From the NCBI GenBank assembly GCA_034432155.1, contig DAOUCP010000098.1, positions 583 to 64,582 on the forward strand: 64,000 nucleotides of DNA, in the 5' to 3' direction. Source of the stretch: Anaerolineae bacterium. Its GTDB lineage: Bacteria > Chloroflexota > Anaerolineae > Epilineales > Epilineaceae. This document shows positions 1 to 64,000 of the stretch, in pieces (positions within the stretch are counted from its first letter, which is position 1; the number at the start of each line of letters is the position of its first letter). The notes below the pieces were generated by a model. That model did no database searches. It had not been told where the DNA came from and saw only the letters and a program-made list of their open reading frames with translations. Made by a program: the position numbers and the translations under genes.

Positions 1-608
1 GCTTCCGTCTGGGGGTCGGCTTGGAAGCGAGCCAACAGCTCCACGAACCCCGTGCCCGGCAATGCGTCGCCGCCCATCCCGACGGCGGTGGACTGGCCGA
101 TGCCGCGCGCAGTCAATGCGTAGAGCACCTCGTAGGTCAGGGTGCCGCTGCGGCTGGCGACGCCCACCGGGCCGGGCTTCACGATCTCGCCGGGTATGAT
201 CCCCACTTTGGCTTCTCCCGGCGTGATGAGGCCAGGCGAGTTGGGCCCGATGAGGGTGATGTCCCGCGGGCCCAGGTAGCTTAGCACGCGCGTCATGTCG
301 CGGGCCGGCACGCCCTCCGTGATGATCACCAGCAAGCGGATGCCGGCCTCCGCTGCCTCCAGGATGGAATCGGCGCAGTGGGCGGCGGGCACGAAGACCA
401 CGCTGGCATTGGCTCCGGTAGCTGCGACGGCGTCGCGCACGGTGTCGTAAACCGGGACACCGGCCACCGCTTCGCCGCCTTTCCCGGGCGTAACCCCGGC
501 CACCACGTTGGTGCCGTACTGGACCATCTGCGCGGTGTGGAAGGCCCCCTCGCGACCGGTGATCCCCTGCACCAAGAGCCGCGTGTCGCGGCCGACCAAG
601 ATGCTCAT
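1..608 (-). CDS. sucD: Succinyl-CoA synthetase alpha subunit, 3' end truncated by the window edge
   Basis: Reverse-strand translation from the ATG at 608-606 reads [46 protein letters not shown]...[20 protein letters not shown]. This is the classic CoA-binding SucD N-terminus. It lies directly downstream of sucC. Confidence 0.9.
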
Positions 609-678
609 GCTGGGCTCCTCTGGGCCGGGTCTAGGACGGCGGCGACCTCGCGAAACAGCGCCTGGCCGACCAAGACGC

Positions 679-1842
679 TCATGTCGGACTCCTCTGCGCT
701 TGGGCCCGGTCGTCGCCGGCGGCGGCAATCGCCAGCCGGGCTGCCTCGGTGAGGGTCTGGGCGGTCTGCATATGCGCTCCCGACAGGATGGATCGTCCTG
801 CGGCAGCATTGGTCCCCTCGAGCCGTACCACGAACGGCACATCGGTCCCGATGGCTGCCAGTGCGGCCACGATGCCGCGGGCGACTTCGTCACAGCGGGT
901 GATACCGCCGAAGATGTTGATGAGCACGCTGCGCACGCGGCCATCGTCCAAGAGCAGACGCATCGCCAGCTCTACCTGATCGGCCCGAGCGCCACCGCCG
1001 ATGTCCAAGAAGTTGGCGGGCTCGCCACCCAAGAGCTTGATGACGTCCATGGTCGCCATGGCCAGGCCAGCGCCATTGACCAGGCAGCCGATGGTGCCGG
1101 CGAGCGAGACGTAGCTCAGCCCGGCGGACCGCGCCGCCCGTTCCGCCGGCGTCTCCGCGGTTTCATCCCGCAGGGCGGCCAGGTCCGGATGGCGGAAGAG
1201 GGCGTTGTCGTCGAGATTGATCTTAGCGTCCAGGGCGACCAGCGTGCCATCCTCGAGGATGGCCAGCCGATTGACCTCCACCAGCGTGGCATCGAGGGCA
1301 TCGTAGACAGCGTAGAGACGGGTTGCGATGTCGGCTAGCGCGCGCGCTTGGGTTCCGGCAAGACCAAGATCGAGTGCCAGGCGGCGCGTCTGGTAGGCCT
1401 GGAGCCCCAATAGCGGCTCCACTGTCTCGCGGCGGATGGCCGCCGGATCTCGGGCGGCCACTTCTTCGATGTCGATGCCGCCCTGCCGGCAGCCGATGAG
1501 CACCGGCCGACGGGCGGCGCGATCCAGAACGACGCCCAGATAGAGCTCGCGCTGGATAGCGGTGGCCCGCTCCACCAGTACCGAGCGCACGGTGTAGCCG
1601 CGGATGTCCATGCCCAGGATGTCCGCTGCCGCCTGGGCAGCGTCATCGGGCGTCGCCGCCAAGCGAATGCCACCTGCTTTACCGCGGCCACCGGTGAGCA
1701 CCTGGGCCTTGACGGCCACGGGTCCTCCGAGTCGCCAGGCGTGCTCCCGGGCCTCGGCCGCGTCCGCGGCCACGGCGCCTTCGGGGACGGGCAGGCCCTG
1801 CGCGCGGAGCCGCTCTTTGGCCTGATACTCGTGCAAGTTCAT
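679..1842 (-). CDS. sucC: Succinyl-CoA synthetase beta subunit (ADP-forming)
   Basis: 387-aa ORF starting [12 protein letters not shown], with the ATP-grasp and ligase-CoA domains typical of SucC. Co-oriented with sucD with a 70-nt gap. Confidence 0.93.
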
Positions 1843-1869
1843 CGAAGCCGCCTTTCCGTCGGCCGGCGA

Positions 1870-3369
1870 TCAAGCCGGAATGCCGAGTACTTCCTGGGTC
1901 CGGGCTCGGACGCGCTCGTAGAGCTCGCCGTCCTTGGCCAGCGAGTGACCGTAGCCAGGGATCATCGTCGCCAGTTTGCGCTGGCCCTCGGCGCTCGAAG
2001 CCAGCTCCGGGAAGCACCGGCCGATCAACTCCAGCATCGTCGCCACGCATGTCGATGCACCCGGCGAGGCGCCCAGCAGGGCGGCCATCGAGCCGTCGGC
2101 GGCAGCGACCACCTCCGTCCCGAATTCCAGCTTGCCGCGACGCTTCGGATCGGGCTTGATGATCTGCACTCGTTGGCCGGCGATGGCCAACTGCCAGTCC
2201 ACTTGCCGGGCCGTCGGGAGAAAGTTGCGCAGGGCGGCCAGTCGGTCATCGGGCGACTGCAGAACCTGGCCGATCAAGTAGCCGGCGAGGTCCAGGTTGC
2301 TGGCACAGGCCGCCACCATCGGCACCAGGTTGCTCGGCTTCCATGAGCGCGGCCAATCGAGGTAGGAGCCCATCTTGAGGAACTTGGTGGAGAAGCCGGC
2401 GTACGGGCCAAACAGGACAGACTTTCGGCCCTCAATGATCCGGCTGTCCAAGTGAGGAACGCTCATGGGCGGCGCACCCACGGCCGCCTTGCCGTAGACC
2501 TTGCAGTCGTGGGTCGCGATCAGCGACGGGTTCGTGCAGACCAGCCACTGGCCGCTCACCGGAAAGCCGCCATAGCCTCGACCCTCGGCGATGCGTGATC
2601 CCATGAGCAACGGCAGCGAGCCGCCGCCCGCCCCCAGGAACACAAAGCGGGCACGCAGCTCGCCCCGACTCTGGCTTGCGAGGTCCCGGAAGGCCACCCG
2701 CCACCGGCCATCCGGGGCGCGCGCCAGGCCAGTCACGGGATGCCGCAACAGCAATCGGAAGTCGGCTCGCCGAGCCAGGTCCTCGAACAGGAAGCGGGTG
2801 ACGGCCCCGAAAGCCACGTCCGTGCCCCGCGCCATGTGGGTCGCCGCCAGCTTCTGGCTGGGATCTCGCTCCATCATGACCAGCGGCATCCACTCCCGCA
2901 TTCGGCCATGGTCCTCGGTGTATTCCATGGCCGCAAAGTACGGATGGCTCCGTATGGCCTCGTAGCGCCGGCGCAGGAAGCCGACGTCCTCGTCCCCCCA
3001 GACGAAGCTGAGGTGCGGACAGACGTGGAGGAAGCGTCGTGGCTCAGGCAGTGCTCCTTCGGCGACAAGGTAGCTCCAGTACTGGAGCGTGGTCTCGTAA
3101 CCCTCGTTGACGGTCACCGCTTTGGCGATGTCGATCTGGCCGTCGGCCTTCTCCGGCGTGTAGTTGAGCTCGCAGTAGCCGGCGTGGCCCGTGCCGGCGT
3201 TGTTCGTGGCGTCGGTGCTCTCCAGGGCAATGCCGTCGAGTCGTTCGAGGGCCACAATCCGAAGGTGCGGGGCGAGCGCGTGGAGCAGCGACCCTAGGGT
3301 GGCACTCATGATACCGGCGCCGACAAGGACGACATCGGCATCGCTTTCTCGTACGGTGGTGCTTGGCAT
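1870..3369 (-). CDS. mqo: Malate:quinone oxidoreductase (FAD-dependent)
   Basis: 499-aa ORF with an N-terminal FAD-binding VVLVGAGIMSATLG motif and MQO-family length and sequence character. Part of the minus-strand TCA operon. Confidence 0.85.
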   Translation of the reverse strand: MPSTTVRESDADVVLVGAGIMSATLGSLLHALAPHLRIVALERLDGIALESTDATNNAGTGHAGYCELNYTPEKADGQIDIAKAVTVNEGYETTLQYWSYLVAEGALPEPRRFLHVCPHLSFVWGDEDVGFLRRRYEAIRSHPYFAAMEYTEDHGRMREWMPLVMMERDPSQKLAATHMARGTDVAFGAVTRFLFEDLARRADFRLLLRHPVTGLARAPDGRWRVAFRDLASQSRGELRARFVFLGAGGGSLPLLMGSRIAEGRGYGGFPVSGQWLVCTNPSLIATHDCKVYGKAAVGAPPMSVPHLDSRIIEGRKSVLFGPYAGFSTKFLKMGSYLDWPRSWKPSNLVPMVAACASNLDLAGYLIGQVLQSPDDRLAALRNFLPTARQVDWQLAIAGQRVQIIKPDPKRRGKLEFGTEVVAAADGSMAALLGASPGASTCVATMLELIGRCFPELASSAEGQRKLATMIPGYGHSLAKDGELYERVRARTQEVLGIPA

Positions 3370-3388
3370 CTGCGTTGCTCTCCCGTGT

Positions 3389-3979
3389 CTAGGCGGTGGC
3401 GCGAATTCGTTCGTGAATGACCGCCATGTTATCGTTGACCTGCCTTGTCACTTCCGCATACAGCGACTGGCGATGGCTGTCCATCGCGACGACCAAGGGG
3501 CCGAAGGACCTCACCTCGAACACCCAGATCGCCTCGGCCATGCCGAGATCGTCGAGCCAACGCACGTCCGCGACACGCTCGATGGCCTGGGCAGCCAGCG
3601 CGCCGGCGCCGCCCGTGAAATGCGCATACGCGGCGCCGACCTCGGCGAGGGCCTCCAGCGTCGTATTGCCCATGCCGCCCTTGCCAACGATCAGCCGTGG
3701 CCGAAAGCGCCGCAGGACCTCGCCTTCCCAGAGTTCCAGACGGGCCGAGGTCGTAGGGCCGGCGGCCAGCACCAGCCAGCTAGCGTCTTGGCGCTGCACG
3801 ACGGGTCCGCAGTGAAACAGCGCTAGGCCGGCCAGCTCGAAGGGGGCACCGTGTTCCAACAGCCGGGCATGCGCTTCGTCACGGGCGGTGAATACGGTTC
3901 CCGTGAGGTAGACCACATCGCCGACGCGCAGCTCGCGCGCCTGGTGCTCGGCAATGGGGGTGGTCAGATGTCGCTCCAT
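3389..3979 (-). CDS. Fumarate hydratase class I, beta (C-terminal domain) subunit
   Basis: Only the C-terminal 196 aa of the 458-aa maximal ORF look like a protein (MERHLTTPIAEHQARELRVGDVVYLTGTVFTARDEAHARLLE...GKGGMGNTTLEAL). An AGGAGG RBS sits upstream of the ATG at 3979. Matches the TtdB/FumB beta-subunit family. Confidence 0.82.
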   Translation of the reverse strand: MERHLTTPIAEHQARELRVGDVVYLTGTVFTARDEAHARLLEHGAPFELAGLALFHCGPVVQRQDASWLVLAAGPTTSARLELWEGEVLRRFRPRLIVGKGGMGNTTLEALAEVGAAYAHFTGGAGALAAQAIERVADVRWLDDLGMAEAIWVFEVRSFGPLVVAMDSHRQSLYAEVTRQVNDNMAVIHERIRATA

Positions 3980-4086
3980 TCGTCCTCCTGGTGGTCCTTC
4001 TCGGGCGAGGGGTGGCCAGGCGGCGCTATCGGCCGACGCTCGCGCACGGGACAGCTCGGCAGGCTGTGCCATGGCCGTGCACGAAG

Positions 4087-4977
4087 CTAGGCAACCTCCA
4101 CTGCGCCGTCGGCCGCAATCCGTACCGTGCCGTGCCGATGGGCCCAGCATTGGACGACGATCCCGAGAGGCAACGAGGCCGGATGGCGATGCGCCACCTC
4201 GACGTGCACGGCCAAGACCGTTGTCTTGCCGCCGAGGCCCATCGGTCCGACCCCGGACATGTTGATCAGTTGCTCCAACTCCGACTCCAAGGCCGCGACC
4301 TGGGGATCGTCGTGGCGTTGGCCGAGCGGGCGCAAGAGCGCGAGCTTGCCGAGCTTGAGGGCCAGGTCCGCGCCGCCGCCAAGGCCGACGCCGACCACGG
4401 TGGGAGGGCAGGGGCGACCGCCACAACCGACCACGTGATCGACCACGGCTTTCTTGACGCCGCGCAGGCCAGCTCCGGGAGTCAGCATCATGAGCGCACT
4501 GCAGTTTTCCGAGCCGCCCCCCTTCGGCAAGATGGTGACAACTGCGGTTTCTCCGCTCATCGGTTCCCAGGTGATCGAAGGAACGTGAAGGCCGGTATTG
4601 TCCCCCGGATTGCGGCCGTCCAACGGGTGGACGGTGTTTGGGCGCAGCGGAATGTCTCGGGTTGCGAGTCGAGCCGCCGCAGTCAGGGCTTCCCGGAGTG
4701 CGGCCAGATGGGGAAAGCCGGTGCCGAACCGCACATAGTAAGTCAGGGTGCCGGTGTCCTGGCACATGGGGACGCCTTGGGAGCGGGCAATGGCCACGTT
4801 CTGGAGGATCGCCTCCAGCTGAACGCGTGCCAGGCCCAACTCGCGGTCGCGCGCGGCCTCGAGGGCTGCCACCACGTCGTCGGGGAGCGTGGTGACCGCC
4901 CGGCCGATGGCAGCACGGATGACGGAAGCCACGGACTCCACGCCCGGCCGGGACGATGCACTGGTCTCTTCCGCCAC
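4087..4977 (-). CDS. Fumarate hydratase class I, alpha (catalytic Fe-S) subunit
   Basis: 296-aa ORF with the CQDTGT motif and the Cys ligands characteristic of the class I fumarase/tartrate dehydratase alpha subunit. Immediately upstream of the beta subunit. Confidence 0.85.
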   Translation of the reverse strand: MAEETSASSRPGVESVASVIRAAIGRAVTTLPDDVVAALEAARDRELGLARVQLEAILQNVAIARSQGVPMCQDTGTLTYYVRFGTGFPHLAALREALTAAARLATRDIPLRPNTVHPLDGRNPGDNTGLHVPSITWEPMSGETAVVTILPKGGGSENCSALMMLTPGAGLRGVKKAVVDHVVGCGGRPCPPTVVGVGLGGGADLALKLGKLALLRPLGQRHDDPQVAALESELEQLINMSGVGPMGLGGKTTVLAVHVEVAHRHPASLPLGIVVQCWAHRHGTVRIAADGAVEVA

Positions 4978-5059
4978 GCTGGCCTCCCCCCTTGGTTCCT
5001 GTCCCCCCTGCCGGCAGCGCGCGGCATCATAGTCGGCGACCCGCTGCCTGTCCAGTGAC

Positions 5060-5095
5060 TTCGGCGCACCAGGCGACTTGGATATAATTGCGGCC
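5060..5095 (+). promoter_or_regulatory. Candidate sigma-70-like -10 element (ttggatataat) in the divergent fumA/hdrC intergenic region
   Basis: A TATAAT hexamer at about 5083-5088 sits in an otherwise GC-rich 220-nt divergent gap. No convincing -35 element was found. Confidence 0.2.
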
Positions 5096-5198
5096 CAACG
5101 TGCCAGTAACCCACCCTTCGGGCGGGAGCGAGAACGGCGGCCGAGAGGGCGCGTGGCTTAGAGCTCCCGATTCGCCAGCAGGGGACCGAGCATTGCGT

Positions 5199-5600
5199 GT
5201 GACGCTAACGCGCCAGCGAGCGCGTTCGGAATTCGTTGCCAGGGTGGAGGCCATCAGCGGTCAGGATGTTCTGGCCTGCTATCAGTGTGGCAAGTGCTCG
5301 GCTGGCTGTCCGGCTGTGCCGCAAGCAGACCTCCTGCCCAACCAAGTGCTGCGCTTCATCCAGCTGGGCCTGGAGGATGAGCTGCGTCGGGCGCGGACCC
5401 CTTGGCTGTGCGCGACCTGCCTCGTGTGCAACGTCCGCTGTCCCAAGGGCATCCGCATTGCCGAGGTGATGGAGGCGGTACGGCTTCTGCAGTTGCGCGG
5501 GAACCAGGATCGACTCCTCGTCTCCGCGCTGGCAGAGGAGGATCGGGAATCCGTGCCCACCATCGCCCTGGTCAGCAGCCTTCGCAAGTACACCGCGTGA
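5199..5600 (+). CDS. hdrC: Heterodisulfide reductase subunit C-like 4Fe-4S protein
   Basis: Two CxxCxxCxxxCP ferredoxin motifs (CYQCGKCSAGCP and CATCLVCNVRCP). The start is set at the GTG at 5199 behind a GGGGA RBS, although the frame is open from 5088, so the start is uncertain. Confidence 0.75.
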   Translation: MTLTRQRARSEFVARVEAISGQDVLACYQCGKCSAGCPAVPQADLLPNQVLRFIQLGLEDELRRARTPWLCATCLVCNVRCPKGIRIAEVMEAVRLLQLRGNQDRLLVSALAEEDRESVPTIALVSSLRKYTA

Positions 5601-5649
5601 TCCCGTCCGCCTTTTTCGAGGGCTGGTGCGCGCGGAGCAAGGCAGTCAC

Positions 5650-6531
5650 ATGGCGACGAGCTACTATCCCGGCTGCACCCTGAAGACGCAGGCGCGCAAC
5701 TTCGAGCAGTCGCTGTTGTTTGCCCTTCGGGCGCTCGGTCTGGAAGCGACGGAGATCGCCCGCTGGAACTGCTGCGGGACGGTGTTCTCCCTGGCGACCG
5801 ACGATCTCATCCATCACGTGGCGCCCGTTCGCAACCTCATTCGCGCTGCCGAGGCCGGCTCCGACTCGCTGCTTGTGCCCTGTGCAATGTGCTTCAACAC
5901 CCTGAAGCGTGCCAACGCCAAGGTCCGCGCCGAGCCGGAGGCGCTCGAGACCATCAACGCGTTCATCGATGCCGAGGGCATCGCCTACGATGGTGGCGTC
6001 GAGGTGGTGCATCCCTTGGAGTGGCTGCGGGACGAGGTGACCTTCGACCGTCTGGCAGCCCAAATCGTTCGGCCGCTGTCCGGGCTCCGCGTGGCCAGCT
6101 ACTATGGCTGCCTTCTGGTCCGTCCGACCGGCATCGGGATCGACGACTCCGAGTCTCCCAGCGTCATGGAGGACCTGGCGGCAGCGCTGGGTGCGACAGG
6201 CGTGTCCTTTCCGCAACGTACCGAGTGCTGCGGCGCCTACGAGACGGTCGACCATCCGGAAATCGTGGCCGAACGAACGATCGCCATCGTGGGTTCGGCC
6301 CGACGGAGGGGCGCCGAGGTGTTGGCGGTGAGCTGTCCGCTGTGCGCCTTCAACTTGGATCATCGACAGACGCAGGCGGTGGCGATGGAGCCGCAGTTCC
6401 AGGGACTTCCCGTCCTGTATTTCAGTCAGCTCTTGGCGATCGCCCTGGGCTGCCCGGAGTCGACCCTGGAGCTTAGCGCGCACCACATGGATCCGCGACC
6501 GGTTCTGGTCGAAAAAGGTGTTCTACCATGA
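5650..6531 (+). CDS. hdrB: Heterodisulfide reductase subunit B-like (two CCG cysteine-rich domains)
   Basis: Begins MATSYYPGCTL. Carries CCG-domain signatures (WNCCGT..., CAMC, ECCGAY..., CPLC). The stop overlaps the korD start as ATGA. Confidence 0.85.
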   Translation: MATSYYPGCTLKTQARNFEQSLLFALRALGLEATEIARWNCCGTVFSLATDDLIHHVAPVRNLIRAAEAGSDSLLVPCAMCFNTLKRANAKVRAEPEALETINAFIDAEGIAYDGGVEVVHPLEWLRDEVTFDRLAAQIVRPLSGLRVASYYGCLLVRPTGIGIDDSESPSVMEDLAAALGATGVSFPQRTECCGAYETVDHPEIVAERTIAIVGSARRRGAEVLAVSCPLCAFNLDHRQTQAVAMEPQFQGLPVLYFSQLLAIALGCPESTLELSAHHMDPRPVLVEKGVLP

Positions 6532-6812
6532 CCAACGGATCGAAAATCTACTTTGGCGACCTCAAGCCAAAACGGGGCGTCATCCATATAGAAATAGATC
6601 GATGTAAGGGTTGCGGTTTTTGCGTCGAATATTGCCCTAGAGATGTGCTTGCCATATCCGAGATCTTCAATGCGAAAGGGTACCATCCGCCAGAGGTAAG
6701 AGACATGGCGAACTGCTGCTACTGTCAGCTCTGCGAGGCGATCTGTCCTGAGTTTGCCTTGTTTGTCACGTGCGCGGAGGAGGAAGCAGAGGTTGGAGAC
6801 CGTAACGGCTGA
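6528..6812 (+). CDS. korD: 2-oxoacid:ferredoxin oxidoreductase delta subunit (2x[4Fe-4S] ferredoxin)
   Basis: 94-aa ORF with CKGCGFCVEYCP and CCYCQLCEAICP motifs. Notably AT-rich compared with its flanks. Confidence 0.8.
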   Translation: MTNGSKIYFGDLKPKRGVIHIEIDRCKGCGFCVEYCPRDVLAISEIFNAKGYHPPEVRDMANCCYCQLCEAICPEFALFVTCAEEEAEVGDRNG

Positions 6813-7959
6813 TCCGAAGGGGGTACTGACGGGCGAGCACTATCTGGATGGCGACTACGCAATCGCGGAGGGCGCTCTGGCGGCCGGCTGTCGGTTCTTT
6901 GCCGGCTATCCGATCACGCCGTCCACCGAGACGGCCGAGCGCTTCGCCGAGCGCATCCCGCGGGTGGGCGGCGTCTTCATCCAGATGGAGGACGAGATGG
7001 CATCGGTCGCCGCCCTGATTGGCGCCGTGTGGGCTGGCCAGAAGGCGATGACGGTCACCTCGGGGCCCGGCTTCTCGCTGATGATGGAGAACATTGGGCT
7101 CGCGGCGATGATGGAAGTACCGCTCGTGATCGCCAACGTGCAACGTGGCGGCCCCTCCACCGGGCTGCCGACGCTGACGGCACAAGGTGACATGATGCAG
7201 GTGCGCTGGGGGTCGCACGGCGACTACCAGATCATTGCCCTGTCACCGGACTCGCCGCAGGAGTGCTTCGACCTCACGGTGCATGCGTTCAACCTGGCGG
7301 AGACCTACCGCGTCCCCGTGTTCCTCATGACCGACGAGTGCGTGGGCCACATGCATGAGAAGGTGGTCATCCCACCGGCAGACCAGATCGCCCTTGTGCC
7401 GCGCAAGTGGTACCAGGGCCCCCGTGAGCAGTACGCGCCCTACGAGCCGGATGAGGATCTGGTGCCTTTCATGGCCAAGGCAGGAGATGGCTACCGGTTC
7501 CACACCACCGGGCTGACGCACGACCAGCGCGGCTACCCGGTCATCAATGCCGAGTGCCAGGACTGGGTAGTGCGCCACCTGCGGGACAAGATCGTCCGGA
7601 ATGCGTCTAAGATCGTTCGCTTCGAGGAGGATGCTTGTGATAATGCCGAGGTGGTGGTGGTGTCCTACGGCATCACCTCGCGTGTCGCTTACCGCGCCGT
7701 GCAGCTGGCGCGGCAGCAAGGGGTGCGCGTGGGCACCTTCCGGCTGGTCACGGTCTGGCCCTTTCCCGCCCCTCGGCTCACCGAGCTGGCGCAAACCGTC
7801 AAGGCCTTTGTGGTGCCGGAGATCAACCTCGGTCAGATGGTCCTCGAGGTCGAGCGAGCGGCTGGGGGGCGCGCTCCGGCCATCCCGGTCAGCCATGCGG
7901 GTGGCTGGGTCCACGATCCACAGGACATCGTCAAGGCAATCCTGGAGGCGGTGCGATGA
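6793..7959 (+). CDS. korA: 2-oxoacid:ferredoxin oxidoreductase alpha subunit
   Basis: Reads ...YAIAEGALAAGCRFFAGYPITPSTE... of the POR/KOR alpha family. A TTG start at 6793 sits behind a GGAGGAGG RBS. The ORF is open from 6754. Confidence 0.85.
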   Translation: METVTADPKGVLTGEHYLDGDYAIAEGALAAGCRFFAGYPITPSTETAERFAERIPRVGGVFIQMEDEMASVAALIGAVWAGQKAMTVTSGPGFSLMMENIGLAAMMEVPLVIANVQRGGPSTGLPTLTAQGDMMQVRWGSHGDYQIIALSPDSPQECFDLTVHAFNLAETYRVPVFLMTDECVGHMHEKVVIPPADQIALVPRKWYQGPREQYAPYEPDEDLVPFMAKAGDGYRFHTTGLTHDQRGYPVINAECQDWVVRHLRDKIVRNASKIVRFEEDACDNAEVVVVSYGITSRVAYRAVQLARQQGVRVGTFRLVTVWPFPAPRLTELAQTVKAFVVPEINLGQMVLEVERAAGGRAPAIPVSHAGGWVHDPQDIVKAILEAVR

Positions 7960-8837
7960 GCGAGATGGAAGCGCCGACCAAAGAGGCGAAGGTGCGAAAC
8001 CCCCTGGAGGGCTTCCTCCGGATGGACCGTATGCCGCACATCTGGTGCTCGGGTTGCGGTATCGGCATCGTCGTCACCGCCTTCGCGGACGCCCTGCGCA
8101 AGAGCGGCGTGGATCTGGACAAGGTGGCGGTCGTATCCGGGATTGGCTGCACGGGTCGCGTCGCTGGCTACATCCGGCTGGACTCGTTCCACACCACGCA
8201 TGGCCGGGCTGTTCCGTTCGCCACCGGGCTGAAGCTGGGCAATCCCGAATTACAGGTGGTGGTCTTCAGTGGCGACGGCGACATTGTGGGCATCGGTGGC
8301 AACCATCTCATCCATGCCGCGCGTCGCAACATGGACATCCTGGTGATCTGCGTCAACAACTTCAACTACGCCATGACCGGCGGGCAAGTGGCCGCGACGT
8401 CGCCCATTGGCGCGAACCTGTCCACCGCGCCGTTTGGCAACTTCGAGTATCCCTTCAACTTGCCGTACCTAGCCGACGCCTGCGGGGCCAGCTACGTCGC
8501 CCGCTGGACGTGCCTCCACATTCGCCGGCTGACGCACACCATCCGCGAAGCGTTGGGCAAGCGAGGGTTTCGCTTCATCGAGGTCATCACGCCTTGCGTC
8601 ACGGTGTATGCGCGCCGCAATCGCCTGGGGCAAGGGCTGGATCTCCTCAAGTACTATTACAACGAATCCGAAATTAAGCATCACGCAGATACAAGAGATG
8701 TCGCAATCGGTTACCAGAGTAAGATTATTTGCGGCAAATTTGTTGACCGAGAAAAGCCAACGTTTTTAGATTGCATGAATAGTTATCTTACCAGCAAACT
8801 CGGCGATAAGTACGTGCCTTATGGAGTCCAGGAATGA
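7956..8837 (+). CDS. korB: 2-oxoacid:ferredoxin oxidoreductase beta subunit (TPP-binding)
   Basis: Carries the GCxGR...GDGD TPP motif (SGIGCTGRVAGY...FSGDGD). The start overlaps the korA stop. The 3' ~190 nt are AT- and Lys-rich. Confidence 0.85.
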   Translation: MSEMEAPTKEAKVRNPLEGFLRMDRMPHIWCSGCGIGIVVTAFADALRKSGVDLDKVAVVSGIGCTGRVAGYIRLDSFHTTHGRAVPFATGLKLGNPELQVVVFSGDGDIVGIGGNHLIHAARRNMDILVICVNNFNYAMTGGQVAATSPIGANLSTAPFGNFEYPFNLPYLADACGASYVARWTCLHIRRLTHTIREALGKRGFRFIEVITPCVTVYARRNRLGQGLDLLKYYYNESEIKHHADTRDVAIGYQSKIICGKFVDREKPTFLDCMNSYLTSKLGDKYVPYGVQE

Positions 8838-9400
8838 CCGAGATCCGATTCTCCGGGTTCGGTGGCCAGGGGATCATCCGCTGTGGTCTCATCACGGGCA
8901 AGGCAATCTCGCTGTTCGGGGGCAAGTACGCCACGATGACCCAGAGCTTTGGACCCGAGGCGCGAGGCAGCACCTGCAGCTCGCAACTCGTCGTTTCCGA
9001 GGAGCGCGTTCTATATCCCTACGTCGATCGGCCGGAGATCCTGGTCGCCATGTCCCAGGATGCCTGCGACAAGTATGAGCCGGAGCTGCGGGACGGCGGC
9101 CTGCTTCTGGTGGACGCGGACCTGGTGAAGGCCGATCGGGCCGCCGGACGCGTTCGCGTGTTCGCCGTCCCGGCGACGCGGATGGCGGAGGAGATGGGCA
9201 ACCGCATCTTCGCCAACCTGGTGATGCTGGGGTTCTTCACCGCGGTCACGCAAGTGGTCTCGGCCGAGGCGATGAAACGGGCGCTGCCGGGCTTGGTTCC
9301 CAGTCGCTCGCTGGACCGGAACATCGAGGCCTTCGACCGTGGCTACGAGTATGCCCTGACGTTGCTGGCTTCCCAGGCCGCGAAGGAGGGGCCGGCGTGA
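8834..9400 (+). CDS. korG: 2-oxoacid:ferredoxin oxidoreductase gamma subunit
   Basis: Begins MTEIRFSGFGGQGI, as in POR/KOR gamma. Its stop overlaps the GTG start of hdrA. Confidence 0.85.
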   Translation: MTEIRFSGFGGQGIIRCGLITGKAISLFGGKYATMTQSFGPEARGSTCSSQLVVSEERVLYPYVDRPEILVAMSQDACDKYEPELRDGGLLLVDADLVKADRAAGRVRVFAVPATRMAEEMGNRIFANLVMLGFFTAVTQVVSAEAMKRALPGLVPSRSLDRNIEAFDRGYEYALTLLASQAAKEGPA

Positions 9401-11352
9401 AGCGCGTGGGTGTGTTCGTCTGTCACTGCGGCGTGAACATTGCCGGCACGGTGGACGTCCGGTGGTTGGCGGCGGAATTGGCAAAGCAGCCCGGTGTCGT
9501 CCATGCCGAAGACTACCTGTACATGTGCTCCGATCCCGGCCAGAACCGGATCATCGAGGCTATTCGGCAGAAAGGCCTGGATAGCATCGTGGTGGCTTGC
9601 TGTTCCCCCAATCTCCACGAAAGCACCTTTCGCCGGGCGGCGCAGGCGGCGGGACGGAACGCCTACGAGTGCGAGATTGCCAACATCCGTGAGCAGTGCA
9701 GCTGGGTGCACCGGGACAGGGCGCTTGCTACGGCCAAGGCTCTGCGGATCAGCCAGATTGCGATCGAGCGCGTGCGTGGCAATGAGCCACTGGAGCCGCT
9801 GAGCGTGAGCGTGACACGGCGTGCCCTGGTCGTCGGAGGCGGGATCGCCGGCATCCAGGCAGCGCTGGACCTGGCCAATGCAGGCTACGAAGTGGTGTTG
9901 GTGGAGCGCTCGCCCTCCATTGGTGGGCACATGGCGCAGCTATCGGAGACGTTTCCCACGTTGGACTGCTCGCAATGCATTCTGACACCCAAGATGGTGG
10001 AGGCCGCCAAGCACCCGAACATCCGGTTGATGACCTACAGCGAGGTGCAGTCGGTCTCGGGTTATGTCGGGAACTTCCGGGTGAAGATCCTTCGCAAGCC
10101 GACGTACGTCGATGCCGACAAGTGTACCCTCTGTGACGAGTGCACGAAGGTGTGTCCGATTGTCGTTCCGAACGAGTTCGACCATGGACTGACCGGGCGA
10201 CGCGCCATCTACATGGCGTTCCCCCAGGCGGTTCCGGCCACCTACGTGCTCGATGACAAGGCCTGTCCGGACCCCATCGTAACCATCGCTTGTGGCAAGT
10301 GCATCGAAGTCTGTGAGCCGAAAGCAATCAGCTTCGATGATCGGCCGCAAATCGTCGAGGAGGAGGTCGGCGCGATCATCGTTGCCACCGGTTACGACCT
10401 CTACGGCAAGCAGCACATGGCCGAGTACGGTTACGGTGCGTACCCCGATGTCCTGGATGGACTGCAATTCGAGCGCCTGTGCTCCGCTTCGGGGCCCACC
10501 ATGGGACGGATCCTCCGCCCTTCGGACCACCAAGAGCCCAAGGAGGTGGTCTTCATCCAGTGTTCGGGTGCGCGCTATCCCGAGCTGCACCGCCCCTACT
10601 GCTCGAAGATATGCTGCATGTACACTGCGAAACATGCGATGCTGTACAAGCATCATGTCCCGGATGGTCAAGCTTATGTTTTCTATATTGACATCCGATC
10701 GGGCGGGAAGGGCTACGAGGAGTTCGTGCAGCGAGCGGTCGAGGAGGATGGGGTGATCTACCTGCGCGGCAAGGTGGCGCGGGTCTTTGAAGAGGATGGC
10801 AAGCTGGTCGTGATGGGCGTGGATACGCTTTCTGGCCGAACGGTCGAGATTCGGGCCGACATGGTGGTGCTGGCACAAGCGATGGTGCCAGCGGAGGATG
10901 CAGCTGGACTTGCCAAGCGGCTCAAGATCGGACTGGACAAGGACGGCTTCATGGCGGAGGCTCATCCGAAGCTGCGTCCGCTGGAAAGCGTGACCAGCGG
11001 CGTATTCCTCGCTGGCGCCGGACAGGCGCCCAAGGACATTCCTGAGGCTGTGGCGCAAGCCAGCGGTGCCGCGAGCAAGGCGGTAGCCATCCTTGCCCAA
11101 GAGCGGCTGTGGCATGCGCCGACGGTGGCCCAAGTGAGAGAGGCGTTGTGCACCGCCTGTGGCATGTGTGTCGCAGTATGTCCGTACGACGCTATCTCGC
11201 TCGTGGGTGGGCGCGTGGAAGTGAACGAGATGCTTTGCGAGGGCTGCGGGACATGCGCCGCCACCTGTCTGCGGGCGGCGATCGAGGTCCGCAATGCCAC
11301 CGGACACCAGATCGAGAAGATGCTCTTCGCCTCCTTGGCTGGCCGGCTATGA
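9397..11352 (+). CDS. hdrA: Heterodisulfide reductase subunit A-like (FAD plus multiple 4Fe-4S clusters)
   Basis: 651-aa ORF with an N-terminal VFVCHCGVNIAG Cys cluster, a GGGIAG FAD dinucleotide-binding motif, and inserted and C-terminal ferredoxin motifs (CTLCDECTKVCP, CTACGMCVAVCP). Confidence 0.9.
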   Translation: MKRVGVFVCHCGVNIAGTVDVRWLAAELAKQPGVVHAEDYLYMCSDPGQNRIIEAIRQKGLDSIVVACCSPNLHESTFRRAAQAAGRNAYECEIANIREQCSWVHRDRALATAKALRISQIAIERVRGNEPLEPLSVSVTRRALVVGGGIAGIQAALDLANAGYEVVLVERSPSIGGHMAQLSETFPTLDCSQCILTPKMVEAAKHPNIRLMTYSEVQSVSGYVGNFRVKILRKPTYVDADKCTLCDECTKVCPIVVPNEFDHGLTGRRAIYMAFPQAVPATYVLDDKACPDPIVTIACGKCIEVCEPKAISFDDRPQIVEEEVGAIIVATGYDLYGKQHMAEYGYGAYPDVLDGLQFERLCSASGPTMGRILRPSDHQEPKEVVFIQCSGARYPELHRPYCSKICCMYTAKHAMLYKHHVPDGQAYVFYIDIRSGGKGYEEFVQRAVEEDGVIYLRGKVARVFEEDGKLVVMGVDTLSGRTVEIRADMVVLAQAMVPAEDAAGLAKRLKIGLDKDGFMAEAHPKLRPLESVTSGVFLAGAGQAPKDIPEAVAQASGAASKAVAILAQERLWHAPTVAQVREALCTACGMCVAVCPYDAISLVGGRVEVNEMLCEGCGTCAATCLRAAIEVRNATGHQIEKMLFASLAGRL

Positions 11353-11771
11353 GCGACGACTTCGAGCCGGTCATCGTCGCCTTCTTGTGCAAGTGGTGCT
11401 CCTCGGCGGGGAGCGATCTGGCGGGCGTATCCCGAATGCAGTATCCGCCGAATGTGATCCCCATTCAGGTCATGTGCTCGGGCAGCGTCTCGCCCCTGTA
11501 CGTGCTCGCCGCGTTCAAGCGGGGTGCGGACGGTGTGCTCGTGTCGGGCTGCCACCCGGGCGATTGTCACTACACGAGCGGGAACCTTCACGCGCGGCGG
11601 CGATTGGCCCTGACGAAGAGACTCCTCGAGTACGTTGGCTTGGAGCCCGAACGGTTCCAGGTCTCGTGGGTCTCGGCGGCCGAGGGCAAGAAGTTCACGG
11701 AGATCATCCAGGCCCTGACCGCCGAGCTGAAGCCGCTCGGACCGCAGACCAAGCTGAGGCGAACGCCATGA
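11349..11771 (+). CDS. mvhD: MvhD/FlxD-like [2Fe-2S] electron-transfer subunit
   Basis: Begins MSDDFEPVIVAFLCKWCS...GCHPGDCHY. Both junctions are ATGA overlaps: with hdrA upstream and with the next gene downstream. Confidence 0.85.
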   Translation: MSDDFEPVIVAFLCKWCSSAGSDLAGVSRMQYPPNVIPIQVMCSGSVSPLYVLAAFKRGADGVLVSGCHPGDCHYTSGNLHARRRLALTKRLLEYVGLEPERFQVSWVSAAEGKKFTEIIQALTAELKPLGPQTKLRRTP

Positions 11772-12970
11772 CTCACCCCTCGTTGCGGACGGATTCTGCT
11801 GGCCGGACGGATCCCTCTGCTGGGAGCGATTCGTCGGCCGTGGCCGAGTCGCCTGCTCTGGCTGGCCCGGCCACGGCGGCCGTGCCCGAGTCGTCTGCCC
11901 GGGCTGGGCTGCCCACCGCGGCCGATTCGTCGGCCGTGACCGGACCTGCGGCCGAGCTCATCGCCACCGTTGGGCAGCTCTTGTTGGATGCGACGGTGGC
12001 GTCTGTGCTGGCCTACGAGCGCGATGTGCGAACCGGTGGAGCGCGACCGGTCCGCATCCGGGATGTCGACGAGGCCAGACGCCTCGTCTGGGACCCCACC
12101 TGTGTCCACAACCTCGCCCGCTTTTTCCTTGCCGAGCGAAAGCGGCAGGCGACCGGCGGCGTGGCTGAGGGTCGGCCGACGGGGATCGTGGTGAAGGGTT
12201 GTGACAGCCGAGCGATCGCCGTGCTGCTGCAGGAACGGCTCATCCGACGCGAGGAGGTCTATCTGATCGGTGTCTCGTGCGGCCGTGGGGGTGTGGTGGA
12301 CGAGCGACGTCTGCACGCCCTGGTGGCGGGGCAGAGCCCGACGCGCGTGGCGTACGAGGAGGGGGATGCATTCCTCGTGCACACACCGGGCGGGGCGCTG
12401 CGGGTGCCTTTCTCGGAGCTCATGGCCGACCGCTGCCTCGATTGCCGCATGCCGTCGCCCCGACTCTACGATGTCCTGATCGGCGAGCCAGCAAGCCGTG
12501 CGGTGCAGAACCCATATCGCTCGCTGGAGGCCATCGAGTCGCTGTCGCCTTCCGAACGGTGGGCCTTTTGGCAACGCGAATTCGACCGCTGCCTGCGTTG
12601 TTACGCCTGTCGTTCGGTCTGCCCGATGTGTTACTGTGAGGAGTGCGTGGCTGACCCGACCCAGTACGCCGTCACGGCCCAGACGACGGCCGAGGAGAAG
12701 GCGCAGCGGGTGCGATGGGTCGAGAAGTCAACGGTGACTGCCGAGAATGCCTTCTACCACCTGGTGCGGGCCATCCACATGGCCGGGCGCTGCATCGACT
12801 GCCAGGAGTGTGAGCGCGTCTGTCCGGTGAACATCCCCTTGCGCCTCTTGTACAAGGCCATGGAGAAGGAAGCCGAGGCCTTGTTCGGTTATACCGCTGG
12901 CGCCGATCCCGATGCTCCGGCCCTCGTCGCCTCGTTCCGGATGGAGGATCCCAGTGACTTCATCCGCTGA
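11768..12970 (+). CDS. HydB/AsrA-like iron-sulfur subunit (FlxC-like)
   Basis: The C-terminal 2x CxxCxxCxxxCP motifs and the region from ELIATVGQLLL onward are collinear with the 53229-54110 paralog. The ATG at 11768 has a GAGG RBS. The first 56 aa form an S/A/P-rich low-complexity stretch containing DNA direct repeats. A GTG at 11936 is an alternative start. Confidence 0.7.
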   Translation: MTHPSLRTDSAGRTDPSAGSDSSAVAESPALAGPATAAVPESSARAGLPTAADSSAVTGPAAELIATVGQLLLDATVASVLAYERDVRTGGARPVRIRDVDEARRLVWDPTCVHNLARFFLAERKRQATGGVAEGRPTGIVVKGCDSRAIAVLLQERLIRREEVYLIGVSCGRGGVVDERRLHALVAGQSPTRVAYEEGDAFLVHTPGGALRVPFSELMADRCLDCRMPSPRLYDVLIGEPASRAVQNPYRSLEAIESLSPSERWAFWQREFDRCLRCYACRSVCPMCYCEECVADPTQYAVTAQTTAEEKAQRVRWVEKSTVTAENAFYHLVRAIHMAGRCIDCQECERVCPVNIPLRLLYKAMEKEAEALFGYTAGADPDAPALVASFRMEDPSDFIR

Positions 12971-12986
12971 ACCGAGGTGTCAGACG

Positions 12987-14015
12987 GTGCCCAAGGCGAG
13001 CCTTGGCGCGTGGCTGGCTCGTCTCGAGGGTTACCAGATCTACCTTCCGCAGTGCGAAGCGGGGGTCTGGAACTATGCTCTGTGGCGCGGTGCGTCCGAC
13101 GTCTGTCTCGACTACCCGATGACAGTGATCCCAGCCAAGGCGTTCGTGTTTCGGCAGAGCGAGCCCCTGCTGGCTTTCCGGCAAGGAGAGGATGGTGGCT
13201 ACGAGGTCGAGGAGACGACGCTCGAGGTGCAGCCCGCCGTCATCGTCGGGCTCCGCCCTTGCGAGGGGCGGGCCATGGTCCTCCTGGACGAGGTCATGGA
13301 GCGGCCACCGGCGGACGTATTCTACCGCCAACGGCGACGAGCAACGGCCCTCGTTGGTCTGGCGTGCAACGTGCCGCCATCGCCGGACTGCTTCTGCGAT
13401 TCGGTGGGCGGATCGCCCTACGGAGAATCTGGGCTCGACGTCCTTCTCACCGACCTTGGCGACCGCTACTTCGTCCAGGCGCTGACCGAGCAGGGCGAGG
13501 CACTGGTGGCCGCCGGGGAAGGTGAAATGGCACCCGTCGATCCGGCCGACCGATCGGCGGTCGAAGAACGCCACCGGGCTTCGCTGGCACAGATGCCGCG
13601 GCGTCTTGGCAGCCTCGAGGACATCCACCGCAAGCTGGCCGATGCCTTCGATGCGCCCCTGTGGCGTGAGGAGTCGATGAGCTGCATTGGCTGCGGCATC
13701 TGTACCTACCTATGTCCTACGTGCCACTGCTTCGACATCAACGACGAGGTCATGAGCATCACGCCGCTCCGTGGCCTCCGGATTCGCACCTGGGATACGT
13801 GCCAGTTTGCGGATTTCACGATGCATTCCTCGGGGCACAATCCGCGCCCGGATGCGGCGGCGCGCCTGAGGCAACGCGTGAGTCATAAGTTCCGCTACGG
13901 AGTCGAGGCCGGGCTAGGCATCCTGTGCGTCGGCTGCGGCCGCTGCATCTCGCAGTGTCCGATGGGCATCGACCTCGTCCGCATTCTCGAGGAGGTCAGG
14001 AATCGTCTCGGCTAA
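12987..14015 (+). CDS. HydB/AsrA-like iron-sulfur subunit (FlxB-like)
   Basis: Carries CIGCGICTYLCPTCHC and CVGCGRCISQCP motifs and is collinear with the 54165-55412 paralog. The ORF is open from 12912, overlapping the upstream gene. The start is set at the GTG at 12987 and is uncertain. Confidence 0.7.
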   Translation: MPKASLGAWLARLEGYQIYLPQCEAGVWNYALWRGASDVCLDYPMTVIPAKAFVFRQSEPLLAFRQGEDGGYEVEETTLEVQPAVIVGLRPCEGRAMVLLDEVMERPPADVFYRQRRRATALVGLACNVPPSPDCFCDSVGGSPYGESGLDVLLTDLGDRYFVQALTEQGEALVAAGEGEMAPVDPADRSAVEERHRASLAQMPRRLGSLEDIHRKLADAFDAPLWREESMSCIGCGICTYLCPTCHCFDINDEVMSITPLRGLRIRTWDTCQFADFTMHSSGHNPRPDAAARLRQRVSHKFRYGVEAGLGILCVGCGRCISQCPMGIDLVRILEEVRNRLG

Positions 14016-14061
14016 TCCGTACCTGCCCCGTCTCGGGCGGGTTCGCTCCATCCGACAAGAG

Positions 14062-14829
14062 GTGGGTGGGCTCCGCCCTATCAAGACGCTCCAGGTCGAG
14101 CTGCTCGACGGGGAGCCGTTCGTCTTTCGCTGCGGTCAGTGTGCCATGCTGTCGGTCTTCGGCCGCGGCGAGTCGATGATCTCCGTCTCATCCTCACCGC
14201 TTGTCACCGACCACTTGCAGTTCAGCGTCCTCAAGACGGGGCGCGTGACCACGGCCATCCATGATCTCGAGGTCGGCGATGTGCTCGGCATTCGGGGGCC
14301 CTACGGCAATGGCTTCCCCCTCGAGGACTGGCGAGGCCACAAGTTGGTCTTCGTGGCCGGTGGCATTGGCCTGGCGCCGATCTGGTCGGTCCTGCAGACG
14401 GCGCTGCTGCGTCGAGCAGAGTTCGGGGCATTGACGCTGTTCTACGGTGCCCGGAGCTCGGCCGACCTGATCTATCGCGACGAGCTGGAGGCGTTGCGCT
14501 CCGACATCGCACTGTTCCGGTCGATCGATCAGGCGGAGCCTGACTGGCCAGAGTTCGTGGGCTTTGTGGCCCAGAATGTGGCCGACAAGAAGCCTGCCGC
14601 GGATGGCGCTACGGCTGTGGTCTGTGGCCCGCCGGTGATGATCCGGACCGTCGTCCAGGCCCTATCCGGCCTTGGGTTTGCCGATGAGCAGGTCTATACC
14701 ACCCTGGAAAACAAGATGAAGTGCGGCATTGGCAAGTGCGGCCGTTGTGGCATCGGGCACCATCTCATCTGCCGCGATGGCCCGGTGTACTCCTGGGCGC
14801 AGCTACGGCGCCTGCCGCCAGAGTACTGA
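14062..14829 (+). CDS. FAD/NAD(P)H-binding oxidoreductase with a C-terminal [2Fe-2S] (HydG/AsrB/FlxA-like)
   Basis: Contains a ferredoxin-NADP reductase-like fold motif (GIRGPYGNGFPL, VAGGIGLAP) and a C-terminal CGIGKCGRC. Confidence 0.8.
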   Translation: MGGLRPIKTLQVELLDGEPFVFRCGQCAMLSVFGRGESMISVSSSPLVTDHLQFSVLKTGRVTTAIHDLEVGDVLGIRGPYGNGFPLEDWRGHKLVFVAGGIGLAPIWSVLQTALLRRAEFGALTLFYGARSSADLIYRDELEALRSDIALFRSIDQAEPDWPEFVGFVAQNVADKKPAADGATAVVCGPPVMIRTVVQALSGLGFADEQVYTTLENKMKCGIGKCGRCGIGHHLICRDGPVYSWAQLRRLPPEY

Positions 14830-14845
14830 CTTGGAGAGGCTCGCG

Positions 14846-15523
14846 ATGCCAGAGGCTGAGAAGGTGACCGTCTACATCATGGGTCGGCCCTACCGGGTCC
14901 CGGCGGACGCCACCATCATGGGGGCCATCGAGTACGCTGGCTACCAGATCAAGCGGGGTGCTGGCTGTCGAGAAGGCTTCTGCGGCGCCTGCGCCACCGT
15001 CTATCGCCTGCGGGGGGACTACAAGATCTACACCGGAATGGCGTGCATGACCTTGGTCAAGGAGGGCATGTGGCTGGCACAGCTCCCGGCCATTCCGGCC
15101 CAGAAGCCAAGCTACGACATCGAACAGCTCGCCCCCACCGTGGCGGCCTTCCAGCGCCTCTATCCAGAGATCTTCCGCTGCGTGGCCTGCAACACCTGCA
15201 CCAAGGCCTGTCCCCAGGGACTGCAGGTGATGGACTACATCCAGGCGGCCAAGCGTGGCGACATCGCTACCGTCATGGACCTATCCTTCGATTGCCTGGC
15301 CTGTGGTCTGTGCGCCATCCGCTGTCCGGCAGAGATCGTGCACTACCACGTCGCCATCCTGGCGCGGCGGCTGTACGGCCGCTACCTGGCCCCGCGCAGC
15401 GAGCACCTCGACCGGCGGATCGAGCAGGTGCGCTCGGGGTGTTACAACGGCCAGTACGCCGAGCTGATGGGCCTCTCCAAGGAAGAGCTGAACCAGCGAT
15501 ACTACGCGCGAGACATTGAGTAG
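14846..15523 (+). CDS. frdB: Succinate dehydrogenase/fumarate reductase iron-sulfur subunit-like
   Basis: The CREGFCGACA...GMAC [2Fe-2S] motif is diagnostic of SdhB/FrdB. It also has CVACNTCTKACP and CLACGLCAIRCP motifs. The ATG sits behind a GGAGAGG RBS. Confidence 0.75.
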   Translation: MPEAEKVTVYIMGRPYRVPADATIMGAIEYAGYQIKRGAGCREGFCGACATVYRLRGDYKIYTGMACMTLVKEGMWLAQLPAIPAQKPSYDIEQLAPTVAAFQRLYPEIFRCVACNTCTKACPQGLQVMDYIQAAKRGDIATVMDLSFDCLACGLCAIRCPAEIVHYHVAILARRLYGRYLAPRSEHLDRRIEQVRSGCYNGQYAELMGLSKEELNQRYYARDIE

Positions 15524-15600
15524 CCTTTTCCCCCGGCTGCAGGCTGGGGTACGTGGGGATGGTGGGCTGCCACTGTCCCGTCTAGGAGCAGGAGCAAAGG

Positions 15601-17268
15601 ATGTACCCGGAGTACATGCAGGCCTCGCTTCGCAAGGTCGAAGAGACACGCCCGCGCCGCTTGGCGCTGGAGCGATCGGGCAAGCCGGTCTTTCCGCCCA
15701 TGACGGCCAAGGAGCGTCAGGCGGTCTTGGACCGGTTCCACCCCGACTACCAGCCGGATGCGCGACGAGCCGTTCGCGTTGGGCCCAACCAGGGCGAGCT
15801 CTTGACCACGGAGGTGGCCGATCTGCTCGAGTCGCATAGTCGCATCACTCCCGACCTCTTCGATCTCCGTGTCCCCGACTACGAGACGGACATCCTGATC
15901 ATCGGCGGCGGAGGAGCCGGTTGCGCGGCGGCCATCGTCGCGCGCCAACACGGTGCCTCCTCGATCATCGCCACCAAGCTGCGGCTCGGCGATGCGAACT
16001 CCATGATGTCCCAGGGCGGGATGCAGGCGGCGGTTGCCGAGCATGACGCGCCGCCGATCCATTACCTGGACGCCATGGGGGGCGGACACTTCGACAACAA
16101 GCCAGAGCTGGTGCGCGCCTTGACCGAGGATGCGCCCGAGGTGGTTCGGTGGCTCGAGGAACTGGGGGTGGTGTGGGACAAGAACCCGGATGGCTCACTG
16201 TACGTGCTTCACGGCGGCGGGACGTCGCGCAAGCGCATGCTCTCCTGCCGCGACTACACGGGCGCCATCATCATGCGAACCCTCATGGACGAGGTCCGCA
16301 ACCATCCCGACACCATCGCGGTGCTGGAGTTCATGCCGGTGGTCGAGCTGCTGCTCGACGAGCAGGGGCGATGCGCCGGTGGCGTGTTGTACAACCTGGA
16401 AACCGAGGAATACTTCACCGTGAAGGCCCGGGCCGTGATTCTGGCCACCGGTGGCTACGGCCGGCTGCACATCCGGAGCTTTGACACCACGAACCACTAT
16501 GGCGCCACGGGGGACGGGCTGGTCTTGGCCTATCGCGCCGGAGCCAAGCTCCTGTACATGGACTCCGTCCAATACCATCCAACCGGCGCTGCCTTCCCCG
16601 AACAGATCGCCGGCTTCCTCATCACCGAGAAGATGCGAGCCGCCGGCGGTCATCCCGTCAATCGGCACGGTGAGCTGTTCGTCTGGCCGCGCGAGCCGCG
16701 CGACGTCGAGAGTGCCGCCTTCATCCGGGAGTGCGTCGAGCGATCAAACGGCATCGAGACGCCCAGCGGGCGCTGGGGGGTCTGGCTAGACTCCCCCATG
16801 ATTGAGACGATTCAGGGCGAGGGCTACATCAAGCGCAGCTTTCCGGCCATGTATCGCCAGTTCAGTCGCTACGGCATCGACATCACCCTCGAGCCCATGC
16901 TGGTGTACCCCTGCCTCCACTACCAGAACGGGGGCGTGGAGATCAACGAGCGCTGTGAGACGAGCGTCCCGGGTCTGTACGTAGCAGGCGAGGCTTCCGG
17001 CGGGGTGCACGGCCGCAACCGGCTGATGGGCAACTCGGTCCTCGACTATAACGTGTTTGGCCGGCGCGCTGGGCGCTTCGCCGCCGAGTATGCCCGGCAG
17101 GCGACGATCGGCCGACTGTCCTTGGACCACGTGCGCGCCCACGAGGACGGGTTGCGCCAGGCCGGCATCGAGACCGACCGCCTGGCGCCGGTGCTGCTGC
17201 CGTCCTACACACCGGAAGATGTGCGCAAGCGGCAGCTCACCGCCCGCTACGAGGGCACGTTGCGCTAG
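15601..17268 (+). CDS. frdA: Succinate dehydrogenase/fumarate reductase flavoprotein-like subunit
   Basis: Carries a DILIIGGGGAGCAAA FAD motif, an HYxxGG-type motif and RLMGNSVLD of the SdhA/FrdA/NadB family. There is a ~90-aa N-terminal extension. Paired with the frdB-like gene, and no sdhCD-type anchor genes are adjacent. Confidence 0.8.
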   Translation: MYPEYMQASLRKVEETRPRRLALERSGKPVFPPMTAKERQAVLDRFHPDYQPDARRAVRVGPNQGELLTTEVADLLESHSRITPDLFDLRVPDYETDILIIGGGGAGCAAAIVARQHGASSIIATKLRLGDANSMMSQGGMQAAVAEHDAPPIHYLDAMGGGHFDNKPELVRALTEDAPEVVRWLEELGVVWDKNPDGSLYVLHGGGTSRKRMLSCRDYTGAIIMRTLMDEVRNHPDTIAVLEFMPVVELLLDEQGRCAGGVLYNLETEEYFTVKARAVILATGGYGRLHIRSFDTTNHYGATGDGLVLAYRAGAKLLYMDSVQYHPTGAAFPEQIAGFLITEKMRAAGGHPVNRHGELFVWPREPRDVESAAFIRECVERSNGIETPSGRWGVWLDSPMIETIQGEGYIKRSFPAMYRQFSRYGIDITLEPMLVYPCLHYQNGGVEINERCETSVPGLYVAGEASGGVHGRNRLMGNSVLDYNVFGRRAGRFAAEYARQATIGRLSLDHVRAHEDGLRQAGIETDRLAPVLLPSYTPEDVRKRQLTARYEGTLR

Positions 17269-17394
17269 CCGCGGCGGTCGTTCGGCTCCCGACCGACGTT
17301 GCGGCGGCTGCGCGCTCTCCCCGCCTTCCCCTGCCCTCCGCGTCGCCGTATCATCGAGCATCGCCGCGCAGATGGCGCGGTTCGAGAGAGGGCC

Positions 17395-18291
17395 ATGCGA
17401 CCAGGGGGCAAGGTGATGCGCGAACGACTCCGCAAGCTTGAACCGACGGTCGACGTGCTTGCCACCGGCGGCGCCCTGGCCGTGGTAGCGGTGATCTTCG
17501 TGGAGTCGACGGCCACCGACACCCGCTGGCTGCAAGGCGCTGCCGCAGCCAACTGGATGATTTGGTGGCTCTTCGTCGCCGATGCCCTGATCAAGGCATT
17601 GGCCCACGGCTGCCGGTGGCTCCGCACGCGGATGGCTTGGTTCGATTTCTTCGTGATCGCCGTCAGCTACCCTGGCCTCGGAAGCTTGTTGGCCTTCGCC
17701 CGGCTGGCCCGACTTCTCCGGCTCGGAAGACTGTCTCGAACCGCCCGGCTTGCCCGGCTGTCGCGGCTGCTACGGGCGGTGCGCCTCCTGCGCCTCGGTG
17801 CGGTGGCCGCCCGGGGCCTGGTGGGTCTTCACCGCGTGCTCGATCCGCGGGCCTTTCCCTTCGTCACCCTCGTCGTGATTCTGGTCGTGGCCGCTGGCGG
17901 TGGGGCCCTGTATCTCGTCGAGTCCGGCCTAGAGCCGCTGCGCATCGAGGATGCCCTGTGGTGGGCCGTGACCACCGTCACCACCGTTGGTTACGGCGAT
18001 CTGGTGCCGCACACCGGCCTCGGTCGCTGCATTGCCGTCGCTGTCATGCTTATTGGCATCACCTTCACCAGCCTCTTGACGGCCAACATCGCTGCGTACT
18101 TGACGCGGCGCGGCGACGAACGGGCCCAGGATGACGTCCTGGCTCGCCTAGACGCTCTGACGGCCAAGGTGGATCAGCTGGGGGCGGAGCTGGCGCGGTT
18201 GCGGTCTGCTGCGCGCTGCGTCGATGCGCTGCGCGACAGGGCGCTCGCCGATGCGGGATCCGAATCCGCCGGTGAATCCGGGGCCGGCTGA
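17395..18291 (+). CDS. Voltage-gated potassium channel (Kv/KvAP-like)
   Basis: The S4 helix has Arg at every third position (RLARLLRLGRLSRTARLARLSRLLR). The TVGYGD selectivity filter is present. The start is ambiguous between the ATGs at 17395 and 17416. Confidence 0.85.
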   Translation: MRPGGKVMRERLRKLEPTVDVLATGGALAVVAVIFVESTATDTRWLQGAAAANWMIWWLFVADALIKALAHGCRWLRTRMAWFDFFVIAVSYPGLGSLLAFARLARLLRLGRLSRTARLARLSRLLRAVRLLRLGAVAARGLVGLHRVLDPRAFPFVTLVVILVVAAGGGALYLVESGLEPLRIEDALWWAVTTVTTVGYGDLVPHTGLGRCIAVAVMLIGITFTSLLTANIAAYLTRRGDERAQDDVLARLDALTAKVDQLGAELARLRSAARCVDALRDRALADAGSESAGESGAG

Positions 18292-18333
18292 TGGCGGATC
18301 CCACAATCCGCCGGTGAATCCGGGGCCGGCTGA
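18262..18333. repeat. Two copies of a 29-nt direct repeat (aatccgccggtgaatccggggccggctga) spaced 43 nt apart
   Basis: Read directly from the sequence. The first copy supplies the channel stop codon. Confidence 0.6.
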
Positions 18334-18575
18334 GGGTTGCCAGCCGGTAGCCGGTCGTGCTTCCCGGCGCCTCGCTGTCCCAGGCCGGTCAGCCCGCGCC
18401 ACGTGGTGTTGCGTCACCCTTGGAATCCTGGCCCCGACTGCCCAGTGGCTTGGCTTTGGGTTTGGGGTGGTCGAAGGCGGGCACGCGCGTCGGACGCGAC
18501 CAGCGCCAGCCTAGCAGCCAATGGATGACTCGAGGGGGCGAGCGCCGCAGGCGCGAGATCTCAAGAAGCGGCCAC

Positions 18576-19004
18576 TCATGTGAGTGGATTGGTGTAACGG
18601 ACTCCAGCGAATCGTCCGAAGTCGGGATCACTGGAGCAGATCTCCGCGCCGTGCTCGAGGGCGATCGCCGCTAGATGGGCATCGCTGGTGAGGTTGCCCG
18701 CAGTTCCCAACGGCGCCAGGAGGCCCCGGAGAATGGCGAAGTGGCGGGGCGTTGGATTCAGAATGGTCGCGCACGGTCGAGCGAGCCAGGCCTCGAGCAC
18801 CTCGAAGGCCTCGTCCGGCTCGAGTGGATGGGGGAAGATCGCCGGTCGTGTGCTGAGGCGCAAGAACGCCAGTAGGACAACCCACGTGAAGGCGACCGTC
18901 TCGGAGCCGGACAGAGCCTGCTCCAACCAGGACCTCGCGGCTGCGTGGCAGGGCGCATCCTCGTTGACGGCATAGAGCAGGAGGTTAGCGTCGACCAGCT
19001 TCAC
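18576..19004 (-). CDS. vapC: PIN-domain ribonuclease toxin VapC
   Basis: Begins MKLVDANLLLYA and ends TSDAHLAAIALEHGAEICSSDPDFGRF, which is PIN-domain architecture. Confidence 0.85.
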   Translation of the reverse strand: MKLVDANLLLYAVNEDAPCHAAARSWLEQALSGSETVAFTWVVLLAFLRLSTRPAIFPHPLEPDEAFEVLEAWLARPCATILNPTPRHFAILRGLLAPLGTAGNLTSDAHLAAIALEHGAEICSSDPDFGRFAGVRYTNPLT

Positions 19005-19264
19005 TTGCCCACGCTCAGCCTGCGCGCGATCTCGTGGTCTTCGAGAGCTGCCGCCAGCGACAGCGCCCGATCCAGCGACGCCTCCGGGCGGAAGCCCATG
19101 CGGAACGTGCGCTGCACGAACCTTTCCTGGGGGCTGCTCGCGCCAACCAACAGTGCTGATCTCAGGGCCTGGTTCAGCGCCTCCTTGAACGAGATACCCT
19201 GCTCGCGCATACGATTGCGGATCAGGGCCTCCACATCTGGGTCTAGGGTCACGGTGGTTCGCAT
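19001..19264 (-). CDS. vapB: VapB-type antitoxin
   Basis: 87-aa ORF overlapping the vapC start by 4 nt. It is in the usual position for a type II toxin-antitoxin antitoxin. Confidence 0.75.
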   Translation of the reverse strand: MRTTVTLDPDVEALIRNRMREQGISFKEALNQALRSALLVGASSPQERFVQRTFRMGFRPEASLDRALSLAAALEDHEIARRLSVGK

Positions 19265-19320
19265 GCCAACATCATAGCATCAGCCTGGTAGCTGTCAAGA
19301 TGATGCCGCGACAGGCCTCC

Positions 19321-19388
19321 GGGATGGCGCCCAGCCCTCGGCAGTGCTTGAGGCCCGGGATGGCGCCGAGCCCTCGGCAGTGCTCCAG
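19321..19388. repeat. Tandem 34-bp direct repeat (x2) in the vapBC upstream region, a candidate autoregulatory operator
   Basis: The two copies are gggatggcgcccagccctcggcagtgcttgagg and gggatggcgccgagccctcggcagtgctccagg, about 60-120 nt upstream of the vapB start. Confidence 0.4.
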
Positions 19389-19586
19389 GCACGGGAGGCG
19401 TTCACCGCGTGATCGCGTGCCTGCCATCGGGTTGGGGATTGGATGCCTGCGCTTGTCGGCAGTCGCGGCCTATCCGGACGCCCGGCCGCGCTCGGTAAGC
19501 GCATCCCCGACGTGAGAGGGACGCATTGGTACCGAAGTCCTCTGGGCGATCCAGGCCGCTGGCCGCCGAAGCGCTACGCCACGCCG

Positions 19587-20423
19587 TCAGGATTGGCGCG
19601 GTCGCCCGACTGCCAGGACGGCCAGGAAGATCAGCGTCGCCGTGAGCACGATGGCCGCGCCGGAGGCCACACCAAGGTAGTATGACGCGTACAGCCCGAT
19701 CACGCCCGAGGCAGCGGCCACAAAAGCCGAGAGCGCCATCATGGCCGGCAACCGACGGGTGACGAGCGAAGCGGTAGCTGCCGGCGTGACCAACATGGCT
19801 ACCATCAGGGCCACGCCGACGGTCTGGAGGGAGATGGCGACCGTCACGGCAACGAGTACGAGCAGGAGGTTGTCGAAGAGTGCTGCTGGCAGGCGCAGCG
19901 TCGATGCCAGGACCGGATCGAAGGAGATGACCAAGAACTCCTTGTAGAAGGCGACGATGACCAGGAGGACCAAGGCACCGAAACCGCCGATCCAGACCAG
20001 CGACCGCGGGCCGACTCCCAGCACGTCGCCGAATAAGAAGTGACTCAAGTCCACCGCGTAGCTTCGCACCGTCGAGATGATGGCGATGCCAAGGGCGAAC
20101 ATCCCGGCGAAGATGACACCGATCGCCGTGTCCTCTTTGATGCGCCCTGTCCGGCGAACCGCGCCGATGCCCAACGATGCCACCACCGCGGTACCCAACG
20201 CCCACCAGAAGAGTGGCTCGCGGCTTCCGCCGCCCACCAGGTAGCCCACCGCCACGCCCGGCAGCACGCTGTGCGCCAACGCATCGCCGAAGAAGGCCAT
20301 GCCGCGGAGGACGACGTAGGTCCCCACCACCGCGCACACTGTGCCCGCCATGAGAACGGCCACCAGGCCCCGCTGCATGAACCCGTAGCGCAAAGGGTCG
20401 GCCAGCCAATCAGTGAGCGGCAT
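19587..20423 (-). CDS. znuB: Metal (Zn/Mn) ABC transporter permease
   Basis: 278-aa polytopic membrane protein of the ZnuB/MntB/TroC family. Confidence 0.85.
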   Translation of the reverse strand: MPLTDWLADPLRYGFMQRGLVAVLMAGTVCAVVGTYVVLRGMAFFGDALAHSVLPGVAVGYLVGGGSREPLFWWALGTAVVASLGIGAVRRTGRIKEDTAIGVIFAGMFALGIAIISTVRSYAVDLSHFLFGDVLGVGPRSLVWIGGFGALVLLVIVAFYKEFLVISFDPVLASTLRLPAALFDNLLLVLVAVTVAISLQTVGVALMVAMLVTPAATASLVTRRLPAMMALSAFVAAASGVIGLYASYYLGVASGAAIVLTATLIFLAVLAVGRPRQS

Positions 20424-21276
20424 GCCGGTCGCCCTCGCAACACGTATCCGCCACCACGTGATCGTCGACGATGGTCAACGCGGGGCCGTACGCTTCTCGC
20501 AAGAATGCCGACCGCATGACCACCTCGGCGGTGCCGAAGGCCACGAGCCGACGGTTAAGGAGCAGGATCCGGTCAAAGTAGCGTGCCGCCTGCTCGAGGT
20601 CGTGGGTGGCCACCATCACCGTCACCTTGGCGTGGCGCAGACGCTCCAGAAGTGCCAGCAGGCCCTCCTGAGCCGGTGCGTCCAGACCGGCGAGCGGCTC
20701 GTCCATTAGGAGCAGCTCCGATTCTTGGGCCAGGGCGCGAGCGATGAACATCCGCTGCTGCTGCCCGCCAGAAAGCTCCGCGATGTGGCGATCCGCCAGG
20801 TCGGCAATGCCGACCGTCGCCAGCGTCGTACGGACGAATTCCCAGTCTCGCTTCTTCGGCCAGCCGAAGAGACCCAGCTTGGCGATCCGCCCCATCATGA
20901 CGACATCGGCCACCGACACTGGGAAATGCCAATCGACCTGGTTGCGCTGCGGAACGTAGGCGATGCACACGTGCCCACTGGGCCCCGAGCCGTAGACCGT
21001 CACCTCACCTTCGTCCGGGCGCAGGACGCCGGCGATGACTTTGAAGAGGGTGCTCTTGCCTGCGCCGTTCGGACCCACCACGGCGATCCGCTCGCCAGGG
21101 TGGAGGTGGAAGCTCACCCCTTCGAGTGCGGCGAGGCCGTGGTACCGAACCGTCAGGCCACGCACGTCGAGAATGCGTTGGTCCGGTTTGTGGACCGAGT
21201 GGCGGTACACGGCGAGGGTCCGCCTGGTCCGATTCCGCCTTCTGCCGAACGAGCGAGCAAGAGAGAGTCTCGTCAC
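20410..21276 (-). CDS. znuC: Metal ABC transporter ATP-binding protein
   Basis: Walker A (GPNGAGKST), the LSGGQQQR signature and Walker B (LLLMDEP). The start codon is uncertain. Confidence 0.85.
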   Translation of the reverse strand: MTRLSLARSFGRRRNRTRRTLAVYRHSVHKPDQRILDVRGLTVRYHGLAALEGVSFHLHPGERIAVVGPNGAGKSTLFKVIAGVLRPDEGEVTVYGSGPSGHVCIAYVPQRNQVDWHFPVSVADVVMMGRIAKLGLFGWPKKRDWEFVRTTLATVGIADLADRHIAELSGGQQQRMFIARALAQESELLLMDEPLAGLDAPAQEGLLALLERLRHAKVTVMVATHDLEQAARYFDRILLLNRRLVAFGTAEVVMRSAFLREAYGPALTIVDDHVVADTCCEGDRHAAH

Positions 21277-22274
21277 TTCAATCCTTCTGCGATGGCCGTG
21301 ACATTGTACTGCATGTATTTCAGGTAGGTATCAGCCTTCCCACCCGGTTCACTCAGCGAACCCGTGTAAATGCGCACCACCTGGATCCCCGTGTCGTTGG
21401 CCACTTGTTCGGCCAGAGTTGGATTGGCGCTCATGCCAACGAAAATTGCCGGGACCCGCGCGGCGCGGATCCGCTCCTCGAGTTGGGCGAGCTCTCGCGC
21501 CGAGGGCGATGCGTTGCTGCTGAACGAGCCGATGAGCGCGCCGACCTGTTGAAAGCCATACTCCTGGGCGAAGTAGCCGAACACGAGATGATCGCTGACC
21601 AGTCTGCGTCGCTCGGGCGGGATCGGGGCCACCCGCACGCGGATCCAGGCATCGAGTTCGCGCAAACGTCCGGCGTAGGCCTCCGCGTTGGCCCGGTATG
21701 CCGCGGCGTGCGCGGGGTCGGCCTCGGAGAGGGCAGCAGCGATGTTCTCTGTCCAGACGATCACGTTGTTGGGATCGGTCCAGGTGTGGGGATCGCCACC
21801 CTCGTGATGGTGGTCGGCCGCCGTGGGGCCGCGCTCGTCCTCGGGTTCGCCTTCTTGGGGTTCCTCGCCTTGGCTGCCGTGTTGGCCGTCGCCGAGCTGC
21901 AGCGGTGGAATGCCCTCCGAGGCATGGACAACGGTGCCCCGGGCGTTGGATTCCAGTACGGGAGCGAGCGCCTCCTCCAGGCCTAGACCGTTGATGACGA
22001 TGACATCGGCGGCACCGATGACCGCCACGTCCTCGGGTCTGGGCTGAAAGGTGTGGGGGTCGCTGCCGGGCGGGAACAGAACCGTGCAGTCGATCCCGTC
22101 GCCGCCAACTTGGGCCACAACGTCCCCGACGATGGTTGTCGAAGCGACCACCCTGAGAGGACTCGGCCCGCCACCCAGCTCGCCGCGGCAGGCCGCGGGC
22201 AAGAAGGTGCCGATGATCCCGACGATGGCCGCGAGGCCGACGAGAAGAAGTCTGTGTCCGTGCGCGGTCACCAT
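21273..22274 (-). CDS. znuA: Metal ABC transporter substrate-binding protein (ZnuA/TroA family) with a His-rich loop
   Basis: Signal peptide plus a His/acidic loop (DHHHEGGDPH) typical of zinc-binding ZnuA. Confidence 0.85.
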   Translation of the reverse strand: MVTAHGHRLLLVGLAAIVGIIGTFLPAACRGELGGGPSPLRVVASTTIVGDVVAQVGGDGIDCTVLFPPGSDPHTFQPRPEDVAVIGAADVIVINGLGLEEALAPVLESNARGTVVHASEGIPPLQLGDGQHGSQGEEPQEGEPEDERGPTAADHHHEGGDPHTWTDPNNVIVWTENIAAALSEADPAHAAAYRANAEAYAGRLRELDAWIRVRVAPIPPERRRLVSDHLVFGYFAQEYGFQQVGALIGSFSSNASPSARELAQLEERIRAARVPAIFVGMSANPTLAEQVANDTGIQVVRIYTGSLSEPGGKADTYLKYMQYNVTAIAEGLK

Positions 22275-22295
22275 CGTTTCCTTCCCTCGAAGTGC

Positions 22296-22733
22296 TCAGC
22301 AGTCCGTCCGGCCATCCGTCTGACAAGCCTCGCAGACGCCGGAGACCTGCAACCAATGGTCGCGGATGTCGAAACCCGTCTCCTGACCGATGCGACGAAA
22401 GAGTGCCTCCAGGCGGTCGCCCTCGAACAGCACCGCCCGTCCGCAGCCTTCGCAAAGCAAGATGTGCTGGTGTCCCTGTCCGGCTCGCAGGAAGGCCTGA
22501 CAGCTCCGGGCTTGATGGACCCGCTGCACCAGACCCAGCGCCTCGAGCTTGTCGAGGGTACGGTATACCGTCACCAGGCCCAGGCGCGGATTGATCCGGC
22601 GACCCAAGTCAAAGACCTCGAGCGGCGTCAGTGGCCGCTCGGCAGACTGCATCACCTGGACCACGGCGCGCCGCGGCCCGGTCAAGCGACAGCCCGAGGT
22701 CCTGAGGCGGACCAGCCACGGTTCGAGGGTCAT
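22296..22733 (-). CDS. zur: Fur-family metalloregulator (Zur)
   Basis: Fur-family fold with CxxC...CxxC (CEGCG...CEAC). The ATG at 22733 is preferred over the TTG at 22763 because a palindromic box overlaps the TTG. Confidence 0.8.
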   Translation of the reverse strand: MTLEPWLVRLRTSGCRLTGPRRAVVQVMQSAERPLTPLEVFDLGRRINPRLGLVTVYRTLDKLEALGLVQRVHQARSCQAFLRAGQGHQHILLCEGCGRAVLFEGDRLEALFRRIGQETGFDIRDHWLQVSGVCEACQTDGRTDC

Positions 22734-22744
22734 GGTCGTGCCCT

Positions 22745-22762
22745 TACTGAAGTCCGTTTTCA
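22745..22762 (-). promoter_or_regulatory. Candidate Zur/Fur box (TGAA-N7-TTCA AT-rich palindrome)
   Basis: tgaagtccgttttca lies immediately upstream of the zur-znuABC operon start. It stands out as AT-rich in GC-rich DNA. Confidence 0.4.
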
Positions 22763-22804
22763 ACTATAGCGGCGCCGGAAGCCAAGATCAAGGCTCGGCC
22801 GCCA

Positions 22805-23068
22805 TGGGCGGCGCCGCCCGACGATCTGACAGCCATCGAGGGCATCGGACCGGTGATCCAGGACATCCTGCGCGACGCCGGCATTGCCACTTTCGAGGCG
22901 CTGGCGGCTACGTCGGCCGAGCGACTGGCGACCATCCTCGCTGATGCGGACTTCCGGGCTCCGGTGGACCCCGCCACCTGGCCCGAGCAGGCTGCTCTGG
23001 CCGCTGCTGGCCGCTGGGCGGAGCTGTCTGAGCTGCAGCGGCGACTGAGGGGCGGACGCGGCGAGTAG
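22805..23068 (+). CDS. Small helix-hairpin-helix (DUF4332-like) protein, paralogous to the C-terminus of the 25902-26411 gene
   Basis: 88-aa ORF reading MGGAAPDDLTAIEGIGPVIQDILRDAGIATFEAL.... It shares ~93% nucleotide identity with 26163-26411. Confidence 0.5.
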   Translation, partial: WAAPPDDLTAIEGIGPVIQDILRDAGIATFEALAATSAERLATILADADFRAPVDPATWPEQAALAAAGRWAELSELQRRLRGGRGE

Positions 23069-23159
23069 GGGCGGGCTGTCCGAGCTGCAGCCGCGGTCTA
23101 GGCCTGAATCAAGCGGTGCGCCATCGCGATCGCCTTGCAGGGGTCTCGGAGGCCGTGTC

Positions 23160-23600
23160 TGTCAAGGCGGTGCAAATGCGAGGGTGCTCCCCTTCGGGTA
23201 TGCGGTTAGCGGATGGGCGCGAAGGGGAACGGCGGGGCGGCTTCAAGACGGTCCGTTGCGGTCGGATCCGAGAGCGCCATCGACTCGTGGCTGAAATACC
23301 GTCGGTCGAGCTGCCACTCGTCGTCGATCTCCTGCAGGATCGTGCCGACCAGGCGAATCACGGACTCGTCGTCAGGGAAGATGCCGACGACGTTCGTCCG
23401 TCGCCGGACCTCCTTGTTGACTCTCTCCAGCGGGTTGGTCCAGTCGATCCTCGACCCGTGCGTTGGCGGGAAGGCCATGGTTGCCAGTACGCCGTTGCCT
23501 CCCTTTCGTCTGGAACGGACATTCGCCGAAAGGAAGTACACGGTGGCTCTCCTTGTCCACTCCGCCCAAGTACACCACTCCCTGAGACACTAGCCAATAC
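23160..23600 (-). mobile_element. 3' remnant of an IS256-family insertion sequence
   Basis: Encodes a transposase C-terminus (TNPLERVNKEVRRRTNVVGIFPDDESVIRLVGTILQEIDDEW). The terminal ~75 nt recur at 35018-35100. Confidence 0.6.
23206..23541 (-). pseudogene. IS256-family transposase, C-terminal 111-aa fragment
   Basis: Only the C-terminal domain is present. Upstream there is no continuation in any frame. Confidence 0.6.
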
Positions 23601-23761
23601 AGGCAAGACTGTACCTTTCGATCGCATGCCGTATGGCAATAAACCACAGGTTCGCATAACAACTGCTCTGGCGAGCCACCCCTTCCACCTTGCCGTCGGC
23701 CGGACTGTCCTTAGCGTAGCTGTTTGGAATCGGCGGGCAATGGCCGCCAAGGAGGTTCACG

Positions 23762-25087
23762 ATGCCCCGCGCAAGCGTAGGGCGCAAAGTCCTCCTCCTG
23801 GCCCTGGCTTCGATCGCCTCGTGGCTCGGGAGCGAAGCAGTCCTGGTGTCCGCCGGCTGCAACGTGTGGACGAGCCACGGACCAGAGGGCGGCGGCATTT
23901 CCGCCCTGGCAATCGACCCGGCGACGCCAACAACCTTGTACGCCGCGGCAGGCGGCGGCATCTTCAAGAGCACCGACGGCGGTCGGAGCTGGAGGGCGAT
24001 CAACAAGGGCCTGGGCTCAGGGAGAGTCTGGGCCCTGGCCATAGACCCGAAGACGCGAAGCATCCTGTACGCGGCGGCAGTCGTCGGCGGCGTGTTCAAG
24101 AGCACAAACGGTGGCGACAGCTCGAGTGCCGCCTTCACCGGTCTGAGCGGTTGGGCATTCGGCGCCCTGGCCATAGACCCCGCACAGCCAAGCACGGTCT
24201 ATGTTGGCACAGACTCGGGCGTTTACAAGAGCATAGACGGCGGCGCCAGTCGGACCACCGCCAACACCGGCCTGAAGACGTCCCCGCGCGAGTATCGCTT
24301 TGTCGGCGCCCTAACGATCGATCCGACGCAGCCAAGCATACTCTATGCTGGCACAGACCTGGGCGTCTTCAAGAGCACGAACGGTGGTGGGAACTGGCGT
24401 GCGGCCAACACCTGGCTGGCTGCCCCGCTTGTCACGGCGCTGGCGATCGATCCGGTAACACCAAGCATCGTCTAAGCCGGGACAGACGGCCGCGGCGTGC
24501 ACAAAAGCACAAATGGGGGCACGGATTGGACGGCGATCAACAACGGCCTGACCGCCACGCATGTCCTGGCGCTGGCAATAGACCCGGCCGCGCCGATCAC
24601 CCTCTATGCGGGGACGCGCTACGACGGGGGCCTGTTCAAGAGCACCGACGGCGGCGCTAGCTGGCGGCTGGCCAGAACCGGCCTGGCTGGCGGCTACGTC
24701 GTGGCGCTGGCAATCGACCCGACGACGCCAACGACCGTCTACGCGGTGGAATACAGCGCGGGTGGAGTGTATAAGAGTACGAATGGCGCTGAGAGTTGGT
24801 GGCGCACTGCGTCTACGCCCGGCACGGAATACCGTTTGGCGATCGACCCGGCGACGCCAAGCACCCTCTATGCCGGGACATCCAGCGGTGGTGTCTTCTT
24901 GAGCGGCAACGGCGCCGAGGAGTGGATGGATTTCAACGCCGGTTTGATGAAACTGAGCGTTTGTGCCCTCGCGATCGACCCGGTGACGCCGGCGATCGTC
25001 TATGCCGGGACCTATGGCGGCGGTGTGGCGTCTATTCGGCAAGTATCACAACAATTCTTCCTCCCACTTGCTTTGCGCGGCCATTAG
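23762..25087 (+). pseudogene. Secreted BNR/Asp-box-like repeat beta-propeller protein interrupted by an in-frame TAA
   Basis: Signal peptide followed by about ten repeats of LAIDPxxPxTLYAGTxxGVFKSTNGGxSW. The stop at 24473-24475 falls exactly where the repeat consensus expects Tyr (SIV*AGTDG). The two ORFs are in the same frame. Confidence 0.7.
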
Positions 25088-25901
25088 GCATTTGTGGCAA
25101 TAGATTTAGCAGAATCTGCTTGGGCTTTGCAAAAGCAAATATAAGGCAACCGCACACAGATGATATAGTGATTCACCCACGCTAATGCTAGGCTTCGAAA
25201 CACTACTTCTTGACCGTAAAGTCGTCACAGTAACACTGCGCTCAAGTCTTTGTGATGCATCATTTGAACCGATCCCTGATGGCGCGAGTGCATTCGCTCA
25301 GATATGTGCTTTTGCCCAGTGTGCAGAGAGACCGCGTAGATACGCCCCAGCCGAGTCCCGCATGCTGTTGTTCCGCCGCGGCGGCCAATGCGGGCGGGGG
25401 CCCGCGCGTCACTCTGACGACGGCCGCCAGGTGGGCCGCCATCGCCCCGGACTGCCGGTGCACGGCCTTCGCCACGCAAGCTGTGCTCGGGCGACTGCCG
25501 AGCCCGCAGAGAGGACTGGCAGCCCCAGGATTGACGGATCTGCCGCCGCAGGCCCGCCGCCGGCAGCCTTTGGCGGGCGGCGTGTAGGGCCACCATGCCC
25601 AGGCCGGGACGGATCCGGCGGCCCGCGCGGAACAGCGCCGCCGGCGCAGGCGGCCACCCGACAGACTGTCGCATCGCGACCGCACCGCCTGGCGGCCGAG
25701 CACGATGCCGCACGGCCTGCCTTCGTGCCACCGCCGACGGTGGTCTGGCCGCACGGCTCAGTAGTGGCTATCCTTGCGGACGGTTGACACGCAGTGCTTC
25801 GCGCTGGCGCGTCCGACGCCCTGGTCCGCTGCGACGGAGACGCTTCCGGCGACGGCGCGCATCGCTGCCCGAACGTCACGGAGGATGGGAGGAGGAAAAC
25901 C

Positions 25902-26411
25902 ATGACGCAGAAGACGGGAGCTGTGTTCCTGCTGATCGCCGGCCTAATTCTGGCGATCGTTTCGCTGTTCGCCGACAGCCTCGGCATCGGCACCAAGGTT
26001 GGCACGTTTGGCTGGGCTCAGACGGCCGGGACCATCGTCGGCGTTGTGGCCGTCGTCGCCGCTCTGTACCTGCTCGCGCGAGCCCGTGCGGCTGAGAGCG
26101 CGACCGCCCAGCCCGAGACGCAGGGAGCCGGCGAGCCGATCGGGCCGGCCCCGGTGGCGCCGGACGATCTGACGGCCATTGAGGGCATCGGACCGGTGAT
26201 CCAGGGCATCCTGCGAGACGCCGGCATTGCCACCTTCGGGGCGCTGGCAGCCACCTCGGCGGAGCGACTGGCGACCATCCTCGCTGATGCGGACTTCCGG
26301 GCTCCGGTGGACCCTGCCACCTGGCCCGACCAGGCTGCCCTGGCCGCTGCTGGCCGCTGGGCGGAGCTGTCTGAGCTGCAGCAGCGACTGAGGGGCGGAC
26401 GCGGCGAATAG
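25902..26411 (+). CDS. Membrane-anchored protein with a C-terminal helix-hairpin-helix (DUF4332-like) domain
   Basis: GGAGG RBS. Two N-terminal transmembrane helices, an A/P-rich linker, then the IEGIGPVIQGILRDAGIATF module. Confidence 0.65.
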   Translation: MTQKTGAVFLLIAGLILAIVSLFADSLGIGTKVGTFGWAQTAGTIVGVVAVVAALYLLARARAAESATAQPETQGAGEPIGPAPVAPDDLTAIEGIGPVIQGILRDAGIATFGALAATSAERLATILADADFRAPVDPATWPDQAALAAAGRWAELSELQQRLRGGRGE

Positions 26412-26992
26412 GCGGGAGCCGCCCGATGGCATCAGCGGCTGACGGCCGTGCGGTGCGAATGGGGCGAGCCGAGCCCCTGCAGCAGGCACGGAGGGGCGGA
26501 CGCGGTGAATCAGGGCGAACCGGCAGCGTACGGCACCCACGGCTCTGCGGAAGGCGAACTGTCTCTTGGTGCCGTGGAAAGGGCGAGGCATCCCCGGCGC
26601 CGCCCTCGCGCGACCGCGGGGGGATCGGATTGCCCGTCGGCGGTCTCTTGCCATGGCCATGGCTTGGACACGTACCGCGTCCCGAAACGGCACTGTTCCA
26701 AGCCGTCGTCACGCCGCAACGGCCAGAAGCTCGTCGATTCGGCCCCTGCCGTGTCGTGCCCGTGGTTGCCAGCGTGAGCCCCGGATTGGCTCTCCGTGAC
26801 CGTGCGCGTTGGCCGATGCCAGGGCTAGCCTCCTTCCTCCGGGCGGAGCGCCCAGTGTGGTCGAACATAGTTGCTACTCCGGCAGAACTCGGCGAAGGAG
26901 TATGGGCATGCCCGGGTCCGTTAGCGAGGCGCCGCGACGCAACAGCTGGGTCGAATGCCGTGGAGCGGGGTGCTGACGGCTGAGGGGGGCGC

Positions 26993-29800
26993 GTGGTGTC
27001 CGATTCAGAGTTCCTCCCGCCATACCTTACGGAAGAGCAGCGGGAAGCCATCCTCCACCGCGGCGGACCGCTGCTCATTATCGCCGGTCCGGGCTCCGGC
27101 AAGACGGAAGTCATCGCCTGGCGAGTCGCCCACTTGATTCAGAGTGGTCAAGCGCGCCCGGATGAGTGTGTGGTGACGACGTTCACCAACAAGGCGGCGC
27201 TGGAGCTTAAGGACCGAATCCACGACAAGCTGCCCGGCGTCAATGTCGAGCTCATGCAGGTCTCGACCATTCACGCATTCTGTGCCGAGTTGCTGCGCCG
27301 CTACCAGCCGGGCGGCTACAGGATCCTGGATGCCGAGGGGCAGTTCCTGTTCGTCTATGCGCGCCGGCGAGATCTAGGCCTAGGCGACTTTGTCAAGGGA
27401 CGGCCATATGACTTCTTCGCCGAGGTCATCGCCACCTTCAACCAGGCCACCGAGGAACTCGTTGAGCCAGACGTCCTGCTCGCCCACTGCGAACAGGGGC
27501 TGGGCACCTGTTGCGAAAAGGAAAGCGACCTGTGGCGTGCGCGTGCGGCCGTAGCGGAGGCCTACCGCCGGTACCGCCACCTGCTTCAGGAGCGGCGGCT
27601 GACCGATTTCGCGTTCTTGCAGCGCCACGCCTTGGACTTGCTTACCGAGCGAGCCGATGTGCTGGCTGCGTTGCGGGAGCGCTGCCGCGAGATCCTGGTG
27701 GACGAATACCAGGACACCAACGCGCTGCAGGACCGGCTGCTGGAGCTGATCGCCGGGAACGATGGCCATCTCACGGTGGTGGGCGACGATGACCAGAGCA
27801 TCTACCGTTTCCGAGGCGCAACCGTCAAGAACATTCTGACGTTCCCGACGCACTTTCCTAAAGCACGAGTTGTTCACCTCAGTCAGAACTTCCGCAGTCG
27901 GGAGCCGATCCTGGACCATTCCCTGCGCGTCATCGTCCACAACCCAGCGCGCTATCCGAAAGAGCTCTTCACGCGACGCGGGCCGGGTAGTGACGTCGTC
28001 CTGATCTACCGGCGAACGGCCGAGGAGGAGGCCGCTGCCGTCACCGCTCTACTGCAACGATTGCGGCAAGCGGGCAAGATCCGCCGCTGGAGCGACGTGG
28101 CAGTCCTCCTGCGGAGCGTCCGGTCTTACGCTGATCCGTACGTGCAGGCCATGGCAGCTGCCGGGATTCCCTGCCTGGTCACCGGCGACGCCACCTTCTT
28201 CGAACGGGACGAAATCGCCCAGCTCTATCGGCTGCTCAGCTTCCTGGCTGCCTCCAAGCCCTGGGGTGACATCTACGTGCGCCAGAGCGTGGTGGGACTT
28301 AGCGCCGAGACCTGCGAGGCTTTGGCGCAGTATGATGGTGATCTGCGCGCCGTCGCCGACGATGACAGCCTGTGTCGGATTGGCGTGCGAAATCCCGACG
28401 ATCGCCAGCGCCTTCTGGCTTTGCTGCGGCTGAAAGAGCGAGTACTGGCTGGCCGGCACCGGAGCCTAATCTGGGTATTCCACCGCCTCCTTGCAGCGAC
28501 CGGCTACTTTGCTCGCTGCGAGCGCGAGGGTCGGGCGGAGTGCCTACAGAACCTCGGCGTGCTGAGCCGCCTGGTGGCCGCCTTCGACGAGCACGGGGGC
28601 ACGACCAACTTCTACCCGTTCCTGGACTACCTGAAGCTACTGCGAGAGGGTGGCGTAGACCCGGTGGCTGTGCCGCCGCCGGATGCCGTGCAGGTCATGA
28701 CGGTTCACCAGGCCAAGGGCCTGGAGTTCCCGGTGGTGGTGGTCGGCGCTGTCATGGAAGGCCGCTTCCCGTGCCAAGGACGTAAGGGGCGCTTCGAAAT
28801 CCCCGACGACATGAAGGCGAGTGGGCCGCCGGAGGTAGATGATCCGCATCTCGTGGATGAGCGCAAGCTCTTCTACGTAGCGGTGACCCGCGCCCGTGAC
28901 CTGCTCATCCTGGCTACAGCCGATGTCGTCAGCAAGCGTGGCGGCGGACCCAGCCGTTTCCTACGCGAGATGCTGGGTGACGACCTGCAGGCGGTGGCCG
29001 ATCTCGAGCGCGCCACCATTGCCGAAATCGAGAGCCGCGGCGAGCGAACCTGGGGTCCACGCCAGCGGCACAGTTACAGTCAGTTGGCCTACTTCTTGCA
29101 GTGTCCATTGCGCTACAAGTATGCCGTAGTCTACGGTCTGGCAAGCCCCTTTCCGGACCCGGTAGGCTTTGGAGCCAATGTCCACCGCGCGCTACTGGAG
29201 CTCCACCGTCGGGTCCTTGGGGGGCAGACGGTCACGGAAGCCGAGGCAGCGCCCATCGTCGCCCAGAATTGGCTGCCCGCCCCAGGGGCTCTCCCTGAGA
29301 GGGAGCAGGCTTTGCAGGCGGCTGCTGTCCAACAGATCCAGGTCTACCTCCGTCGGCAGGCGCAGGCGTTCCCTCGGATCCAAGAAGCGGAGGTGCACTT
29401 CTCGTTTACGCTGGGAACGGAGATCCTGATCGGTAGGGTGGACCTGATCCGGCGAGCTGATGCGACATCGGTCGAGATCGTCGACTTCAAGACGGGCAAG
29501 ATGTCTGACCCGAGTGCGAGCGGCATCGACGCCCAGCTCGACCTGTACGCGCTCGGTGTGGAGATGGACCTGCGAGAGAGGGTCAGCCGACAGGCCGTAT
29601 ACTTCCTCGGCGATGGCCAGGAGGCGGTCCGGGAATGGTCGACGGCACGAGCGGACGAGGCCCGCGCCCGCTTTGCAGCCATTCTCGCACAGATCGACCG
29701 TGGCGAGTTCGCGCCACGCACCGTCTACTGCCGCTTCTGCCAGGAGTTCGCCGCGATTTGTCCCTATGCTGCCGACAATGGGCATCGAGTGCAGGGGTGA
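26993..29800 (+). CDS. UvrD/PcrA-type SF1 helicase fused to a C-terminal PD-(D/E)XK Cas4/AddB-like nuclease with a Cys cluster
   Basis: Walker A (AGPGSGKT), a DEYQD motif, QNFRS, and a helicase C-terminal domain (TVHQAKGLEFP). The tail carries VDLIRR...EIVDFKTGK plus CRFCQEFAAICPY, the FeS RecB-family nuclease signature. Confidence 0.85.
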   Translation: MVSDSEFLPPYLTEEQREAILHRGGPLLIIAGPGSGKTEVIAWRVAHLIQSGQARPDECVVTTFTNKAALELKDRIHDKLPGVNVELMQVSTIHAFCAELLRRYQPGGYRILDAEGQFLFVYARRRDLGLGDFVKGRPYDFFAEVIATFNQATEELVEPDVLLAHCEQGLGTCCEKESDLWRARAAVAEAYRRYRHLLQERRLTDFAFLQRHALDLLTERADVLAALRERCREILVDEYQDTNALQDRLLELIAGNDGHLTVVGDDDQSIYRFRGATVKNILTFPTHFPKARVVHLSQNFRSREPILDHSLRVIVHNPARYPKELFTRRGPGSDVVLIYRRTAEEEAAAVTALLQRLRQAGKIRRWSDVAVLLRSVRSYADPYVQAMAAAGIPCLVTGDATFFERDEIAQLYRLLSFLAASKPWGDIYVRQSVVGLSAETCEALAQYDGDLRAVADDDSLCRIGVRNPDDRQRLLALLRLKERVLAGRHRSLIWVFHRLLAATGYFARCEREGRAECLQNLGVLSRLVAAFDEHGGTTNFYPFLDYLKLLREGGVDPVAVPPPDAVQVMTVHQAKGLEFPVVVVGAVMEGRFPCQGRKGRFEIPDDMKASGPPEVDDPHLVDERKLFYVAVTRARDLLILATADVVSKRGGGPSRFLREMLGDDLQAVADLERATIAEIESRGERTWGPRQRHSYSQLAYFLQCPLRYKYAVVYGLASPFPDPVGFGANVHRALLELHRRVLGGQTVTEAEAAPIVAQNWLPAPGALPEREQALQAAAVQQIQVYLRRQAQAFPRIQEAEVHFSFTLGTEILIGRVDLIRRADATSVEIVDFKTGKMSDPSASGIDAQLDLYALGVEMDLRERVSRQAVYFLGDGQEAVREWSTARADEARARFAAILAQIDRGEFAPRTVYCRFCQEFAAICPYAADNGHRVQG

Positions 29801-29803
29801 GCC

Positions 29804-30256
29804 ATGGACTTCTACGAGACTCTTAAGCGCGACATTGCCACCTACGAAGGCCGACATGACGATCTAATCTACCTGGCGCCCGAGTTCTACCGCCTACTGG
29901 TGGACCTCCTCGATGACCCGCGTCTCCCCGGGCGGCTTCGGCCGCTAGTTGCGTGCAGCATCGCTTACTTCATCCTACCGGCGGACATCGTGTCCGAGGA
30001 AACGCACGGCCCATATGGCTACGTGGACGACATCTACCTCTGCGCCTTCACTGCCGATCGGGTCCGAACCGACGTTGGCGTCGATGCGATCGTGACGGAA
30101 AACTGGCAAGGAGAGGCGCCGATCCTGCCGTTGCTGGAGGAGATTCTAAGCAGGGAGCAGGAGCTCATCGGCGGAGAGCGGGAGCGAATCCTGGCGTACA
30201 CCGGCTGCACGTGCCTTCTCGGGATGCAGGCTCCAGACCGGGGAGGGTTGGGTTGA
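29804..30256 (+). CDS. DUF1232 (YkvA)-like small protein
   Basis: The motif AYFILPADIVSEETHGPYGYVDD resembles the DUF1232 (D-x-IPD...GxxDD) signature. It starts 4 nt after the helicase stop. Confidence 0.45.
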   Translation: MDFYETLKRDIATYEGRHDDLIYLAPEFYRLLVDLLDDPRLPGRLRPLVACSIAYFILPADIVSEETHGPYGYVDDIYLCAFTADRVRTDVGVDAIVTENWQGEAPILPLLEEILSREQELIGGERERILAYTGCTCLLGMQAPDRGGLG

Positions 30257-30846
30257 GGGGCGCAACGGCCGCGTCGTTTCGGCCGATAGTCGGGGCCATG
30301 CCGACCGTGTGCCCGCCCTCAGACGAGCGCGGGGCAGGTCGCTGACCGCCGCCATCCGATCGTCAAGCATTCGCCGGCGTGCTCGGCGACGACCATCCAC
30401 AGCTTCCGCTGCCGGGCTGGCCGGCGTCTCGCCGATAGCCCCCACCATGGCGAGCTGCACCGAGTCCCCGGCCAGCGCGGCGCAAGGAACAAGCGCGCGG
30501 TTGCATGGAGGCATGGCGAGGCGTTTGACGCGCTGCACCGCTGCCGGAGTATCGAGTGCCGGGCCCGGGCGGCTGTCTCGCACGCGGTGGTGGCTCAAGG
30601 TTTCCGCTCTGGGCAAGATCGGTCTCACCGCGCATCTCTCCACCAACGACTGGCGCCCTGTTGCCGTAGGTGCAACGGGGACGTGGTACACGGAGGAGCA
30701 GTGCCAACCCGACTGGTACCGTCAGTTTGGAGGCAAGATCGTGCCACACGGCTGCAAGGCACGCATCGAGCGCTGACGCTTGGCCACGCCGGTCGCGGCC
30801 CTGCGCTTCGGAGGGACCAGGCGCCGCGCGGGCGCAATTACCTTGG

Positions 30847-31216
30847 GATGATGGCTGAGTATGTCGAGTCCTATGGCCTCTACCATCAGAGCTGCGAGCA
30901 GGTTCCCCAACACGCGGTAGTGAGGGCCCAGCTCTCCCACGCCACGTGGTGGGCGCTTGACGGCATTCCGTCCGTGAAGGAGTCGGCCGCGGTGTACATC
31001 TACGCCGCGGATTGGTGTCCCTGCGACGGTCGGCCGGTCAGCGCCTGCGCTCACGCCTATGGTTTCTGGGACGGGCCCGGAGATCGCACGCCCGGGTCGC
31101 AGCAGACCGACGATGTCGGGTTCTGTCTGACGCTCCCTGCTTTTGCATCCGTCTACGGACGAACCCGGGGGGTTCTTCCCGGCCTTGGTGATTCACGAGA
31201 ACCACATCACGGCTGA
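30847..31216 (+). CDS. Hypothetical Cys-containing small protein
   Basis: ORF with moderately high third-position GC. No recognisable domain and a weak RBS. Confidence 0.2.
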
Positions 31217-31440
31217 AAACCTGGTCGCTTCCAACGATATCCACTTCGATGTGCGTCTCCCTTAGATCGCGTTGCGTCCCGCGCCTGGCTTCAGAGGCAC
31301 GGCGGGACAATAATCCACCATTGAGTCCCATTGGTACCCCGATCACTAGAAGCCGCGGAGTCCGCGGCAGAAAGGAAGGGCGCTGTGTCCAGCTCGCTCC
31401 GTCAGATTCCTGGCTTTCGGTCGGGAGTGCGGTGGAAGCA

Positions 31441-32254
31441 GATGGTGGCCACCATCTGCTACCTCTCGGTGTTCGCCTTCGGACTGACGCACGGATTCTC
31501 TGGGCTCCTGTTCGCCTCACTCACACTCCTCGCCGTCGCTGCCTGGGGCAACATCGGCCATTTGCGATCACGTCTGCCGGGCATCAGCTCGGGAAATGCC
31601 GGCACAAGAATGGTCTCCTGGGCAGTTCTGATCGCTGCGGCAGCCTTGACCGGGCTGATGGCAATTGCCGGTAGCGCCGAGCCCAGTGCAGCACCAAAGG
31701 GCGCAGAGAGTCCACAGCCCCCCGGGCTCGTCGACCAGCCCACAAGCGAGGCGACCGGGTTTCCGACCTCCCCGCCGAGCCCGACTTGGGCTCGCCCAAC
31801 GTGGACGAAGGGCACGCTGCTGCCGCCACCGACCGCTACGGGCGTGCCAGCGACGGCCACACGGACCTCAACGCCCGTACCGCCCACCGAGGCACCGGCA
31901 GTGGATCTAGACCCGTACGCCGACCGCAACTGTGACGAGTTCGACAACTACGGCCAGATGCAGGCGTGGCGTCTCTATTGGCAGCGCCGTGGGGTGCCCA
32001 ATCCGGGCAACTTGGATGGGGATGGCGATGGTTTGGCCTGTGAGGAGGGTGAAGGTGGCCGACCGGCGCCTCCGCCTTCGCCCCTTCCGTTCGCGCAGCC
32101 AGCAGCTCCGGTGGCGCCGCCGCCTGCGGCGCAGCCTCCTGCACGCGGCTGCTGCAGGTACTGTACACCGGGAAAGTCCAAGGCCTGTGGTGACGCCTGT
32201 ATCTCGATCAACAAGGAGTGCCACAAGGAGCCGGGCTGTGCCTGCGACGGCTGA
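31441..32254 (+). CDS. Membrane protein with an Excalibur Ca-binding domain and a Cys-rich, metallothionein-like C-terminal tail
   Basis: Three predicted transmembrane helices and a P/T-rich linker. The Excalibur domain reads DRNCDEFDNYGQMQAW...DGDGDGLACE. The tail is CCRYCTPGKSKACGDACISINKECHKEPGCACDG. Confidence 0.7.
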
Positions 32255-32312
32255 GCGCCAGGCGGCATTGAAGCGATATGCGGGTCACAGCGCAGGGTGG
32301 CAGCGCTGCCCT

Positions 32313-33623
32313 ATGAGTTGGCTCTCCATACCCATCACCGTCGCCAGTCTGGCGGTGTCTCTGGGCGCCTGCTGCCTTGGCCGGCCCCCGCCTGCTGCCG
32401 GCCCCAGCTCGAGGAGATCTGCGGACACGACCGCGGCAACCGCCGAGGCACGAGCAGAGGGGCGCTCCGTCTCGCCCAAAGAGAGGTCGGTCGAGGTGGC
32501 CATCGCGGCCGAAACCCAGCAGGCGGCGATGGCAGGCTGGCCGGACTTCCGCACGTACGTCCATCGGCTCGTGCGGTACCAGCGCCGCGTGCCGTACTCC
32601 GCGCTCGGTCCGGACACCTGGGACGCCATCTCGGAGGCCGATGCAGCTACGAGCACCGACGGCCGCGTGCGCACTCTGTACTGCGACCAATGGCTGCCCG
32701 TTGCCAGCCGGGTCAACCAGTGGTGGGAACGGGAGCACCTGTGGCCCCGCTCCCTGGGCGACTTCGCCGACGAACCGTGCGACTTCGTCTTCACCGACCT
32801 CCACAATTTGTTCGCGACCGAGCCGGGCATCAACGCTGCTCGCGGGAATCTGCCCTTTGGCTATTGCACAATGCCCGATTGTGTGCCGAAGCGCTGCGCG
32901 CCCGATGGGCCCGAGAATCGGATGCGCGGCGGTGTGGATGGCGTCTGGGAAGTGTGGCCTGGCCGGCGAGGCGACGTAGCGCGAACGCTCCTGTACATGG
33001 ACGTCCGATACGAAGGCGGGCTGAATGAACTCACCGGCTGCCCGGAACCGGACCTGGTCCTCACCGATGACCGCTCGCTCATCGTGTCCACGTCCCGTAG
33101 GACGGCATACATGGGGTTGTTGAGCGATCTCGTAGCTTGGCATTGGGAGGACCCGGTGGACGATGCCGAGCGCCGCCGCAATGACGTCATCGAGCGTCAC
33201 CAGGGGAACCGCAACCCCTTCGTCGACCATCCGGATTGGGTCCGCCGGGTATTCCCACCCACCTTGGGCCCGGGGACGCCGAGAGCCGCGAGCCCCGGTG
33301 GCGCCGCGGAGGACAGGGTGCCCCCCGACGCCTGGGGCGCACCGGCCGATGGCTTGCCAAGCGGCTCCCGGGACGCGGCCACGGACAGCATGGCCGTGGA
33401 AGCTGGCCTCGCCCGGCCGGTGCCTTTGCTCGGGACAGCCTTTCCCGAGCCTATGGCAGCTGCAAGCGGGAGCCCCAACCGTGGGCACCAGACCTGTGAG
33501 GGCTACCGCCCGTGTCAGGAGTTCGCAACGCAGGATGAGGCGCAGGCGTACTTCGAGGCGTGCGGCCGACCCAACCGCATGGACGGCGACGGAGACGGCC
33601 GCGCCTGCGAGAACTTGCCGTAA
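32313..33623 (+). CDS. Extracellular endonuclease I family nuclease lipoprotein with a C-terminal Excalibur domain
   Basis: Lipobox (SLGAC), endonuclease I-family motifs (EREHLWPRSLG, DLHNLF, NAARGN), then CQEFATQDEAQAYF...DGDGDGRACE. Confidence 0.8.
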   Translation: MSWLSIPITVASLAVSLGACCLGRPPPAAGPSSRRSADTTAATAEARAEGRSVSPKERSVEVAIAAETQQAAMAGWPDFRTYVHRLVRYQRRVPYSALGPDTWDAISEADAATSTDGRVRTLYCDQWLPVASRVNQWWEREHLWPRSLGDFADEPCDFVFTDLHNLFATEPGINAARGNLPFGYCTMPDCVPKRCAPDGPENRMRGGVDGVWEVWPGRRGDVARTLLYMDVRYEGGLNELTGCPEPDLVLTDDRSLIVSTSRRTAYMGLLSDLVAWHWEDPVDDAERRRNDVIERHQGNRNPFVDHPDWVRRVFPPTLGPGTPRAASPGGAAEDRVPPDAWGAPADGLPSGSRDAATDSMAVEAGLARPVPLLGTAFPEPMAAASGSPNRGHQTCEGYRPCQEFATQDEAQAYFEACGRPNRMDGDGDGRACENLP

Positions 33624-34252
33624 GCGCACTGGCGCGGCTGTGGCCAGGCGTCCTTGGGCGTCCCAGGCAGCTATGGCGCCGCTCGCGTCGGCAGCACCAG
33701 CTCCGACGCAAGAAGCACTGCGGGCGCGCCGTCCACGAAGTCGCCGGCCGGCATGCCGGTGCCGAACGCCTTGATCTGGTCGTTGGGGCGCTTGAAGCCC
33801 ACGAACACAAACCAGCTGTTCTTGCGGAAAACGAGGTGGTTTGCCTCCACCTCGTCGATCCGCCACTCCTTCAGGCGGGTGGGCCACACCTCCGACGCCG
33901 CTCGGATCAGGCCGCCGCGCCGTGGCTTGTGAAGAGAGCGGGCGATGGGAGAAGCGCCGCATCTCGCCGAATACTCCCTCGGCGCTGCGCAGCGGTCAGC
34001 CGCAGCTGTGCGTCTCCAATGGCAGTCGCGCCACCACGTCGGTTTCGCTCCTCAGGAAGGCAATCCGGCGCGACCAGCAGGGCTCGGGGGTTGCTCGCGC
34101 CTTCTGGCGTGAGGGTGGCTTGCGCCACTGTTTCCAAAGCAGTCTGGCAACGACACCGTGCAAGAAAACTGGCGTCGGTCCACCCGGAACGCCACATTCT
34201 AAGTTGTATGCCAACCAGCGAACCAATCAGTGACCACAGGAAGGATATGCAC

Positions 34253-34576
34253 TCAATGTCCAATGACACTATCGATCCACTTGATGTAATCAGGCGATCC
34301 GCGTCCAACAAGTAGCTCAAGAATCTCAGGTGTCGTATATGCGTGATGCCTGCTTATGAAAGCCTGAAGAGCCTCGTAGTGATCTGCGCGTGTCTTGATC
34401 AATAGCAAGTACTCTGGCTCTATGCACATCTCACCCTGCCACATATAGATGCTCCGTATGGGGATGAGTTGTACACAGGCAGCCAGTCGCTCTGTGATGA
34501 TCTTCTTTGCTAGCTCGATGGCGGTCTCCTCGTTCGAAGTCGTTGTCAAGACAACAGAGTACTCCATCTTCGGCTC
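34253..34576 (-). CDS. cutA: Divalent-cation tolerance protein CutA
   Basis: The sequence MEYSVVLTTTSNEETAIELAKKIITERLAACVQLIPIRSIYMWQGEMCIEPEYLLLIKT is typical of CutA1. It lies in a ~48% GC islet. The ORF is open to 34720, but the conserved part starts near 34576. Confidence 0.8.
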   Translation of the reverse strand, partial: EPKMEYSVVLTTTSNEETAIELAKKIITERLAACVQLIPIRSIYMWQGEMCIEPEYLLLIKTRADHYEALQAFISRHHAYTTPEILELLVGRGSPDYIKWIDSVIGH

Positions 34577-35017
34577 CATGATCACCTCCGCGGATTCATG
34601 CCAATCGGTAGAGGCACTATGATTGTCGGAGAACTTTATACCCTCGAGAACCATGGTGCCACCGTCGAGTGATAATGACAAGAAGGAGGAGGTAGCGTCA
34701 TCAATGTATCGCCTAAGCACCTGTCGCGCAAGCCCTCGATGGTGATGAGGGAGGGTTTCTCATGCCCGGGGCGGCCAGTCGTCCGTGTCACGCACGGCCG
34801 CGGCTGCGCCCTTGCGGACCCTGGGCCCGGTGTCCGCCTCGTTCTTAGGCGGCAGAGCAGCCAGTGCCTATGCCGTCGCCAGGGTTCGTTCAGCCCGCGA
34901 AGACGGGCGACGGCGGCCCTCGAGCGGTCGGCTGTCATTCGGTCCGATACGTCAGCGTGGTGTTAGTGGGATCGCCCGGCCAGTCGCGAGGGCCCGCAAC
35001 CTTCTGGGCCGTGTTTG

Positions 35018-35100
35018 TCAAGCTGGCGTAAATGCGAGTGCGCTCCCCTTCGGGTATGTGGCTAGCGGATGGGCGCCAAGGTGAACCGCGCGGATGCTTC
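35018..35100. mobile_element. Second copy of the IS256-family terminal segment (end remnant only)
   Basis: About 75 nt align to 23160-23245 (aaatgcgagtgcgctccccttcgggtatgtggctagcggatgggcgc...). Confidence 0.5.
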
Positions 35101-35939
35101 TGGACGCCGTGAGCACAAGACGAGCGGATTGACAGGGTCGCAAGCGCCCGCGCGCATTGGATGGTCCATCGCCTTGGCACTATGGCTGCCACGACTCCAC
35201 CAGCTGTGGCTAGCTGCCGGCGGTGACGGCGCGACGATGGCGGCCATGGCAACGCCGCCGACGTCTGCTGCCGCCGGGTGCATGGGGAGACCTAGCGCAA
35301 CGCAGCATGCCGACCAGCAAGGATCGGTAGCCCCGAGCCGATCATGAGATCCTCGGACGGCGGAATCGGAAGGCACCGGTTGACCGATCGCCGGAGGGCC
35401 TACGGCCAGCCAGCCGACCAGCGGAGGGTCTCCAGCCCGCCAGCGATTCGAGGGCACACAGCGTACACGTACTTGGCGGGGGTGGACGGGGCGTGGCCGA
35501 AGCCGTCTCCCGCCGTTGGACTCCTATCCACGACAACGGGCGGCGTGGTCGCGGGTCAAGGCTCCTCGGACCAGGCGTATCCCCCGCGTCGCGCAGCCGA
35601 TTCGGGCCCAGTTCGCCACGCCGGACTCAGACCGCAACCACAAGCCCCGTTCGCCGGCTCAAACTTGTGCGAGCACTAGTGTTGGCGCTGCAACGCCGCA
35701 CCGCGGTTCAGCGGCGACCGCTGCATCCCCGATGCGGGTCGTCGCGTCCGAGTCGCCGGTGGCGGCGTGCTGGTCCGCATGCCGAGCTCGCTGCCCGCGC
35801 GCATTGAGGCTACCTTAGCTGGCGGGGTCCCCCAAAGGCAAGGCCTGCGCGCGACGCCAAGGCAACCCAGAAGCTGCAGGCAAGCCCGGTCAGACTCGCG
35901 CCGCGAGGGTGCCGGCTCGAGATTGCGGCGGCGGCAGTC

Positions 35940-36182
35940 TCACGGCGACCGGTAGCCACTGCCCGGGCCGCTCTCGAACGTGCCCGGCGAGGGTGCCAGG
36001 GTAACATCCAAGAGCGTGCCGTACCTGCGCAAGACCGGCGCTCTGTATCGCTTCTTGCCGTGGCTTCCGCTTTTCGGGTTACCGTGGGCGCTCGGAACCT
36101 GAATCTTGCCCTCGTTGTGCCTCAACTCCAGACTCCCACCACCTAACTCGTCCCGTGGTCGCACCGCCGCATCCGTTAGCAC
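35940..36182 (-). CDS. Lasso peptide precursor (A peptide)
   Basis: The leader ends ...KKRYRAPVLRRYGTLLDVTL, an exact match to the YxxPxLx3Gx5Tx lasso leader motif with Thr at -2. The predicted core is APSPGTFESGPGSGYRSP (Ala1, Glu8). The GTG start abuts the cyclase stop. A TTG at 36125 is an alternative start. Confidence 0.55.
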   Translation of the reverse strand: MLTDAAVRPRDELGGGSLELRHNEGKIQVPSAHGNPKSGSHGKKRYRAPVLRRYGTLLDVTLAPSPGTFESGPGSGYRSP

Positions 36183-38051
36183 TTACCAGTGGCGGCGCAG
36201 CCACAGCTCCAAGCAGCAGCACAGCCAGAACCAATGCTCCGTTCGACGAGTGAGTGTACCATCTGCCAGCGCGGCCGCCAAGTAGTCGGGCCGAATCATC
36301 GACCGCGCCACAATCTGCGGCTCCGTCATGAGGGCCTCCACTGCCGCCCGTTCCCTCTCCATTCCGCGCTGAAAGAGCGGCAGAAAGCTGGTGCGCTCCC
36401 GCCTGGCCAGTACCGCCTCGGGGAGCCATCCCTTAAGAGCTTGCCGATGCAACCAGCGGTCCCAGCCAGGTCGGGCTAGTTGATCGGCCGGCAAAGCCAT
36501 CATGAACTCGACCAGTCGCCGGTCCCAGTACGGCATGACCAGCTCCAGGCCGTGCCGGTTGTAAGCCTTGCGTGTCGCCGCAACACCGGCGGCGAACCAG
36601 CCATGCATCAGGCTGCGATAGCGCGGCCACTGGCCCGGTCGCGGAAAGTCGTTCCAACGCTGGCGGGCCTCGATCCGCTCCACCAAACGCGTCCGCCGAA
36701 CGAAATCAGGGTGGAGGGCAGGGTTCTGCGGCGCTGCCGGCCGCGGCCGCAAGCGCCGGTAAGCCCTGGCCGCCCGCCGCGGGATCAGCGGCCGTAGTCC
36801 GCAGTCCAGCATGTCGCGCTGCCAGCGGACGGCGCCCCTGTGGTCCCAGAGCAGCCGCGCGAGCGCGCCGAGGCGGCCCTCGCGGACCATGTCGAGGGCC
36901 CAGTAGGCGCCGCCTGTGAACAGGACGTCGCCGTAATAGCCGGCCAAGAGGACGCGGCAGCCAGCTGCCTCGGCGGCTTCCATGACCGCCTCCGGCAGCC
37001 ATGCGTAGGGATCCCGCAGGACAGTGGCGCGCTCGACGGGCCATGCCTCCAGGTTGCGCAAGGTCCAGCGATCGTCGCACGGGATGTACGTTGCCGCGAT
37101 CTCACTCCGCTTCACGACCGGTTCGATGTAGCGACGCTCGTCGCAGCTCACAAGCTCATCAAACACGTAGGAAAAGGAGCAGAGCTGCGGCTGGTCGAGC
37201 CCGGACTGGGGGAGAAGGGCCGCGGTCAGCGCGGCAAGGGCCGTGGAATCCAGGCCGCCACTCAGCGAAACGCCGACCGGGCCGATGGTGCGAAGTCGGC
37301 AGCGAATTGCCCCCGCCAGCAGGACACTGTAATGCTCGGCGTAGTCCTGGTCGCTGCGATAGCGAATGCGCTGCTCCGGATTCACGTCCCAGTATCGCCA
37401 CTTGCGCACGCCGTTGGCCGTGATGGCGAGGCAATGCGCTGGCGGCAGGAAGCAGATACCTTGGTAGAACGTCGCCTCGTGCTCTTCGCCGACGACCGCC
37501 AGCATGTCCGCCACCGACTCCTCGTTCAGTCTGGGCTGGACAGCCGGGTGAGCCAGAAGCTGGTCGATTTCGGAAGCGACGAGAACGAGTCTGCCCTGCA
37601 CACAGTAGCACAGATCGCGGACGCCCAGGGGGTCGCGAGTCACGAACAGCTGGCGCTGCCGGCGATCCCAGATGGCCACGGCGAAGTCGCCGAGTAGCCT
37701 CTCGACACAAGCCGTTCCCCACTTGCGGTAGGCCCAGAGAATGAGCTGGGCATCGGTTGGGGACCGGTCCTGCTGGATCCAATCGCCCAGGCTTGCCAGG
37801 AGTTCGGTTCGATTGTCGAGCCGCGCGTCGCACACCAGAGCGCACTGGGCCGGACCGTCGAAGAGAGGCTGCCTCTCGCCGACCTCTTCGGGAGTGAGCC
37901 AGAAGTGCTGATGAGCCAACGCCACGCCATCACCGAGCCACACTTCCTGGCCGTCGGGGCCACGATGGCGACTGGCAGCCAGTATGTGCTCCACTACGGC
38001 CCGCTCGACAGGCGCACCATCGAGGTGGACCACTGCCAGGATGCCGCTCAT
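36183..38051 (-). CDS. Lasso peptide cyclase (asparagine synthetase B homolog without the N-terminal Cys nucleophile)
   Basis: 622-aa AsnB-family protein starting MSGILAV (Ser, not Cys, at position 2) with an SGGLDS PP-loop ATP-binding motif. Followed directly by the precursor ORF. Confidence 0.8.
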   Translation of the reverse strand: MSGILAVVHLDGAPVERAVVEHILAASRHRGPDGQEVWLGDGVALAHQHFWLTPEEVGERQPLFDGPAQCALVCDARLDNRTELLASLGDWIQQDRSPTDAQLILWAYRKWGTACVERLLGDFAVAIWDRRQRQLFVTRDPLGVRDLCYCVQGRLVLVASEIDQLLAHPAVQPRLNEESVADMLAVVGEEHEATFYQGICFLPPAHCLAITANGVRKWRYWDVNPEQRIRYRSDQDYAEHYSVLLAGAIRCRLRTIGPVGVSLSGGLDSTALAALTAALLPQSGLDQPQLCSFSYVFDELVSCDERRYIEPVVKRSEIAATYIPCDDRWTLRNLEAWPVERATVLRDPYAWLPEAVMEAAEAAGCRVLLAGYYGDVLFTGGAYWALDMVREGRLGALARLLWDHRGAVRWQRDMLDCGLRPLIPRRAARAYRRLRPRPAAPQNPALHPDFVRRTRLVERIEARQRWNDFPRPGQWPRYRSLMHGWFAAGVAATRKAYNRHGLELVMPYWDRRLVEFMMALPADQLARPGWDRWLHRQALKGWLPEAVLARRERTSFLPLFQRGMERERAAVEALMTEPQIVARSMIRPDYLAAALADGTLTRRTEHWFWLCCCLELWLRRHW

Positions 38052-38177
38052 GGCGAAGGTCGCGCCCTATCGATCGAGTGCCGCTCTTGGTGGGCGCCGC
38101 TCAGGAGTACCAGGCCCCCGCTGAGTGGCCGCTCTCGGCTCAGGCGGTGGCTGTCGCCACCAGGGCATGGACCTGGC

Positions 38178-41100
38178 TTAGGGACGCCCCGGTTCCACCA
38201 CCAGAGCTGGATCGCCCAGGAGCGTCCAGCCCATTTGGACGTCGATCAGGCCGGGCAGCTCACGCGCCAGCTCCCGCTTGGCGTCGCGAATGGCCGCTCC
38301 GATAGTCATGCCAGGTCGGGCCAGCTTCGGCATCAGGCGCACCGCCAACGCTCGCTCGGCCGACTCGGTGGCGAGCGATGTCGGGCCCATCGTGGCCACG
38401 GCAGCGTTGGTGCCCCCCAGCAACAGAAGGTCGTTCAGGGTGTCGAACTTTGGCTGGAGATAGTAGGTATTGTAGCATCCCCACTGAGTGACGACGGTCG
38501 GCTTGCCGAAGTTTGTAAGCAACTTCGCTTGTTCACTTGTCAGCAGGTAGTTGAATGACCAGACAGCGGAACTCGAGTGCCCCACGTAGTTGGTGAGTGC
38601 CATTCCGCTATTGACGGATTCCTGCAGTGCTGTCTGGGCCTGCGACACAGTCAGTTCGTCGAGATGGACCCGCTGGCAGGTCCAGTCCTCGGGCAGCCCT
38701 GCCCTCATGATCTCGCTCGTGTCCCTGAAGGACCGATCGGCAGCGAACACGGCCCGCCGACGGTAGGTCTTGGTCTCATACGCCCGCATCTTCTCAACCA
38801 GGTTGGCCAGTTCGGCCGAGGTGCGCACTGGCAGGCGTCCAACGGCCAAGTCCGGCACACCATCGTCGTCCACGTCGGCGTACCATGGGTCGGCCGGCAA
38901 GAACAGGGTCCTGTCACTCGGGACGAAGGGGGTCGGGAGGAAGCTGATGCCGCCGTGGCCGGGAGTCCCCAAGTAGTCGTACGTGTCATCTCCAACCAAA
39001 AGGACGTATTCGGTCCCCATGTTGCGCGAGGCATAGCGAATGTAGTCTCGCAACGGCTCCGGACCGAAAATGCCATCTCCGAACTGATTGTATACGTCGC
39101 GCACGTCGACGATCTTGACGGTAAAGCCCTGTGCCTGGCGCGCCGCCACCAAAGGCGCCAAGCCGTCAATGAAGTCAGGATGGCTGACGATCAGGTACTG
39201 CGCCACCCCGGACGTGAGGTCGACGATGGGCCGTACGGAGTTGATCCGCGGGGCGAGAAACCCCGGTCCGGAAGCGAGCACGTAGCTGGCCCGATCCGGA
39301 CTGCCGCGAAACGTCACGCTGTACGAACCGCCGGCTGCGGCCACGGTAGGGGAAGCCAGGAACGTCGGCTGGCCGTCCACCAGGCGATAGACGGCGACAT
39401 CTGGGCTCGGCAAGTTCGTGACGCGGAATGCCGAACCGACGCCGGTGAACATCAAACGGCCATCGCGGGCGACAAACGCCCGCGGATAGGTGAGGCTGTA
39501 CCGATCCAACGCCAGCATGTCCCACTTGGCGCCGCGATCGGCCGGCAGTGCGATGGCCATCGTGTTGGTGCCGTCGTGGACCAAACCGCGGGGCAGGGTG
39601 ACCTCCACCACCTCCACCTCGAAGGCGTCGAACACGACGTCGGCCACTGGCGTGCCATTGAGCGCGATCTGCACGTGATGGTCGGGCCCAGGCAGCATAT
39701 CGCTGAGCCCCCACAACTCGACTCTGAGGACAGGCGGCTCGCCTTCGGGCACCAGGTGGTCCACTTCAATGGTGAAGCCGTCCCACGTCTTCGGTTGGCG
39801 ATAAACCAGCAGCATCGTGTCGTACCATGGGTCGCCATTCGGCGACACATCGGCGTAGTCGCGGTCACGGTTGACCTGGGATGTCTCCAGGTAATACGTC
39901 GGAATTGTGACGCTGCGGCCAGGCTTCGCGGCGTCGCGGTCCATCCGCTTCGCTCCCGGTCCGGCCACCTCGAGGCGGTACACGTTTGTATGGCTGTACA
40001 GCGTGTTCAGCCGGACACCGTAAAACTCCAGGAAGCTCCCAGGCCCCATCAACTCTGGGCCGCCGAACCGAAGGGGCACCGGCCGGCCGCGATTGCTCAA
40101 GGCCAAAAGCGATCGGGGTACCCCGGTGAGATCCAACCCGGCGGCCTGCAGCATCTCGTTGGTCACGCGGTACACGCCGTCCGTTTCCACCAAGAACTCG
40201 CATGCCGGATAGCCCAGAAGTCCGCTCACCGCTTTGCGTGCCACCGTCACGGCCGCCAGGCGGCGCCGCTCAACCGCTGCACGTTGCAGCGACTTTCGTT
40301 CGTGCTCAGCCCACACTGCTGACCAGTTTGTCGGCTCGATCCACAGGCGCCCGCCATAGGTTTGGCCTAGGGCAAATGGGCCGTGTAGGCGCGTGCGGCC
40401 CTGCGTGTCGACGTCTTCCAAATAGAAGATCTCTCCGGCCACGCCGGCGACGCGGAACGAGTACTCTTGGGGCACCGCGGAGTTCACCACCTTCGATGGA
40501 ATGATCTCCGCGTTCAGTCTCCGCGGTTGCCGATTGGCTTCGACGTACAGATTGAAACCAGCGTTGAGCTCCTCCGTTGCTGTCTGCCAGTCAAAGCGAA
40601 CATGCCCGTCCTCACGGCTGGCTTGGAAGAACGCCAATGTGACCGGTGCCGTCACCGACACGCTCCCGCAGTTGTTGGCTCGGTTGGGCTCTTCCTGTTT
40701 GGCCTGCGGCGTCGGCGCCACGCAGGCCGTGTTCTGCAAAACGCCGGTGCCCGGGTCGTCCGGATGCAGGCGCACCCAGATGCGGAAGGTGATGCTGTTG
40801 CCGCTGCCCACCCCCAGGGCCGCTATCTCGCACGTGACCAGGCCGCCATACGTTGTGCCCGGCGTTCCGCTGTACGTACAGCCTGCGGGCAGTGCGTGAT
40901 CCGGATCGACGGTGAGGTTAGCGGGAAGACCGTCGGTGACCAGAGCCGCCGGCTGGCCGGGAGACGTGGAGGTCAGGCTGTCGGGTCCGTAGTTCGTGAC
41001 GGTGATGTCGTAGTAAAACGGCAACGGCACACACGGGCCGCTGCTGCAATCCCACTGGACACTCGTGACACTGGACGTTTTGGTCGTGGCCAGGTCGACG

Positions 41101-42065
41101 AGATCATGGTGGTTGCCGAAGTTGTAGGCCGAGTAGGTCCCACCGGCTGAGACCGTAACCTGATGATAGCCGACCACCGGATAGGTCTGCGTCCAGTAGG
41201 CCTGTTGGACTTCGCGGATGTAGTGCGTCCCCGGATAGGCGTAGAGAGTATACGATCCGTCCGCTGCAGTGGTTGTGGAGGCGATGACGGTGCTGCACGC
41301 CGAGTCTGCGCAGAGCTGCACGGTCCAGCCGGAGAGGGCTGACTCATCGCCATCCCACACCCTGTCACTGTCCTTGTCTTCCCACTTGTAGCCGCTGATC
41401 ATTGCCCGTGCGATTGCCGTGGTCATGATCGAGAGCGTGCCACCACCGGTGACGCCGGTCAGGCTTGTCTGAAGAGACGCACCGGGCCATTGACTCGCTC
41501 CGCGACATCCGGGAATGGTGTCCGGCGGCGCGATGTACAGCCCCCAGTACAAATAGGCCGTGGTCGCCAAGGCGGTAAACGTTACCTCGAGGTACCGCTG
41601 GACTCCATCGCCGACGTCGAAAGGTCCCGAGACCTGCGTGATGTTCGCGCCACTCGTGTAGAAGTTTCCATAACCACCCGGGATGGGATCGTCGATCTGC
41701 AGCGGAGCTCCAGGAGTTGGAAACCCTTGCCGAGTCTGATCATATGTTGCGAGATGATCGAATCCGCATGTATTTGTAGAAGCGTAATAGTAGTCGTAGT
41801 AAATCTGAAAAGTGTAAGAATTGCCGACGGTGATCCTCGAGATCTCTACGTAGTGTGGAACAACATCGGTCTCGAAGTAATCTGAGTTGGTATTGTTGAG
41901 AGCACCTTTTGTCCAACTGAAACTAGGCTTCGTCGCCAGATGGTAGAAGTTCGCAGCCTGTGCCGATGCCACCGTCGGGATCAGGAAGACTGCCACCATC
42001 AGGGCGAAGGCTATCTTTCGCGTCGCTGGTCGCCTCCAGCCCCCGCCCAAGCTTGTCCATGACAT
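38178..42065 (-). CDS. Large secreted multi-domain protein (SdrD/CnaB-type and DUF11-like repeats) with a C-terminal peptidase C25 (gingipain-like) domain
   Basis: Strong AGGAGG RBS and a signal peptide (MSWTSLGGGWRRPATRKIAFALMVAVFLIPTVASAQA). An ISGYKWEDKDSDRVWDGDE motif is present. The C-terminal region (VLLVGDDTYDYLG...DVDDDGVPDLAVGRLPVRT...YVGHSSS) matches clan CD/C25 topology. Confidence 0.8.
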   Translation of the reverse strand: MSWTSLGGGWRRPATRKIAFALMVAVFLIPTVASAQAANFYHLATKPSFSWTKGALNNTNSDYFETDVVPHYVEISRITVGNSYTFQIYYDYYYASTNTCGFDHLATYDQTRQGFPTPGAPLQIDDPIPGGYGNFYTSGANITQVSGPFDVGDGVQRYLEVTFTALATTAYLYWGLYIAPPDTIPGCRGASQWPGASLQTSLTGVTGGGTLSIMTTAIARAMISGYKWEDKDSDRVWDGDESALSGWTVQLCADSACSTVIASTTTAADGSYTLYAYPGTHYIREVQQAYWTQTYPVVGYHQVTVSAGGTYSAYNFGNHHDLVDLATTKTSSVTSVQWDCSSGPCVPLPFYYDITVTNYGPDSLTSTSPGQPAALVTDGLPANLTVDPDHALPAGCTYSGTPGTTYGGLVTCEIAALGVGSGNSITFRIWVRLHPDDPGTGVLQNTACVAPTPQAKQEEPNRANNCGSVSVTAPVTLAFFQASREDGHVRFDWQTATEELNAGFNLYVEANRQPRRLNAEIIPSKVVNSAVPQEYSFRVAGVAGEIFYLEDVDTQGRTRLHGPFALGQTYGGRLWIEPTNWSAVWAEHERKSLQRAAVERRRLAAVTVARKAVSGLLGYPACEFLVETDGVYRVTNEMLQAAGLDLTGVPRSLLALSNRGRPVPLRFGGPELMGPGSFLEFYGVRLNTLYSHTNVYRLEVAGPGAKRMDRDAAKPGRSVTIPTYYLETSQVNRDRDYADVSPNGDPWYDTMLLVYRQPKTWDGFTIEVDHLVPEGEPPVLRVELWGLSDMLPGPDHHVQIALNGTPVADVVFDAFEVEVVEVTLPRGLVHDGTNTMAIALPADRGAKWDMLALDRYSLTYPRAFVARDGRLMFTGVGSAFRVTNLPSPDVAVYRLVDGQPTFLASPTVAAAGGSYSVTFRGSPDRASYVLASGPGFLAPRINSVRPIVDLTSGVAQYLIVSHPDFIDGLAPLVAARQAQGFTVKIVDVRDVYNQFGDGIFGPEPLRDYIRYASRNMGTEYVLLVGDDTYDYLGTPGHGGISFLPTPFVPSDRTLFLPADPWYADVDDDGVPDLAVGRLPVRTSAELANLVEKMRAYETKTYRRRAVFAADRSFRDTSEIMRAGLPEDWTCQRVHLDELTVSQAQTALQESVNSGMALTNYVGHSSSAVWSFNYLLTSEQAKLLTNFGKPTVVTQWGCYNTYYLQPKFDTLNDLLLLGGTNAAVATMGPTSLATESAERALAVRLMPKLARPGMTIGAAIRDAKRELARELPGLIDVQMGWTLLGDPALVVEPGRP

Positions 42066-42537
42066 GGTCTCTACCTCCTCTTTCGTGCCTGGCAGACAGC
42101 CTCCGGAGCATGCGCCGCCACGGGCCAGGGGGAGCCGCAAGTCACCTTTGCGACCACCTTCGTCTCCCACCAATTCGGCTCCCGCTCGCCGATCACGGGC
42201 CGCAGGCACCGTCTGGCCACCACGCCCCTGGCCGGCACTGCATTCGGCGTCACGGCGCACACTTTGGGAGCGTCGCCGAAGGACCGGTGGTCCAGGCCGT
42301 TCGTGGTCTCTCTGCCGGTTGCCAGGATACGGTTCCGCCTGACGGTGCCCAGCAGCACAGCTTCCACGCTCGACCGACCTTCCAAGTTGTCCCGGATCTC
42401 CGTGCCCGAGGCGACGTGGGCCCGATTCGACCTCCGGCTGGTGCGAGTCACGGTGAACATCGGGCTAGCGCCGTGGCTTCCGACCCGAGACCCTCACGTG
42501 CCCCACATGCAAGAGTCCCGTGATCGCCGCAGCCGCA

Positions 42538-43280
42538 TCAAGTATATAATCTCGCACCCGTGATGCGCCAACCGGTCCGAGCGCAAGGATGGCGCCGGCC
42601 TGGTCCATGCGCCTGCGACGGTTGATGGCCAGCGAAGAAGGCCACGACTGGCTTGATCATGCAGTGGCGGATGAAGGCTCCGGCGCGCTTCTCCTCGGCT
42701 CCGTCGATCTCGCCGATCAGCGCGACACGCATGGTCGCCGGACCGGTCTCCTGGAGGGCCAAAGGATGTCCGCGAAGATTGTGCCCGGCACTGTATCGCC
42801 TCCCATGACCGCAGCGGTGGCCTAGCCGATGCCACGCCGGCTGAGGGCAATGAGCGTATCGTAGGTCAATGTGCCACTGTGGCTGGCCATATCAACTGGG
42901 CCGAGCTGCACGATGCTGCCGGAATGGATCCCCAGCTCGGCCTCGCCCGGAGTGATAACGCTCCGCGAAACCAGGCCGACGAGGACCAGCTCACGACCGG
43001 CCGGAAGGCCATCCTCAGGCCATGTGCCGGGCCGGAACGCCCTCAGTGATAGGCACCATGACCGAACGCCGGCGTCGGCTGCCTCCGAGATCGAGTTCGC
43101 GCCATAGGGACCGGGGACGAAGATCACCCTTGCCTTGGCCAACGTGGCGCGGACCGCGTGCCACACGATGTCGAAGGCGGCAACGCCGGCCACCGTCCTA
43201 CGGGCCTTGGCCGGCGTCACTCCGGCAATCACTGCCGCTAGTCCGGCAGCAACAGGAACTCTTCGACTGGACACTCGCAC
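42538..43280 (-). pseudogene. Degraded succinyl-CoA synthetase alpha-like paralog (frameshifted)
   Basis: Two frames carry SucD-like segments (VIAGVTPAK...ITPGEAELGIHSGSIVQLGPVDMASHSGTLTYDTLIALSRRGIG and ALIGEIDGAEEKRAGAFIRHCMIKPVVAFFAGHQ). It is about 45% identical to the intact sucD at 1-608. Confidence 0.6.
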
Positions 43281-43794
43281 AGGGGCCCTTGTGTGCTAGC
43301 CGAGACCCGCCGCTGCTGCGCCAACGGCGCGCTTCCTCCGACCGAACACCGGGCGGCAGGGCCTTGGTGGACGGCCCCGTCTGGCCTTGGACGCGTCACG
43401 TGGGAGGAAGGCCCAGTGCCGCAACGGAAAGAGCGACGACCCCCATGAGCGCCATACTGGGGCACCGCCAGGAAGCGACACTTGGGAGCGCACGGGCGTC
43501 CGGTTCATGGAACGCGATGCGGCTGGGAGCCGGTCTCTGACGACCTCCTAGCCCGCTGCGCGGGTGCTTCTGGACGTCACTAGCACATGATCGCAGCTTG
43601 GCGGGTTCTCTGCTGGGCGACGCTGGTTGGCAACCATCGCGGCAACATGGCCCGCCGCGCGCCGCCCACGCGGCCCTAGCTCGCCGCGTAACGAGCCAGC
43701 GCCTCCTGCCAGTACTCGCGCCGGCCATTCTGCAAGACAAGAACCGCATCGCGCACCGCAGCCTCGCGGCCGCCGCGCGTGATCCTCTCGCCGG

Positions 43795-44562
43795 CTACCA
43801 CCGGTATGGCGCGCAGTCCGGCGCGGCGAAGGTGCCCCGCGCGGCGCACCGCCCTCGCCACGTCCTCGGCATCGACCACCGCCGACACCTCCACTGCCAA
43901 CAGACCTCCGGAGCCTCGGCGGCATCTCGTAGCGTCCCCTTTACCAGGGCATCGATCTGCAGCACATCGGCAAAGTCGGCGGTAGCGAGGTGCGACTCCA
44001 GGACATCTTCGAGAAAGACCGGTGATTCGGTGCGCACCCGTCGCAGGATCTCCCCAAAGTAGGCGCCGGCCTTCTCCCGGTACTCGGCCTCGAGCCACCG
44101 CCCCGACCGCCGGTTGAGGACCTCGAGATTGGCCGCCATCCGTTGCACCTGCCGTTCCGTGCGCACCTGCGCCTCGGCGAGCCGCTGCACCGTTTCCTCG
44201 AGGCGCGTCAGCCGCTCTTCGGTACGCGCCTGCGCCTCGGCGAGCCGCTCCACTGCTGCCTCGAGGCGGGCGACCGCTCCTTCCACCCGCGTCAGCCGCT
44301 CCTCCGCGGCCGCCTGCGCCTCGGCGAGCCGCTCGACCGTTGCCTCGAGGCGTGTCAGGCGCTCTTCGGCACGCGCATGTGCTGCCGCCAGCGCGGCGAG
44401 CTGTTCGTCCGTGCGCCGCCCGATGCTCGCCGTCTCGGCGAGGACCTCCTTGACCTCCCGCAGCAAGTCGGTCGCCATCATGCCGGCTAGTTCGAGTCGC
44501 AGCCTCGGCTCGGCAGCTAGTACCTGCAGCAGGGCTTCCACGTCTTGTGGTGTCAGAGCCAT
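43795..44562 (-). CDS. Coiled-coil tandem-repeat protein (21-aa repeat EERLTRLEATVERLAEAQAAA x ~4), C-terminus possibly frameshifted
   Basis: 63-bp DNA tandem repeats at 44158-44420. Past the globular region the C-terminal tail becomes Arg/Trp-rich and looks out of frame. Confidence 0.55.
   Translation of the reverse strand: MALTPQDVEALLQVLAAEPRLRLELAGMMATDLLREVKEVLAETASIGRRTDEQLAALAAAHARAEERLTRLEATVERLAEAQAAAEERLTRVEGAVARLEAAVERLAEAQARTEERLTRLEETVQRLAEAQVRTERQVQRMAANLEVLNRRSGRWLEAEYREKAGAYFGEILRRVRTESPVFLEDVLESHLATADFADVLQIDALVKGTLRDAAEAPEVCWQWRCRRWSMPRTWRGRCAARGTFAAPDCAPYRW
44158..44420. repeat. 63-bp tandem repeat x ~4 inside the coiled-coil gene
   Basis: The cctgcgcctcggcgagccgctc... 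units are read directly from the sequence. Confidence 0.6.
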
Positions 44563-44884
44563 TCCTCGACCTCACCGCCATGTGCCAGACAGCATGCGTG
44601 CGCCTAGAACATCTGTCCCAATCCTAGCATCCGCAAACGCCGAGGGCAAACGCTGCCCGCTGACGCGGTGGCTCCGTCCGACAGGCGCAGATAACGGACT
44701 CCCGCCCATGCAGCCGAGCGCAATCGCCGGCGGCCATGTCCGTCACGTGACGCCAGACAGCCGTCGTGGTATACCCTCTCCCGCGAGCGGTCATCGGCAC
44801 CGGAGACGGTCCATCGGTCGTCGACGCCGACCCTCGCCTGCCCGTGAGCGGGCATCGGTGGAGTGGCCTCGAAAGGGGACAGCC

Positions 44885-45883
44885 ATGGAACAAGCAACCG
44901 CTTCCAGCAGCGTAGCCGCGTGGCTTACCGCCGGACTGCTGATGACGATCTTGCTCGGCCCGGCCGTGGCGCTGGATTCGCCCATCGGAAGGTCGGCGCC
45001 GGCTGCCTCCGCGATCGTGATCGACCACACCTGCACCGATCTCGCCCGCATACCGACGGACTGGATCGGAAGAGCGAAACGGCTCACCTTGCACTACGCG
45101 CACACATCGCATGGCTCCCAGCTGATCAGTGGGCTAGAGGACCTAGAGCGCATCGACCCCCAATATGACGTCGCGGTGCACACCAGCGCCACCGTCGGCC
45201 TGCCCTCGGCACCGGATGCATTGCGGATCTACGACGGCAATCCCGGCGCCACCTATATTACTCCCGAGCTCTACTGGGCATCGGCCGACGGCATCGCTCG
45301 TACGCGCGCGGTCGCCGACACCGGCCTGTTCGGCTTTTCGATGTGGGCATGGTGTGGCCAGCAGTCCTCCAACTCCGAGGGGCAGGTCCGGCAGTACCTC
45401 GACCAGTTGGACGAGTTCGAGCGGCTTTATCCCGCGATGCGCTTCATCTACATGACTGGCCACACCGACGGCGGCTCGGCCACGCTGACGCGCAACAACC
45501 AGTTGGTCCGGGACTACGTTCGGGCGCACGGCAAGGTCCTGTTCGACTTCGCCGATATCGAGAGCTACGACCCCGCCGGCAACTACCACCCTGAGACCAC
45601 CGACGCCTGCGACTGGTGCGAGGACTGGTGCCGGGTTCATCCCGAGGACTGTCGAAACCTGCCTTCGTCCTGCGCCCACTCGCACCCCTTGAACTGTCGC
45701 CGCAAAGGCTATGCCGTCTGGTGGCTGATGTCGCGCCTCGCTGGCTGGCCCGGGCCATCAGCCACCCCAGGCACTCCGCAGCCCACCGTCCAGCCTCTGC
45801 CAAGCAGGACCGTCGAACCACATCCGCTGACCGACTCGGCGATCTATCTGCCGGCCGTCTGGCACAGCGGCCCATCCAGCTGA
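44885..45883 (+). CDS. Secreted hypothetical protein with a Cys-rich C-terminal region
   Basis: Signal peptide (MEQATASSSVAAWLTAGLLMTILLGPAVA). The long 44114 ORF N-terminus was rejected. The protein ends ...AIYLPAVWHSGPSS. Confidence 0.6.
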   Translation: MEQATASSSVAAWLTAGLLMTILLGPAVALDSPIGRSAPAASAIVIDHTCTDLARIPTDWIGRAKRLTLHYAHTSHGSQLISGLEDLERIDPQYDVAVHTSATVGLPSAPDALRIYDGNPGATYITPELYWASADGIARTRAVADTGLFGFSMWAWCGQQSSNSEGQVRQYLDQLDEFERLYPAMRFIYMTGHTDGGSATLTRNNQLVRDYVRAHGKVLFDFADIESYDPAGNYHPETTDACDWCEDWCRVHPEDCRNLPSSCAHSHPLNCRRKGYAVWWLMSRLAGWPGPSATPGTPQPTVQPLPSRTVEPHPLTDSAIYLPAVWHSGPSS

Positions 45884-46086
45884 TTGCCCGGTCTGCCAGG
45901 GGCAGCGCCACTGAGGCGCACGGCACCCGCCACGCTTTCGGGGCGCCCGGCGAACCGGGTAGAATGGCTCAGACCGCCTTGTACTGTGGCCGGGCTATCC
46001 GAGAAGCGGCGTGTCTGCCAGGACGGCGGTGGGGCAAGCCCTCGCGAGGCTGAGGGATGCCAGGGCGGCGCATAGCATTCCATCCG

Positions 46087-46165
46087 AACGTGGACAACCG
46101 GAGGGAGCCGACGTTGCCGGGATCCCGCGGCTCAGCGGAGGGCCGTCCAGCCACGGAGAAGCGGT
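46087..46165 (+). repeat. ~80-nt element (aacgtggacaaccggagggagcc...ccagccacggaga) with an inverted copy at 57068-57148
   Basis: About 88% identity over the 52-nt core. It lies upstream of ndh here. The other copy sits in opposite orientation ahead of a minus-strand ORF. Confidence 0.45.
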
Positions 46166-46253
46166 GGTCCAGGGAGCAGCTGGGGGCTGGGGCCACCAAT
46201 CCGGCGGGCCAAGCGCTGTCGAACGAGCCGCGGGCGGGCCCAAAGGAGCCAGC

Positions 46254-47510
46254 ATGAGCGGAAGTCAGCGACCGCGAGTGGTGATCGTCGGCGCCGGGTT
46301 TGCCGGCCTGCGTGCAGCTCGCACCCTGATGGCGGCACCGGTCGACGTCCTGGTGCTGGATCGCAACAACTACCACACCTTCCTGCCGTTGCTTTACCAG
46401 GTGGCGGCGGCCGAACTGGAGCCGGAAGGGATTGTCTACCCGGTCCGAGGCATTCTGCGGCGGTGCTCCAACGTCAGCTTCGGCATGGCCGATGTCCGGG
46501 CCATCGATCTGGCGGCCCATGTCCTCGATACCGGCCAGCGATTCGTGGGCTACGACTTCCTGGTCGTAGCGATGGGGAGCACGTCCCACTTCTGCGGCGT
46601 AGCCGGGGCAGGGGAGCACGCCTTCCCCCTAAAGACCCTGGAGGACGGCATTGCGCTACGCAACCACATCCTCTGCTGCTTCGAGCGAGCGGTCGACGAG
46701 CCCGACGCCAGCCGTCGCCGTTCGCTACTGACCTTCGCCGTTGTTGGCGGCGGCGCCACGGGCGTCGAGTTCGCGGGCGCCTTGGCCGAGCTGATTCGTG
46801 GCCCTATCGTGCACGACTACCCGACCCTCAATCTAGATGAGGCACGCATCGTCCTAGTGGAATCCTCCGAGCATCTTCTGGCCGGTCTACCGATGCGGCT
46901 GGGCGACTACGCGGCGGCACGGCTGCGCGGCATGGGTGTCGAAGTCCGCCTCCGCTGCGCCGCCAGCGAGGTCACGCCCACGGCCCTGAGCTTACAGGAT
47001 GGCAGCCTGCTGGCCACCCATACCGTGGTGTGGATGGCCGGCGTGCAAGGCGACCCTCGGGTCAGTGCTTGGGGATTGCCGACCATCCGAAACGGCCGGG
47101 TGGCAGTCCAGCCCACTCTGCAGGTGCCGGATCATCCTGAAGTCTACGTCGTGGGAGATCTCGCCTACGCCGAAGAAGCCGGCGCACCACTGCCGATGAT
47201 TGCGCCAGTAGCCCTCCAGCAGGGAGCCCTGGCAGCCCGAAACATCGCCCGGCAGCTCAGCGGCCAACCTCTCCTACCGTTTCGCTACCGCGACCGGGGT
47301 GCCATGGTGACCATCGGGCGCAATGCCGCTGCTGTGCGCATGGGCGGGAGGGCCTTCACAGGCTTTCCGGCGTGGGCTCTGTGGCTCGGCGTGCACATCT
47401 TCCATCTCATCGGCTTTCGCAACCGACTGTTGGTGTTGACTAACTGGGCTTGGGATTACTTCGTCCACGAGCGGGCCGTCCGCCTGATTCTCCCGTCGAA
47501 GGGCGGCTAG
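46254..47510 (+). CDS. ndh: Type II NADH:quinone oxidoreductase (NDH-2)
   Basis: Two GxGxxG dinucleotide-binding motifs ([17 protein letters not shown]) and NDH-2 family length. Confidence 0.88.
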
Positions 47511-47770
47511 CTGCGGCGAAGGACCGCCTGGGCGCGCTGGCTGGCCGTTCTACGGCCTCGGCGGGAGGCAGCCAGTTGACCTGGCTGATGGGCGGGGGTA
47601 TGATGTTTGCCGCAGGGTTGGTCCGGCGACGGCGCGGCGCACCGCCACCACGGGAGGCCGAGGCACGGCAGGGCGTTGGACACGAGAGCACGGAGCCGGT
47701 GGATCCGCAGCGGTGAGCTAACCTTAGGGCCGAACTATCGGGTCATCCCCAATCGCCGTGCCGCCCAGCC

Positions 47771-49021
47771 ATGGACGCTAGAGCCCGAATCCTGGTGATC
47801 GACGACGACCAGGATATGTGTGCCGCCTGCCAGCGCATTTTGAGCCGGCAGGGGCTCCTTGTCGACACCGCCACCCGGGGCGAGGAGGGGCTGCGCCGCA
47901 TCGAGTCCGACGGCTACGACGTAGTCCTTCTGGACGTCATGATGCCAGACGCCAACGGCATCGATCTCTTGGCGCCGATCCGAGCCCGCGACCCCCACCT
48001 TGTCTGCGTCGTCGTCACCTGCTTGGCGACGACCGATGTCGCGGTACGCGCGATCAAGGAAGGGGCCTACGACTTCATTACCAAGCCGTTCACGCCAGAC
48101 GATCTGCTGCTCGTCGTTCGGCAGGCGCTGGAGCGGCGGCACCTGGCGAAGGAGGCCGAACGGCTGGCGCGGATCGAGGAGGAGGCCAAGCGCCTGGCTG
48201 AGGAGAAGGCCAGGCTGGAGGCTGTGGACCACACCCGCATCGAGTGCATCCGGCTCATCACCCATGAGCTGCGAGCGCCCATTGCCGCCATCCAGAGCTA
48301 CCTGAACCTCATCCTGGAGGGCATCGTGCCGCAAGAGCAGCTCATGACGGTGATTGCCAAGGCCGAGTTACGCGCTCGGCAGCAGCTTGAGCTGATTGCT
48401 GACCTCCTGGAATGGAGCCGCGTCAAAGAGGCGCCGATGCCCAAGGAGGCCGGCTTGTCGCGGCTGGACACGGCGCTCGAGGATGTAGTGGAGCAGTTTG
48501 AGGCCCAGGCGGCGGAGAAGCACTTGCAGCTCGGGGTCGAAGTCTCCGGCGACATCCCACCAGTGAGGGCCGGGCCCGAGGCCCTCAAAAGCGTCTGGAC
48601 GAATCTGGTCGGCAACGCCATCAAGTACACCCCCGATGGCGGCTCGGTGCAGATTCGTCTGGCCTGCCACGATGGCCACGTCGTGGGCCAGGTCAGCGAT
48701 TCGGGCATCGGCATTCCGGAAGAAGCCCGTCCCAGGCTCTTTACCGAGTTCTTCCGCGCCAAGAACGCCAAAGCATTCTGCAAGCAGGGCACGGGGCTCG
48801 GGCTGGCCATCGTCCGGCAGATCATCGAAGGTGCAGGGGGTCGCATCGAGGTCGACTCCGAGGTCGGTCGCGGTACGGTAGTCACCTTCACTCTGCCGTT
48901 GGCCGACGCCGAACCGTTGGCCGAGCGGCCGGCCGATGGCTGTCCCAAGTGTTTTGCCTTAGGGCGTGCGGTGGCTAGGGCGCAACGGCGTGCCGGCCGC
49001 GCCGATCCGGCTCGGAGGTGA
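47771..49021 (+). CDS. Hybrid response regulator receiver / histidine kinase (REC-HisKA-HATPase)
   Basis: REC domain (VIDDD...DVVLLDVMMPD...ITKPF), H-box (ITHELRAPI), and N and G boxes (GNAIKYT, GTGLGLAIV). There is no sensor domain. It overlaps the hdrC2 start. Confidence 0.85.
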   Translation: MDARARILVIDDDQDMCAACQRILSRQGLLVDTATRGEEGLRRIESDGYDVVLLDVMMPDANGIDLLAPIRARDPHLVCVVVTCLATTDVAVRAIKEGAYDFITKPFTPDDLLLVVRQALERRHLAKEAERLARIEEEAKRLAEEKARLEAVDHTRIECIRLITHELRAPIAAIQSYLNLILEGIVPQEQLMTVIAKAELRARQQLELIADLLEWSRVKEAPMPKEAGLSRLDTALEDVVEQFEAQAAEKHLQLGVEVSGDIPPVRAGPEALKSVWTNLVGNAIKYTPDGGSVQIRLACHDGHVVGQVSDSGIGIPEEARPRLFTEFFRAKNAKAFCKQGTGLGLAIVRQIIEGAGGRIEVDSEVGRGTVVTFTLPLADAEPLAERPADGCPKCFALGRAVARAQRRAGRADPARR

Positions 49022-49024
49022 GTC

Positions 49025-49612
49025 TTGCTGGTATTCCAGGCTGAGGAACGGGTCGCTGGCAACCTTCTGCTGAGGGAGGTTTCGTCGCTCAGCGGCGTTC
49101 GGGTCCAGGACTGCTACCAATGCGGCAAGTGCACGGCTGGCTGTCCGGTGGCCACCTACATGGACTTGACACCTCGGCAGGTCATGCGCGCCGTGCAGCT
49201 GGGCCGTGCCGAGTTGGTGCTCACCTCGTCGGCTATCTGGTTGTGTGCCAGTTGCCAGACGTGCTCTGCCCGGTGCCCCATGGAGATCGACGTGGCCCAT
49301 GTCATGGACACTCTACGCCACCTCGCTCGGCAGCGCGGCGTGCCGCCCGCCGAGCGAGGCGTGGTGCTGACCCACCGCTTGTTTCTGCAGTCGGTCCAGT
49401 ACCTGGGGAGGGTGCACGAGCTCGGGCTGGTGGCCGGTCTGAATCTGCTGACCGGTCGGCCGCTGGCCAACGTGAGGAGCCTTGGTGTGCCTCTGTTCCT
49501 CCGGGGCAAGCTGCATCTCTTGCCCCGACGAGCCGGCGGCGCAGCTATGCGCCGTCTCTTCGCCAGCGCTCGGGCCGCTGAATCGGCTGCTCGAACGCAG
49601 CCTACGGCTTAG
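49025..49612 (+). CDS. hdrC: Heterodisulfide reductase subunit C-like (second copy)
   Basis: CYQCGKCTAGCP and CASCQTCSARCP motifs. TTG start. Confidence 0.72.
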   Translation: MLVFQAEERVAGNLLLREVSSLSGVRVQDCYQCGKCTAGCPVATYMDLTPRQVMRAVQLGRAELVLTSSAIWLCASCQTCSARCPMEIDVAHVMDTLRHLARQRGVPPAERGVVLTHRLFLQSVQYLGRVHELGLVAGLNLLTGRPLANVRSLGVPLFLRGKLHLLPRRAGGAAMRRLFASARAAESAARTQPTA

Positions 49613-49651
49613 CCGAGTGGCCCCGTCTTGCGGCCTAGGGAGCTCTGGTCC

Positions 49652-50569
49652 ATGCCCAACCTAAGCTACTATCCCGGCTGCTCGCTGCACGGCACGGCTC
49701 AGGAGTATGACCGGTCGCTTCGGCGTGTCGCCGGGCGCCTGGGCGTCGAGCTCACGGAAATCGCGGGCTGGACGTGCTGCGGCGCGACGGCCGCGCACAG
49801 CACCGACGAGCTGCTGGCCATCGCTCTGCCGGCCCGTAACCTGGCGTTGGCAGCGGCTTCGGACAGCGCTCGGCCCGTGCTGGCACCGTGTGCCATGTGC
49901 TTCAACCGCCTGCGGGTGGCCCAACAGGCGCTGTGCGACGAGGAAACGCGGCAAGAGGTCGGCCGGATGCTGGACGAACCCTTGCGCGAGCACCTGGAGG
50001 CTGTCGGCCGCCTAGAGGTGCCATCCGTGCTCGAGGTGTTCGCTGAGCCGGAGATGGCCGAGCGCATCGAGGCGGCAGTGGTTCGGCCGCTGCGTGGCCT
50101 GCGGCTGGTGTGCTACTACGGCTGCCTGCTCGTTCGTCCGCGCGAGATTGTGAGGCCGGACAGCGTCGAGAACCCCCAGCGGATGGACGAGCTGGTGCGC
50201 CGCCTGGGTGCCGAGGCCATCGACTGGCCGTTCAAGGGGGAGTGCTGTGGGGGCAGTCTGGCGCTGGCGCGTTCGGACATCGTGGTTGGCCTGGTGCGAC
50301 GCCTGCTGCAAGTGGCGAAAGCTAGCGGCGCCGACGCCGTCGTGACCGCCTGCCCGATGTGCCATTCGAACCTGGACACTCGCCAGGGGCAAGTGCGGGC
50401 GGCCTTCGGCGAGGCGCTGAACATGCCCATTCTCTACATCACTGAGCTGATGGGGTTGGCTTTCGGTCTGTCACCCGAGGAGCTAGGGCTGGACAGGCAC
50501 CTCACACGGGCAACCGACGTTCTTGCGGGCTTGCCAGCCGTTGCCGGGGAGGCCAACTCGATCGTCTGA
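49652..50569 (+). CDS. hdrB: Heterodisulfide reductase subunit B-like (second copy)
   Basis: Begins MPNLSYYPGCSL and carries CCG-domain motifs (WTCCGAT, CAMC, ECCGGS, CPMC). Confidence 0.85.
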   Translation: MPNLSYYPGCSLHGTAQEYDRSLRRVAGRLGVELTEIAGWTCCGATAAHSTDELLAIALPARNLALAAASDSARPVLAPCAMCFNRLRVAQQALCDEETRQEVGRMLDEPLREHLEAVGRLEVPSVLEVFAEPEMAERIEAAVVRPLRGLRLVCYYGCLLVRPREIVRPDSVENPQRMDELVRRLGAEAIDWPFKGECCGGSLALARSDIVVGLVRRLLQVAKASGADAVVTACPMCHSNLDTRQGQVRAAFGEALNMPILYITELMGLAFGLSPEELGLDRHLTRATDVLAGLPAVAGEANSIV

Positions 50570-50589
50570 CCGTGAGGCACGGAGCATCC

Positions 50590-52587
50590 ATGGCGCGCAT
50601 CGGGGTCTTTGTCTGTCACTGCGGATCGAACATCGCCGGCACCGTCGACGTGAAGCGGGTTGCCGAAGCCTTAGGTTATCTCCCGGAGGTCGTGTACGCC
50701 ACTGACTACATGTTCATGTGCTCCGAGCCGGGCCAGAAGCTTGTGGAGGACGCCGTCCGCGACCATGGGCTGGATCGCGTGGTGGTGGCGGCCTGCTCAC
50801 CGACGATGCACTTCCGGACGTTCTCGGCGGCCGTCGGGCGGGCGGGTCTGAATGCGTACATGTTGGAGCTGGCCAACATTCGTGAGCAGTGCTCCTGGGT
50901 GCACACGGACAAGGCGGTGGGTACCGAGAAGGCCGTCGACATCGTCGAGATGGCGGTGGCCAAGAGCCGCTGGTTCGAGCCGCTGTTTCCGCGCGAGATC
51001 GGCGTCACCCGACGGGCGCTGGTGATCGGCGGCGGCATCGCCGGGATCCAAGCGGCGCTGGACATCGCCGAGGGCGGCGTGGAGGTCGTCCTCGTGGAGC
51101 GCAGTCCTTCGATCGGTGGCCGCATGGCCCAGCTGGACAAGACCTTTCCGACGCTCGATTGCTCCGGCTGCATCCTCACGCCGCGCATGACCGAGGCAGC
51201 CCAGCACCCGCGGATCAGCATCCACACCTGGTCCGAAGTCCAGGCCGTGCGAGGCTTCGTCGGCAACTTCGAGGTCGACGTTCTCCACAAGCCACGGTAC
51301 GTGGATGCCGCGCGCTGTACCGGCTGCGGGGAATGCCTGACCCGCTGTCCGTGGAAGGACTTCCCAGCCGAGTTTGACGAAGGCATGGGCAGGCGAGCCG
51401 CCATCTACCGTCCCTTCCCACAGGCTGTGCCGAACGTACCGGTCATCGACGAGCAGCGGTGCGTCGCCTTGCGCTCGTTGCGCGAGGAGCCAGACCGCGC
51501 CAGGCCGAAGTGCGGCGCCTGCCAGAAGTTCTGTCCGCGTGAGGCCATCGATTTCCGTCAGCAGCCCAGCGTGGCCACCGAGAAGGTCGGCGCCATCGTC
51601 CTGGCCAACGGCTATAGCCTCTTCGACCCGACCGTCTACGAGGAGTACGGATACGGCCGCTACCCCGATGTCATCACCGCAGTGCAAATGGAGCGGCTGA
51701 TGAACGCCGCTGGCCCCACGGGCGGCGAGATCCGACGGCCGTCGGACGGCAAGCATCCTCGCAATGTCGTCTTCCTAGCCTGTGTCGGCTCGCGCGACGA
51801 CCGCGTCGGGCGGCCGTACTGCTCAAAGATCTGCTGCATGTATATTGCCAAGCACGCCATCATGCTGAAGGAGCACGACCCCAATATCCAGACGTACGTC
51901 TTCTACATGGATGTGCGTGCCGGCGGAAAGGGCTACGAGGAGTTCATCCGACGCGCCCAGGAAGAGTATGGCGCCTGCTACGTGCGGGGACGGGTCTCGA
52001 AGATCTACCCCGAAGGCGACCATCTGGTGGTGATGGGCGAGGACACCCTCATGGGCATGCCGGTGCAGGTCGAGGCGGACCTGGTGGTGCTCGCCACCGG
52101 CGTCCAGCCGCAGCCCGATGCCGACCGCATGGCTCGCCTGCTGGGGATTTCCTATGACATGTACGGCTTCATCAACGAATCGCACCCCAAGCTCAATCCG
52201 GTGGAGAGCAACACGGCGGGCATCTTCCTGGCTGGTGCGACCGTCGGGCCGAAGGACATCCCGGACAGTGTAGCGCAGGCCAGCGCCGCTGCCGCCAAGG
52301 TGCTGGGTCTGCTCAGTCGGTCCACCCTGCTCGGGGAAGCCACCGTGGCAGCGGTCAACCAGGCCAATTGTTCGGGCTGCTTCACCTGTGAGGCGGTCTG
52401 CCCGTATTCGGCGATCGAGCGGGTGGAGCGGCGGAATGGCCGCCTGGCGGCCCAGGTGAACGAAGGGCTGTGCAAGGGCTGTGGTCTGTGCGCCAGCGCC
52501 TGCCCGGGGCGGGCGATTACCCTCCGCGGCTTCAGCGATCAGGCGCTTCTGGCGCAGATGGCCGCTCTGCTGCTGGCCGAAGGGTGA
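50590..52587 (+). CDS. hdrA: Heterodisulfide reductase subunit A-like (second copy)
   Basis: Begins MARIGVFVCHCGSNIAG. Has the FAD motif GGGIAG and ferredoxin motifs. About 55% identical to the 9397-11352 copy by eye. Confidence 0.9.
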   Translation: MARIGVFVCHCGSNIAGTVDVKRVAEALGYLPEVVYATDYMFMCSEPGQKLVEDAVRDHGLDRVVVAACSPTMHFRTFSAAVGRAGLNAYMLELANIREQCSWVHTDKAVGTEKAVDIVEMAVAKSRWFEPLFPREIGVTRRALVIGGGIAGIQAALDIAEGGVEVVLVERSPSIGGRMAQLDKTFPTLDCSGCILTPRMTEAAQHPRISIHTWSEVQAVRGFVGNFEVDVLHKPRYVDAARCTGCGECLTRCPWKDFPAEFDEGMGRRAAIYRPFPQAVPNVPVIDEQRCVALRSLREEPDRARPKCGACQKFCPREAIDFRQQPSVATEKVGAIVLANGYSLFDPTVYEEYGYGRYPDVITAVQMERLMNAAGPTGGEIRRPSDGKHPRNVVFLACVGSRDDRVGRPYCSKICCMYIAKHAIMLKEHDPNIQTYVFYMDVRAGGKGYEEFIRRAQEEYGACYVRGRVSKIYPEGDHLVVMGEDTLMGMPVQVEADLVVLATGVQPQPDADRMARLLGISYDMYGFINESHPKLNPVESNTAGIFLAGATVGPKDIPDSVAQASAAAAKVLGLLSRSTLLGEATVAAVNQANCSGCFTCEAVCPYSAIERVERRNGRLAAQVNEGLCKGCGLCASACPGRAITLRGFSDQALLAQMAALLLAEG

Positions 52588-52711
52588 GCCATCATGGTCG
52601 ACGGCCAAGGCTGGCATCGGCTCGTCATGGGCGATGAAACCCTCCTGCGGCGGTGGGCGTTGCGGGCTCTGTGCTGCCGGATGGTCGACATAGTGTCGGA
52701 CGAGGAACGAA

Positions 52712-53164
52712 ATGCCTGAGGACTTCGAGCCGCGCATCGTCGGCTTTCTGTGCAATTGGTGCAGCTACGCCGGTGCCAACCTGGCCGGGACAAGCCGGAT
52801 CCCTTACGCCGCCAACGTGCGGATTATCCGTGTGCCATGCAGTGGTAGGGTCGATCCGCTCTTCGTAGTCAAGGCCTTTCAGGAGGGCGCCGACGGCGTG
52901 CTGGTCCTGGGCTGCCATCCGGGCGACTGCCACTACCGGGACGGCAATTACTATGCCCGCCGGCGCTACCATGTCATGCATCGCTTCTTGGACTTCTTGG
53001 GCATCGATGCTCGGCGGCTGCGGGTTGACTGGGTATCCGCGGCGGAGGGCCAACGTTTCGCCGACGTGGTCAATCGCTTCACCGATCAGGTCCGGGCGCT
53101 GGGGCCGATCGCAGTCCGGCCATCGAGCGAGGTGCCGACATCGACCGACGTGCCGACGCGGTGA
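52712..53164 (+). CDS. mvhD: MvhD/FlxD-like subunit (second copy)
   Basis: Begins MPEDFEPRIVGFLCNWCS...GCHPGDCHY. Confidence 0.85.
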   Translation: MPEDFEPRIVGFLCNWCSYAGANLAGTSRIPYAANVRIIRVPCSGRVDPLFVVKAFQEGADGVLVLGCHPGDCHYRDGNYYARRRYHVMHRFLDFLGIDARRLRVDWVSAAEGQRFADVVNRFTDQVRALGPIAVRPSSEVPTSTDVPTR

Positions 53165-53228
53165 CCCGGACGAGCTGGCCACGACGTAAGCCCTTGGGCT
53201 CTGGCGGCGGCATGGGGGAGGCGCCACA

Positions 53229-54110
53229 ATGATCGACGAGCTGCGCACCAGGGCGCGCCAAATCCTGGAAGACAACCTCGTAGAAGTGGTGATCGGCTAC
53301 GAGTCGGGTCCCCGCGGGGCGGTCCGACCGGCATTCATCACCTCGCCGGACGAGGCGGACCGCCTGGTGTGGAACGAAGCATGCACCCACAACCTGGTGA
53401 GGTACCTGCGTGACCAGACGGCGCCGGTCACGGCAGGCGGCTCGCGGCGCCGCATCGGGATTGTCCTCAAGCCTTGTGACGCCCGGTCCCTGAACGTGCT
53501 TTTGGGCGAGAATCAGATTCGGCGGGAGGACCTGTACCTGATCGGCGTGGTCTGCCGCGGGGTGCGCGAGAACGCCGGCTTTGCCCATCGCGAGTTGGGC
53601 GATCTGCAATCTCGCTGCCGGGCTTGCGATGAGCGCGCACCGTTGATTTACGACGTGCTGGTCGGCGAGGAAGCGACCGGCGACCGGGCGACGGTGTCGC
53701 CGCTGTGGCAGGAACTGGAGCGCCTGGAAGCCATGACGGCCGTGGAGCGGGAGGCCTACTGGGACCGTGAGTTTGCGCGCTGCCTGCGGTGTTATGCCTG
53801 CCGCCAGGCATGCCCGGCATGCTATTGCGTGGAGTGCATGGCCGAGCAGCTGGAGCCGCAGTGGGTGGGCATTGCCATCCGGACTGCCGAGAACCGCTTC
53901 TTCCACACCATGCGCGCGTATCACCTGGCCGGGCGATGCGTGGGCTGCGATGAGTGCGCCCGCGTGTGCCCGGTCGGGATCCGACTGGATTTGCTCAATG
54001 CCTGGTTGCGCCGCGAGATGGAGCGGTCGTTCGGCGCGCGGGCCGGGAGCGAGGACACTGCCGTTTCGCCGCTGGCCAGCTTTGTAGCCAGCGAGAACCT
54101 GGAGCTGTGA
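53229..54110 (+). CDS. HydB/AsrA-like FeS subunit (FlxC-like, second copy)
   Basis: CLRCYACRQACPACYC and CVGCDECARVCP motifs. Collinear with the 11768-12970 gene. Confidence 0.75.
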   Translation: MIDELRTRARQILEDNLVEVVIGYESGPRGAVRPAFITSPDEADRLVWNEACTHNLVRYLRDQTAPVTAGGSRRRIGIVLKPCDARSLNVLLGENQIRREDLYLIGVVCRGVRENAGFAHRELGDLQSRCRACDERAPLIYDVLVGEEATGDRATVSPLWQELERLEAMTAVEREAYWDREFARCLRCYACRQACPACYCVECMAEQLEPQWVGIAIRTAENRFFHTMRAYHLAGRCVGCDECARVCPVGIRLDLLNAWLRREMERSFGARAGSEDTAVSPLASFVASENLEL

Positions 54111-54164
54111 CGGGAGAGGCGCCCGTTGCAGTTCGGGCGAGCCAGCGCGATAAAGGATGTGGTC

Positions 54165-55412
54165 ATGTACGTTATCAGCCATGAGCTGCTGTGCCAGTGG
54201 TTGACGGGCTTGCTGGCGGATTGGGAGCTGATCGCGCCGACGAAGGACGAGGCCGGCATGGCGCGCTACCAGCCGGTGGCTGGGGTAAATGACATCGATT
54301 TTGCCTTCGAGCGGACGGTGCTGTCACCCAAGCAGTTTTTCCTGCCGGCCACCGAGAAGTTGCTCACCATCGAGCGCACGTGCCAGCCGGCGAGTAAGTC
54401 GGTGGTCGAAGCGGCAACCCTTCCGGCAGCCGTGACGGCGGTCGCGGCCGCCGCAGCCGTCGCGTCGGCTGCTGATTGCCCCGTTCCGACAGCTGGCTCC
54501 TCGGCGTCTGCCGAGCCTGCTGCCAAGCCTGGCGGCGAGACCGCTGGCGAGGCCGGAGACCAGACCGCCGCAAAGACCGCGGGTCCGTTGCCGCCAGCGG
54601 TGAGCGTGCGGACCGGTATCGAGGTGACGCTCCGCGAGCCCGAATGGCAGCGCCAGCAGGTCCTCTTCGGCATCCGGCCGTGTGATGCCCGGGCGTTGCT
54701 CTCCCTCGACGCGCTCCTGCTGGCAGAGCCGGTCGACAGCTACTATGCGCGGCGCCGCGAGGCCACCGTGCTGATTGGGCTGGCCTGCGACCAGATGGCA
54801 CCGAGCTGCTTCTGCACCAGCCTGGGCTCTTCGCCCGATGACCCGACCGGGTTGGATATCCTGCTGTCCCGACAGGCCGACGGCTACGTCATGACCGTTT
54901 TGACCGACAAGGGTCGGGGCTTGACCGGCGGCCTGGAGCTGGAGCCCTACGAAGGACCAAGCCCGCAGCGGGAGTGGGCGGCACCGGAGTTCGCGGTCGC
55001 CCCCCATGCCGTGTGGACGGCACGATTCGAGGATTCCTTCTGGAACCGGCTAGCCGACCGTTGCTTGAGCTGCAGGCTATGCGCCTACGTTTGCCCGACC
55101 TGCCGCTGTTTCGACGTCCGCGACTACACCGTGGCACGCGGGCCGGGACGGGAGAAGATCGAGCGGCTACGATGCTGGGACTCGTGCCTCTCCGAAGGTT
55201 ACCGCTGCGCAGCAGGCGGTCACAACCCGCGACCGACCAAGGCCCAGCGTCTGCGCAATCGCTTCTATTGCAAGTTCGTGTACTATCCGGCGGATTTCGG
55301 TCCGCTGGCCTGTGTGGGCTGCGGCCGTTGCATCGACCTCTGTCCGACGAACATCGACATCACCGAGGTGCTTGCCGCCGTCCAGGCGGCGAGCGAGGCC
55401 CCGGAAAGCTAA
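54165..55412 (+). CDS. HydB/AsrA-like FeS subunit (FlxB-like, second copy) with an Ala-rich insertion
   Basis: CLSCRLCAYVCPTCRC and CVGCGRCIDLCP motifs. The ATG sits behind an AAGGA RBS. A ~70-aa A/P/T low-complexity linker is present. Confidence 0.75.
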   Translation: MYVISHELLCQWLTGLLADWELIAPTKDEAGMARYQPVAGVNDIDFAFERTVLSPKQFFLPATEKLLTIERTCQPASKSVVEAATLPAAVTAVAAAAAVASAADCPVPTAGSSASAEPAAKPGGETAGEAGDQTAAKTAGPLPPAVSVRTGIEVTLREPEWQRQQVLFGIRPCDARALLSLDALLLAEPVDSYYARRREATVLIGLACDQMAPSCFCTSLGSSPDDPTGLDILLSRQADGYVMTVLTDKGRGLTGGLELEPYEGPSPQREWAAPEFAVAPHAVWTARFEDSFWNRLADRCLSCRLCAYVCPTCRCFDVRDYTVARGPGREKIERLRCWDSCLSEGYRCAAGGHNPRPTKAQRLRNRFYCKFVYYPADFGPLACVGCGRCIDLCPTNIDITEVLAAVQAASEAPES

Positions 55413-55574
55413 GCGGCGGTTGTAGATGGCCAGGGGCTGGCGCATGGGCTGGGGTGGCGGCGAGCTTGCCGACGCGCAGGTTCCCGGTGGTAGGGGGCTG
55501 GCGCGTCCGGTGCGCTCGGGCCTGGTGGGTGCTCTCTCGCCGGCCTGGCGTTCGGTGTGGATGAGGAAGCGAGT

Positions 55575-56405
55575 ATGAAGAACCCGTACCTGCCTCATCT
55601 CGGCCGACTGGTGGCCATCGAACCGCTCGGGACGGGCATCAAGCTGTTCCGGGTGGCGTTCGAGGACCCTTCGGCGGCCAGCGGATTTCACTATCGCCCC
55701 GGTCAGTTTGCCTTCCTGAGTGGTTTCGGCGTTGGCGAGGCACCCTTCGGCATCACGTCGGTGGATGGCCTGGATCCGACAGTCGACTTTGCGGTCGCTG
55801 CCGTGGGGACGGTCACCCGGGCCCTCCACGGAATGAGCGTCGGCGACGTCGTCGGCGTCCGCGGCCCGATGGGCAACTGGTTCCCTCTCGAGGACCTCAA
55901 GGGCCGGAACGTGCTGTTCCTTGGCGGCGGCATCGGCGGTGCTCCCCTGCGGCCGGTGATCACCTCCATCCTGCACGACCGCTCGCAATATGGCGATATG
56001 ACGATTCTTTGGGCAGCGCGGCATCCGGGTTTGCTGGTCTTCCGGCAGGAGTATGATCGCTGGCGCCAGGCGCCGCGTACCGAACTGCATCTGACGGTCG
56101 ATGAGGGCGACGCGAGCTGGACCGGTCATGTCGGACTGATCACCCAGCTGCTGCAAAGGGTCGGTCCATCGCCCGACAACACGGTGGCGATTCTGTGCGG
56201 ACCGCCGATCATGATTCACTTCGCCATCCTCGAGCTGCTGAAGCTGGGCTTTGTTTCCGACCAGATTCTCACGACCCTGGAGGCCAAGATGAAGTGCGGG
56301 GTCGGCAAGTGTGGCCGGTGCAACATGGGCGAGAAGTACGTGTGTCTTCACGGCCCAGTTTTCAGCCACGCCGAGATCAAGGACTTCCTGGAGAGCTTCG
56401 TCTAG
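55575..56405 (+). CDS. FAD/NAD(P)H-binding oxidoreductase with a C-terminal [2Fe-2S] (FlxA-like, second copy)
   Basis: GVRGPMGNWFPL, LGGGIGGAP and CGVGKCGRC motifs. GAGGAAG RBS. Confidence 0.8.
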   Translation: MKNPYLPHLGRLVAIEPLGTGIKLFRVAFEDPSAASGFHYRPGQFAFLSGFGVGEAPFGITSVDGLDPTVDFAVAAVGTVTRALHGMSVGDVVGVRGPMGNWFPLEDLKGRNVLFLGGGIGGAPLRPVITSILHDRSQYGDMTILWAARHPGLLVFRQEYDRWRQAPRTELHLTVDEGDASWTGHVGLITQLLQRVGPSPDNTVAILCGPPIMIHFAILELLKLGFVSDQILTTLEAKMKCGVGKCGRCNMGEKYVCLHGPVFSHAEIKDFLESFV

Positions 56406-56452
56406 GCCGGGGGAGTCCGAGAACCGCTGACCGAAGCCTGCGGGCACCGACG

Positions 56453-58130
56453 TCACTGTCCGTGCGGCGGGACCATCCGCGAGTGCCGAGCGACAGGAAA
56501 CTCTGGCTCTTGTGGTGACGGGCGTGTTGCCGGCGGTCGAGCCCGAGGTCGGCGCAACAAACAATAGAACCGGTGCCTTGGCTGTGGCGGTGACTTCGTT
56601 GAGAGCGACGGCGGGACATCGCGCACGTATGCACCCGCGGGACCGTTGACCGCTTCAGGTGCCGGCCAGTGCAACTCCAGGCCGGCGCCGGGCCTATCGG
56701 TGGTGACCCACGCCGAACGACTGCCGCTGTCTGCCCGTCGGAGGTCCTTGGACCAGGAGGAGGACGTGTAGAGCGGGCCGCGGGCTGACGATGCTGTTAG
56801 CGAGGCAATGCGAGCCAGATTGGCCTGGGTGGCATCGATCCTGTGGCCGCGGTGGCACCCGGTACACACGAAGTGGCCGTTGGGCCGCAGACAGCCGTAT
56901 CCGAAGTAGTGGATGAGCGAGCTGGTTGCCGAAAAGGTGCTTGTTGGCAACAGGGCCGTCGGCGGGGCCACGCCACTGTGCTTCACCAGAATGTGCGTGA
57001 CCGCCCGGTCCGTCGGCACTGTGGCAGTGAACGCCCCCGAGCATCGACCGGCAAACTGGCCAAGAAGCGAGGGATCTCCGTAGCTGGACACACGGCCGCT
57101 CAGCCGTGGGATTCCGGGAGCGTGGGCTCCCTCCGGTTGTCCACGTTAGGAGAGATGGAAAGGTACCTGGGCTCGGTGTTGAACACCCGCGAGTCTTCAT
57201 AGACATCCACGCGGGCGCCGGCACCGACCCTGGCCGAAGGCACGTCGACGACGTGTGGCGGCAAGTCGGCATACAGCTTGACATTGATCAGACGGGCAGT
57301 GAGGCCGAAGTCGACTGGGGTGAGAGCCAGCACGCCCACGAGATCCACCCAAAACGCGTGGCCGATGGTGCCGCTCCGCAGGACGGTGGGATCGATCGCC
57401 CCGGATCGCAATGTTGGCAAGCGCCCGTAGCGGCCGGTCTTGCGGGTCCAGGACGTACAGGTTGAGGCCGCGCCGGCCGCACGACGCCGACACGGTCGCG
57501 TAGCGCGTCGAGACGAACATGACGCGGCTGTCGGGCAGATAGGTCGGGCCGAAGTCGCCGAAGCGACCGAAGACGCTCTCGTTGCGGCCGGGTTCCTTGG
57601 GGTCGGCCGGCCAGGTGAAGCCGCGGTCTGGCCCCGCCAGCTGACGCATACCGGAGCCGTCGAGGCCAATCGCGCGCAGGTACCACTGCGCCTTGTTCTT
57701 CTCCGCCCTGGAGAAAACGACCCGTGTGCCGTCGAGGGATGCATCCCGTTGCTGTGCGTCTTAGAGGCCAGTGCCGGCAATGACGTTCACAAGTCGCCCG
57801 TCGGGATACCAGGCGATGAGCCGGCCGCCCAGCGTGGACTCACGTCCCGTGATATCGAGCGGTGCCCCTACGGAGTGACCATCGAGCGTCGGCAGCCGGT
57901 TTCGCGAAACAAAGAGAAGCGGTACATCGGGCAGCGGCACACCGTCGTCGGGCTTTGGCACGACGTACTCGGCGACGGTTGCTGGCGCGGAATCCCGCCC
58001 TCGGGCTTGCGCCAGAGAGCTCGCAATGGCGCGGCGCGCCAGGGCGCGTAAGGCCGGCCCGGTGGACGTTGGTCGCGGGGCGGTGTAGCATCCGGCAGCC
58101 TGATCCTGCTGCCTGCGCCATGGCGGCAAG
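56453..58130 (-). pseudogene. Degraded TolB/PD40-type beta-propeller region followed by a CxxCH-containing segment
   Basis: PD40-like repeats (GGRLIAWYPDGRLVNV, FTWPADPKEPGRNESVFGRFGDFGPTYLPDSRVMFVSTRY) are spread over three frames. The 56453-57091 ORF has CTGCH, but its N-terminus is a translation of the repeat element. Confidence 0.35.
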
Positions 58131-58162
58131 CAGGCAGCCGGCGGAACCCTTCGATCCAGCCC

Positions 58163-59938
58163 ATGACGATCGCCATCGCATCCCTACTGGTCATCGTTCT
58201 CGCGGTCGTGATCCTCTTGTCGCGCGAGTGGATTCCGGCGGACGTGGTGGCGCTGGGTCTCATGGTGGTTCTGGTTGGTTCGGGCCTCCTGCCTGCCGAG
58301 AGAGCGTTCGCCGGGTTCGGCAGCGAGCCAGTGATGGCGTTGCTCGGGCTGCTGATACTGACCGCGGCCCTCCTGCGCACCGGTGCCGTGGAAGCGATCG
58401 GTCAATCGATTCTCGACCGGCTCGGCAAGCACCGCGAGCTGATGGTGCCCACCGTCATGGTGGCCGCGGCGAGCTTGAGCTCGTTCATCAGCAACACGGC
58501 CACCACCGCCTTCCTACTGCCCCTCGTGATCACGCTTTCGGGCCGCTTGCGTCTGCCGTCCTCGCGTTTGCTTATGCCGCTCGCCTTTGCCTCGATCCTG
58601 GCCAGCTCCGTGAGCCTGGTGGCCAGCTCGACGAACATCGTCGTGAGTGGGCTGATCCAGCAACAAGGCCTAGAGCCGTTGGCGATGTTCGAGCTAACGC
58701 CCGTGGGCGTCCCCATCGTCCTGGTTGGCCTGATCTACATGGCGCTCATCGGGCAGCGCTTCATCCCCGATCGGCTACCACGCCCTTCGCTGACCGAGCA
58801 GTTTGGCCTGCAGCCGTACTTGGCCGAACTCAAGGTTCACCCGGACTCGCCGCTGGTCGGTCAGACCCTCGCCCAGGCGGAACTGGGCCGGCGACTCGAT
58901 CTGACGGTTCTAAGCATCGTCCGCCACAAGGAGGAGCATCTGGTCCCCCGCTCCGACACCACGCTCGCGGCAGGAGACCGGTTGCTGGTGGAGGGTCGAC
59001 GCGAGGATATCCTTCGGGTCCGCAACGTGGTCGGTATCGACCTGGAAGCGGACAGTCACCTCTCGGACCGCGACCTGGCGAGCGGGGGGCTGGAGTTGGC
59101 CGAAGTCATTCTATTGCCCAGATCACCGCTTCTCTGGAATACCCTGGCCAGCCTGCGCTTGCGGGAGCGGTACGGACTGCAGGTTCTGGCGATCCAGCGA
59201 CAGGGGGGTACGATCCGCCGCCGTATCGGCGAAGTGCCCATGCACTTGGGCGACGTGTTACTGGTGCAGGCGACCCCGGCAAGCATTGCCGTGTTGCAGG
59301 ACCAAGGCGCCTTTCGGGTGCTTCACGTGCTGGAGGCGATGCCATACCGCCCACGCCATGCGCGGCTTGTGGTGGCCGTGTTCGCCGCCGCGCTGACTGC
59401 CGCGGCCCTCGAATGGGTGCCGCTGCCGGTGGCCGTGCTCGCCGGTTCAGTGGTCGCCTTCCTGACCGGTGCGATCACGCCGCAGGAAGCGTACCGGGAG
59501 GTCGAGTGGAAGCTCCTGATCCTCGTGGCCGGCATGCTGAGTTTGGGGGCGGCAATGGAGTCGACGGGTGCGGCGCGGTTCCTGGCCGGCCACCTCATCG
59601 ACTGGCTCGGCAACGCTTCCCCGCTCTGCCTGTTGACGGCGTTCTTCGCGCTCACGATGCTCCTGACTCAGCCGATGTCAAACCAGGCAGCGGCAACGGT
59701 CGTCCTCCCCATCGCCCTGCAGGCGGCGTGGCAGCTCGGTCTCAATCCGCGCACCTTTGCCGCCATGATCGCCGTTGCGGCCAGCTGCTCTTTCATCACG
59801 CCCCTCGAGCCTTCTTGCCTGCTGGTGTTCGGAGCGGGCCACTACCGCTTTCTTGACTTCTTCCGGGTCGGCCTGCCGCTGACACTTCTGATCTACCTGG
59901 TGGCCATCCTCCTTGTGCCCCTGGTATGGCCGCTCTAA
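58163..59938 (+). CDS. DASS/SLC13-family anion transporter with two central TrkA-C regulatory domains
   Basis: 591-aa protein with transmembrane blocks flanking two TrkA-C-like soluble repeats (VLSIVRHKEEHLVPRSDTTLAAGDRLLV and VLAIQRQGGTIRRRIGEVPMHLGDVLLV). Confidence 0.85.
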   Translation: MTIAIASLLVIVLAVVILLSREWIPADVVALGLMVVLVGSGLLPAERAFAGFGSEPVMALLGLLILTAALLRTGAVEAIGQSILDRLGKHRELMVPTVMVAAASLSSFISNTATTAFLLPLVITLSGRLRLPSSRLLMPLAFASILASSVSLVASSTNIVVSGLIQQQGLEPLAMFELTPVGVPIVLVGLIYMALIGQRFIPDRLPRPSLTEQFGLQPYLAELKVHPDSPLVGQTLAQAELGRRLDLTVLSIVRHKEEHLVPRSDTTLAAGDRLLVEGRREDILRVRNVVGIDLEADSHLSDRDLASGGLELAEVILLPRSPLLWNTLASLRLRERYGLQVLAIQRQGGTIRRRIGEVPMHLGDVLLVQATPASIAVLQDQGAFRVLHVLEAMPYRPRHARLVVAVFAAALTAAALEWVPLPVAVLAGSVVAFLTGAITPQEAYREVEWKLLILVAGMLSLGAAMESTGAARFLAGHLIDWLGNASPLCLLTAFFALTMLLTQPMSNQAAATVVLPIALQAAWQLGLNPRTFAAMIAVAASCSFITPLEPSCLLVFGAGHYRFLDFFRVGLPLTLLIYLVAILLVPLVWPL

Positions 59939-60312
59939 GGCTGCCGGGCGAACCTTGGCCCGTCTCGGCGCGGTCGAGCGATGCCGGCGCTCGGTCATCC
60001 TCGCCTCATTGAGGGATCGACTGCCACCTGCTATGATGGCCTCCTCTTGGCGGGTTCGCCGAGAGGCGGTTTGCCAGCCACCGTGGCAGGGAGTTAGCCG
60101 TGCCGCACCCGTTCGGGGTGTCGAGCCAGGGCAGAGGTCTCTTCCCCTGGCCGACGGAGCCGCGCGCGGTCATGGCCGCGCACCGAGCCTTGCCGGGCCA
60201 TGGCCCAGCGTTACGTGCGGTTGGTTTTCCATCGGGCAGCCGGCCGCATCATGCCTTGCGGCTGCTGGGCGGGTTCCGCGACCCGTTCGGGCAGCTTTTG
60301 GCCTCGGCCCCT

Positions 60313-62199
60313 GTGACCCGTCAGGCGGTCCGGTTACTGTGCGGTCTGGCCCTGACGACCGCTCTCGGCGTGGCGAGTGCCGGAGTCGGTGGCACAGGGC
60401 CGACGACGGCGAACGGGCGCACTGCCTCGCTGGGCGATGGAGCGGCGCCGATCGTCTACGGCCACCGGTTGCGCTACCGGTGGGTGTACCTGCCAGACAA
60501 CTACCAGGCGGCCGGCAATGTCGAGCGCATGATGGCCCTCTTGGATCGAGCGAAGGCTGCCGGCTACAACGGCGCGCTGCTGGCCGATGTGAAGTTCGGG
60601 CGGCTTGACGATGGCAGTCTGGTTCCAGCGTACTACACCAATCTGCGGACGGTCTTGGAGCACGCCCGCAAGCTGGGGATGGACATGATCCCTGCCACCG
60701 CGGATTTCGGCTATTCGGAGTCGATCCTGTGGCACGACCCCAACCTGGCCGAGGGTCTGCCCGTCCGCGGCGCCCTCTTCCAGGCGAGCGACGGCGCGTT
60801 GGTGCCCCTCAATGACCCACCGGTGACGCTGGTGAACGGCGACTTCGAGCAGCTGCCAGCCGATGGACACCAGTTTCCGGGCTGGGCATGGCAGGACCAA
60901 CCGGGTGTGACGACCTTCGTCGACACCGAAGTCAAGCATGGTGGGCGGGCGTCCCTGCGCATGACCGATATCGGCCTCACCAATCCGCCCCACGGGCACG
61001 GCCGCATTCACCAGCGCGTCCGAGTGCAGCCGTTTCACTACTACCATGTCTCAGTGTGGCTCAAGACCGAGGAGTTCCACGGCGGCGACGTCTGGGTCAT
61101 GATCCTCGGTCAGAAGCCGCAGCGCACCCTGCAGTACAACCCCATCCCGATCGAGCCGACGCGGGACTGGTGGCGCTTCGATGTGACCTTCAACAGCCTC
61201 ACACACGATGAGATCCTGTTCTACTTTGGTGTCTGGGGTGGGGGCCGGGGCACCATCTGGTGGGACGATGGCGCCATGGAACCGGCGGGCTTCGTCAACG
61301 TCGTGCGGCGTGCCGGCGCACCCTTGCGGATGACCAGCGCCGATGGCCTGACCGTCTATGAGGAAGGCCGCGACTACGAAGCCGTGGTCGATCTGCAGCT
61401 GGGTCGAGTGCCATGGCGCGGCCTGTATGACTTGTGGCATGACCCACCCCGAATCGGTCTGCCGGCAGGCTCCCGGATTGCCGATGGCCAAGTGGTTCGG
61501 GCGAGTTACTATCACATGGCCACGATCTACGGCCACCAGGTCCCGGCGAGCCTCACCGAGCCGCGGAGCTTCGAGATCTGCCGGGGCCAGCTCAGCAGTT
61601 TGCAGCGCGAGTTCAGCCAGGCAGGCGCCTTCGCTGGCTGGCTGTTCGGACACGACGAGATCCGAGTCCACGGTTGGGACGAAGCGCCGCGCGCCGGCGC
61701 CGGCTCACCTGGTGAGGACCTGGCGTACAACTTCCGCACGCTCTACGACATGGCCAAGGCGATGCAGCCGGGGGCGGTCATTCTGACGTGGTCGGATATG
61801 TTCGATCCGTACCACAACGCGACAGACTCGGAGGACCCGTACTACTTGGTCAATGGGAGTTGGGCGGGTAGCTGGTTGGGCCTGCCGGCGGACGTGATCG
61901 TTCTGAACTGGCACCATCACCGCGATCGACGGCTGGCCGCGGAGTTCTTCGCCGAACGTGGGCATCGGCAGATCCTAGCCGGTTACTACGATGCCTCGCC
62001 CGACCAGTTCGGCGACCGGGACTGGCTGCGCGAGCTTGAAGGTGTTCCGCGGATCGAGGGCGTAATGTACACCGCCTGGGGGTCTGGCTACGACAATCTA
62101 GAGGCCTGGGCGCACCACGCCTGGGGTGACGCTCCTTGGACGACAACCGGTCCGGCCCGCGATGTCTACCTGCCGGTCCTATGCCGCGGGATGTGGTAA
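60313..62199 (+). CDS. Secreted protein with a CBM4/9-like carbohydrate-binding module (probable glycoside hydrolase)
   Basis: A GTG start gives the signal peptide MTRQAVRLLCGLALTTALGVASA. Contains VNGDFEQLPADGHQFPGWAW...GGRASLRM. Ends ...DVYLPVLCRGMW. Confidence 0.65.
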   Translation: MTRQAVRLLCGLALTTALGVASAGVGGTGPTTANGRTASLGDGAAPIVYGHRLRYRWVYLPDNYQAAGNVERMMALLDRAKAAGYNGALLADVKFGRLDDGSLVPAYYTNLRTVLEHARKLGMDMIPATADFGYSESILWHDPNLAEGLPVRGALFQASDGALVPLNDPPVTLVNGDFEQLPADGHQFPGWAWQDQPGVTTFVDTEVKHGGRASLRMTDIGLTNPPHGHGRIHQRVRVQPFHYYHVSVWLKTEEFHGGDVWVMILGQKPQRTLQYNPIPIEPTRDWWRFDVTFNSLTHDEILFYFGVWGGGRGTIWWDDGAMEPAGFVNVVRRAGAPLRMTSADGLTVYEEGRDYEAVVDLQLGRVPWRGLYDLWHDPPRIGLPAGSRIADGQVVRASYYHMATIYGHQVPASLTEPRSFEICRGQLSSLQREFSQAGAFAGWLFGHDEIRVHGWDEAPRAGAGSPGEDLAYNFRTLYDMAKAMQPGAVILTWSDMFDPYHNATDSEDPYYLVNGSWAGSWLGLPADVIVLNWHHHRDRRLAAEFFAERGHRQILAGYYDASPDQFGDRDWLRELEGVPRIEGVMYTAWGSGYDNLEAWAHHAWGDAPWTTTGPARDVYLPVLCRGMW

Positions 62200-62426
62200 C
62201 CCAGCGGGAGGCCGCACCGGTCGTAGGACCGACTGCCACCCATTGGCCGTCGCACCTCGCCCAGCGGCCCGCACTTGCGGCGAGCCTGCCCATCGCCCGG
62301 CCGCTAGCACTTGCGGCGAGCTTGCCCATCGCTTTTCAGGATCGATGGGCGATCGTTCGTTCGGGTGGCACTCGTCTGCCGCGCAGGCCGGCGGTACTTC
62401 CAGGCAGGGATGCCTCCCCGATTTCC

Positions 62427-63953
62427 TCAGGGCCGAACGGCCATCGGCAGGTAGACACGGGAGCCCGCCGCTTCCGGCGGCGTTGCTACACCGGTTGTCG
62501 TGGCCACCGCGGTGAGGGGCGGCGTACCCGTCGAAACGACACTCGCCGTTCCAGTGGCTGCGACGGCCGTGGCCGTCCCGCTCTCGGTGGGCGTCTCTAA
62601 GGGTGCCGGGGTCTCGCTGGTGGGCAGCGTGCCGCTGGCGAGAGCGGTGGCTGTGACGACGGCAGTCGCTGTCTCTGTTCCGAGCGGTGTGGCCACGGCA
62701 GTGGCCGTCTCCGTTTCGCCCGCTGTGGACGAGGGCGGCGGCACCAGGCCGGTGCAGTCCAGGTAGTGCAGCGTGCCCCTGAGATCGCGCGGACCACGCA
62801 CCGCCCCAGCGATGAGGATTGGCGTCTGGTGCTGCGAGTCGTACACCATGGTCGCGCCGTAACGCTCACCTATCCAGGCGCCATTTAGCTTGGCCCAGGT
62901 CGCGGTGGTGGTGTCGAACACCCACGTATAGTTCTCCGTGATGGGTAGTTCGTTACTGCCCAGGCCACCGTAGACGAGAAACCAGCGCCGCGCTGGGTCG
63001 TACACCGAGGCGTGGTAGGAACGGGCCGGCGGGCGATCGCCACGCGGCCGGATGGTCGTCGCCTGCGGTCGGGTCGGGCTCTGCTGGAGGTCAAGTTGCC
63101 ACAAGAGGTCGCTGGCTCCCTGGTCGCCTTTGCTGCCGCCGAACAGCAGGATCCGCGGAACCGCCGGATCGTAGCCCAGCGCAGCGCCGTACAACCGGTC
63201 AGGAGCGGTGAAGGCACTCACCCGTGAGACGCGGAGGTCAATGCTGTGCCACCGGCTGAGCGGGCTCTGACTGCTGTTCGACTCGCGGCCGCCAACGACG
63301 AGAATGACCTTCTCCTCCGGCTGGATGGCCGAGACGTGATCCTGCAGCCGGCTGAGCACGCCGGTGGCGAAATCCTCGGTGGCCCAAAGCTTCTGCCGGG
63401 GCACATAGCGGAATACCGCGCGTTCGGCGTCTCGCTCCTCGGCCAAACTGGCCAAGCATGAGCCTGGTCAGGTAGGCCGCGGCGTGGGCGTCCTGGTCCG
63501 AGCCGGCATGGGTGTGATCGGCGTGGCCGTTGGTTCGAAGCGGCCGCCCTGCTGCCCGGCGATCCAGTAGACGATCGGATCGCCGTCCGTCGGCAGGAAC
63601 ACACCCGAGTGGCCCCAGCGCGGAAGGGGCTGCTGGCCTTCGATCGGCAGCGGCACGAGGTGGGCCTTCTCGATGTCGGGATCGCTGAAGTCGACGCCCA
63701 CTACAGCCGCGCTGGGCGAGCCGCCAGCGTCGAGACCGCCGTAGTAGTACGCGCGCTGGTCGACGGAGTCGAAGACGGCAGCGCCGTGGACACGCGGCGG
63801 GATCTGGACCGCCAGCTCGCGCCACACGCACCCGGGAGCTGGCTGCGCATCGGCAAGCCGAGTCACCGACGCTGGCCGACCGTCACGCGCCGCGGTGGCG
63901 AGCGCCAGACTCAACGCCAGGAGGGCGCCGAAAACGCGGTGCTGCCTCTTCAC
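62427..63953 (-). pseudogene. Secreted Kelch-repeat beta-propeller protein split by an in-frame TGA at 63468-63470 (alternatively two genes)
   Basis: Signal peptide plus two Kelch-like repeats and a T/P linker in the upstream ORF. Four more Kelch-like repeats and a T/A/P tail in the downstream ORF. Both ORFs are in the same frame. Ends ...RVYLPMAVRP. Confidence 0.55.
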
Positions 63954-64000
63954 GGGCCACCTCCGTTCGACCGGCCGCCAAGGCTTCTCCCTGGCCGGAG

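Follow-up and report, generated by a model that had tools for sequence, protein, structure and literature searches.

In tubeworm symbionts, korABCD and tfrAB are interspersed with flxABCD-hdrABC, and the same complex as the one considered here was proposed for them (Rubin-Blum et al. 2019, PMC6315080), a model that has since been restated (PMC11636981 and PMC13147460). [quoted passage not shown] Co-expression of the cluster was reported by Mitchell et al. (2024). The Flx-Hdr-FR operon of P. thermosuccinogenes, which contains no Kor, serves succinate fermentation (PMC7282089). Our literature search found no purification or assay of this enzyme type. The preliminary description of the locus studied here had considered such an operon unusual, a view that the 2019 publication of the same arrangement and model (PMC6315080) and the recurrence of the cluster in hundreds of genomes do not bear out.

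Results

Within the 64,000-nt stretch of DNA that was analyzed (the window), 13 genes on the plus strand, hdrC, hdrB, korD, korA, korB, korG, hdrA, mvhD, flxC, flxB, flxA, frdB, and frdA, occupy positions 5193 to 17268. The preliminary description had counted 15 genes, but its own gene list also sums to 13, and each gene it named was found on that strand at the coordinates it gave. The five ATGA or GTGA overlaps it had listed (hdrB/korD, korB/korG, korG/hdrA, hdrA/mvhD, and mvhD/flxC) proved exact. The korA/korB junction is an additional ATGA overlap, and longer overlaps join korD to korA (20 nt), flxC to flxB (17 nt), and flxB to flxA (14 nt), which makes nine overlapping junctions; the sole gaps are those between hdrC and hdrB (25 nt), flxA and frdB (16 nt), and frdB and frdA (77 nt). 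Start codons were corrected for hdrC (TTG 5193 or GTG 5199, aligned with the homologue of locus L055), korA (TTG 6793, giving 388 aa and matching the homologues), and flxB (GTG 12954, with GGAGGA in front). The flxA gene probably starts at a noncanonical ATC at 14002, with GGAGG 6 nt upstream, since the peptide NPYLPRLGRV encoded before the first canonical start is kept in loci L001 and L082. Neither promoter-like sites (2 found versus 1.4 expected from shuffled sequence) nor terminator-like sites (2 versus 6.2) were in excess within the cluster. Given the nine overlapping junctions and the lack of internal promoter or terminator signals above chance, the cluster is a real, tightly packed single operon, with hdrCB and frdBA at its opposite ends.

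In a hydropathy scan of the 13 proteins, no 19-residue window qualified as a membrane helix, the hydropathy maxima being Rossmann or Fe-S motifs. No sdhCD-like anchor gene adjoins the cluster, and the gene downstream encodes a K+ channel. The frdBA pair is soluble and anchorless, as had been described.

Other genomes yielded 82 loci, and approximately 45 of them show the colinear order hdrB-korDABG-hdrA-mvhD-flxCBA-frdBA, which is kept in practically all related loci whose upstream DNA suffices; this argues for a conserved unit and against a chance arrangement. The carriers of this order are mostly Candidatus Aminicenantes MAGs, plus other MAGs; variant clusters without Flx also exist.

Profile scores were judged against the curated NCBIfam cut-offs, Pfam domains were also searched, and PDB sequences were compared. 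These HMM and structure-sequence searches established the identities and cofactor motifs of the genes and upheld the earlier assignment of four functional sets to one cluster. At the equivalog level, only KorA among the cluster genes exceeds its curated cut-off, and we therefore infer the substrate of each module.

The hdrC-like gene (5193..5600) encodes a 2x[4Fe-4S] protein of ~135 aa with two CxxCxxCxxxCP motifs, which matched Pfam Fer4_8 and, below cut-off, the QmoC N-terminus and HdrC. The HdrB-like protein (5626..6531) has two Pfam CCG domains with two noncubane [4Fe-4S] motifs, in which all ten cysteines are kept (C17, 49, 50, 86, and 89; C162, 201, 202, 237, and 240). It matched HdrB of 8rvu and 5odc (113 bits) and NCBIfam HdrB (140.9 bits), and scored equally well against SdhE, the CCG protein that partners SdhAB in methylmenaquinol:fumarate reductase (MFR; 161.6 bits), both NCBIfam scores being below cut-off. 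HdrA (9397..11352), a bifurcating-type subunit with FAD and six [4Fe-4S] clusters, aligned with 5odc HdrA over residues 3-634 (696 bits) with every cluster cysteine motif in register, so that the cluster ligands of the structurally characterized methanogen bifurcating HdrA are all kept; its NCBIfam HdrA2 score of 811 bits did not reach the cut-off of 1100. The [2Fe-2S] adaptor subunit MvhD/FlxD (11349..11771) matched Pfam FlpD (175 bits) and VhuD (126 bits).

The FlxC-like Fe-S protein (11768..12970, 400 aa) gave Fer4-type Pfam matches only and matched no NCBIfam family; it shares 41% identity with the FlxC-like protein of a second cluster. Its homologues are 343-344 aa long, and it carries an N-terminal low-complexity insert of ~56 aa; a 42-bp x2.1 tandem repeat lies within the gene, at 11835-11924. 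The FlxB-like Fe-S subunit (12954..14015; Fer4_22, 106 bits) resembles ShyB, HydB, and AsrA (177, 165, and 111 bits, all below cut-off). The FlxA-like protein (14002..14829; NAD_binding_1 and DHODB_Fe-S_bind), a flavoprotein that binds NAD(P)H and has a [2Fe-2S] site, is HydG/AsrB-like (PRK08345 216, HydG 191, and AsrB 168 bits, all below cut-off).

Among the Kor subunits, the alpha subunit KorA (6793..7959; POR_N and PFOR_II) scored 558 bits on PRK08659, above the cut-off of 411, while the ferredoxin-like delta subunit KorD (6528..6812; Fer4_7/Fer4), the TPP-binding beta subunit KorB (7956..8837; TPP_enzyme_C), and the gamma subunit KorG (8834..9400; Pfam POR, 118 bits) remained below theirs (OGOR_delta, 57.8 versus 125 bits; PRK09628 OGOR beta, 231.7 versus 364 bits; PRK08537, 192.9 versus 235 bits). 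The PDB matches of KorA were 1yd7 (388 bits), 8ys5 2-oxoglutarate synthase alpha (285 bits), and PFOR alpha (51 bits). By sequence, KorA groups with OGOR-type enzymes, not with PFOR, and the Kor substrate is probably 2-oxoglutarate.

The FrdB-like Fe-S subunit (14846..15523; Fer2_4 and Fer4 dicluster) has weak SdhB similarity and carries a [2Fe-2S] and two full [4Fe-4S] motifs (C41/46/49/67, C112-122, and C150-160). The FrdA/TfrA-like flavoprotein (15601..17268, 555 aa; FAD_binding_2, 259 bits) aligned with residues 4-428 of E. coli FrdA. Its N-terminus is extended by 93 aa, and the C-terminal helical domain is absent, with no match to Succ_DH_flav_C in the Pfam search; TfrA was its top NCBIfam profile (335 bits against a cut-off of 718). 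In an AF2 model (pLDDT 91), its predicted fold is that of FrdA (best match 1kf6_A, TM 0.70). The dicarboxylate-binding and proton-donor catalytic residues are kept (H326, T342, E343, R367, H440, and R474). Asn133 stands at the covalent-FAD His position, as does Asn throughout this subfamily, and the FAD is predicted to be noncovalent. E. coli FrdA His44 mutants retain fumarate reduction and lose succinate oxidation; the Asn would therefore be expected to favor fumarate reduction. A natural FrdB::FrdA fusion (P0242) argues for a partnership of the two subunits.

The analogy with TfrAB that had been drawn is imperfect. A CCG domain is absent from the FrdB-like protein, whose match to TfrB covers only model positions 20-187 of 488, and thus it is without the HdrB-like half that defines TfrB. 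Together, HdrCB and FrdB correspond to a split TfrB, which is a precedent for the passage of electrons between clusters of the CCG and FrdB types.

Upstream, genes of the TCA cycle lie on the minus strand: fumA (4087..4977; class I fumarate hydratase alpha; Pfam Fumerase, 290 bits), divergent from hdrC with ~215 bp between them; fumB (3389..3980, start approximate; class I fumarate hydratase beta; Fumerase_C, 123 bits; PRK06043, 204 bits, at residues 263-449 of the over-long ORF 3389-4765); mqo (1870..3369; malate:quinone oxidoreductase; Pfam Mqo, 710 bits; TIGR01320, 644 bits, above cut-off); sucC (679-1842; PRK00696, 485 bits, above cut-off); and sucD, which runs off the edge of the window so that just its 5' part is present (608 down to 1), with 18 N-terminal residues read. 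In the nearest relative, sucCD are directly divergent from hdrC, and they are near the cluster in a Pseudomonadota MAG as well. At locus L068, a proline-racemase-like gene and a branched-chain amino-acid ABC transporter adjoin the cluster. No ATP-citrate lyase (ACL) gene was seen among the ORFs scanned in the window. Mqo normally converts malate to oxaloacetate. Because mqo indicates an oxidative step, the suggested role of the divergent operon in a reductive TCA pathway is not established in this organism.

Discussion

We propose, with a probability of about 0.5, that the operon encodes a soluble NADH-dependent flavin-based bifurcating fumarate reductase as well as a 2-oxoacid:ferredoxin oxidoreductase of four subunits, the 2-oxoacid probably being 2-oxoglutarate. 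NADH would be oxidized by FlxA at its FAD/NAD(P)H site and [2Fe-2S] cluster, and the electrons would reach the bifurcating FAD of HdrA by way of two Fe-S proteins, FlxB and FlxC, and the [2Fe-2S] cluster of MvhD/FlxD. From there, the high-potential electron would travel through HdrC, the noncubane clusters of HdrB, and the two [4Fe-4S] and one [2Fe-2S] clusters of FrdB to the noncovalent FAD of FrdA and fumarate, while the low-potential electron would exit HdrA by its ferredoxin-like domains, passing to ferredoxin or perhaps directly to KorD, and drive the carboxylation of succinyl-CoA to 2-oxoglutarate by KorDABG. The net reaction would be 2 NADH + fumarate + succinyl-CoA + CO2 -> 2 NAD+ + succinate + 2-oxoglutarate + CoA, for which textbook potentials (NADH, -320 mV; fumarate, +33 mV; synthase, about -500 mV) give about -33 kJ/mol. 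For each fumarate reduced, one reduced ferredoxin would be made, precisely the amount required two steps on in a reductive TCA branch from FumAB through Frd and SucCD to Kor. This model, in which we infer the subunit contacts, the bifurcation, its direction, and the 2-oxoglutarate specificity, fits the intact clusters of HdrA and CCG clusters of HdrB, the FrdA-like residues, the Asn, and the adjacent fumAB and sucCD. Against it stand the location of hdrCB and frdBA at opposite ends of the operon, the differential expression of tfrAB in Endoriftia (PMC11636981), the kind of organism that carries most of the clusters, the oxidative step expected of mqo, the window without a detected ACL gene, and the Flx-less variant.

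It is possible, though rather doubtful, that the same bifurcating Hdr-Flx-Frd complex works beside a Kor that runs oxidatively, from 2-oxoglutarate to succinyl-CoA, CO2, and reduced ferredoxin. Two branches, one oxidative (from glutamate/2-oxoglutarate) and one reductive (from malate/fumarate), would then meet at succinate in a fermentation, both yielding reduced ferredoxin for disposal by hydrogenase or Rnf, and the operon would be shared through a common metabolite pool, not through electrons. OGORs are reversible, and Aminicenantes, to which most carriers belong, are considered anaerobic heterotrophs and not autotrophs that use the rTCA cycle. The oxidative step indicated by mqo, the window without a detected ACL gene, the amino acid-related neighbors at L068, and the use of the Kor-less P. 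thermosuccinogenes operon in succinate fermentation (PMC7282089) point the same way. An oxidative Kor would, however, leave unexplained why, in every lineage, korDABG is inserted through translationally coupled junctions inside the hdr set, would make the 1:1 match of ferredoxin made and needed a coincidence, and sits poorly with the placement and co-expression of the Endoriftia cluster among rTCA genes (PMC11636981, PMC6315080).

The published name "thiol:fumarate reductase" implies another coupling, an option raised in PMC6315080 (Text S1) and PMC11636981: Flx-HdrABC would reduce a disulfide carrier (DsrC-like or of low molecular weight), and FrdBA would reoxidize the thiol while reducing fumarate. 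All ten cysteines of disulfide-reducing noncubane clusters are present in HdrB, and TfrA is the best NCBIfam match of the flavoprotein. We nevertheless judge this unlikely, since FrdB is without the CCG domain, the thiol-oxidizing part of TfrB, and the cluster encodes one HdrB only, which cannot sensibly make and consume the same thiol. Moreover, the cluster, with gaps of just 16-77 nt, contains no dsrC/tusE-like or other small carrier gene.

If the complex ran in reverse within an oxidative TCA cycle, confurcating reduced ferredoxin from 2-oxoglutarate oxidation with succinate electrons to reduce NAD+, it would overcome the difficulty that succinate oxidation poses for an anaerobe. In principle, Hdr-type complexes can run both ways, the two oxidations are one step apart (succinyl-CoA to succinate) with the same 1:1 stoichiometry, and mqo and sucCD adjoin the cluster. 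Nevertheless, such a direction is very improbable: noncovalent FAD enzymes of the FrdA family are poor succinate oxidizers, and the covalent-FAD His is replaced across the subfamily; FrdB has a second [4Fe-4S] motif where a high-potential [3Fe-4S] motif would be expected; and the reaction would cost about +33 kJ/mol under standard conditions (calculated).

That the flavoprotein is L-aspartate oxidase-like or another enoate/dicarboxylate oxidoreductase, not a fumarate reductase, is equally hard to credit: although NadB profiles score nearly as well as Sdh/Frd (275 versus 280 bits), none reaching cut-off, and 1chu L-aspartate oxidase equals FrdA (178 bits), TfrA tops the profiles at 335 bits, the protein is always paired with (in P0242, fused to) a FrdB-like [2Fe-2S]/[4Fe-4S] subunit of a kind that NadB, to our knowledge, does not have, the position that we take to be the LASPO-specific Glu121 is Gly, and fumarate hydratase genes adjoin the cluster.

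Beyond the published model, what is new here is a host that is probably Chloroflexota-like, the dominance of the cluster in Aminicenantes, a Flx-less variant, and a "TfrB" without the CCG half. Since Flx is missing from some clusters and Kor from that of P. thermosuccinogenes, Hdr and Frd form the constant core, and the Flx-less variant shows that NADH is not the universal electron donor.

Gene content and organization of the cluster

We determined the gene content of the cluster by ORF listing, translation, and scans against Pfam and NCBIfam, which revealed 13 consecutive plus-strand genes between positions 5193 and 17268. The preliminary description had counted 15, a slip given that its own list totals 13, as do the ORFs; its division of the encoded subunits into Hdr-MvhD, Flx, 2-oxoacid:ferredoxin oxidoreductase (Kor), and fumarate reductase-like (Frd) sets was borne out by the domain content. 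In order, the products are HdrC (two CxxCxxCxxxCP motifs), HdrB (two CCG domains), the delta, alpha, beta, and gamma subunits of Kor (KorD, KorA, KorB, and KorG), HdrA (811 bits with the HdrA2 model), MvhD, equivalent to FlxD (FlpD, 175 bits), the FlxC-like Fe-S protein (start at 11768), the HydB/ShyB/AsrA-like FlxB (start at 12954), the HydG/AsrB-like FlxA with an NAD_binding_1 domain and a [2Fe-2S] site (probable start at 14002), FrdB with a [2Fe-2S] and two [4Fe-4S] sites, and the 555-aa flavoprotein FrdA (frdA/tfrA-like, 15601 to 17268, plus strand).

Comparison with homologues led us to correct four starts, namely those of hdrC (5193 or 5199), korA (TTG, 6793), flxB (GTG, 12954), and, probably, flxA (ATC, 14002). 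The first ATG, GTG, or TTG codon of flxA is at 14062, and the 20 codons 5' of it encode a conserved N terminus, NPYLPRLGRV..., that two relatives share; a GGAGG comes just before it. The nearest relative, locus L082, has the identical ATC with GGAGG before it, and an Aminicenantes locus, L001, has an ATG one codon downstream of the ATC position. The non-canonical ATC at 14002 is thus probably the flxA start. With the corrected starts nine junctions overlap, six of them as ATGA or GTGA, including all five such overlaps reported earlier, and the other three by 20, 17, and 14 nt; the three gaps within the cluster measure 25, 16, and 77 nt. The kor genes lie within the single-strand order hdrC-hdrB-korD-korA-korB-korG-hdrA with overlapping junctions, and mvhD(flxD)-flxC-flxB-flxA-frdB-frdA follow directly 3' of hdrA as one unit.

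Consensus scans of the cluster for internal promoters and terminators gave no excess over the shuffled expectation, no operator-like palindromes were found in the fumA-hdrC intergenic region, and neither an Rfam family nor a tRNA was detected across the whole 64-kb window. None of the 13 proteins contains a membrane-helix-like segment, and, as had been stated before, no sdhCD-type anchor gene is adjacent, the next gene downstream being one for a K+ channel. There is no dsrC gene in the cluster, and no adh gene is present. Two local peculiarities were observed. The korD gene (6528 to 6812) has a GC content of 0.51 and a GC3 of 0.59, against a GC3 of 0.76 to 0.87 in all other window genes examined. 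In its N-terminal part (11768 to 11990) the FlxC-like protein has an insert of ~56 aa, rich in Ala, Ser, and Pro, that is not in its homologues (400 versus 343 to 344 aa); within the insert, a 42-bp unit is repeated in tandem and in frame (2.1 copies, 11835 to 11924).

An intergenic stretch of ~215 bp separates hdrC from the divergent genes fumA, fumB, mqo, sucC, and sucD, the last of which is present only with its first part. Of the genes that surround published clusters of the reductive tricarboxylic acid (rTCA) cycle, no ACL, aconitase, IDH, or Pnt domain turned up in the ORFs that we scanned across the 64-kb window, although these genes could lie elsewhere in the genome; rnf genes were not seen there either. 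The region from 49025 to 56405 (plus strand) is taken up by another, canonical cluster, hdrC-hdrB-hdrA-mvhD-flxC-flxB-flxA, without kor or frd, whose proteins are 38 to 55% identical to those of the first set, so the organism keeps a generic Flx-Hdr system beside the Kor/Frd-linked one. On its 5' side are genes for a response-regulator/histidine-kinase hybrid (47771 to 49021) and a Pyr_redox_2 flavoprotein (46011 to 47510). Elsewhere the window encodes a ZnuA/ABC-type metal uptake operon (19402 to 22274, minus strand), a 935-aa UvrD-helicase/PD-(D/E)XK nuclease of the AddA type (26993 to 29800, plus strand), and a 1,360-aa protein that has a DUF11 repeat and ends in a Peptidase_C25 domain of the gingipain type (38178 to 42260, minus strand).

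Hdr, Flx, and Kor subunits

Residues 3 to 634 of HdrA aligned with the crystallized bifurcating HdrA 5odc_A at 696 bits with every cluster Cys motif in register, and the protein has the FAD site and the full [4Fe-4S] ligand set, as in FlxABCD-HdrABC. HdrB has two CCG motifs and keeps all ten noncubane-cluster cysteines in an alignment with methanogen HdrB, and HdrC has two [4Fe-4S] motifs. The best NCBIfam match of HdrB was SdhE (161.6 bits, cut-off 500); the HdrB model scored 140.9 bits, likewise below its cut-off. From their domain content, FlxA is an NAD(P)H/FAD/[2Fe-2S] protein, FlxB and FlxC are Fe-S proteins, and FlxD corresponds to MvhD; the Flx proteins are 39 to 55% identical to those of the canonical second cluster.

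The delta, alpha, beta, and gamma subunits of Kor (KorDABG) are encoded by a gene each and between them have the TPP and Fe-S motifs. KorA matched PRK08659 at 558 bits, above the cut-off of 411, and its ranking of PDB structures was headed by 1yd7, followed by the 2-oxoglutarate synthase 8ys5 and then 6n2n, with PFOR far off. The profiles specific for 2-oxoglutarate:ferredoxin oxidoreductase (OGOR) were the best or near-best matches at scores below their cut-offs: OorA 384 bits (579), OGOR beta 232 (364), OorC 86 (216), and OGOR delta 58 (125). The adjacency of sucCD supports 2-oxoglutarate as the probable substrate.

FrdA and FrdB

FrdA matched FAD_binding_2 at 259 bits and aligned with residues 4 to 428 of E. 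coli FrdA. In that comparison the catalytic set is kept (H326, T342, E343, R367, H440, and R474, with T342-E343 as the Thr-Glu of the capping domain), and Asn133 sits at the position of the His that binds FAD covalently in FrdA/SdhA. The protein lacks the C-terminal helical domain, as there is no PF02910 match and the chain ends ~42 residues past the FrdA 428 position, and it has an N-terminal extension of 93 residues. Its AlphaFold2 model was confident (pLDDT 91, pTM 0.90), and the best Foldseek match of this model was 1kf6_A, E. coli FrdA, with a TM score of 0.70 over 449 columns. The TfrA profile (NF004900) scored 335 bits against a cut-off of 718 and covered only model positions 6 to 416 of 546. 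An identity as L-aspartate oxidase was considered and judged unlikely. The architecture was represented by only about ten clusters in a 50%-clustered library, one of which, P0242 (727 aa), is a natural fusion of an FrdB-like Fe-S domain with an N-terminally extended FrdA-like flavoprotein.

In FrdB (225 aa) a [2Fe-2S] motif of the plant type is followed by two CxxCxxCxxxCP motifs, both complete, which point to a second [4Fe-4S] cluster where complex II has a [3Fe-4S] cluster. The protein has no CCG domain, and the TfrB profile (NF004898) gave 29.7 bits (cut-off 385) over only model positions 20 to 187 of 488. What is known of E. coli FrdA variants at His44 bears on the direction in which enzymes with non-covalent FAD work, and on that ground the predicted non-covalent FAD, together with the lack of a [3Fe-4S] motif, argues by analogy for the fumarate-reducing direction.

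Distribution, conservation, and variants

We then searched for relatives of the cluster. In a 90%-clustered collection more than 8,000 relatives of the flavoprotein were found at E < 1e-30, the best 120 of which were 550 or 555 aa long (mostly 555) and 79 to 88% identical. A scan of one genome per species gave 323 loci encoding a relative, and the best 80 of these came mostly from MAGs of Candidatus Aminicenantes, the others being labeled Eubacteriales, Bacteroidales, Desulfaltia, and Pseudomonadota; the labels Endoriftia and T. mobilis did not occur among these best 80. Co-occurrence of the gene order, put forward earlier as a check on the cluster, was confirmed by tblastn with the 13 proteins, which found the colinear order at ~45 loci, that is, wherever the upstream DNA sufficed; at two of these it was also seen in the called genes. 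As judged by gene order, the cluster is a conserved unit.

Identity to the Aminicenantes loci was 75 to 82% for FrdA, 70 to 84% for KorA and KorB, 72 to 82% for HdrA and MvhD, 58 to 68% for FlxA, and 45 to 55% for FlxB and FlxC. Across MAGs labeled as different phyla (L002 to L082) the flavoprotein was 75 to 88% identical, which is striking for a redox enzyme subunit. The SucC protein of the window was 77% identical to its nearest relative and 58 to 67% to all else, and its nearest named relatives were Chloroflexi, Anaerolineae, and Ardenticatenia MAGs, which points weakly to a Chloroflexota-like host. Recent horizontal transfer was considered as the cause of the ~80% identity to Aminicenantes and rejected, since GC3 in the cluster genes (0.76 to 0.87, leaving korD aside) is the same as elsewhere in the window; the high identity thus points to strong constraint. 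In the nearest relative, GCA_900174595.1 (88% for FrdA, 77% for SucC), sucCD is directly divergent from hdrC.

Eight Aminicenantes loci (L050, L055, L059, L060, L064, L074, L077, and L079) have the order hdrCB-korDABG-hdrA-mvhD-frdBA, without flxCBA and with a more divergent MvhD (~55% identity). No alternative donor module was found beside this variant, its flanks being unrelated (glyQS, glycine-cleavage genes, GGDEF, DUF6599). By this comparison of loci, Hdr, Kor, and Frd are the constant core and Flx is an exchangeable donor module. In a Pseudomonadota MAG (locus L068, 4111 to 11857) the cluster has behind it a gene of the proline-racemase family, the genes of a branched-chain amino-acid ABC transporter, and sucDC, the last ~6 kb downstream. 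Apart from sucCD no rTCA genes lie beside that cluster, and the transporter and the proline-racemase-like gene give a hint of a connection with amino-acid catabolism rather than autotrophy.

Comparison with known systems

A combination of all four gene sets had at first been thought unusual, but it was published in 2019: Rubin-Blum, Dubilier & Kleiner described korABCD and tfrAB interspersed with flxABCD-hdrABC in tubeworm symbionts (Ca. Endoriftia persephone and the Escarpia laminata symbiont), Thioflavicoccus mobilis, and the aquifer MAG RIFOXYD12_FULL_61_37 (PMC6315080), and relatives of the flavoprotein are encoded at the 323 loci. In the published model NADH is bifurcated to fumarate reductase and OGOR, possibly in one complex (PMC6315080, PMC11636981); operon-like co-expression of the cluster in Endoriftia was reported by Mitchell et al. 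in 2024 (PMC11636981), and a 2026 survey restates the same model (PMC13147460). By the descriptions in these papers the gene sets are the same as here, with a four-subunit OGOR between HdrA and HdrBC and tfrAB in the same direction. The symbiont cluster lies among aclAB, acn, idh, mdh, and pntAB, whereas ours has sucCD-mqo-fumAB as neighbors, and the bacterium that carries ours is not a gammaproteobacterial sulfur oxidizer; its SucC is nearest to those of Chloroflexota MAGs.

The "succinate operon" of Pseudoclostridium thermosuccinogenes (Koendjbiharie & van Kranenburg, preprint 2019, cited in PMC7282089) is, as described there, similar in combining fumarate hydratase, Flx-Hdr, and a soluble two-subunit fumarate reductase, for which the same bifurcation was proposed; that description gives no kor genes and assigns the operon to fermentative succinate production. 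The same seven gene families make up FlxABCD-HdrABC of Desulfovibrio vulgaris (Ramos et al. 2015, cited in PMC6315080 and PMC7282089), and the second cluster of the window is a canonical copy of exactly these. For Flx-Hdr of sulfate reducers the DsrC disulfide has been proposed as acceptor, and there the operon has a link with alcohol dehydrogenase; in contrast, our cluster has kor and frd interleaved and no dsrC or adh.

The methanogen HdrABC-MvhAGD and Hdr-Fdh complexes (5odc, 7bkb, 8rvu) are homologous in HdrA (696 bits), HdrB (113 bits), HdrC, and MvhD, with the cofactor ligands kept. They differ in that the donor module here is Flx (NADH) instead of hydrogenase or formate dehydrogenase, HdrC is shorter (~135 aa), and CoM-S-S-CoB is not expected in a bacterium. 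TfrA of Methanothermobacter TfrAB is the top-scoring profile of the flavoprotein, although the latter lacks the C-terminal domain and has the N-terminal extension. In TfrB an FrdB-like N-terminal half is joined to an HdrB-like CCG half, a precedent for electrons passing between CCG clusters of the HdrB type and clusters of the FrdB type; FrdB here has no CCG half, and if anything takes its place it would be the separate HdrB. A two-CCG-domain protein accompanies an SdhAB-type dimer, as HdrB would Frd here, also in type E SQR/methylmenaquinol:fumarate reductase SdhABE (NF042965), but SdhE enzymes are membrane-associated and quinone-linked, and our cluster shows no sign of quinone chemistry. In the FrdABCDE enzyme of Hydrogenobacter two of the extra subunits are reportedly Hdr-like and the NADH-binding subunit is said to be GltD-like rather than FlxA-like. 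In Hydrogenobacter thermophilus (Miura et al. 2008, as summarized in PMC13147460) this enzyme is five-subunit, soluble, NADH-linked, and part of the rTCA cycle, with extra non-anchor subunits; it is not known to have HdrA or MvhD, and bifurcation is not reported. Our literature searches found no purification or assay of a bifurcating fumarate reductase of this type.

Proposed mechanism and its alternatives

The cluster is a real feature, and the mechanism put forward in the preliminary description, a soluble complex coupling NADH-dependent fumarate reduction to ferredoxin reduction for the co-encoded 2-oxoacid synthase, is sound but already published. In this scheme, the most likely one in our view, the Flx subunits would bring NADH electrons in via MvhD. 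Transfer from HdrA through HdrC to HdrB would follow methanogen Hdr, and transfer from CCG clusters through FrdB-type clusters to FAD would follow TfrB/TfrA; joined, these precedents would connect the bifurcating flavin with fumarate by an unbroken wire in which a thiol intermediate is unneeded. The low-potential electron would reduce ferredoxin or KorD. The net reaction, 2 NADH + fumarate + succinyl-CoA + CO2 -> 2 NAD+ + succinate + 2-oxoglutarate + CoA, would yield about -33 kJ/mol by our calculation with textbook potentials, and one reduced ferredoxin per fumarate would be exactly what is needed next but one in the reductive branch FumAB -> Frd -> SucCD -> Kor. All subunit contacts, bifurcation, and the direction and substrate of Kor are what we infer from sequence comparison.

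A bolder reading, to which we give a probability of about 0.2, goes further: the 13 proteins may form one soluble megacomplex in which electrons split at HdrA are wired straight to fumarate (via HdrCB-FrdBA) and to succinyl-CoA plus CO2 (via KorDABG), without free ferredoxin or a thiol carrier, and which has its main role in anaerobic heterotrophs. That role, and not one in the autotrophic symbionts where the cluster was first noticed, is suggested by the hosts of the cluster, which are chiefly Aminicenantes and include a probably Chloroflexota-like one. If true, both "acceptors" of the bifurcating enzyme would be carbon intermediates of the reductive TCA branch.

The Aminicenantes distribution, mqo in the neighborhood, and the lack of ACL among the ORFs scanned in the window favor an oxidative Kor in an operon that serves as a fermentative succinate module, an alternative that we regard as less likely. 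That Hdr and Frd are coupled through a thiol, as the published name "thiol:fumarate reductase" implies, is distinctly improbable: the cluster encodes only one HdrB, a gene for a carrier is missing, and FrdB has no CCG half and hence no thiol-oxidizing domain, so the direct wire is the better supported of the two. Confurcating succinate oxidation would run through the same subunits in reverse and is very unlikely in view of the predicted non-covalent FAD and the missing [3Fe-4S] motif. A substrate other than fumarate is likewise very unlikely.

Novelty and implications

What is new here is, first, the occurrence of the cluster in a different, probably Chloroflexota-like lineage; second, the finding that it is commonest in Aminicenantes among the best 80 of the 323 loci; and third, the Flx-less core variant and the specific sequence peculiarities of FrdA and FrdB. 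The range of the cluster extends far beyond the few Gammaproteobacteria of the original description, and the label "thiol:fumarate reductase" misleads, as there is no CCG half. The spread, the conservation, the core, and the point about the label should help in choosing a source organism and purification constructs. If the model of a bifurcating enzyme is right, two hard steps of the reductive TCA branch would be solved with NADH alone, with the energy from fumarate reduction paying for the low-potential electron for succinyl-CoA carboxylation. This would make CO2 fixation or the synthesis of a glutamate precursor cheaper and would be of interest for engineered carbon fixation.

Follow-up and report, generated by a model that had tools for sequence, protein, structure and literature searches.

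The window, that is, the whole stretch of 64,000 nucleotides that was analysed, contains a 13-gene operon with the order hdrCB-korDABG-hdrA-flxDCBA-FeS-flavoprotein, which is closed by a pair of genes encoding an iron-sulfur (FeS) subunit and a flavoprotein subunit (Table 1). Start and stop codons overlap by 4 nt at hdrB/korD, korA/korB, korB/korG, korG/hdrA, hdrA/flxD and flxD/flxC. At the domain level all seven subunit types of FlxABCD-HdrABC are present in the operon, including an HdrB with two CCG domains, and between hdrCB and hdrA there is a four-subunit 2-oxoacid:ferredoxin oxidoreductase, on which the initial annotation, a reading of the sequence alone, was silent. KorA passes the generic 2-oxoacid:acceptor model NF006412 and fails the 2-oxoglutarate-specific model. 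The gene directly 3' of the flavoprotein gene encodes a K+ channel (Pfam), and a scan of positions 4700-18500 for promoters and terminators gave counts at or below the shuffled expectation. On the opposite strand the operon is adjoined by fumAB, mqo and sucCD, which had likewise gone unmentioned; no further genes of the TCA cycle were found within the window, and ACL, aconitase and IDH were among those sought there.

Table 1. Genes and motifs of the operon and its surroundings (positions in the window)
Feature	Position (nt)	Strand	Remarks
sucC and 5' part of sucD	1-1869	-	succinyl-CoA synthetase; sucC 679-1869, sucD 1-608
Malate:quinone oxidoreductase (Mqo)	1870-3447	-	709.7 bits; ORF bounds
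Class I fumarate hydratase, beta subunit	3389-3976	-	Fumerase_C; start coordinate approximate
Class I fumarate hydratase, alpha subunit	4087-4977	-	divergent from operon
hdrC-like	5193-5600	+	4Fe-4S dicluster, Fer4_8; first gene of operon
hdrB-like	5650-6531	+	two CCG domains, both CX(n)CCX(n)CXXC motifs intact
korD-like	6528-6812	+	2x[4Fe-4S] ferredoxin subunit of 2-oxoacid:ferredoxin oxidoreductase
korA	6793-7959	+	alpha subunit; NF006412, 558.5 bits (cut-off 411)
korB	7956-8837	+	TPP-binding beta subunit
korG/korC	8834-9400	+	gamma subunit, POR domain
hdrA	9397-11352	+	651 aa; candidate bifurcating flavoprotein; HdrA2 model 811.6 bits (cut-off 1100)
mvhD/flxD	11349-11771	+	FlpD domain
flxC-like	11768-12970	+	FeS protein; 42-nt tandem repeat at 5' end
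flxB-like	12954-14015	+	Fer4_22; AsrA/HydB-like
flxA-like	14023-14829	+	NAD_binding_1 and DHODB 2Fe-2S domain; AsrB/HydG-like; NAD(P)H entry module; start 14023 or 14062
FeS subunit	14846-15523	+	225 aa; 2Fe-2S-type Cys pattern and two CxxCxxCxxxCP motifs
CREGFCGACA	14966-14995	+	FeS subunit residues 41-50
CVACNTCTKACP	15179-15214	+	FeS subunit residues 112-123
CLACGLCAIRCP	15293-15328	+	FeS subunit residues 150-161; four Cys, last CxxCxxCxxxCP motif
Flavoprotein subunit	15601-17268	+	555 aa; extension 1-93, FAD and capping domains 94-500, short C-tail
GGGGAG	15904-15921	+	flavoprotein residues 102-107
Second, canonical FlxABCD-HdrABC	49022-56405

The FeS subunit has 12 conserved cysteines. 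The CREGFCGACA motif and the two full CxxCxxCxxxCP motifs which the initial annotation ascribed to it are all found at the residues given in Table 1, the fourth cysteine of the 2Fe-2S-type pattern being Cys67. Compared with the SdhB/FrdB pattern, the first two cysteine motifs are present, and the third motif, which has three cysteines (CxxxxxCxxxCP), is replaced by one with four; its second cysteine, Cys153, aligns with Ile in E. coli SdhB and with Val in FrdB. This column decides between a [3Fe-4S] and a [4Fe-4S] cluster. One [2Fe-2S] and two [4Fe-4S] clusters are the predicted cofactors, in agreement with the earlier proposal of two [4Fe-4S] clusters instead of the usual [3Fe-4S]. In Pfam the 2Fe-2S domain matches Fer2_4 weakly and the SdhB-type Fer2_3 not at all, and no CCG domain was found in this subunit by Pfam or NCBIfam. 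The scores stay far below the curated cut-offs with both TIGR00384 (SdhB/FrdB, 24.6 against 88) and NF004898 (TfrB, 30.4 against 385, with only residues 15-82 covered). Furthermore, alignment with E. coli SdhB and FrdB indicates that the segments flanking the quinone and anchor site are missing, and its last 55 aa or so form a conserved C-terminal tail. The start codon is uncertain within 14729-14846, where a Lys-rich leader varies among the homologues.

The flavoprotein belongs to PF00890 (FAD_binding_2, 259 bits, residues 97-480). It had been noted that roughly 90 residues precede its GGGGAG motif and that the FAD motif of canonical enzymes lies near the N-terminus; the extension indeed comprises 93 residues, and E. 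coli SdhA, FrdA and NadB begin just 3-9 residues ahead of the aligned position. Since 113 of the 120 best homologues are exactly 555 aa long and residues 1-93 are conserved among the best homologues (mean identity to the window 72%, with invariant blocks), the extension is, judged by this conservation, real and translated. Neither the extension nor the C-tail, when searched separately, matched any Pfam family. In an AlphaFold2 model of the single subunit (mean pLDDT 94.2) the extension is confidently predicted to be folded, and the best match of the model among solved structures is E. coli FrdA (1kf6_A, TM 0.70, 449 columns). His326, Thr342/Glu343, Arg346, Arg367, His440 and Arg474 align with E. 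coli FrdA His232, Thr244/Glu245, Arg248, Arg287, His355 and Arg390, respectively, and in the alignment (A1) they are invariant or nearly so, His326, Arg367, His440 and Arg474 being invariant. By alignment, then, the residues for fumarate/succinate catalysis are all kept.

In SdhA and FrdA the FAD is bound covalently as 8-alpha-N3-histidyl FAD. The position of this histidine (FrdA His44, SdhA His45) is Asn134 in the window's flavoprotein, and it is Asn in every aligned relative which bears the extension, the column being conserved over 113 homologues. Fumarate is reduced, but succinate only poorly oxidised, by His44 mutants of FrdA and by enzymes that are non-covalent in nature, for instance Fcc3 of Shewanella. 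In addition, PF02910 (Succ_DH_flav_C) gave no match in Pfam, and the chain stops about 55 residues past the last helix of the FAD domain. A comparison with the SdhA, FrdA, NadB and TfrA families, as had been proposed earlier, shows the active site kept and every family cut-off missed: NF004900 (TfrA) is the best NCBIfam match with 335.3 bits (cut-off 718), followed by TIGR01812 (SdhA/FrdA) with 279.6 (cut-off 567.3) and TIGR00551 (NadB) with 275.4 (cut-off 452.75). Consequently, the substrate is deduced from residues and context only. Reassignment as NadB was considered and rejected, because position 121 of E. coli NadB, a Glu that serves the amino group of the substrate, is Gly across the whole flavoprotein family, because of the low NadB score and because an FeS partner is encoded directly upstream in 71 of 73 loci.

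A scan of 185,579 species genomes gave 323 related genes. The best 80 of these come mostly from Aminicenantes MAGs, with catalytic subunits 75-82% identical to those of the window; in the closest assembly, GCA_900174595.1, the flavoprotein is 88% identical and sucDC adjoins the cluster. Other labelled groups with the cluster are scattered and include Desulfaltia, Bacteroidales, Pseudomonadota and Alphaproteobacteria MAGs. The assignment of the pair to the Hdr/Flx genes in the initial annotation gains support from gene order: among 50 related loci with enough flanking sequence, 41 are colinear over all 13 genes and 7 more lack nothing but flxCBA, so that 48 show physical linkage between the pair and Hdr/Flx genes, and a second, rearranged order also occurs. 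This order, FeS-flavoprotein-rubrerythrin-hdrCB-korDABG-hdrA-flxDCBA, is of the proteobacterial type and was seen in a locus (L092) whose flavoprotein and FeS subunit are 73% and 66% identical to those of the window. The pair itself is modular: it occurs as a single fused FeS::flavoprotein, in marine Gammaproteobacteria with a NuoF-like NADH subunit only, and in one locus (L074) as FlxB-FlxA-FeS-flavoprotein, with Hdr and Kor absent within 10 kb. Genes for TusA and DsrE-like proteins adjoin the cluster in a single locus (L002), and a thiol-carrier gene is not a conserved member of the cluster among the related loci compared. As had been stated of the immediate neighbourhood, there are no sdhCD-type genes next to the pair; Pfam found no SdhC/D- or FrdC/D-type anchors anywhere in the 64-kb window, and SdhC/D anchors are absent from 80 related loci as well, whose flanks hold Flx, Hdr and Kor genes instead.

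The reading preferred here, to which we give a probability of roughly 0.55, is that the two subunits make up the catalytic half of a fumarate reductase that lacks anchors, is presumably cytoplasmic, holds its FAD non-covalently and receives electrons from NADH by bifurcation at HdrA. The conserved active site, the lack of anchors in the window and the synteny with Hdr/Flx genes are in keeping with the initial suggestion of a soluble fumarate reductase rather than a quinone-linked Complex II. FlxA would oxidise NADH; FlxB, FlxC and FlxD (MvhD) would then relay the electrons to the HdrA FAD, the site at which electron pairs would be bifurcated. The high-potential electron would flow through HdrC/HdrB and the pair to fumarate (E0' +33 mV), the FeS subunit acting as the wire between the flavin and the FeS cluster of the partner and the 93-aa extension of the flavoprotein most likely clamping the FeS subunit. 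The low-potential electron would go to the KorD ferredoxin and on to the Kor enzyme, where it could drive the conversion of succinyl-CoA and CO2 to 2-oxoglutarate; 2-oxoglutarate is a putative Kor substrate, since KorA fits the generic 2-oxoacid model only. The net reaction would be 2 NADH + fumarate + 2 Fd(ox) -> 2 NAD+ + succinate + 2 Fd(red), and, combined with fumAB and sucCD nearby, it could provide a reductive route from malate to 2-oxoglutarate which uses NADH only. With the potentials of NAD (-320 mV) and fumarate (+33 mV; PMC5861303), reduction of ferredoxin near -500 mV is feasible. Several points stand against a bifurcating fumarate reductase: Mqo of the neighbouring operon runs oxidatively, the docking site is ambiguous because the pair persists without Flx in the short variant and without Hdr and Kor in L074, and the two complete CCG motifs of HdrB leave room for thiol/disulfide chemistry.

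A wider proposal, which we offer tentatively and with the odds somewhat against it, is that the 13 proteins form one soluble megacomplex that joins the fumarate/succinate and succinyl-CoA/2-oxoglutarate steps to the NADH pool through the HdrA flavin. In such a complex downhill fumarate reduction would directly pay for reductive carboxylation, the uphill step, or the reverse would hold; neither a quinone nor a membrane nor free low-potential ferredoxin would be needed. It would then be a cytoplasmic replacement of Complex II, apparently widespread in Aminicenantes, and the pair, N-terminal clamp included, would serve as a portable cassette for catalysis that also accepts NuoF-like or Flx-only donors.

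Other readings of the same genes were weighed against the bifurcating fumarate reductase. Electrons could run in the reverse direction, those from succinate, taken up through the pair, and from reduced ferredoxin, formed by 2-oxoglutarate oxidation at Kor, being confurcated at HdrA to give 2 NADH, which would amount to quinone-independent succinate oxidation in an oxidative TCA cycle. The divergent operon speaks for this, since it carries mqo, the gene of an oxidative enzyme, alongside fumAB and sucCD, and genes for five consecutive oxidative TCA steps thus lie side by side; moreover, each turn oxidises one 2-oxoglutarate and one succinate, in line with the 2+2 electron stoichiometry, and the carriers (best 80 of 323) are mostly MAGs of Aminicenantes, which are generally regarded as anaerobic heterotrophs. 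The reversal nevertheless seems unlikely, because the FAD is non-covalent (Asn134) and enzymes with non-covalent FAD of this sort are poor succinate oxidisers. Under standard conditions it would also be uphill by about 85 mV for each electron (potentials from PMC5861303), and the published cases are read as reductive. There is a similarly small chance that the enzyme is a plain, non-bifurcating NADH:fumarate reductase, in which FlxA/B/C feed the pair directly and HdrABC-MvhD and Kor work as a unit apart from it, having no more in common with it than the operon or a pool of ferredoxin. The place of the pair directly 3' of flxA, the L074 locus and the NuoF-linked module of the marine Gammaproteobacteria would all agree with this; yet the seven loci without flxCBA keep the pair with Hdr-MvhD-Kor, the rearranged order sets it beside hdrCB, the interleaving of kor in the hdr genes and the overlapping stop and start codons argue for one assembly, and a direct wire from Flx to Frd would short-circuit an HdrA-based system.

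Alternatively, the link might be a thiol, as in the Tfr of methanogens: HdrABC would reduce a diffusible disulfide, either on a DsrC/TusA-like protein or on a small thiol, and the resulting thiol would be re-oxidised with fumarate by the pair. This is one of the two options in the literature (PMC6315080), and it agrees with TfrA being the best NCBIfam match of the flavoprotein (335 bits), with the intact CCG motifs of HdrB and with the TusA and DsrE-like genes in L002. We hold it to be quite improbable, as the FeS subunit is without the CCG domain, the thiol-oxidising part of TfrB, the cluster has a single CCG protein and no conserved thiol-carrier gene, and the NuoF-like and Flx partners of the pair elsewhere imply that it takes electrons from FeS proteins. 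The chance is slight indeed that the pair is either a quinone-linked Complex II with SdhC/D encoded elsewhere or NadB beside an unrelated ferredoxin. The flavoprotein does belong to the Sdh/Frd/NadB superfamily, the anchor search in this genome is confined to the 64-kb window, and the Mqo of the organism is quinone-dependent. A classical Complex II with remote anchors is unlikely, though, given a flavoprotein without the covalent-FAD His and the C-terminal domain, an FeS subunit that lacks the 3Fe motif and the segments facing the anchor and the quinone, and scores below all curated Sdh, Frd and NadB cut-offs; Gly at the NadB Glu121 position and an FeS gene directly 5' of the flavoprotein gene (71 of 73 loci), or even fused to it in one protein, speak against NadB and an unrelated ferredoxin.

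The arrangement in the window is not new as an idea, since the same interleaved cluster of tubeworm symbionts, which is co-expressed in Endoriftia, has been proposed, as a genome-based hypothesis, to pass bifurcated electrons to OGOR and to a fumarate reductase (PMC6315080, PMC11636981, PMC13147460). As judged from the published description, this hdr-kor-flx-'tfrAB' rTCA cluster, found in tubeworm symbionts and Thioflavicoccus mobilis (Rubin-Blum 2019, PMC6315080; Mitchell 2024, PMC11636981), shares its gene set with the window: the four kor genes separate hdrBC from hdrA, the fumarate reductase consists of A and B only and is co-directional with flxDCBA, and the function proposed is the same. 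However, the pair lies at the 3' end after flxA in the window and at the 5' end in the symbiont-type cluster, and aclAB, acn, idh, pntAB and rnf are not nearby, fumAB-mqo-sucCD being found instead, so that the rTCA embedding of the Endoriftia-type cluster (aclAB, acn, idh, mdh) is missing from the window. The host also differs: it is a bacterium of 66% GC, and most of its nearest relatives in the scan are Aminicenantes MAGs. No biochemistry on such clusters was found in the literature. A Flx-Hdr-linked fumarate reductase is also part of the 'succinate operon' of the succinate producer Pseudoclostridium thermosuccinogenes (PMC7282089). By its description, that operon resembles the window in combining FlxABCD-HdrABC with a fumarate hydratase and a fumarate reductase of two subunits and in the proposed coupling of succinate formation to ferredoxin reduction; kor genes, present in the window, are not reported there. 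The same operon is reportedly the subject of a 2019 preprint by Koendjbiharie and van Kranenburg.

Among the characterised enzymes, TfrAB of Methanothermobacter has no membrane anchors, serves the reductive branch to 2-oxoglutarate and takes electrons from the thiol pair CoM-SH and CoB-SH; a second four-Cys motif replaces its 3Fe motif, as in the FeS subunit of the window. TfrB, in contrast, has fused C-terminal CCG domains, and relative to the TfrA model, the best match although at less than half its cut-off, the window's flavoprotein has the 93-aa extension and lacks a C-terminal domain. In type E (non-classical) SQR and MFR (SdhABEF, MfrABE) an extra cysteine of SdhB gives a second [4Fe-4S] cluster and the partner is an HdrB-like CCG protein. 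The best NCBIfam match of the window's hdrB-like product is in fact the SdhE/MFR anchor model, but at 161.6 bits it is far under the cut-off of 500; moreover, SdhF is absent here, the CCG protein belongs to the HdrABC set and the flavoprotein is without the covalent-FAD His. [quoted passage not shown] To our knowledge, bifurcation by the prototype FlxABCD-HdrABC of Desulfovibrio is unproven in vitro. The seven subunit types of that complex (Ramos 2015) recur in the window operon at the domain level, but the canonical complex, which goes together with an alcohol dehydrogenase, is believed to reduce the disulfide of DsrC, whereas the window operon has kor and a fumarate reductase built in.

If the coupling is real, the energy cost of the reductive TCA route changes, as NADH alone would suffice from malate to 2-oxoglutarate, and fumarate would join the short list of high-potential acceptors for HdrA-type bifurcating enzymes. 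The 323 related genes show that the cluster reaches beyond tubeworm symbionts. The coupling hypothesis dates from 2019, and the window locus, along with the variants found in nature (no Flx, no Hdr/Kor, FeS::flavoprotein fusion, NuoF-linked), supplies defined constructs with which it can be probed. As a minor observation, the 42-nt tandem repeat of the flxC-like gene adds an insertion of about 55 aa to its product.

In the window (G + C about 66%), the genes for the FeS protein and the flavoprotein close a tightly packed 13-gene run from hdrC, with 4-nt stop/start overlaps at several junctions, hdrB/korD and korG/hdrA among them. A divergent operon starts from the intergenic region ahead of hdrC and comprises the genes for class I fumarate hydratase (fumA and fumB), mqo, sucC and the start of sucD. 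Its mqo, placed between fumAB and sucCD, encodes malate:quinone oxidoreductase, an oxidative-direction enzyme beside an otherwise reductive-looking route. The initial annotation had seen no membrane-anchor genes next to the pair, and indeed Pfam scans gave no SdhC/D-type gene adjoining it or anywhere in the 64 kb.

Positions of the genes and other features in the window
Feature	Position	Strand	Remark
mqo	1870-3447	-	divergent operon
hdrC	5193-5600	+	
hdrB	5650-6531	+	
korD	6528-6812	+	
korA	6793-7959	+	
korB	7956-8837	+	
korG	8834-9400	+	
hdrA	9397-11352	+	
flxD/mvhD	11349-11771	+	
flxC	11768-12970	+	
Repeat in flxC	11835-11924		42-nt tandem repeat
flxB	12954-14015	+	
flxA	14023-14829	+	
FeS protein gene	14846-15523	+	225 aa
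Flavoprotein gene	15601-17268	+	555 aa
K+ channel gene	17299-18291	+	Ion_trans_2
znuABC-like metal ABC transporter and Fur-family regulator	19587-22763	-	
Overlapping ORFs	23100-26900		both strands
Overlapping ORFs	30200-31300		both strands
Very large ORF	38178-42464	-	~1,428 aa
Pyr_redox_2 protein	45963-47510		
Hybrid histidine kinase/receiver	47717-49021		
Second hdr-flx set	49022-56405	+	hdrC-hdrB-hdrA-flxD-flxC-flxB-flxA
CitMHS/TrkA_C carboxylate-type transporter	58052-59938		

The FeS protein carries CREGFCGACA at residues 41-50 with the fourth Cys at 67, and the two further cysteine motifs read earlier are CVACNTCTKACP (residues 112-123) and CLACGLCAIRCP (residues 150-161). Cys153 aligns with Ile in E. 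coli SdhB and with Val in E. coli FrdB. Val-to-Cys replacement at the equivalent position of E. coli FrdB turns the [3Fe-4S] cluster into a [4Fe-4S] cluster, and the earlier proposal of two [4Fe-4S] clusters is in keeping with the cysteine found here. The protein is SdhB-like only distantly: it scores 24.6 against TIGR00384 (cut-off 88), and Pfam gives Fer4-type domains and a weak Fer2_4. The segments around the quinone site of SdhB are missing, and a conserved tail some 55 aa long takes their place.

The flavoprotein is a member of the Sdh/Frd/NadB superfamily, and the extension of about 90 residues ascribed to it is real. Its GGGGAG motif lies at residues 102-107 and FAD_binding_2 begins at residue 97, whereas the N-termini of E. 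coli SdhA, FrdA and NadB lie just 3-9 residues ahead of the aligned point of the FAD domain. Length is exactly 555 aa in 113 of the 120 best homologues; the extension (residues 1-93) contains invariant blocks and has a mean identity to the window of 72%, against 85% for the core, and in an AlphaFold2 model built from a 104-sequence alignment (mean pLDDT 94.2) it reaches 93-98. Because of these homologue lengths, conserved blocks and pLDDT values, the extension is genuine and not an annotation artefact. Among solved structures, M. smegmatis Sdh1 and E. coli FrdA come closest in sequence; the latter is also the nearest fold (TM 0.70 over 449 columns), leaving about 100 residues, essentially extension and tail, unmatched.

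All fumarate-binding and protonating residues are present in the alignment with FrdA: His326 (FrdA His232), Thr342/Glu343 (Thr244/Glu245), Arg346 (Arg248), Arg367 (Arg287), His440 (His355) and Arg474 (Arg390). The comparison with the SdhA, FrdA, NadB and TfrA families that the initial annotation had suggested upholds the superfamily and the active site, with every curated cut-off missed: 335 bits vs 718 for TfrA, 280 vs 567 for SdhA/FrdA and 275 vs 453 for NadB. Reassignment as NadB, the alternative named at that time, is unsupported since the position of NadB Glu121 is Gly. The covalent-FAD histidine is replaced by Asn134 here and by Asn in every aligned extension-bearing relative, and domain search found no C-terminal Succ_DH_flav_C domain.

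Scanning a single genome for each species gave 323 related genes, of which the best 80, 75-82% identical to the window, come mostly from Aminicenantes MAGs and otherwise from MAGs labelled Eubacteriales, Desulfaltia, Bacteroidales and Pseudomonadota. In 71 of 73 loci, the FeS gene is the immediate 5' neighbour of the flavoprotein gene. Among the 50 loci with enough upstream DNA, 41 have every gene from hdrB through to that of the flavoprotein, all colinear, and seven (L056, L060, L061, L065, L075, L078 and L080) have a short form without flxCBA, hdrCB-korDABG-hdrA-mvhD-FeS-flavoprotein, in which mvhD abuts the FeS gene. Several short-form MAGs are hydrothermal or subseafloor by isolate name (JdFR, Guaymas, HyVt). 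One locus of the 50 (L074:5721-11668) combines a DUF362 protein, a 197-aa ORF, FlxB, FlxA and the pair, has neither hdr nor kor within 10 kb, and seems to hold a simple NADH-linked form of the enzyme. An Alphaproteobacteria MAG, whose flavoprotein is 73% identical, has the order FeS-flavoprotein-rubrerythrin-hdrCB-korDABG-hdrA-flxDCBA, and in the closest relative (88%) sucDC is divergent from hdrC. Complete genomes with the cluster include OY970261.1, CP070825.1 and GCA_900174595.1. Conservation is uneven: across L003-L082, identity to the window is 75-78% for the flavoprotein, MvhD, KorA, KorB and HdrA, about 50% for FlxB and FlxC and about 59% for HdrB, which could reflect inter-phylum transfer of the cluster or differing constraint within the complex.

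More distant extension-bearing relatives (42-57% identity) have the pair in other company and keep most of the extension (L083/L084 9366-12891, L085 10001-12357, L086 5250-7433). Marine Gammaproteobacteria combine it with a NuoF-like NADH subunit, and a genome bin of Prochlorococcus type has the pair alone. In a third setting, the two proteins form one continuous chain of 727 aa (FeS::flavoprotein), and the extension follows immediately on the C-terminus of the FeS part. Because the company varies to this extent, fusion included, we take the pair to be a portable catalytic cassette, and the extension probably serves the FeS subunit, its sole universal partner.

In the best-supported model, the pair would be an anchor-less fumarate reductase through which high-potential electrons leave an HdrA-based bifurcating complex fed by NADH, with the built-in Kor enzyme as the low-potential exit; the earlier reading of a soluble, Hdr/Flx-linked fumarate reductase is supported. 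KorA passes a generic model only, and the 2-oxoglutarate specificity of the OFOR is putative, being suggested by context. As for docking, the pair adjoins flxA in the window, the rearranged order has it close to hdrC, and it is retained despite loss of Flx in some genomes and of Hdr/Kor in others. A thiol shuttle like that of methanogen Tfr is unlikely, even though the CCG motifs of HdrB are intact, because domain search found no CCG domain in the FeS subunit and there is no conserved carrier gene.

The direction of electron flow is the weakest point of the model. Succinate oxidation is the direction to which mqo, adjoining the cluster, points. The predicted non-covalent FAD speaks for fumarate reduction, as covalent attachment is required for efficient succinate oxidation. 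The potentials of NAD (-320 mV) and fumarate (+33 mV) favour the same direction (PMC5861303).

The interleaving of korABCD and 'tfrAB' with flxABCD-hdrABC has been described in tubeworm symbionts and Thioflavicoccus mobilis (Rubin-Blum et al. 2019, PMC6315080) and by Mitchell et al. (PMC11636981), and its function was still a suggestion in a 2026 survey (PMC13147460). A related 'succinate operon' of the succinate producer P. thermosuccinogenes comprises fumarate hydratase, Flx-Hdr and a two-subunit fumarate reductase (PMC7282089). Literature search found no purification, assay or structure. The initial observation is correct, and the locus is another case of a published cluster type of hypothetical function, from a host lineage new to it. 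The present analysis shows how widespread and how unusually conserved the family is, and adds the flavoprotein hallmarks (folded N-extension, lost C-domain and lost covalent-FAD His), the natural variants, the fusion and the fumAB-mqo-sucCD context.

The window also holds a second hdr-flx set of canonical make-up, which lacks kor and frd and shares 38-55% identity with the TCA-linked one. A hybrid histidine kinase/receiver and a Pyr_redox_2 protein precede it, and a carboxylate-type transporter follows. The 5' end of flxC in the 13-gene run has a tandem repeat (2.1 copies, 83% matches) that inserts about 55 aa rich in Ala, Pro and Ser, and FlxC is about 400 aa long vs 343-344 aa in homologues. 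The K+ channel gene directly 3' of the flavoprotein gene, and the transporter and Fur-family genes farther on, do not recur beside the cluster in other genomes. The two regions of long overlapping ORFs have few or no Pfam matches, and their gene calls are uncertain. The product of the very large ORF has a gingipain-type domain (Peptidase_C25) at its C-terminus, along with a DUF11 repeat.

Follow-up and report, generated by a model that had tools for sequence, protein, structure and literature searches.

A lasso peptide cyclase-precursor pair next to a PorU-like C25 peptidase gene in a member of the Chloroflexota

Lasso peptides are wanted as very stable scaffolds for drugs and probes. The rules by which RODEO and antiSMASH mine genomes for them rest on adjacent B and C genes, so that B-less loci such as the one described here would be skipped. 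Known class II clusters with split B1 and B2 genes include those of the paeninodin type, with the gene order A, HPrK-like kinase, B1, B2, C, D, and the actinobacterial ones, with the order A-C-B1-B2 (PMC9266682, PMC8498205). The locus analyzed here lies within a 64-kb stretch of Chloroflexota DNA (referred to below as the window). Similarly to those clusters, it combines an AsnB-like cyclase devoid of the Cys nucleophile with a precursor that has the YxxPxLx3Gx5Tx leader and a cysteine-free core that begins with a small residue and has an acidic side chain at position 8 or 9. The relatives of this locus also share with the split-B clusters a PqqD-like B1, a transglutaminase-like B2 (NF033537), and an HPrK-related P-loop gene. 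In contrast to those clusters, however, the window contains no B1, B2, kinase, or exporter gene for this pathway, the cyclase gene precedes the precursor gene, and a gene for a large PorU-like C25 peptidase, predicted to be secreted, is conserved as part of the locus.

Conservation of a peptidase gene beside lasso genes is a feature of the lasso isopeptidase clusters of Proteobacteria (the astexin AtxE2 type) and, by analogy, suggests that the peptide itself may be a protease substrate. AtxE2 belongs to the serine peptidases, in the prolyl oligopeptidase family, whereas the protein encoded here appears to be a cysteine peptidase of clan CD that is secreted and has the PorU architecture, and opening of the isopeptide ring is not implied. 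In the literature searchable here, no paper was found that links lasso peptides to C25 peptidases, and a secreted PorU-like cysteine peptidase partner is unreported for any RiPP. The locus is probably an intact C25-cyclase-precursor module of a cross-phylum lasso family, with B1 and B2 provided in trans and with C25 as a dedicated partner. It belongs to that family by its gene content; its chemistry would be expected to follow established lasso biosynthesis.

Genes of the cyclase, the precursor, and the C25 peptidase

The lasso macrolactam cyclase (C) is encoded on the minus strand at 36183-38051 and was recognized from its translation and from Pfam and NCBIfam matches as an AsnB-like protein of 622 aa. 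The original prediction held that it lacks the Cys2 glutaminase nucleophile and keeps the SGGLDS PP-loop, which the translation bears out: the N terminus reads MSGILAV, with Ser2 where the Cys nucleophile is expected, and the ATP pyrophosphatase motif SGGLDS occupies residues 264 to 269 (37245-37262, minus strand), inside the PP-loop region SLSGGLDSTALAA (residues 262 to 274). The same holds for related cyclases, in which position 2 is Ser in 22 of 25 sequences, Ala in two, Gly in one, and Cys in none, and the SGGLDS motif is unchanged in 26 of 26 clade members compared. Pfam detected GATase_6/7 and Asn_synthase domains. Among the curated NCBIfam models, the top match was NF033535, lasso peptide isopeptide bond-forming cyclase (469.4 bits, E value of 2e-140, under the curated cut-off of 525 bits), as compared with 224.1 bits for TIGR01536, asparagine synthase, which is under its 267.1-bit cut-off. 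Ser2 and a TIGR01536 score of less than half of the NF033535 score both speak against a preserved glutaminase site in a true asparagine synthetase. The cyclases of loci L001, L005, and L015 likewise fall below the NF033535 cut-off. Given that all scores against NF033535, NF033528, and NF033521 are under the curated cut-offs, sequence comparison places the cyclase clade next to the NF033535 family and not within it. At 126 highly conserved columns, the window cyclase departs from the consensus only 5 times, while cyclases from B-containing loci depart at 4.0 to 12.5% of such columns, so that its deviations are as few as those of any cyclase from a B-carrying locus.

The cyclase stop codon, TAA, is abutted by the maximal precursor ORF, 80 codons long and starting with GTG (35940-36182, minus strand); the GC periodicity at third codon positions in the cyclase frame runs on through this ORF and then fades. 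Judging from the lengths of homologues, the precursor gene A most likely occupies 35940-36125 (minus strand), with a 61-aa product made up of a leader of 43 aa and a core of 18 aa. It would begin at a TTG codon preceded by GGTGGGAG, and the resulting length fits the called homologues, which have 59 to 75 aa. The C-terminal end of the ORF, ...KKRYRAPVLRRYGTLLDVTLAPSPGTFESGPGSGYRSP, is identical to the earlier description of a precursor with the canonical leader motif beside the cyclase; divided into leader and core, it reads YRAPVLRRYGTLLDVTL / APSPGTFESGPGSGYRSP. The family alignment puts the leader motif Y-RA-P-V-L-RRY-G-TLLDV-T-L at 35997-36047, ending where cleavage is predicted, past Thr(-2)-Leu(-1), and the family core pattern puts the predicted 18-aa core at 35943-35996. 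Within the core are Ala1 (35994-35996), Glu8 (35973-35975), which is its sole acidic residue, Tyr15 (35952-35954), and Arg16 (35949-35951), all on the minus strand. The predicted mature peptide has a mass of 1731.785 Da.

In 24 family precursors, the leader residues Tyr, Pro, Leu, and Thr(-2) are invariant and Gly is nearly so, and the core follows the pattern [GASN]-x-[ST]-P-G-x-x-[ED]-S-G...[FWY]-[RK]. The columns of the proposed leader motif are thus conserved throughout the set, and the features that had been suggested for this peptide, namely its cleavage site, a ring closed between Ala1 and Glu8, and Tyr15 as the plug, each fall on family-conserved columns. The curated precursor models lasso_leader_L3 (NF033521) and lasso_cyano (NF033528) matched 20 and 7 of the 24 sequences, respectively; the window precursor scored 14.7 against a cut-off of 33. 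It has Leu at leader position -5, where more than 90% of these 24 leaders have Arg, and the sole other exception in the set is the precursor of L007, another B-less locus. A tblastn search matched the window precursor to a small ORF of locus L001 (E value of 1.5e-9), and phmmer retrieved 31 matches among 1.84e9 proteins (library-wide E value of 1e-3 or less, the best being 7.5e-9), each 50 to 98 aa long, with the core pattern [AS]P[ST]PGxFESGxGxG[FWY][RK]. These 31 matches, together with some 30 loci that have the same leader motif and core, indicate that the small ORF is not there by chance; by its sequence, the precursor is conserved far beyond what a chance ORF would show.

Directly upstream of the cyclase, a gene overlooked earlier (38178-42065, minus strand) encodes a multidomain PorU-like C25 cysteine peptidase of 1295 aa, predicted to be secreted and identified with Pfam, NCBIfam, AF2, and Foldseek. 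It starts with an ATG at 42065 behind an AGGAGG Shine-Dalgarno sequence, followed by the signal peptide MSWTSLGGGWRRPATRKIAFALMVAVFLIPTVASAQA, a variable stalk (CLIPPER/DUF11 and SdrD_B), and a conserved PorU-like region of ∼840 aa that is closed by the catalytic domain; a database homologue (P0122) has the same length of 1295 aa. Pfam reported Peptidase_C25 with an E value of 6.6e-68 in addition to DUF11 and SdrD_B. CLIPPER domains are extracellular (PMC12617251), and together with the signal peptide they mark the protein as extracellular. In the AF2 model (pLDDT of 90.6), the 840-aa region superposes over 780 columns on its top PDB match in Foldseek, PorU of Porphyromonas gingivalis (PDB 6za2; E value of 6.6e-30). 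The catalytic domain also matches the gingipains RgpB and Kgp and retains their His-Cys dyad, formed by the His of GHS and the Cys of QWGC, which is unchanged in 23 of 23 homologues. Unlike PorU, this protein comes from a bacterium that SucC similarity places in the Chloroflexota, has an N-terminal stalk with CLIPPER and SdrD_B domains, and is encoded next to a lasso cyclase and precursor. Its top NCBIfam match is the type IX secretion system (T9SS) sortase PorU (NF033707), at 137.9 bits against a cut-off of 420, and no T9SS genes were found among the scanned genes of the window.

Homologues with 45% and 41% identity to the window C25 adjoin a cyclase and a precursor, whereas one with 38% identity and a different N-terminal architecture has no such neighbor. 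The distance matrices of the cyclase and C25 are correlated (Pearson coefficient of 0.92, Mantel p of ∼2e-4).

Related loci and the B genes

In the ∼30 related loci, the precursor has the same leader motif and core and adjoins the cyclase. A C25 gene lies beside the clade cyclase in 29 of 33 loci, and in each of the four without it the sequence extends at most 1.9 kb upstream. The C25-linked loci span Chloroflexota, Acidobacteriota, and Gammaproteobacteria; hosts include Chloroflexia, Ardenticatenaceae, Contendobacter, Thermoanaerobaculia, and other Acidobacteriota. The family was defined by a clade cyclase, an adjacent PorU-like C25, and the core x-[PSG]-[ST]-P-G-x-x-[ED]-S-G, and in the window all three lie side by side on the minus strand (35940-42065). 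These loci delineate a lasso family of uncultured Chloroflexota, Acidobacteriota, and Competibacteraceae with the core x-P-S/T-P-G-x-x-E/D-S-G, for which the PorU-like peptidase appears to be an obligatory partner. The commonest gene order is C25-C-A-K-B1-B2. The C-then-A order, which the original prediction called atypical, is indeed so in comparison with characterized clusters but not within this family, where it prevails.

Genes for B1, B2, and K, which is weakly HPrK-related or ScmC-like according to NCBIfam, are usually found after A or before C25 in the relatives. Among the related loci are ones with B2 proteins above the NF033537 cut-off and with PqqD-like B1 proteins, and in 12 loci C25 occurs alongside genuine B1 and B2. 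In about half of the well-flanked relatives, however, the usual B genes are not nearby. B-less C25-C-A(-K) modules were found in several genomes unrelated to each other (L007, L074, L075, L100, and L094), with 5.7 to 10 kb of flanking DNA covered on one side or both; for L094, one of the flanks was limited to 1.5 kb, and L007 and L075 had none upstream. The eleven B-less or B-poor loci compared share no genes other than C25, C, and A, joined in some by K. In L003, intact C25, C, A, and K genes stand next to a decayed B2 remnant; in L002, a B2 gene lies ∼4 kb away on the opposite strand; and in L004 and L074, there is a second cyclase nearby. The B-less loci retain the leader residues Tyr, Pro, Leu, and Thr(-2), which are those recognized by B1/B2. 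The B genes are frequently unlinked from the clusters of this family.

The earlier report that B1 and B2 are absent within 8 kb can be extended to the entire 64-kb window: neither was matched by tblastn or, in six frames, by custom HMMs built from 27 B1 and 17 B2 sequences (searched with --max). The best B2 HMM match in the window, at 19004-19279, had an E value of 0.024 and was not significant. The HPrK-like gene K, which most relatives have, is likewise missing from the whole window, and the reported lack of an exporter was confirmed, the sole ABC ATPase of the window being a znuC-like gene (20410-21276) beside ZnuA. Stop-tolerant frame translations and HMM searches with --max revealed no decayed remains of K, B1, or B2, either in the 1.2-kb gap downstream of the precursor or in the 1.9 kb upstream of C25.

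That gap (34721-35939) is gene-free, with flat GC3 and no match to Pfam, Rfam, or the K, B1, and B2 HMMs. The downstream DNA had been described as ORF-free and ending in an IS remnant; the former agrees with 1.2 kb lacking coding periodicity, but the latter found no support, as Pfam detected no transposase among 20 ORFs across 33.6-35.9 kb and an inverted-repeat scan found no terminal inverted repeats downstream of the precursor. Beyond the gap are cutA (34253-34720) and a gene for a secreted endonuclease (31932-33623). Rfam searches returned nothing over 30-47 kb at the gathering threshold and nothing over 34.6-36.2 kb at an E value of 1 or less, a consensus scan found no promoter-like site, and the five terminator-like sites, none of them at operon ends, compare with 4.5 expected from shuffles. 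Folding gave no significant structure for the 146 nt past the precursor stop. The gap also contains, at 35008-35105, one copy of a two-copy repeat of ∼95 nt that has no significant fold.

On the other side of the module, a pseudogene fragment of sucD (succinyl-CoA synthetase alpha; 42500-43280, minus strand) was recognized from Pfam, nucleotide alignment, and its disrupted frames. Pfam found CoA_binding on its ORF at 42822-43280, and the fragment has 68% nucleotide identity over 458 nt to positions 52-506 of the window.

The original prediction regarded the locus as a relict, probably truncated. Its core observation of a lasso cyclase-precursor pair stands and truncation is possible, but a relict is not the best reading. 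On that reading, a rearrangement removed B1-B2 (and K) from what is now an orphan module without a lasso product, too recently for decay to have set in. The absence of B1, B2, and K from all 64 kb fits this account, as does decay of B2 elsewhere in the family (L003). Moreover, the sucD fragment sits where the closest relatives, L001 and L073, carry B1-B2 directly upstream of C25, which is consistent with loss by rearrangement, and the gene-free 1.2 kb lies where K-B1-B2 follow A in many other relatives. The near-invariant Arg(-5) is missing from the window leader, and the Leu in its place could mean relaxed constraint. However, the C25 (3.9 kb), cyclase (1.9 kb), and precursor genes are all open and highly conserved, and no remains of decayed B or K genes accompany them. 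The C25 dyad is intact, and Tyr, Pro, Leu, and Thr(-2) of the leader and Glu8 and Tyr15-Arg16 of the core are all present. The few deviations of the cyclase (5 of 126) contrast with the state of the adjacent sucD copy, which is frameshifted and 32% diverged, a difference that argues for an intact rather than a decaying module. In addition, intact B-less modules recur across several phyla, as would not be expected of random relicts. We therefore consider a dead relict unlikely and favor a working module, given that its three genes in the window are intact and well conserved.

A B-less module could also be self-sufficient if some other protease, such as the adjacent C25, removed the leader. In support, C25 belongs to the cysteine proteases and has kept its dyad, and the gene set common to the eleven B-less or B-poor loci comes down to C25, C, and A, with K present in some. 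Against this, C25 proteins have a Sec signal peptide or a membrane anchor and extracellular stalk domains (PMC12617251), whereas the cyclase lacks a signal peptide and, being an adenylating PP-loop enzyme, should need ATP, so that the two should not meet. The co-occurrence of C25 with genuine B1 and B2 in 12 loci argues that C25 is no replacement for B, the B-less precursors retain the B1-binding YxxPxL motif, and according to reviews a B peptidase acts in every known lasso pathway (PMC8498205). B-independent maturation thus appears quite improbable. The data already contradict the last alternative, an ordinary asparagine synthetase or amidotransferase next to a chance small ORF, which we accord hardly any probability: Pfam shows only GATase and Asn_synthase domains, homologues are publicly annotated as asparagine synthase, and spurious ORFs abound in GC-rich DNA, but the Cys nucleophile is missing clade-wide (Ser2 in most members), TIGR01536 remains under its cut-off at less than half of the lasso-cyclase score, and the small ORF, which invariably adjoins the cyclase, encodes a protein conserved between phyla (library-wide E values as low as 7.5e-9).

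Proposed pathway and possible roles of the C25 peptidase

If the module works as other lasso systems do, the precursor of ∼61 aa would be made first, its YxxPxLx3Gx5T leader would be bound by the PqqD-like B1, and the transglutaminase-like B2 protease would cleave past Thr-Leu. The AsnB-like cyclase could then adenylate the Glu8 side chain via its PP-loop and link it to the Ala1 amine, giving an 8-residue macrolactam with the tail threaded through it and with the conserved Tyr15 and Arg16 as likely steric locks. The product would be a lasso peptide of class II, with a predicted mass of 1731.79 Da. Most likely, the genes for B1, B2, and K lie elsewhere in the genome, and their products would act in trans. 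Such an arrangement is plausible in view of the recurrent B-less modules, the B2 remnant of L003, the distant B2 gene of L002, the second cyclases, and the recognition residues kept in the leaders. A recent deletion of the B genes would give the same picture.

The role proposed for C25 draws on conserved synteny and on the modeled fold. Speculatively, the surface-stalked enzyme would most likely act outside the cell on the exported peptide, trimming or transferring its variable C-terminal tail; alternatively, the peptide might control the enzyme. The peptide would be made in the cytoplasm and the enzyme is predicted to be extracellular, yet most family loci have no exporter, which argues against a C25 step.

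Two further proposals are tentative and, on balance, doubtful. According to the first, C25 provides an extracellular step that is integral to a new subclass of lasso peptides. It could serve as a sortase-like transpeptidase or as a trimming protease that cuts the hypervariable tail past the conserved [FWY]-[RK], and it might anchor the lasso peptide on the cell surface; conversely, the lasso peptide could be a dedicated inhibitor that presents Arg/Lys to C25. Trimming after Arg/Lys16 was rejected as a universal role, since many precursors stop 1 to 2 residues past position 16, and the more distant members also lack the [FWY]-[RK] pair. According to the second, B-less cyclase-precursor pairs may be kept by selection, relying on the B proteins of another cluster. 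Should the peptidase process or anchor the peptide, or be regulated by it, this would add a new post-export step to lasso biology, and a true link between C25 and the peptide would give PorU-like enzymes a new function beyond type IX secretion.

Two small ORFs upstream of the C25 gene in L074 were considered as candidates for divergent B1 and B2 but turned out to be pieces of a frameshifted C25 N terminus that include its signal peptide.

Cyclase, precursor, and predicted peptide

The minus-strand locus, made up of three contiguous genes, is an intact member of an undescribed variant of lasso peptide clusters, with a PorU-like C25 peptidase as partner and frequent unlinking of the genes for the PqqD-like B1 and the transglutaminase-like protease B2. 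It is not a categorically new system, and its relevance is to RiPP biology. Among known systems, class II lasso clusters of the paeninodin type, which combine split B proteins with an HPrK-like kinase, come closest (PMC9266682); the closest curated models, NF033535, NF033528, and NF033521, were all matched below their cut-offs.

The AsnB-like cyclase (622 aa; 36183-38051, minus strand) starts with MSGILAV and carries SGGLDS at residues 264-269. Its top curated match is NCBIfam NF033535, lasso peptide isopeptide bond-forming cyclase, with 469 bits versus 224 bits for asparagine synthase (TIGR01536), both scores being under the respective cut-offs. In 25 cyclases of this clade, residue 2 is Ser (22 proteins), Ala (2), or Gly (1), never Cys, and the PP-loop is invariant, which bears out the original assignment of a lasso-type cyclase that lacks Cys2 but retains SGGLDS. 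The cyclase of the related locus L001 is 59% identical to that of the window.

The small precursor ORF (35940-36182, minus strand) abuts the cyclase stop codon and ends in ...KKRYRAPVLRRYGTLLDVTLAPSPGTFESGPGSGYRSP. The likeliest start is the TTG codon at 36125, preceded by GGTGGGAG, since the resulting 61 aa fit the lengths of the called homologues (59-75 aa). The equivalent small ORF of L001 matches that of the window with an E value of 1.5e-9 in tblastn. When 1.84 billion representative proteins were searched with phmmer, 31 precursor matches were obtained at a library-wide E value of ≤1e-3, all of 50-98 aa and sharing the core [AS]-P-[ST]-P-G-x-F-E-S-G-x-G-x-G-[FWY]-[RK]. This conservation at the protein level, along with the NF033535 match, confirms the pairing of a cyclase with an adjoining lasso precursor. 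In the three library precursors with visible genomic context, an Asn_synthase gene adjoins, except on one 1-kb contig, where the neighbor is an unannotated cut-off ORF at the cyclase position. Four close library precursors (P0177, P0182, P0186, and P0190) carry Val at leader position -2 in place of the canonical Thr (TVL, IVL, IVM, and VVL), and several other close relatives lack Arg at -5.

An alignment of 24 family precursors, 20 of which match NCBIfam lasso_leader_L3, shows invariant Y, P, L, and T(-2), as well as an invariant Ser after the acidic residue. Every precursor has Asp or Glu as its acceptor, located at core position 8 or 9; in the window core, Glu8 is the sole acidic residue. 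Because of this alignment, the cleavage site, the Ala1-Glu8 ring, and the Tyr15 plug that had been proposed originally can all be placed on columns conserved across the family. Tyr15-Arg16 of the window corresponds to the conserved [FWY]-[RK] pair, for which the simplest reading is that the two residues flank the ring as steric locks. The core contains no cysteines, so the predicted peptide, with a mature mass of 1731.785 Da, would belong to class II. No literature containing these core sequences was found.

The C25 peptidase partner

The C25 peptidase (1,295 aa; 38178-42065, minus strand), which the original prediction had missed, is a conserved member of the locus family. It consists of a Sec signal peptide, a CLIPPER/DUF11 and SdrD_B stalk, and a C-terminal Peptidase_C25 domain; the database protein P0122 has the identical length. 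In a survey of 33 clade loci, drawn from representative genomes, metagenome contigs, and exact-protein look-ups, a close C25 homologue lies beside the cyclase in 29, and the 4 loci with no visible C25 gene each have ≤1.9 kb of upstream sequence. These loci come from Chloroflexia, Ardenticatenaceae, "Candidatus Contendobacter" (Gammaproteobacteria), Thermoanaerobaculia, and other Acidobacteriota. The link also holds in reverse, as a search with C25 alone brought up homologues at 45% and 41% identity that adjoin a cyclase and a precursor; another one, 38% identical and with a GEVED/P_proprotein N terminus, has no such neighbors. Distance matrices of the cyclase and of C25 correlate with each other (Pearson 0.92; Mantel p about 2e-4; n = 23, some near-duplicates), which shows co-inheritance but does not by itself prove functional interaction. 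Two or three paralogous PorU-like C25 genes surround a single cyclase-precursor pair in L089/L090, L003, and L099.

The catalytic His (GHS) and Cys (QWGC), which align with the catalytic residues of gingipain K, are invariant in all 23 homologues compared. The conserved 840-aa region, modeled with AlphaFold (pLDDT 90.6), matches the type IX secretion sortase PorU (PDB 6za2) over 780 columns with an E value of 6.6e-30, whereas gingipains match over the catalytic domain only (about 370-400 columns). The enzyme folds, and presumably works, like PorU but falls outside the T9SS sortase equivalog (138 versus 420 bits). Signal peptides or membrane anchors, together with the CLIPPER domains, place it, as predicted from sequence, outside the cell. 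A role as the leader peptidase was discounted because C25 is extracellular whereas the cyclase, which should require ATP, is in the cytoplasm, and because genuine B1 and B2 co-exist with C25 in 12 loci. A literature search found no link of lasso peptides with C25 or gingipain-type peptidases; RODEO co-occurrence tables were outside its scope.

The core is conserved through [FWY]15-[RK]16 in the window's subfamily, with tails beyond it ranging from 0 to >30 residues. The Acidobacteriota-type precursors (L085, L088-L090, L086, L092, and L080-L084) have Pro- and Gly-rich C-terminal tails of 20-45 aa, far longer than typical lasso tails. After export, such tails could be substrates for trimming or transpeptidation by the PorU-like enzyme; another possibility is that the lasso peptide presents its Arg or Lys to C25 and so regulates it by tight binding. 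Not every member of the family can undergo trimming, as many precursors, including that of the window (...YRSP), end 1-2 residues past the pair. Most family loci lack an exporter.

Gene arrangements and the missing B genes

Custom HMMs were built for B1, B2, the precursor (A), and a ∼310-aa P-loop protein (K). The order C25-C-A-K-B1-B2, where C is the cyclase, is found in L005, L080-L083, L085, and L086, and partly in L096, whose contig has no sequence upstream of C, leaving C25 outside the view. L001 and L073, which are among the closest of the relatives with long contigs, have B1-B2-C25-C-A-K. L074, L075, and L100 show C25-A-C-K with no B1 or B2 within 5.7-10 kb. L076 has C25-A-C-K on a short contig with a 1.7-kb flank. 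C25-C-A stands alone in the window and in L007; L094 has C-A with C25 downstream on the opposite strand, and L004 has C25-C-A with its sole B2 7 kb away, beside a second cyclase. By these arrangements, C-then-A, originally regarded as atypical, is the commonest order in the family. The B2 proteins of related loci score 74.5 bits against the curated lasso B2 model NF033537 (cut-off, 33 bits), making this a bona fide lasso family.

K follows the precursor or cyclase in most loci (e.g., L001 12155-13093 and L100 12851-13780). NCBIfam models relate it weakly to HprK-related kinase A/B and SynChlorMet ScmC, and by analogy with paeninodin clusters it could be a tailoring kinase.

No B1, B2, or K was detectable across the 64-kb window, and no remnants were found in the flanks. 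The sole ABC ATPase belongs to a znuA/znuC-like zinc importer (20410-22274, minus strand), 15 kb away and unrelated to the lasso module. The original interpretation is partly supported: it stands as regards the lasso pair and the missing B genes and exporter, but not as regards its gene order or a downstream IS remnant.

The module is probably functional and served by B proteins in trans. That it is a recent orphan is possible but considerably less likely. The place of B1-B2 upstream of C25 in L001 and L073 is occupied in the window by a pseudogene fragment, and position -5 of the leader, where Arg is near-invariant, is Leu, a departure shared with the B-less L007. Nevertheless, the precursor keeps every invariant residue of the family, the C25 dyad is intact, and the cyclase departs from its clade at 5 of 126 columns (those ≥85% conserved), compared with 4.0-12.5% of such columns in B-containing loci; the adjacent sucD copy, unlike the lasso genes, shows clear decay. 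Modules that lack B genes but are otherwise intact are found repeatedly, in different phyla. In L003, from an Ardenticatenaceae metagenome-assembled genome, C25-C-A-K remains intact next to a frameshifted C-terminal B2 remnant (4531-4821; GGLEVHAWVVWQGAVLNDSPDVAQRYAVLD) located upstream, between two C25 genes, with no other B gene. Moreover, B-less precursors keep YxxPxL and Thr(-2), which are read by B1 and B2 in established lasso biosynthesis (PMC8498205). A B-independent route to lasso maturation is very improbable.

Second lasso-type cyclases are encoded within 10 kb in L004 (18936-21868) and L074 (2-766, minus strand), both without local B1/B2 for the C25 module; the one in L004 comes with a B2 of its own. 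These loci hint at a possible sharing of B proteins between clusters.

Flanking DNA

The window derives from a Chloroflexota bacterium and has a GC content of ∼66%, and the best named relatives of its SucC protein (679-1842) are from Anaerolineae, Ardenticatenaceae, and Ardenticatena (58-64% identity). Upstream of C25, at 42500-43280 (minus strand), lies a frameshifted partial copy of the succinyl-CoA synthetase alpha gene (CoA_binding domain), 68% identical at the DNA level over 458 nt to the sucD gene at 52-506. It points to an old rearrangement in this place. Codon-position GC is flat over the 1.2 kb 3' of the precursor, a stretch that gave no match to Pfam, Rfam, or the HMMs; beyond it are cutA (34253-34720; CutA1 E value, 7.5e-34) and a secreted Endonuclease_1/Excalibur gene (31932-33623). 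Neither a transposase nor terminal inverted repeats were found downstream of the precursor, where the IS remnant had been proposed.

A dispersed ∼95-nt element containing a CCCCTTCGGG hairpin is present in two 83%-identical plus-strand copies, at 23152-23250 and, inside the gene-free gap after the precursor, at 35008-35105; Rfam has no counterpart for this element, and no significant fold is predicted. The gene at 44882-45883 (plus strand) encodes a protein of unknown function that is likely to be secreted (N terminus, MEQATASSSVAAWLTAGLL...). It is 28% identical over 134 aa to the product of a gene that L075 carries next to its lasso module (13246-14892, minus strand) and may be a loosely associated neighbor or a coincidence.
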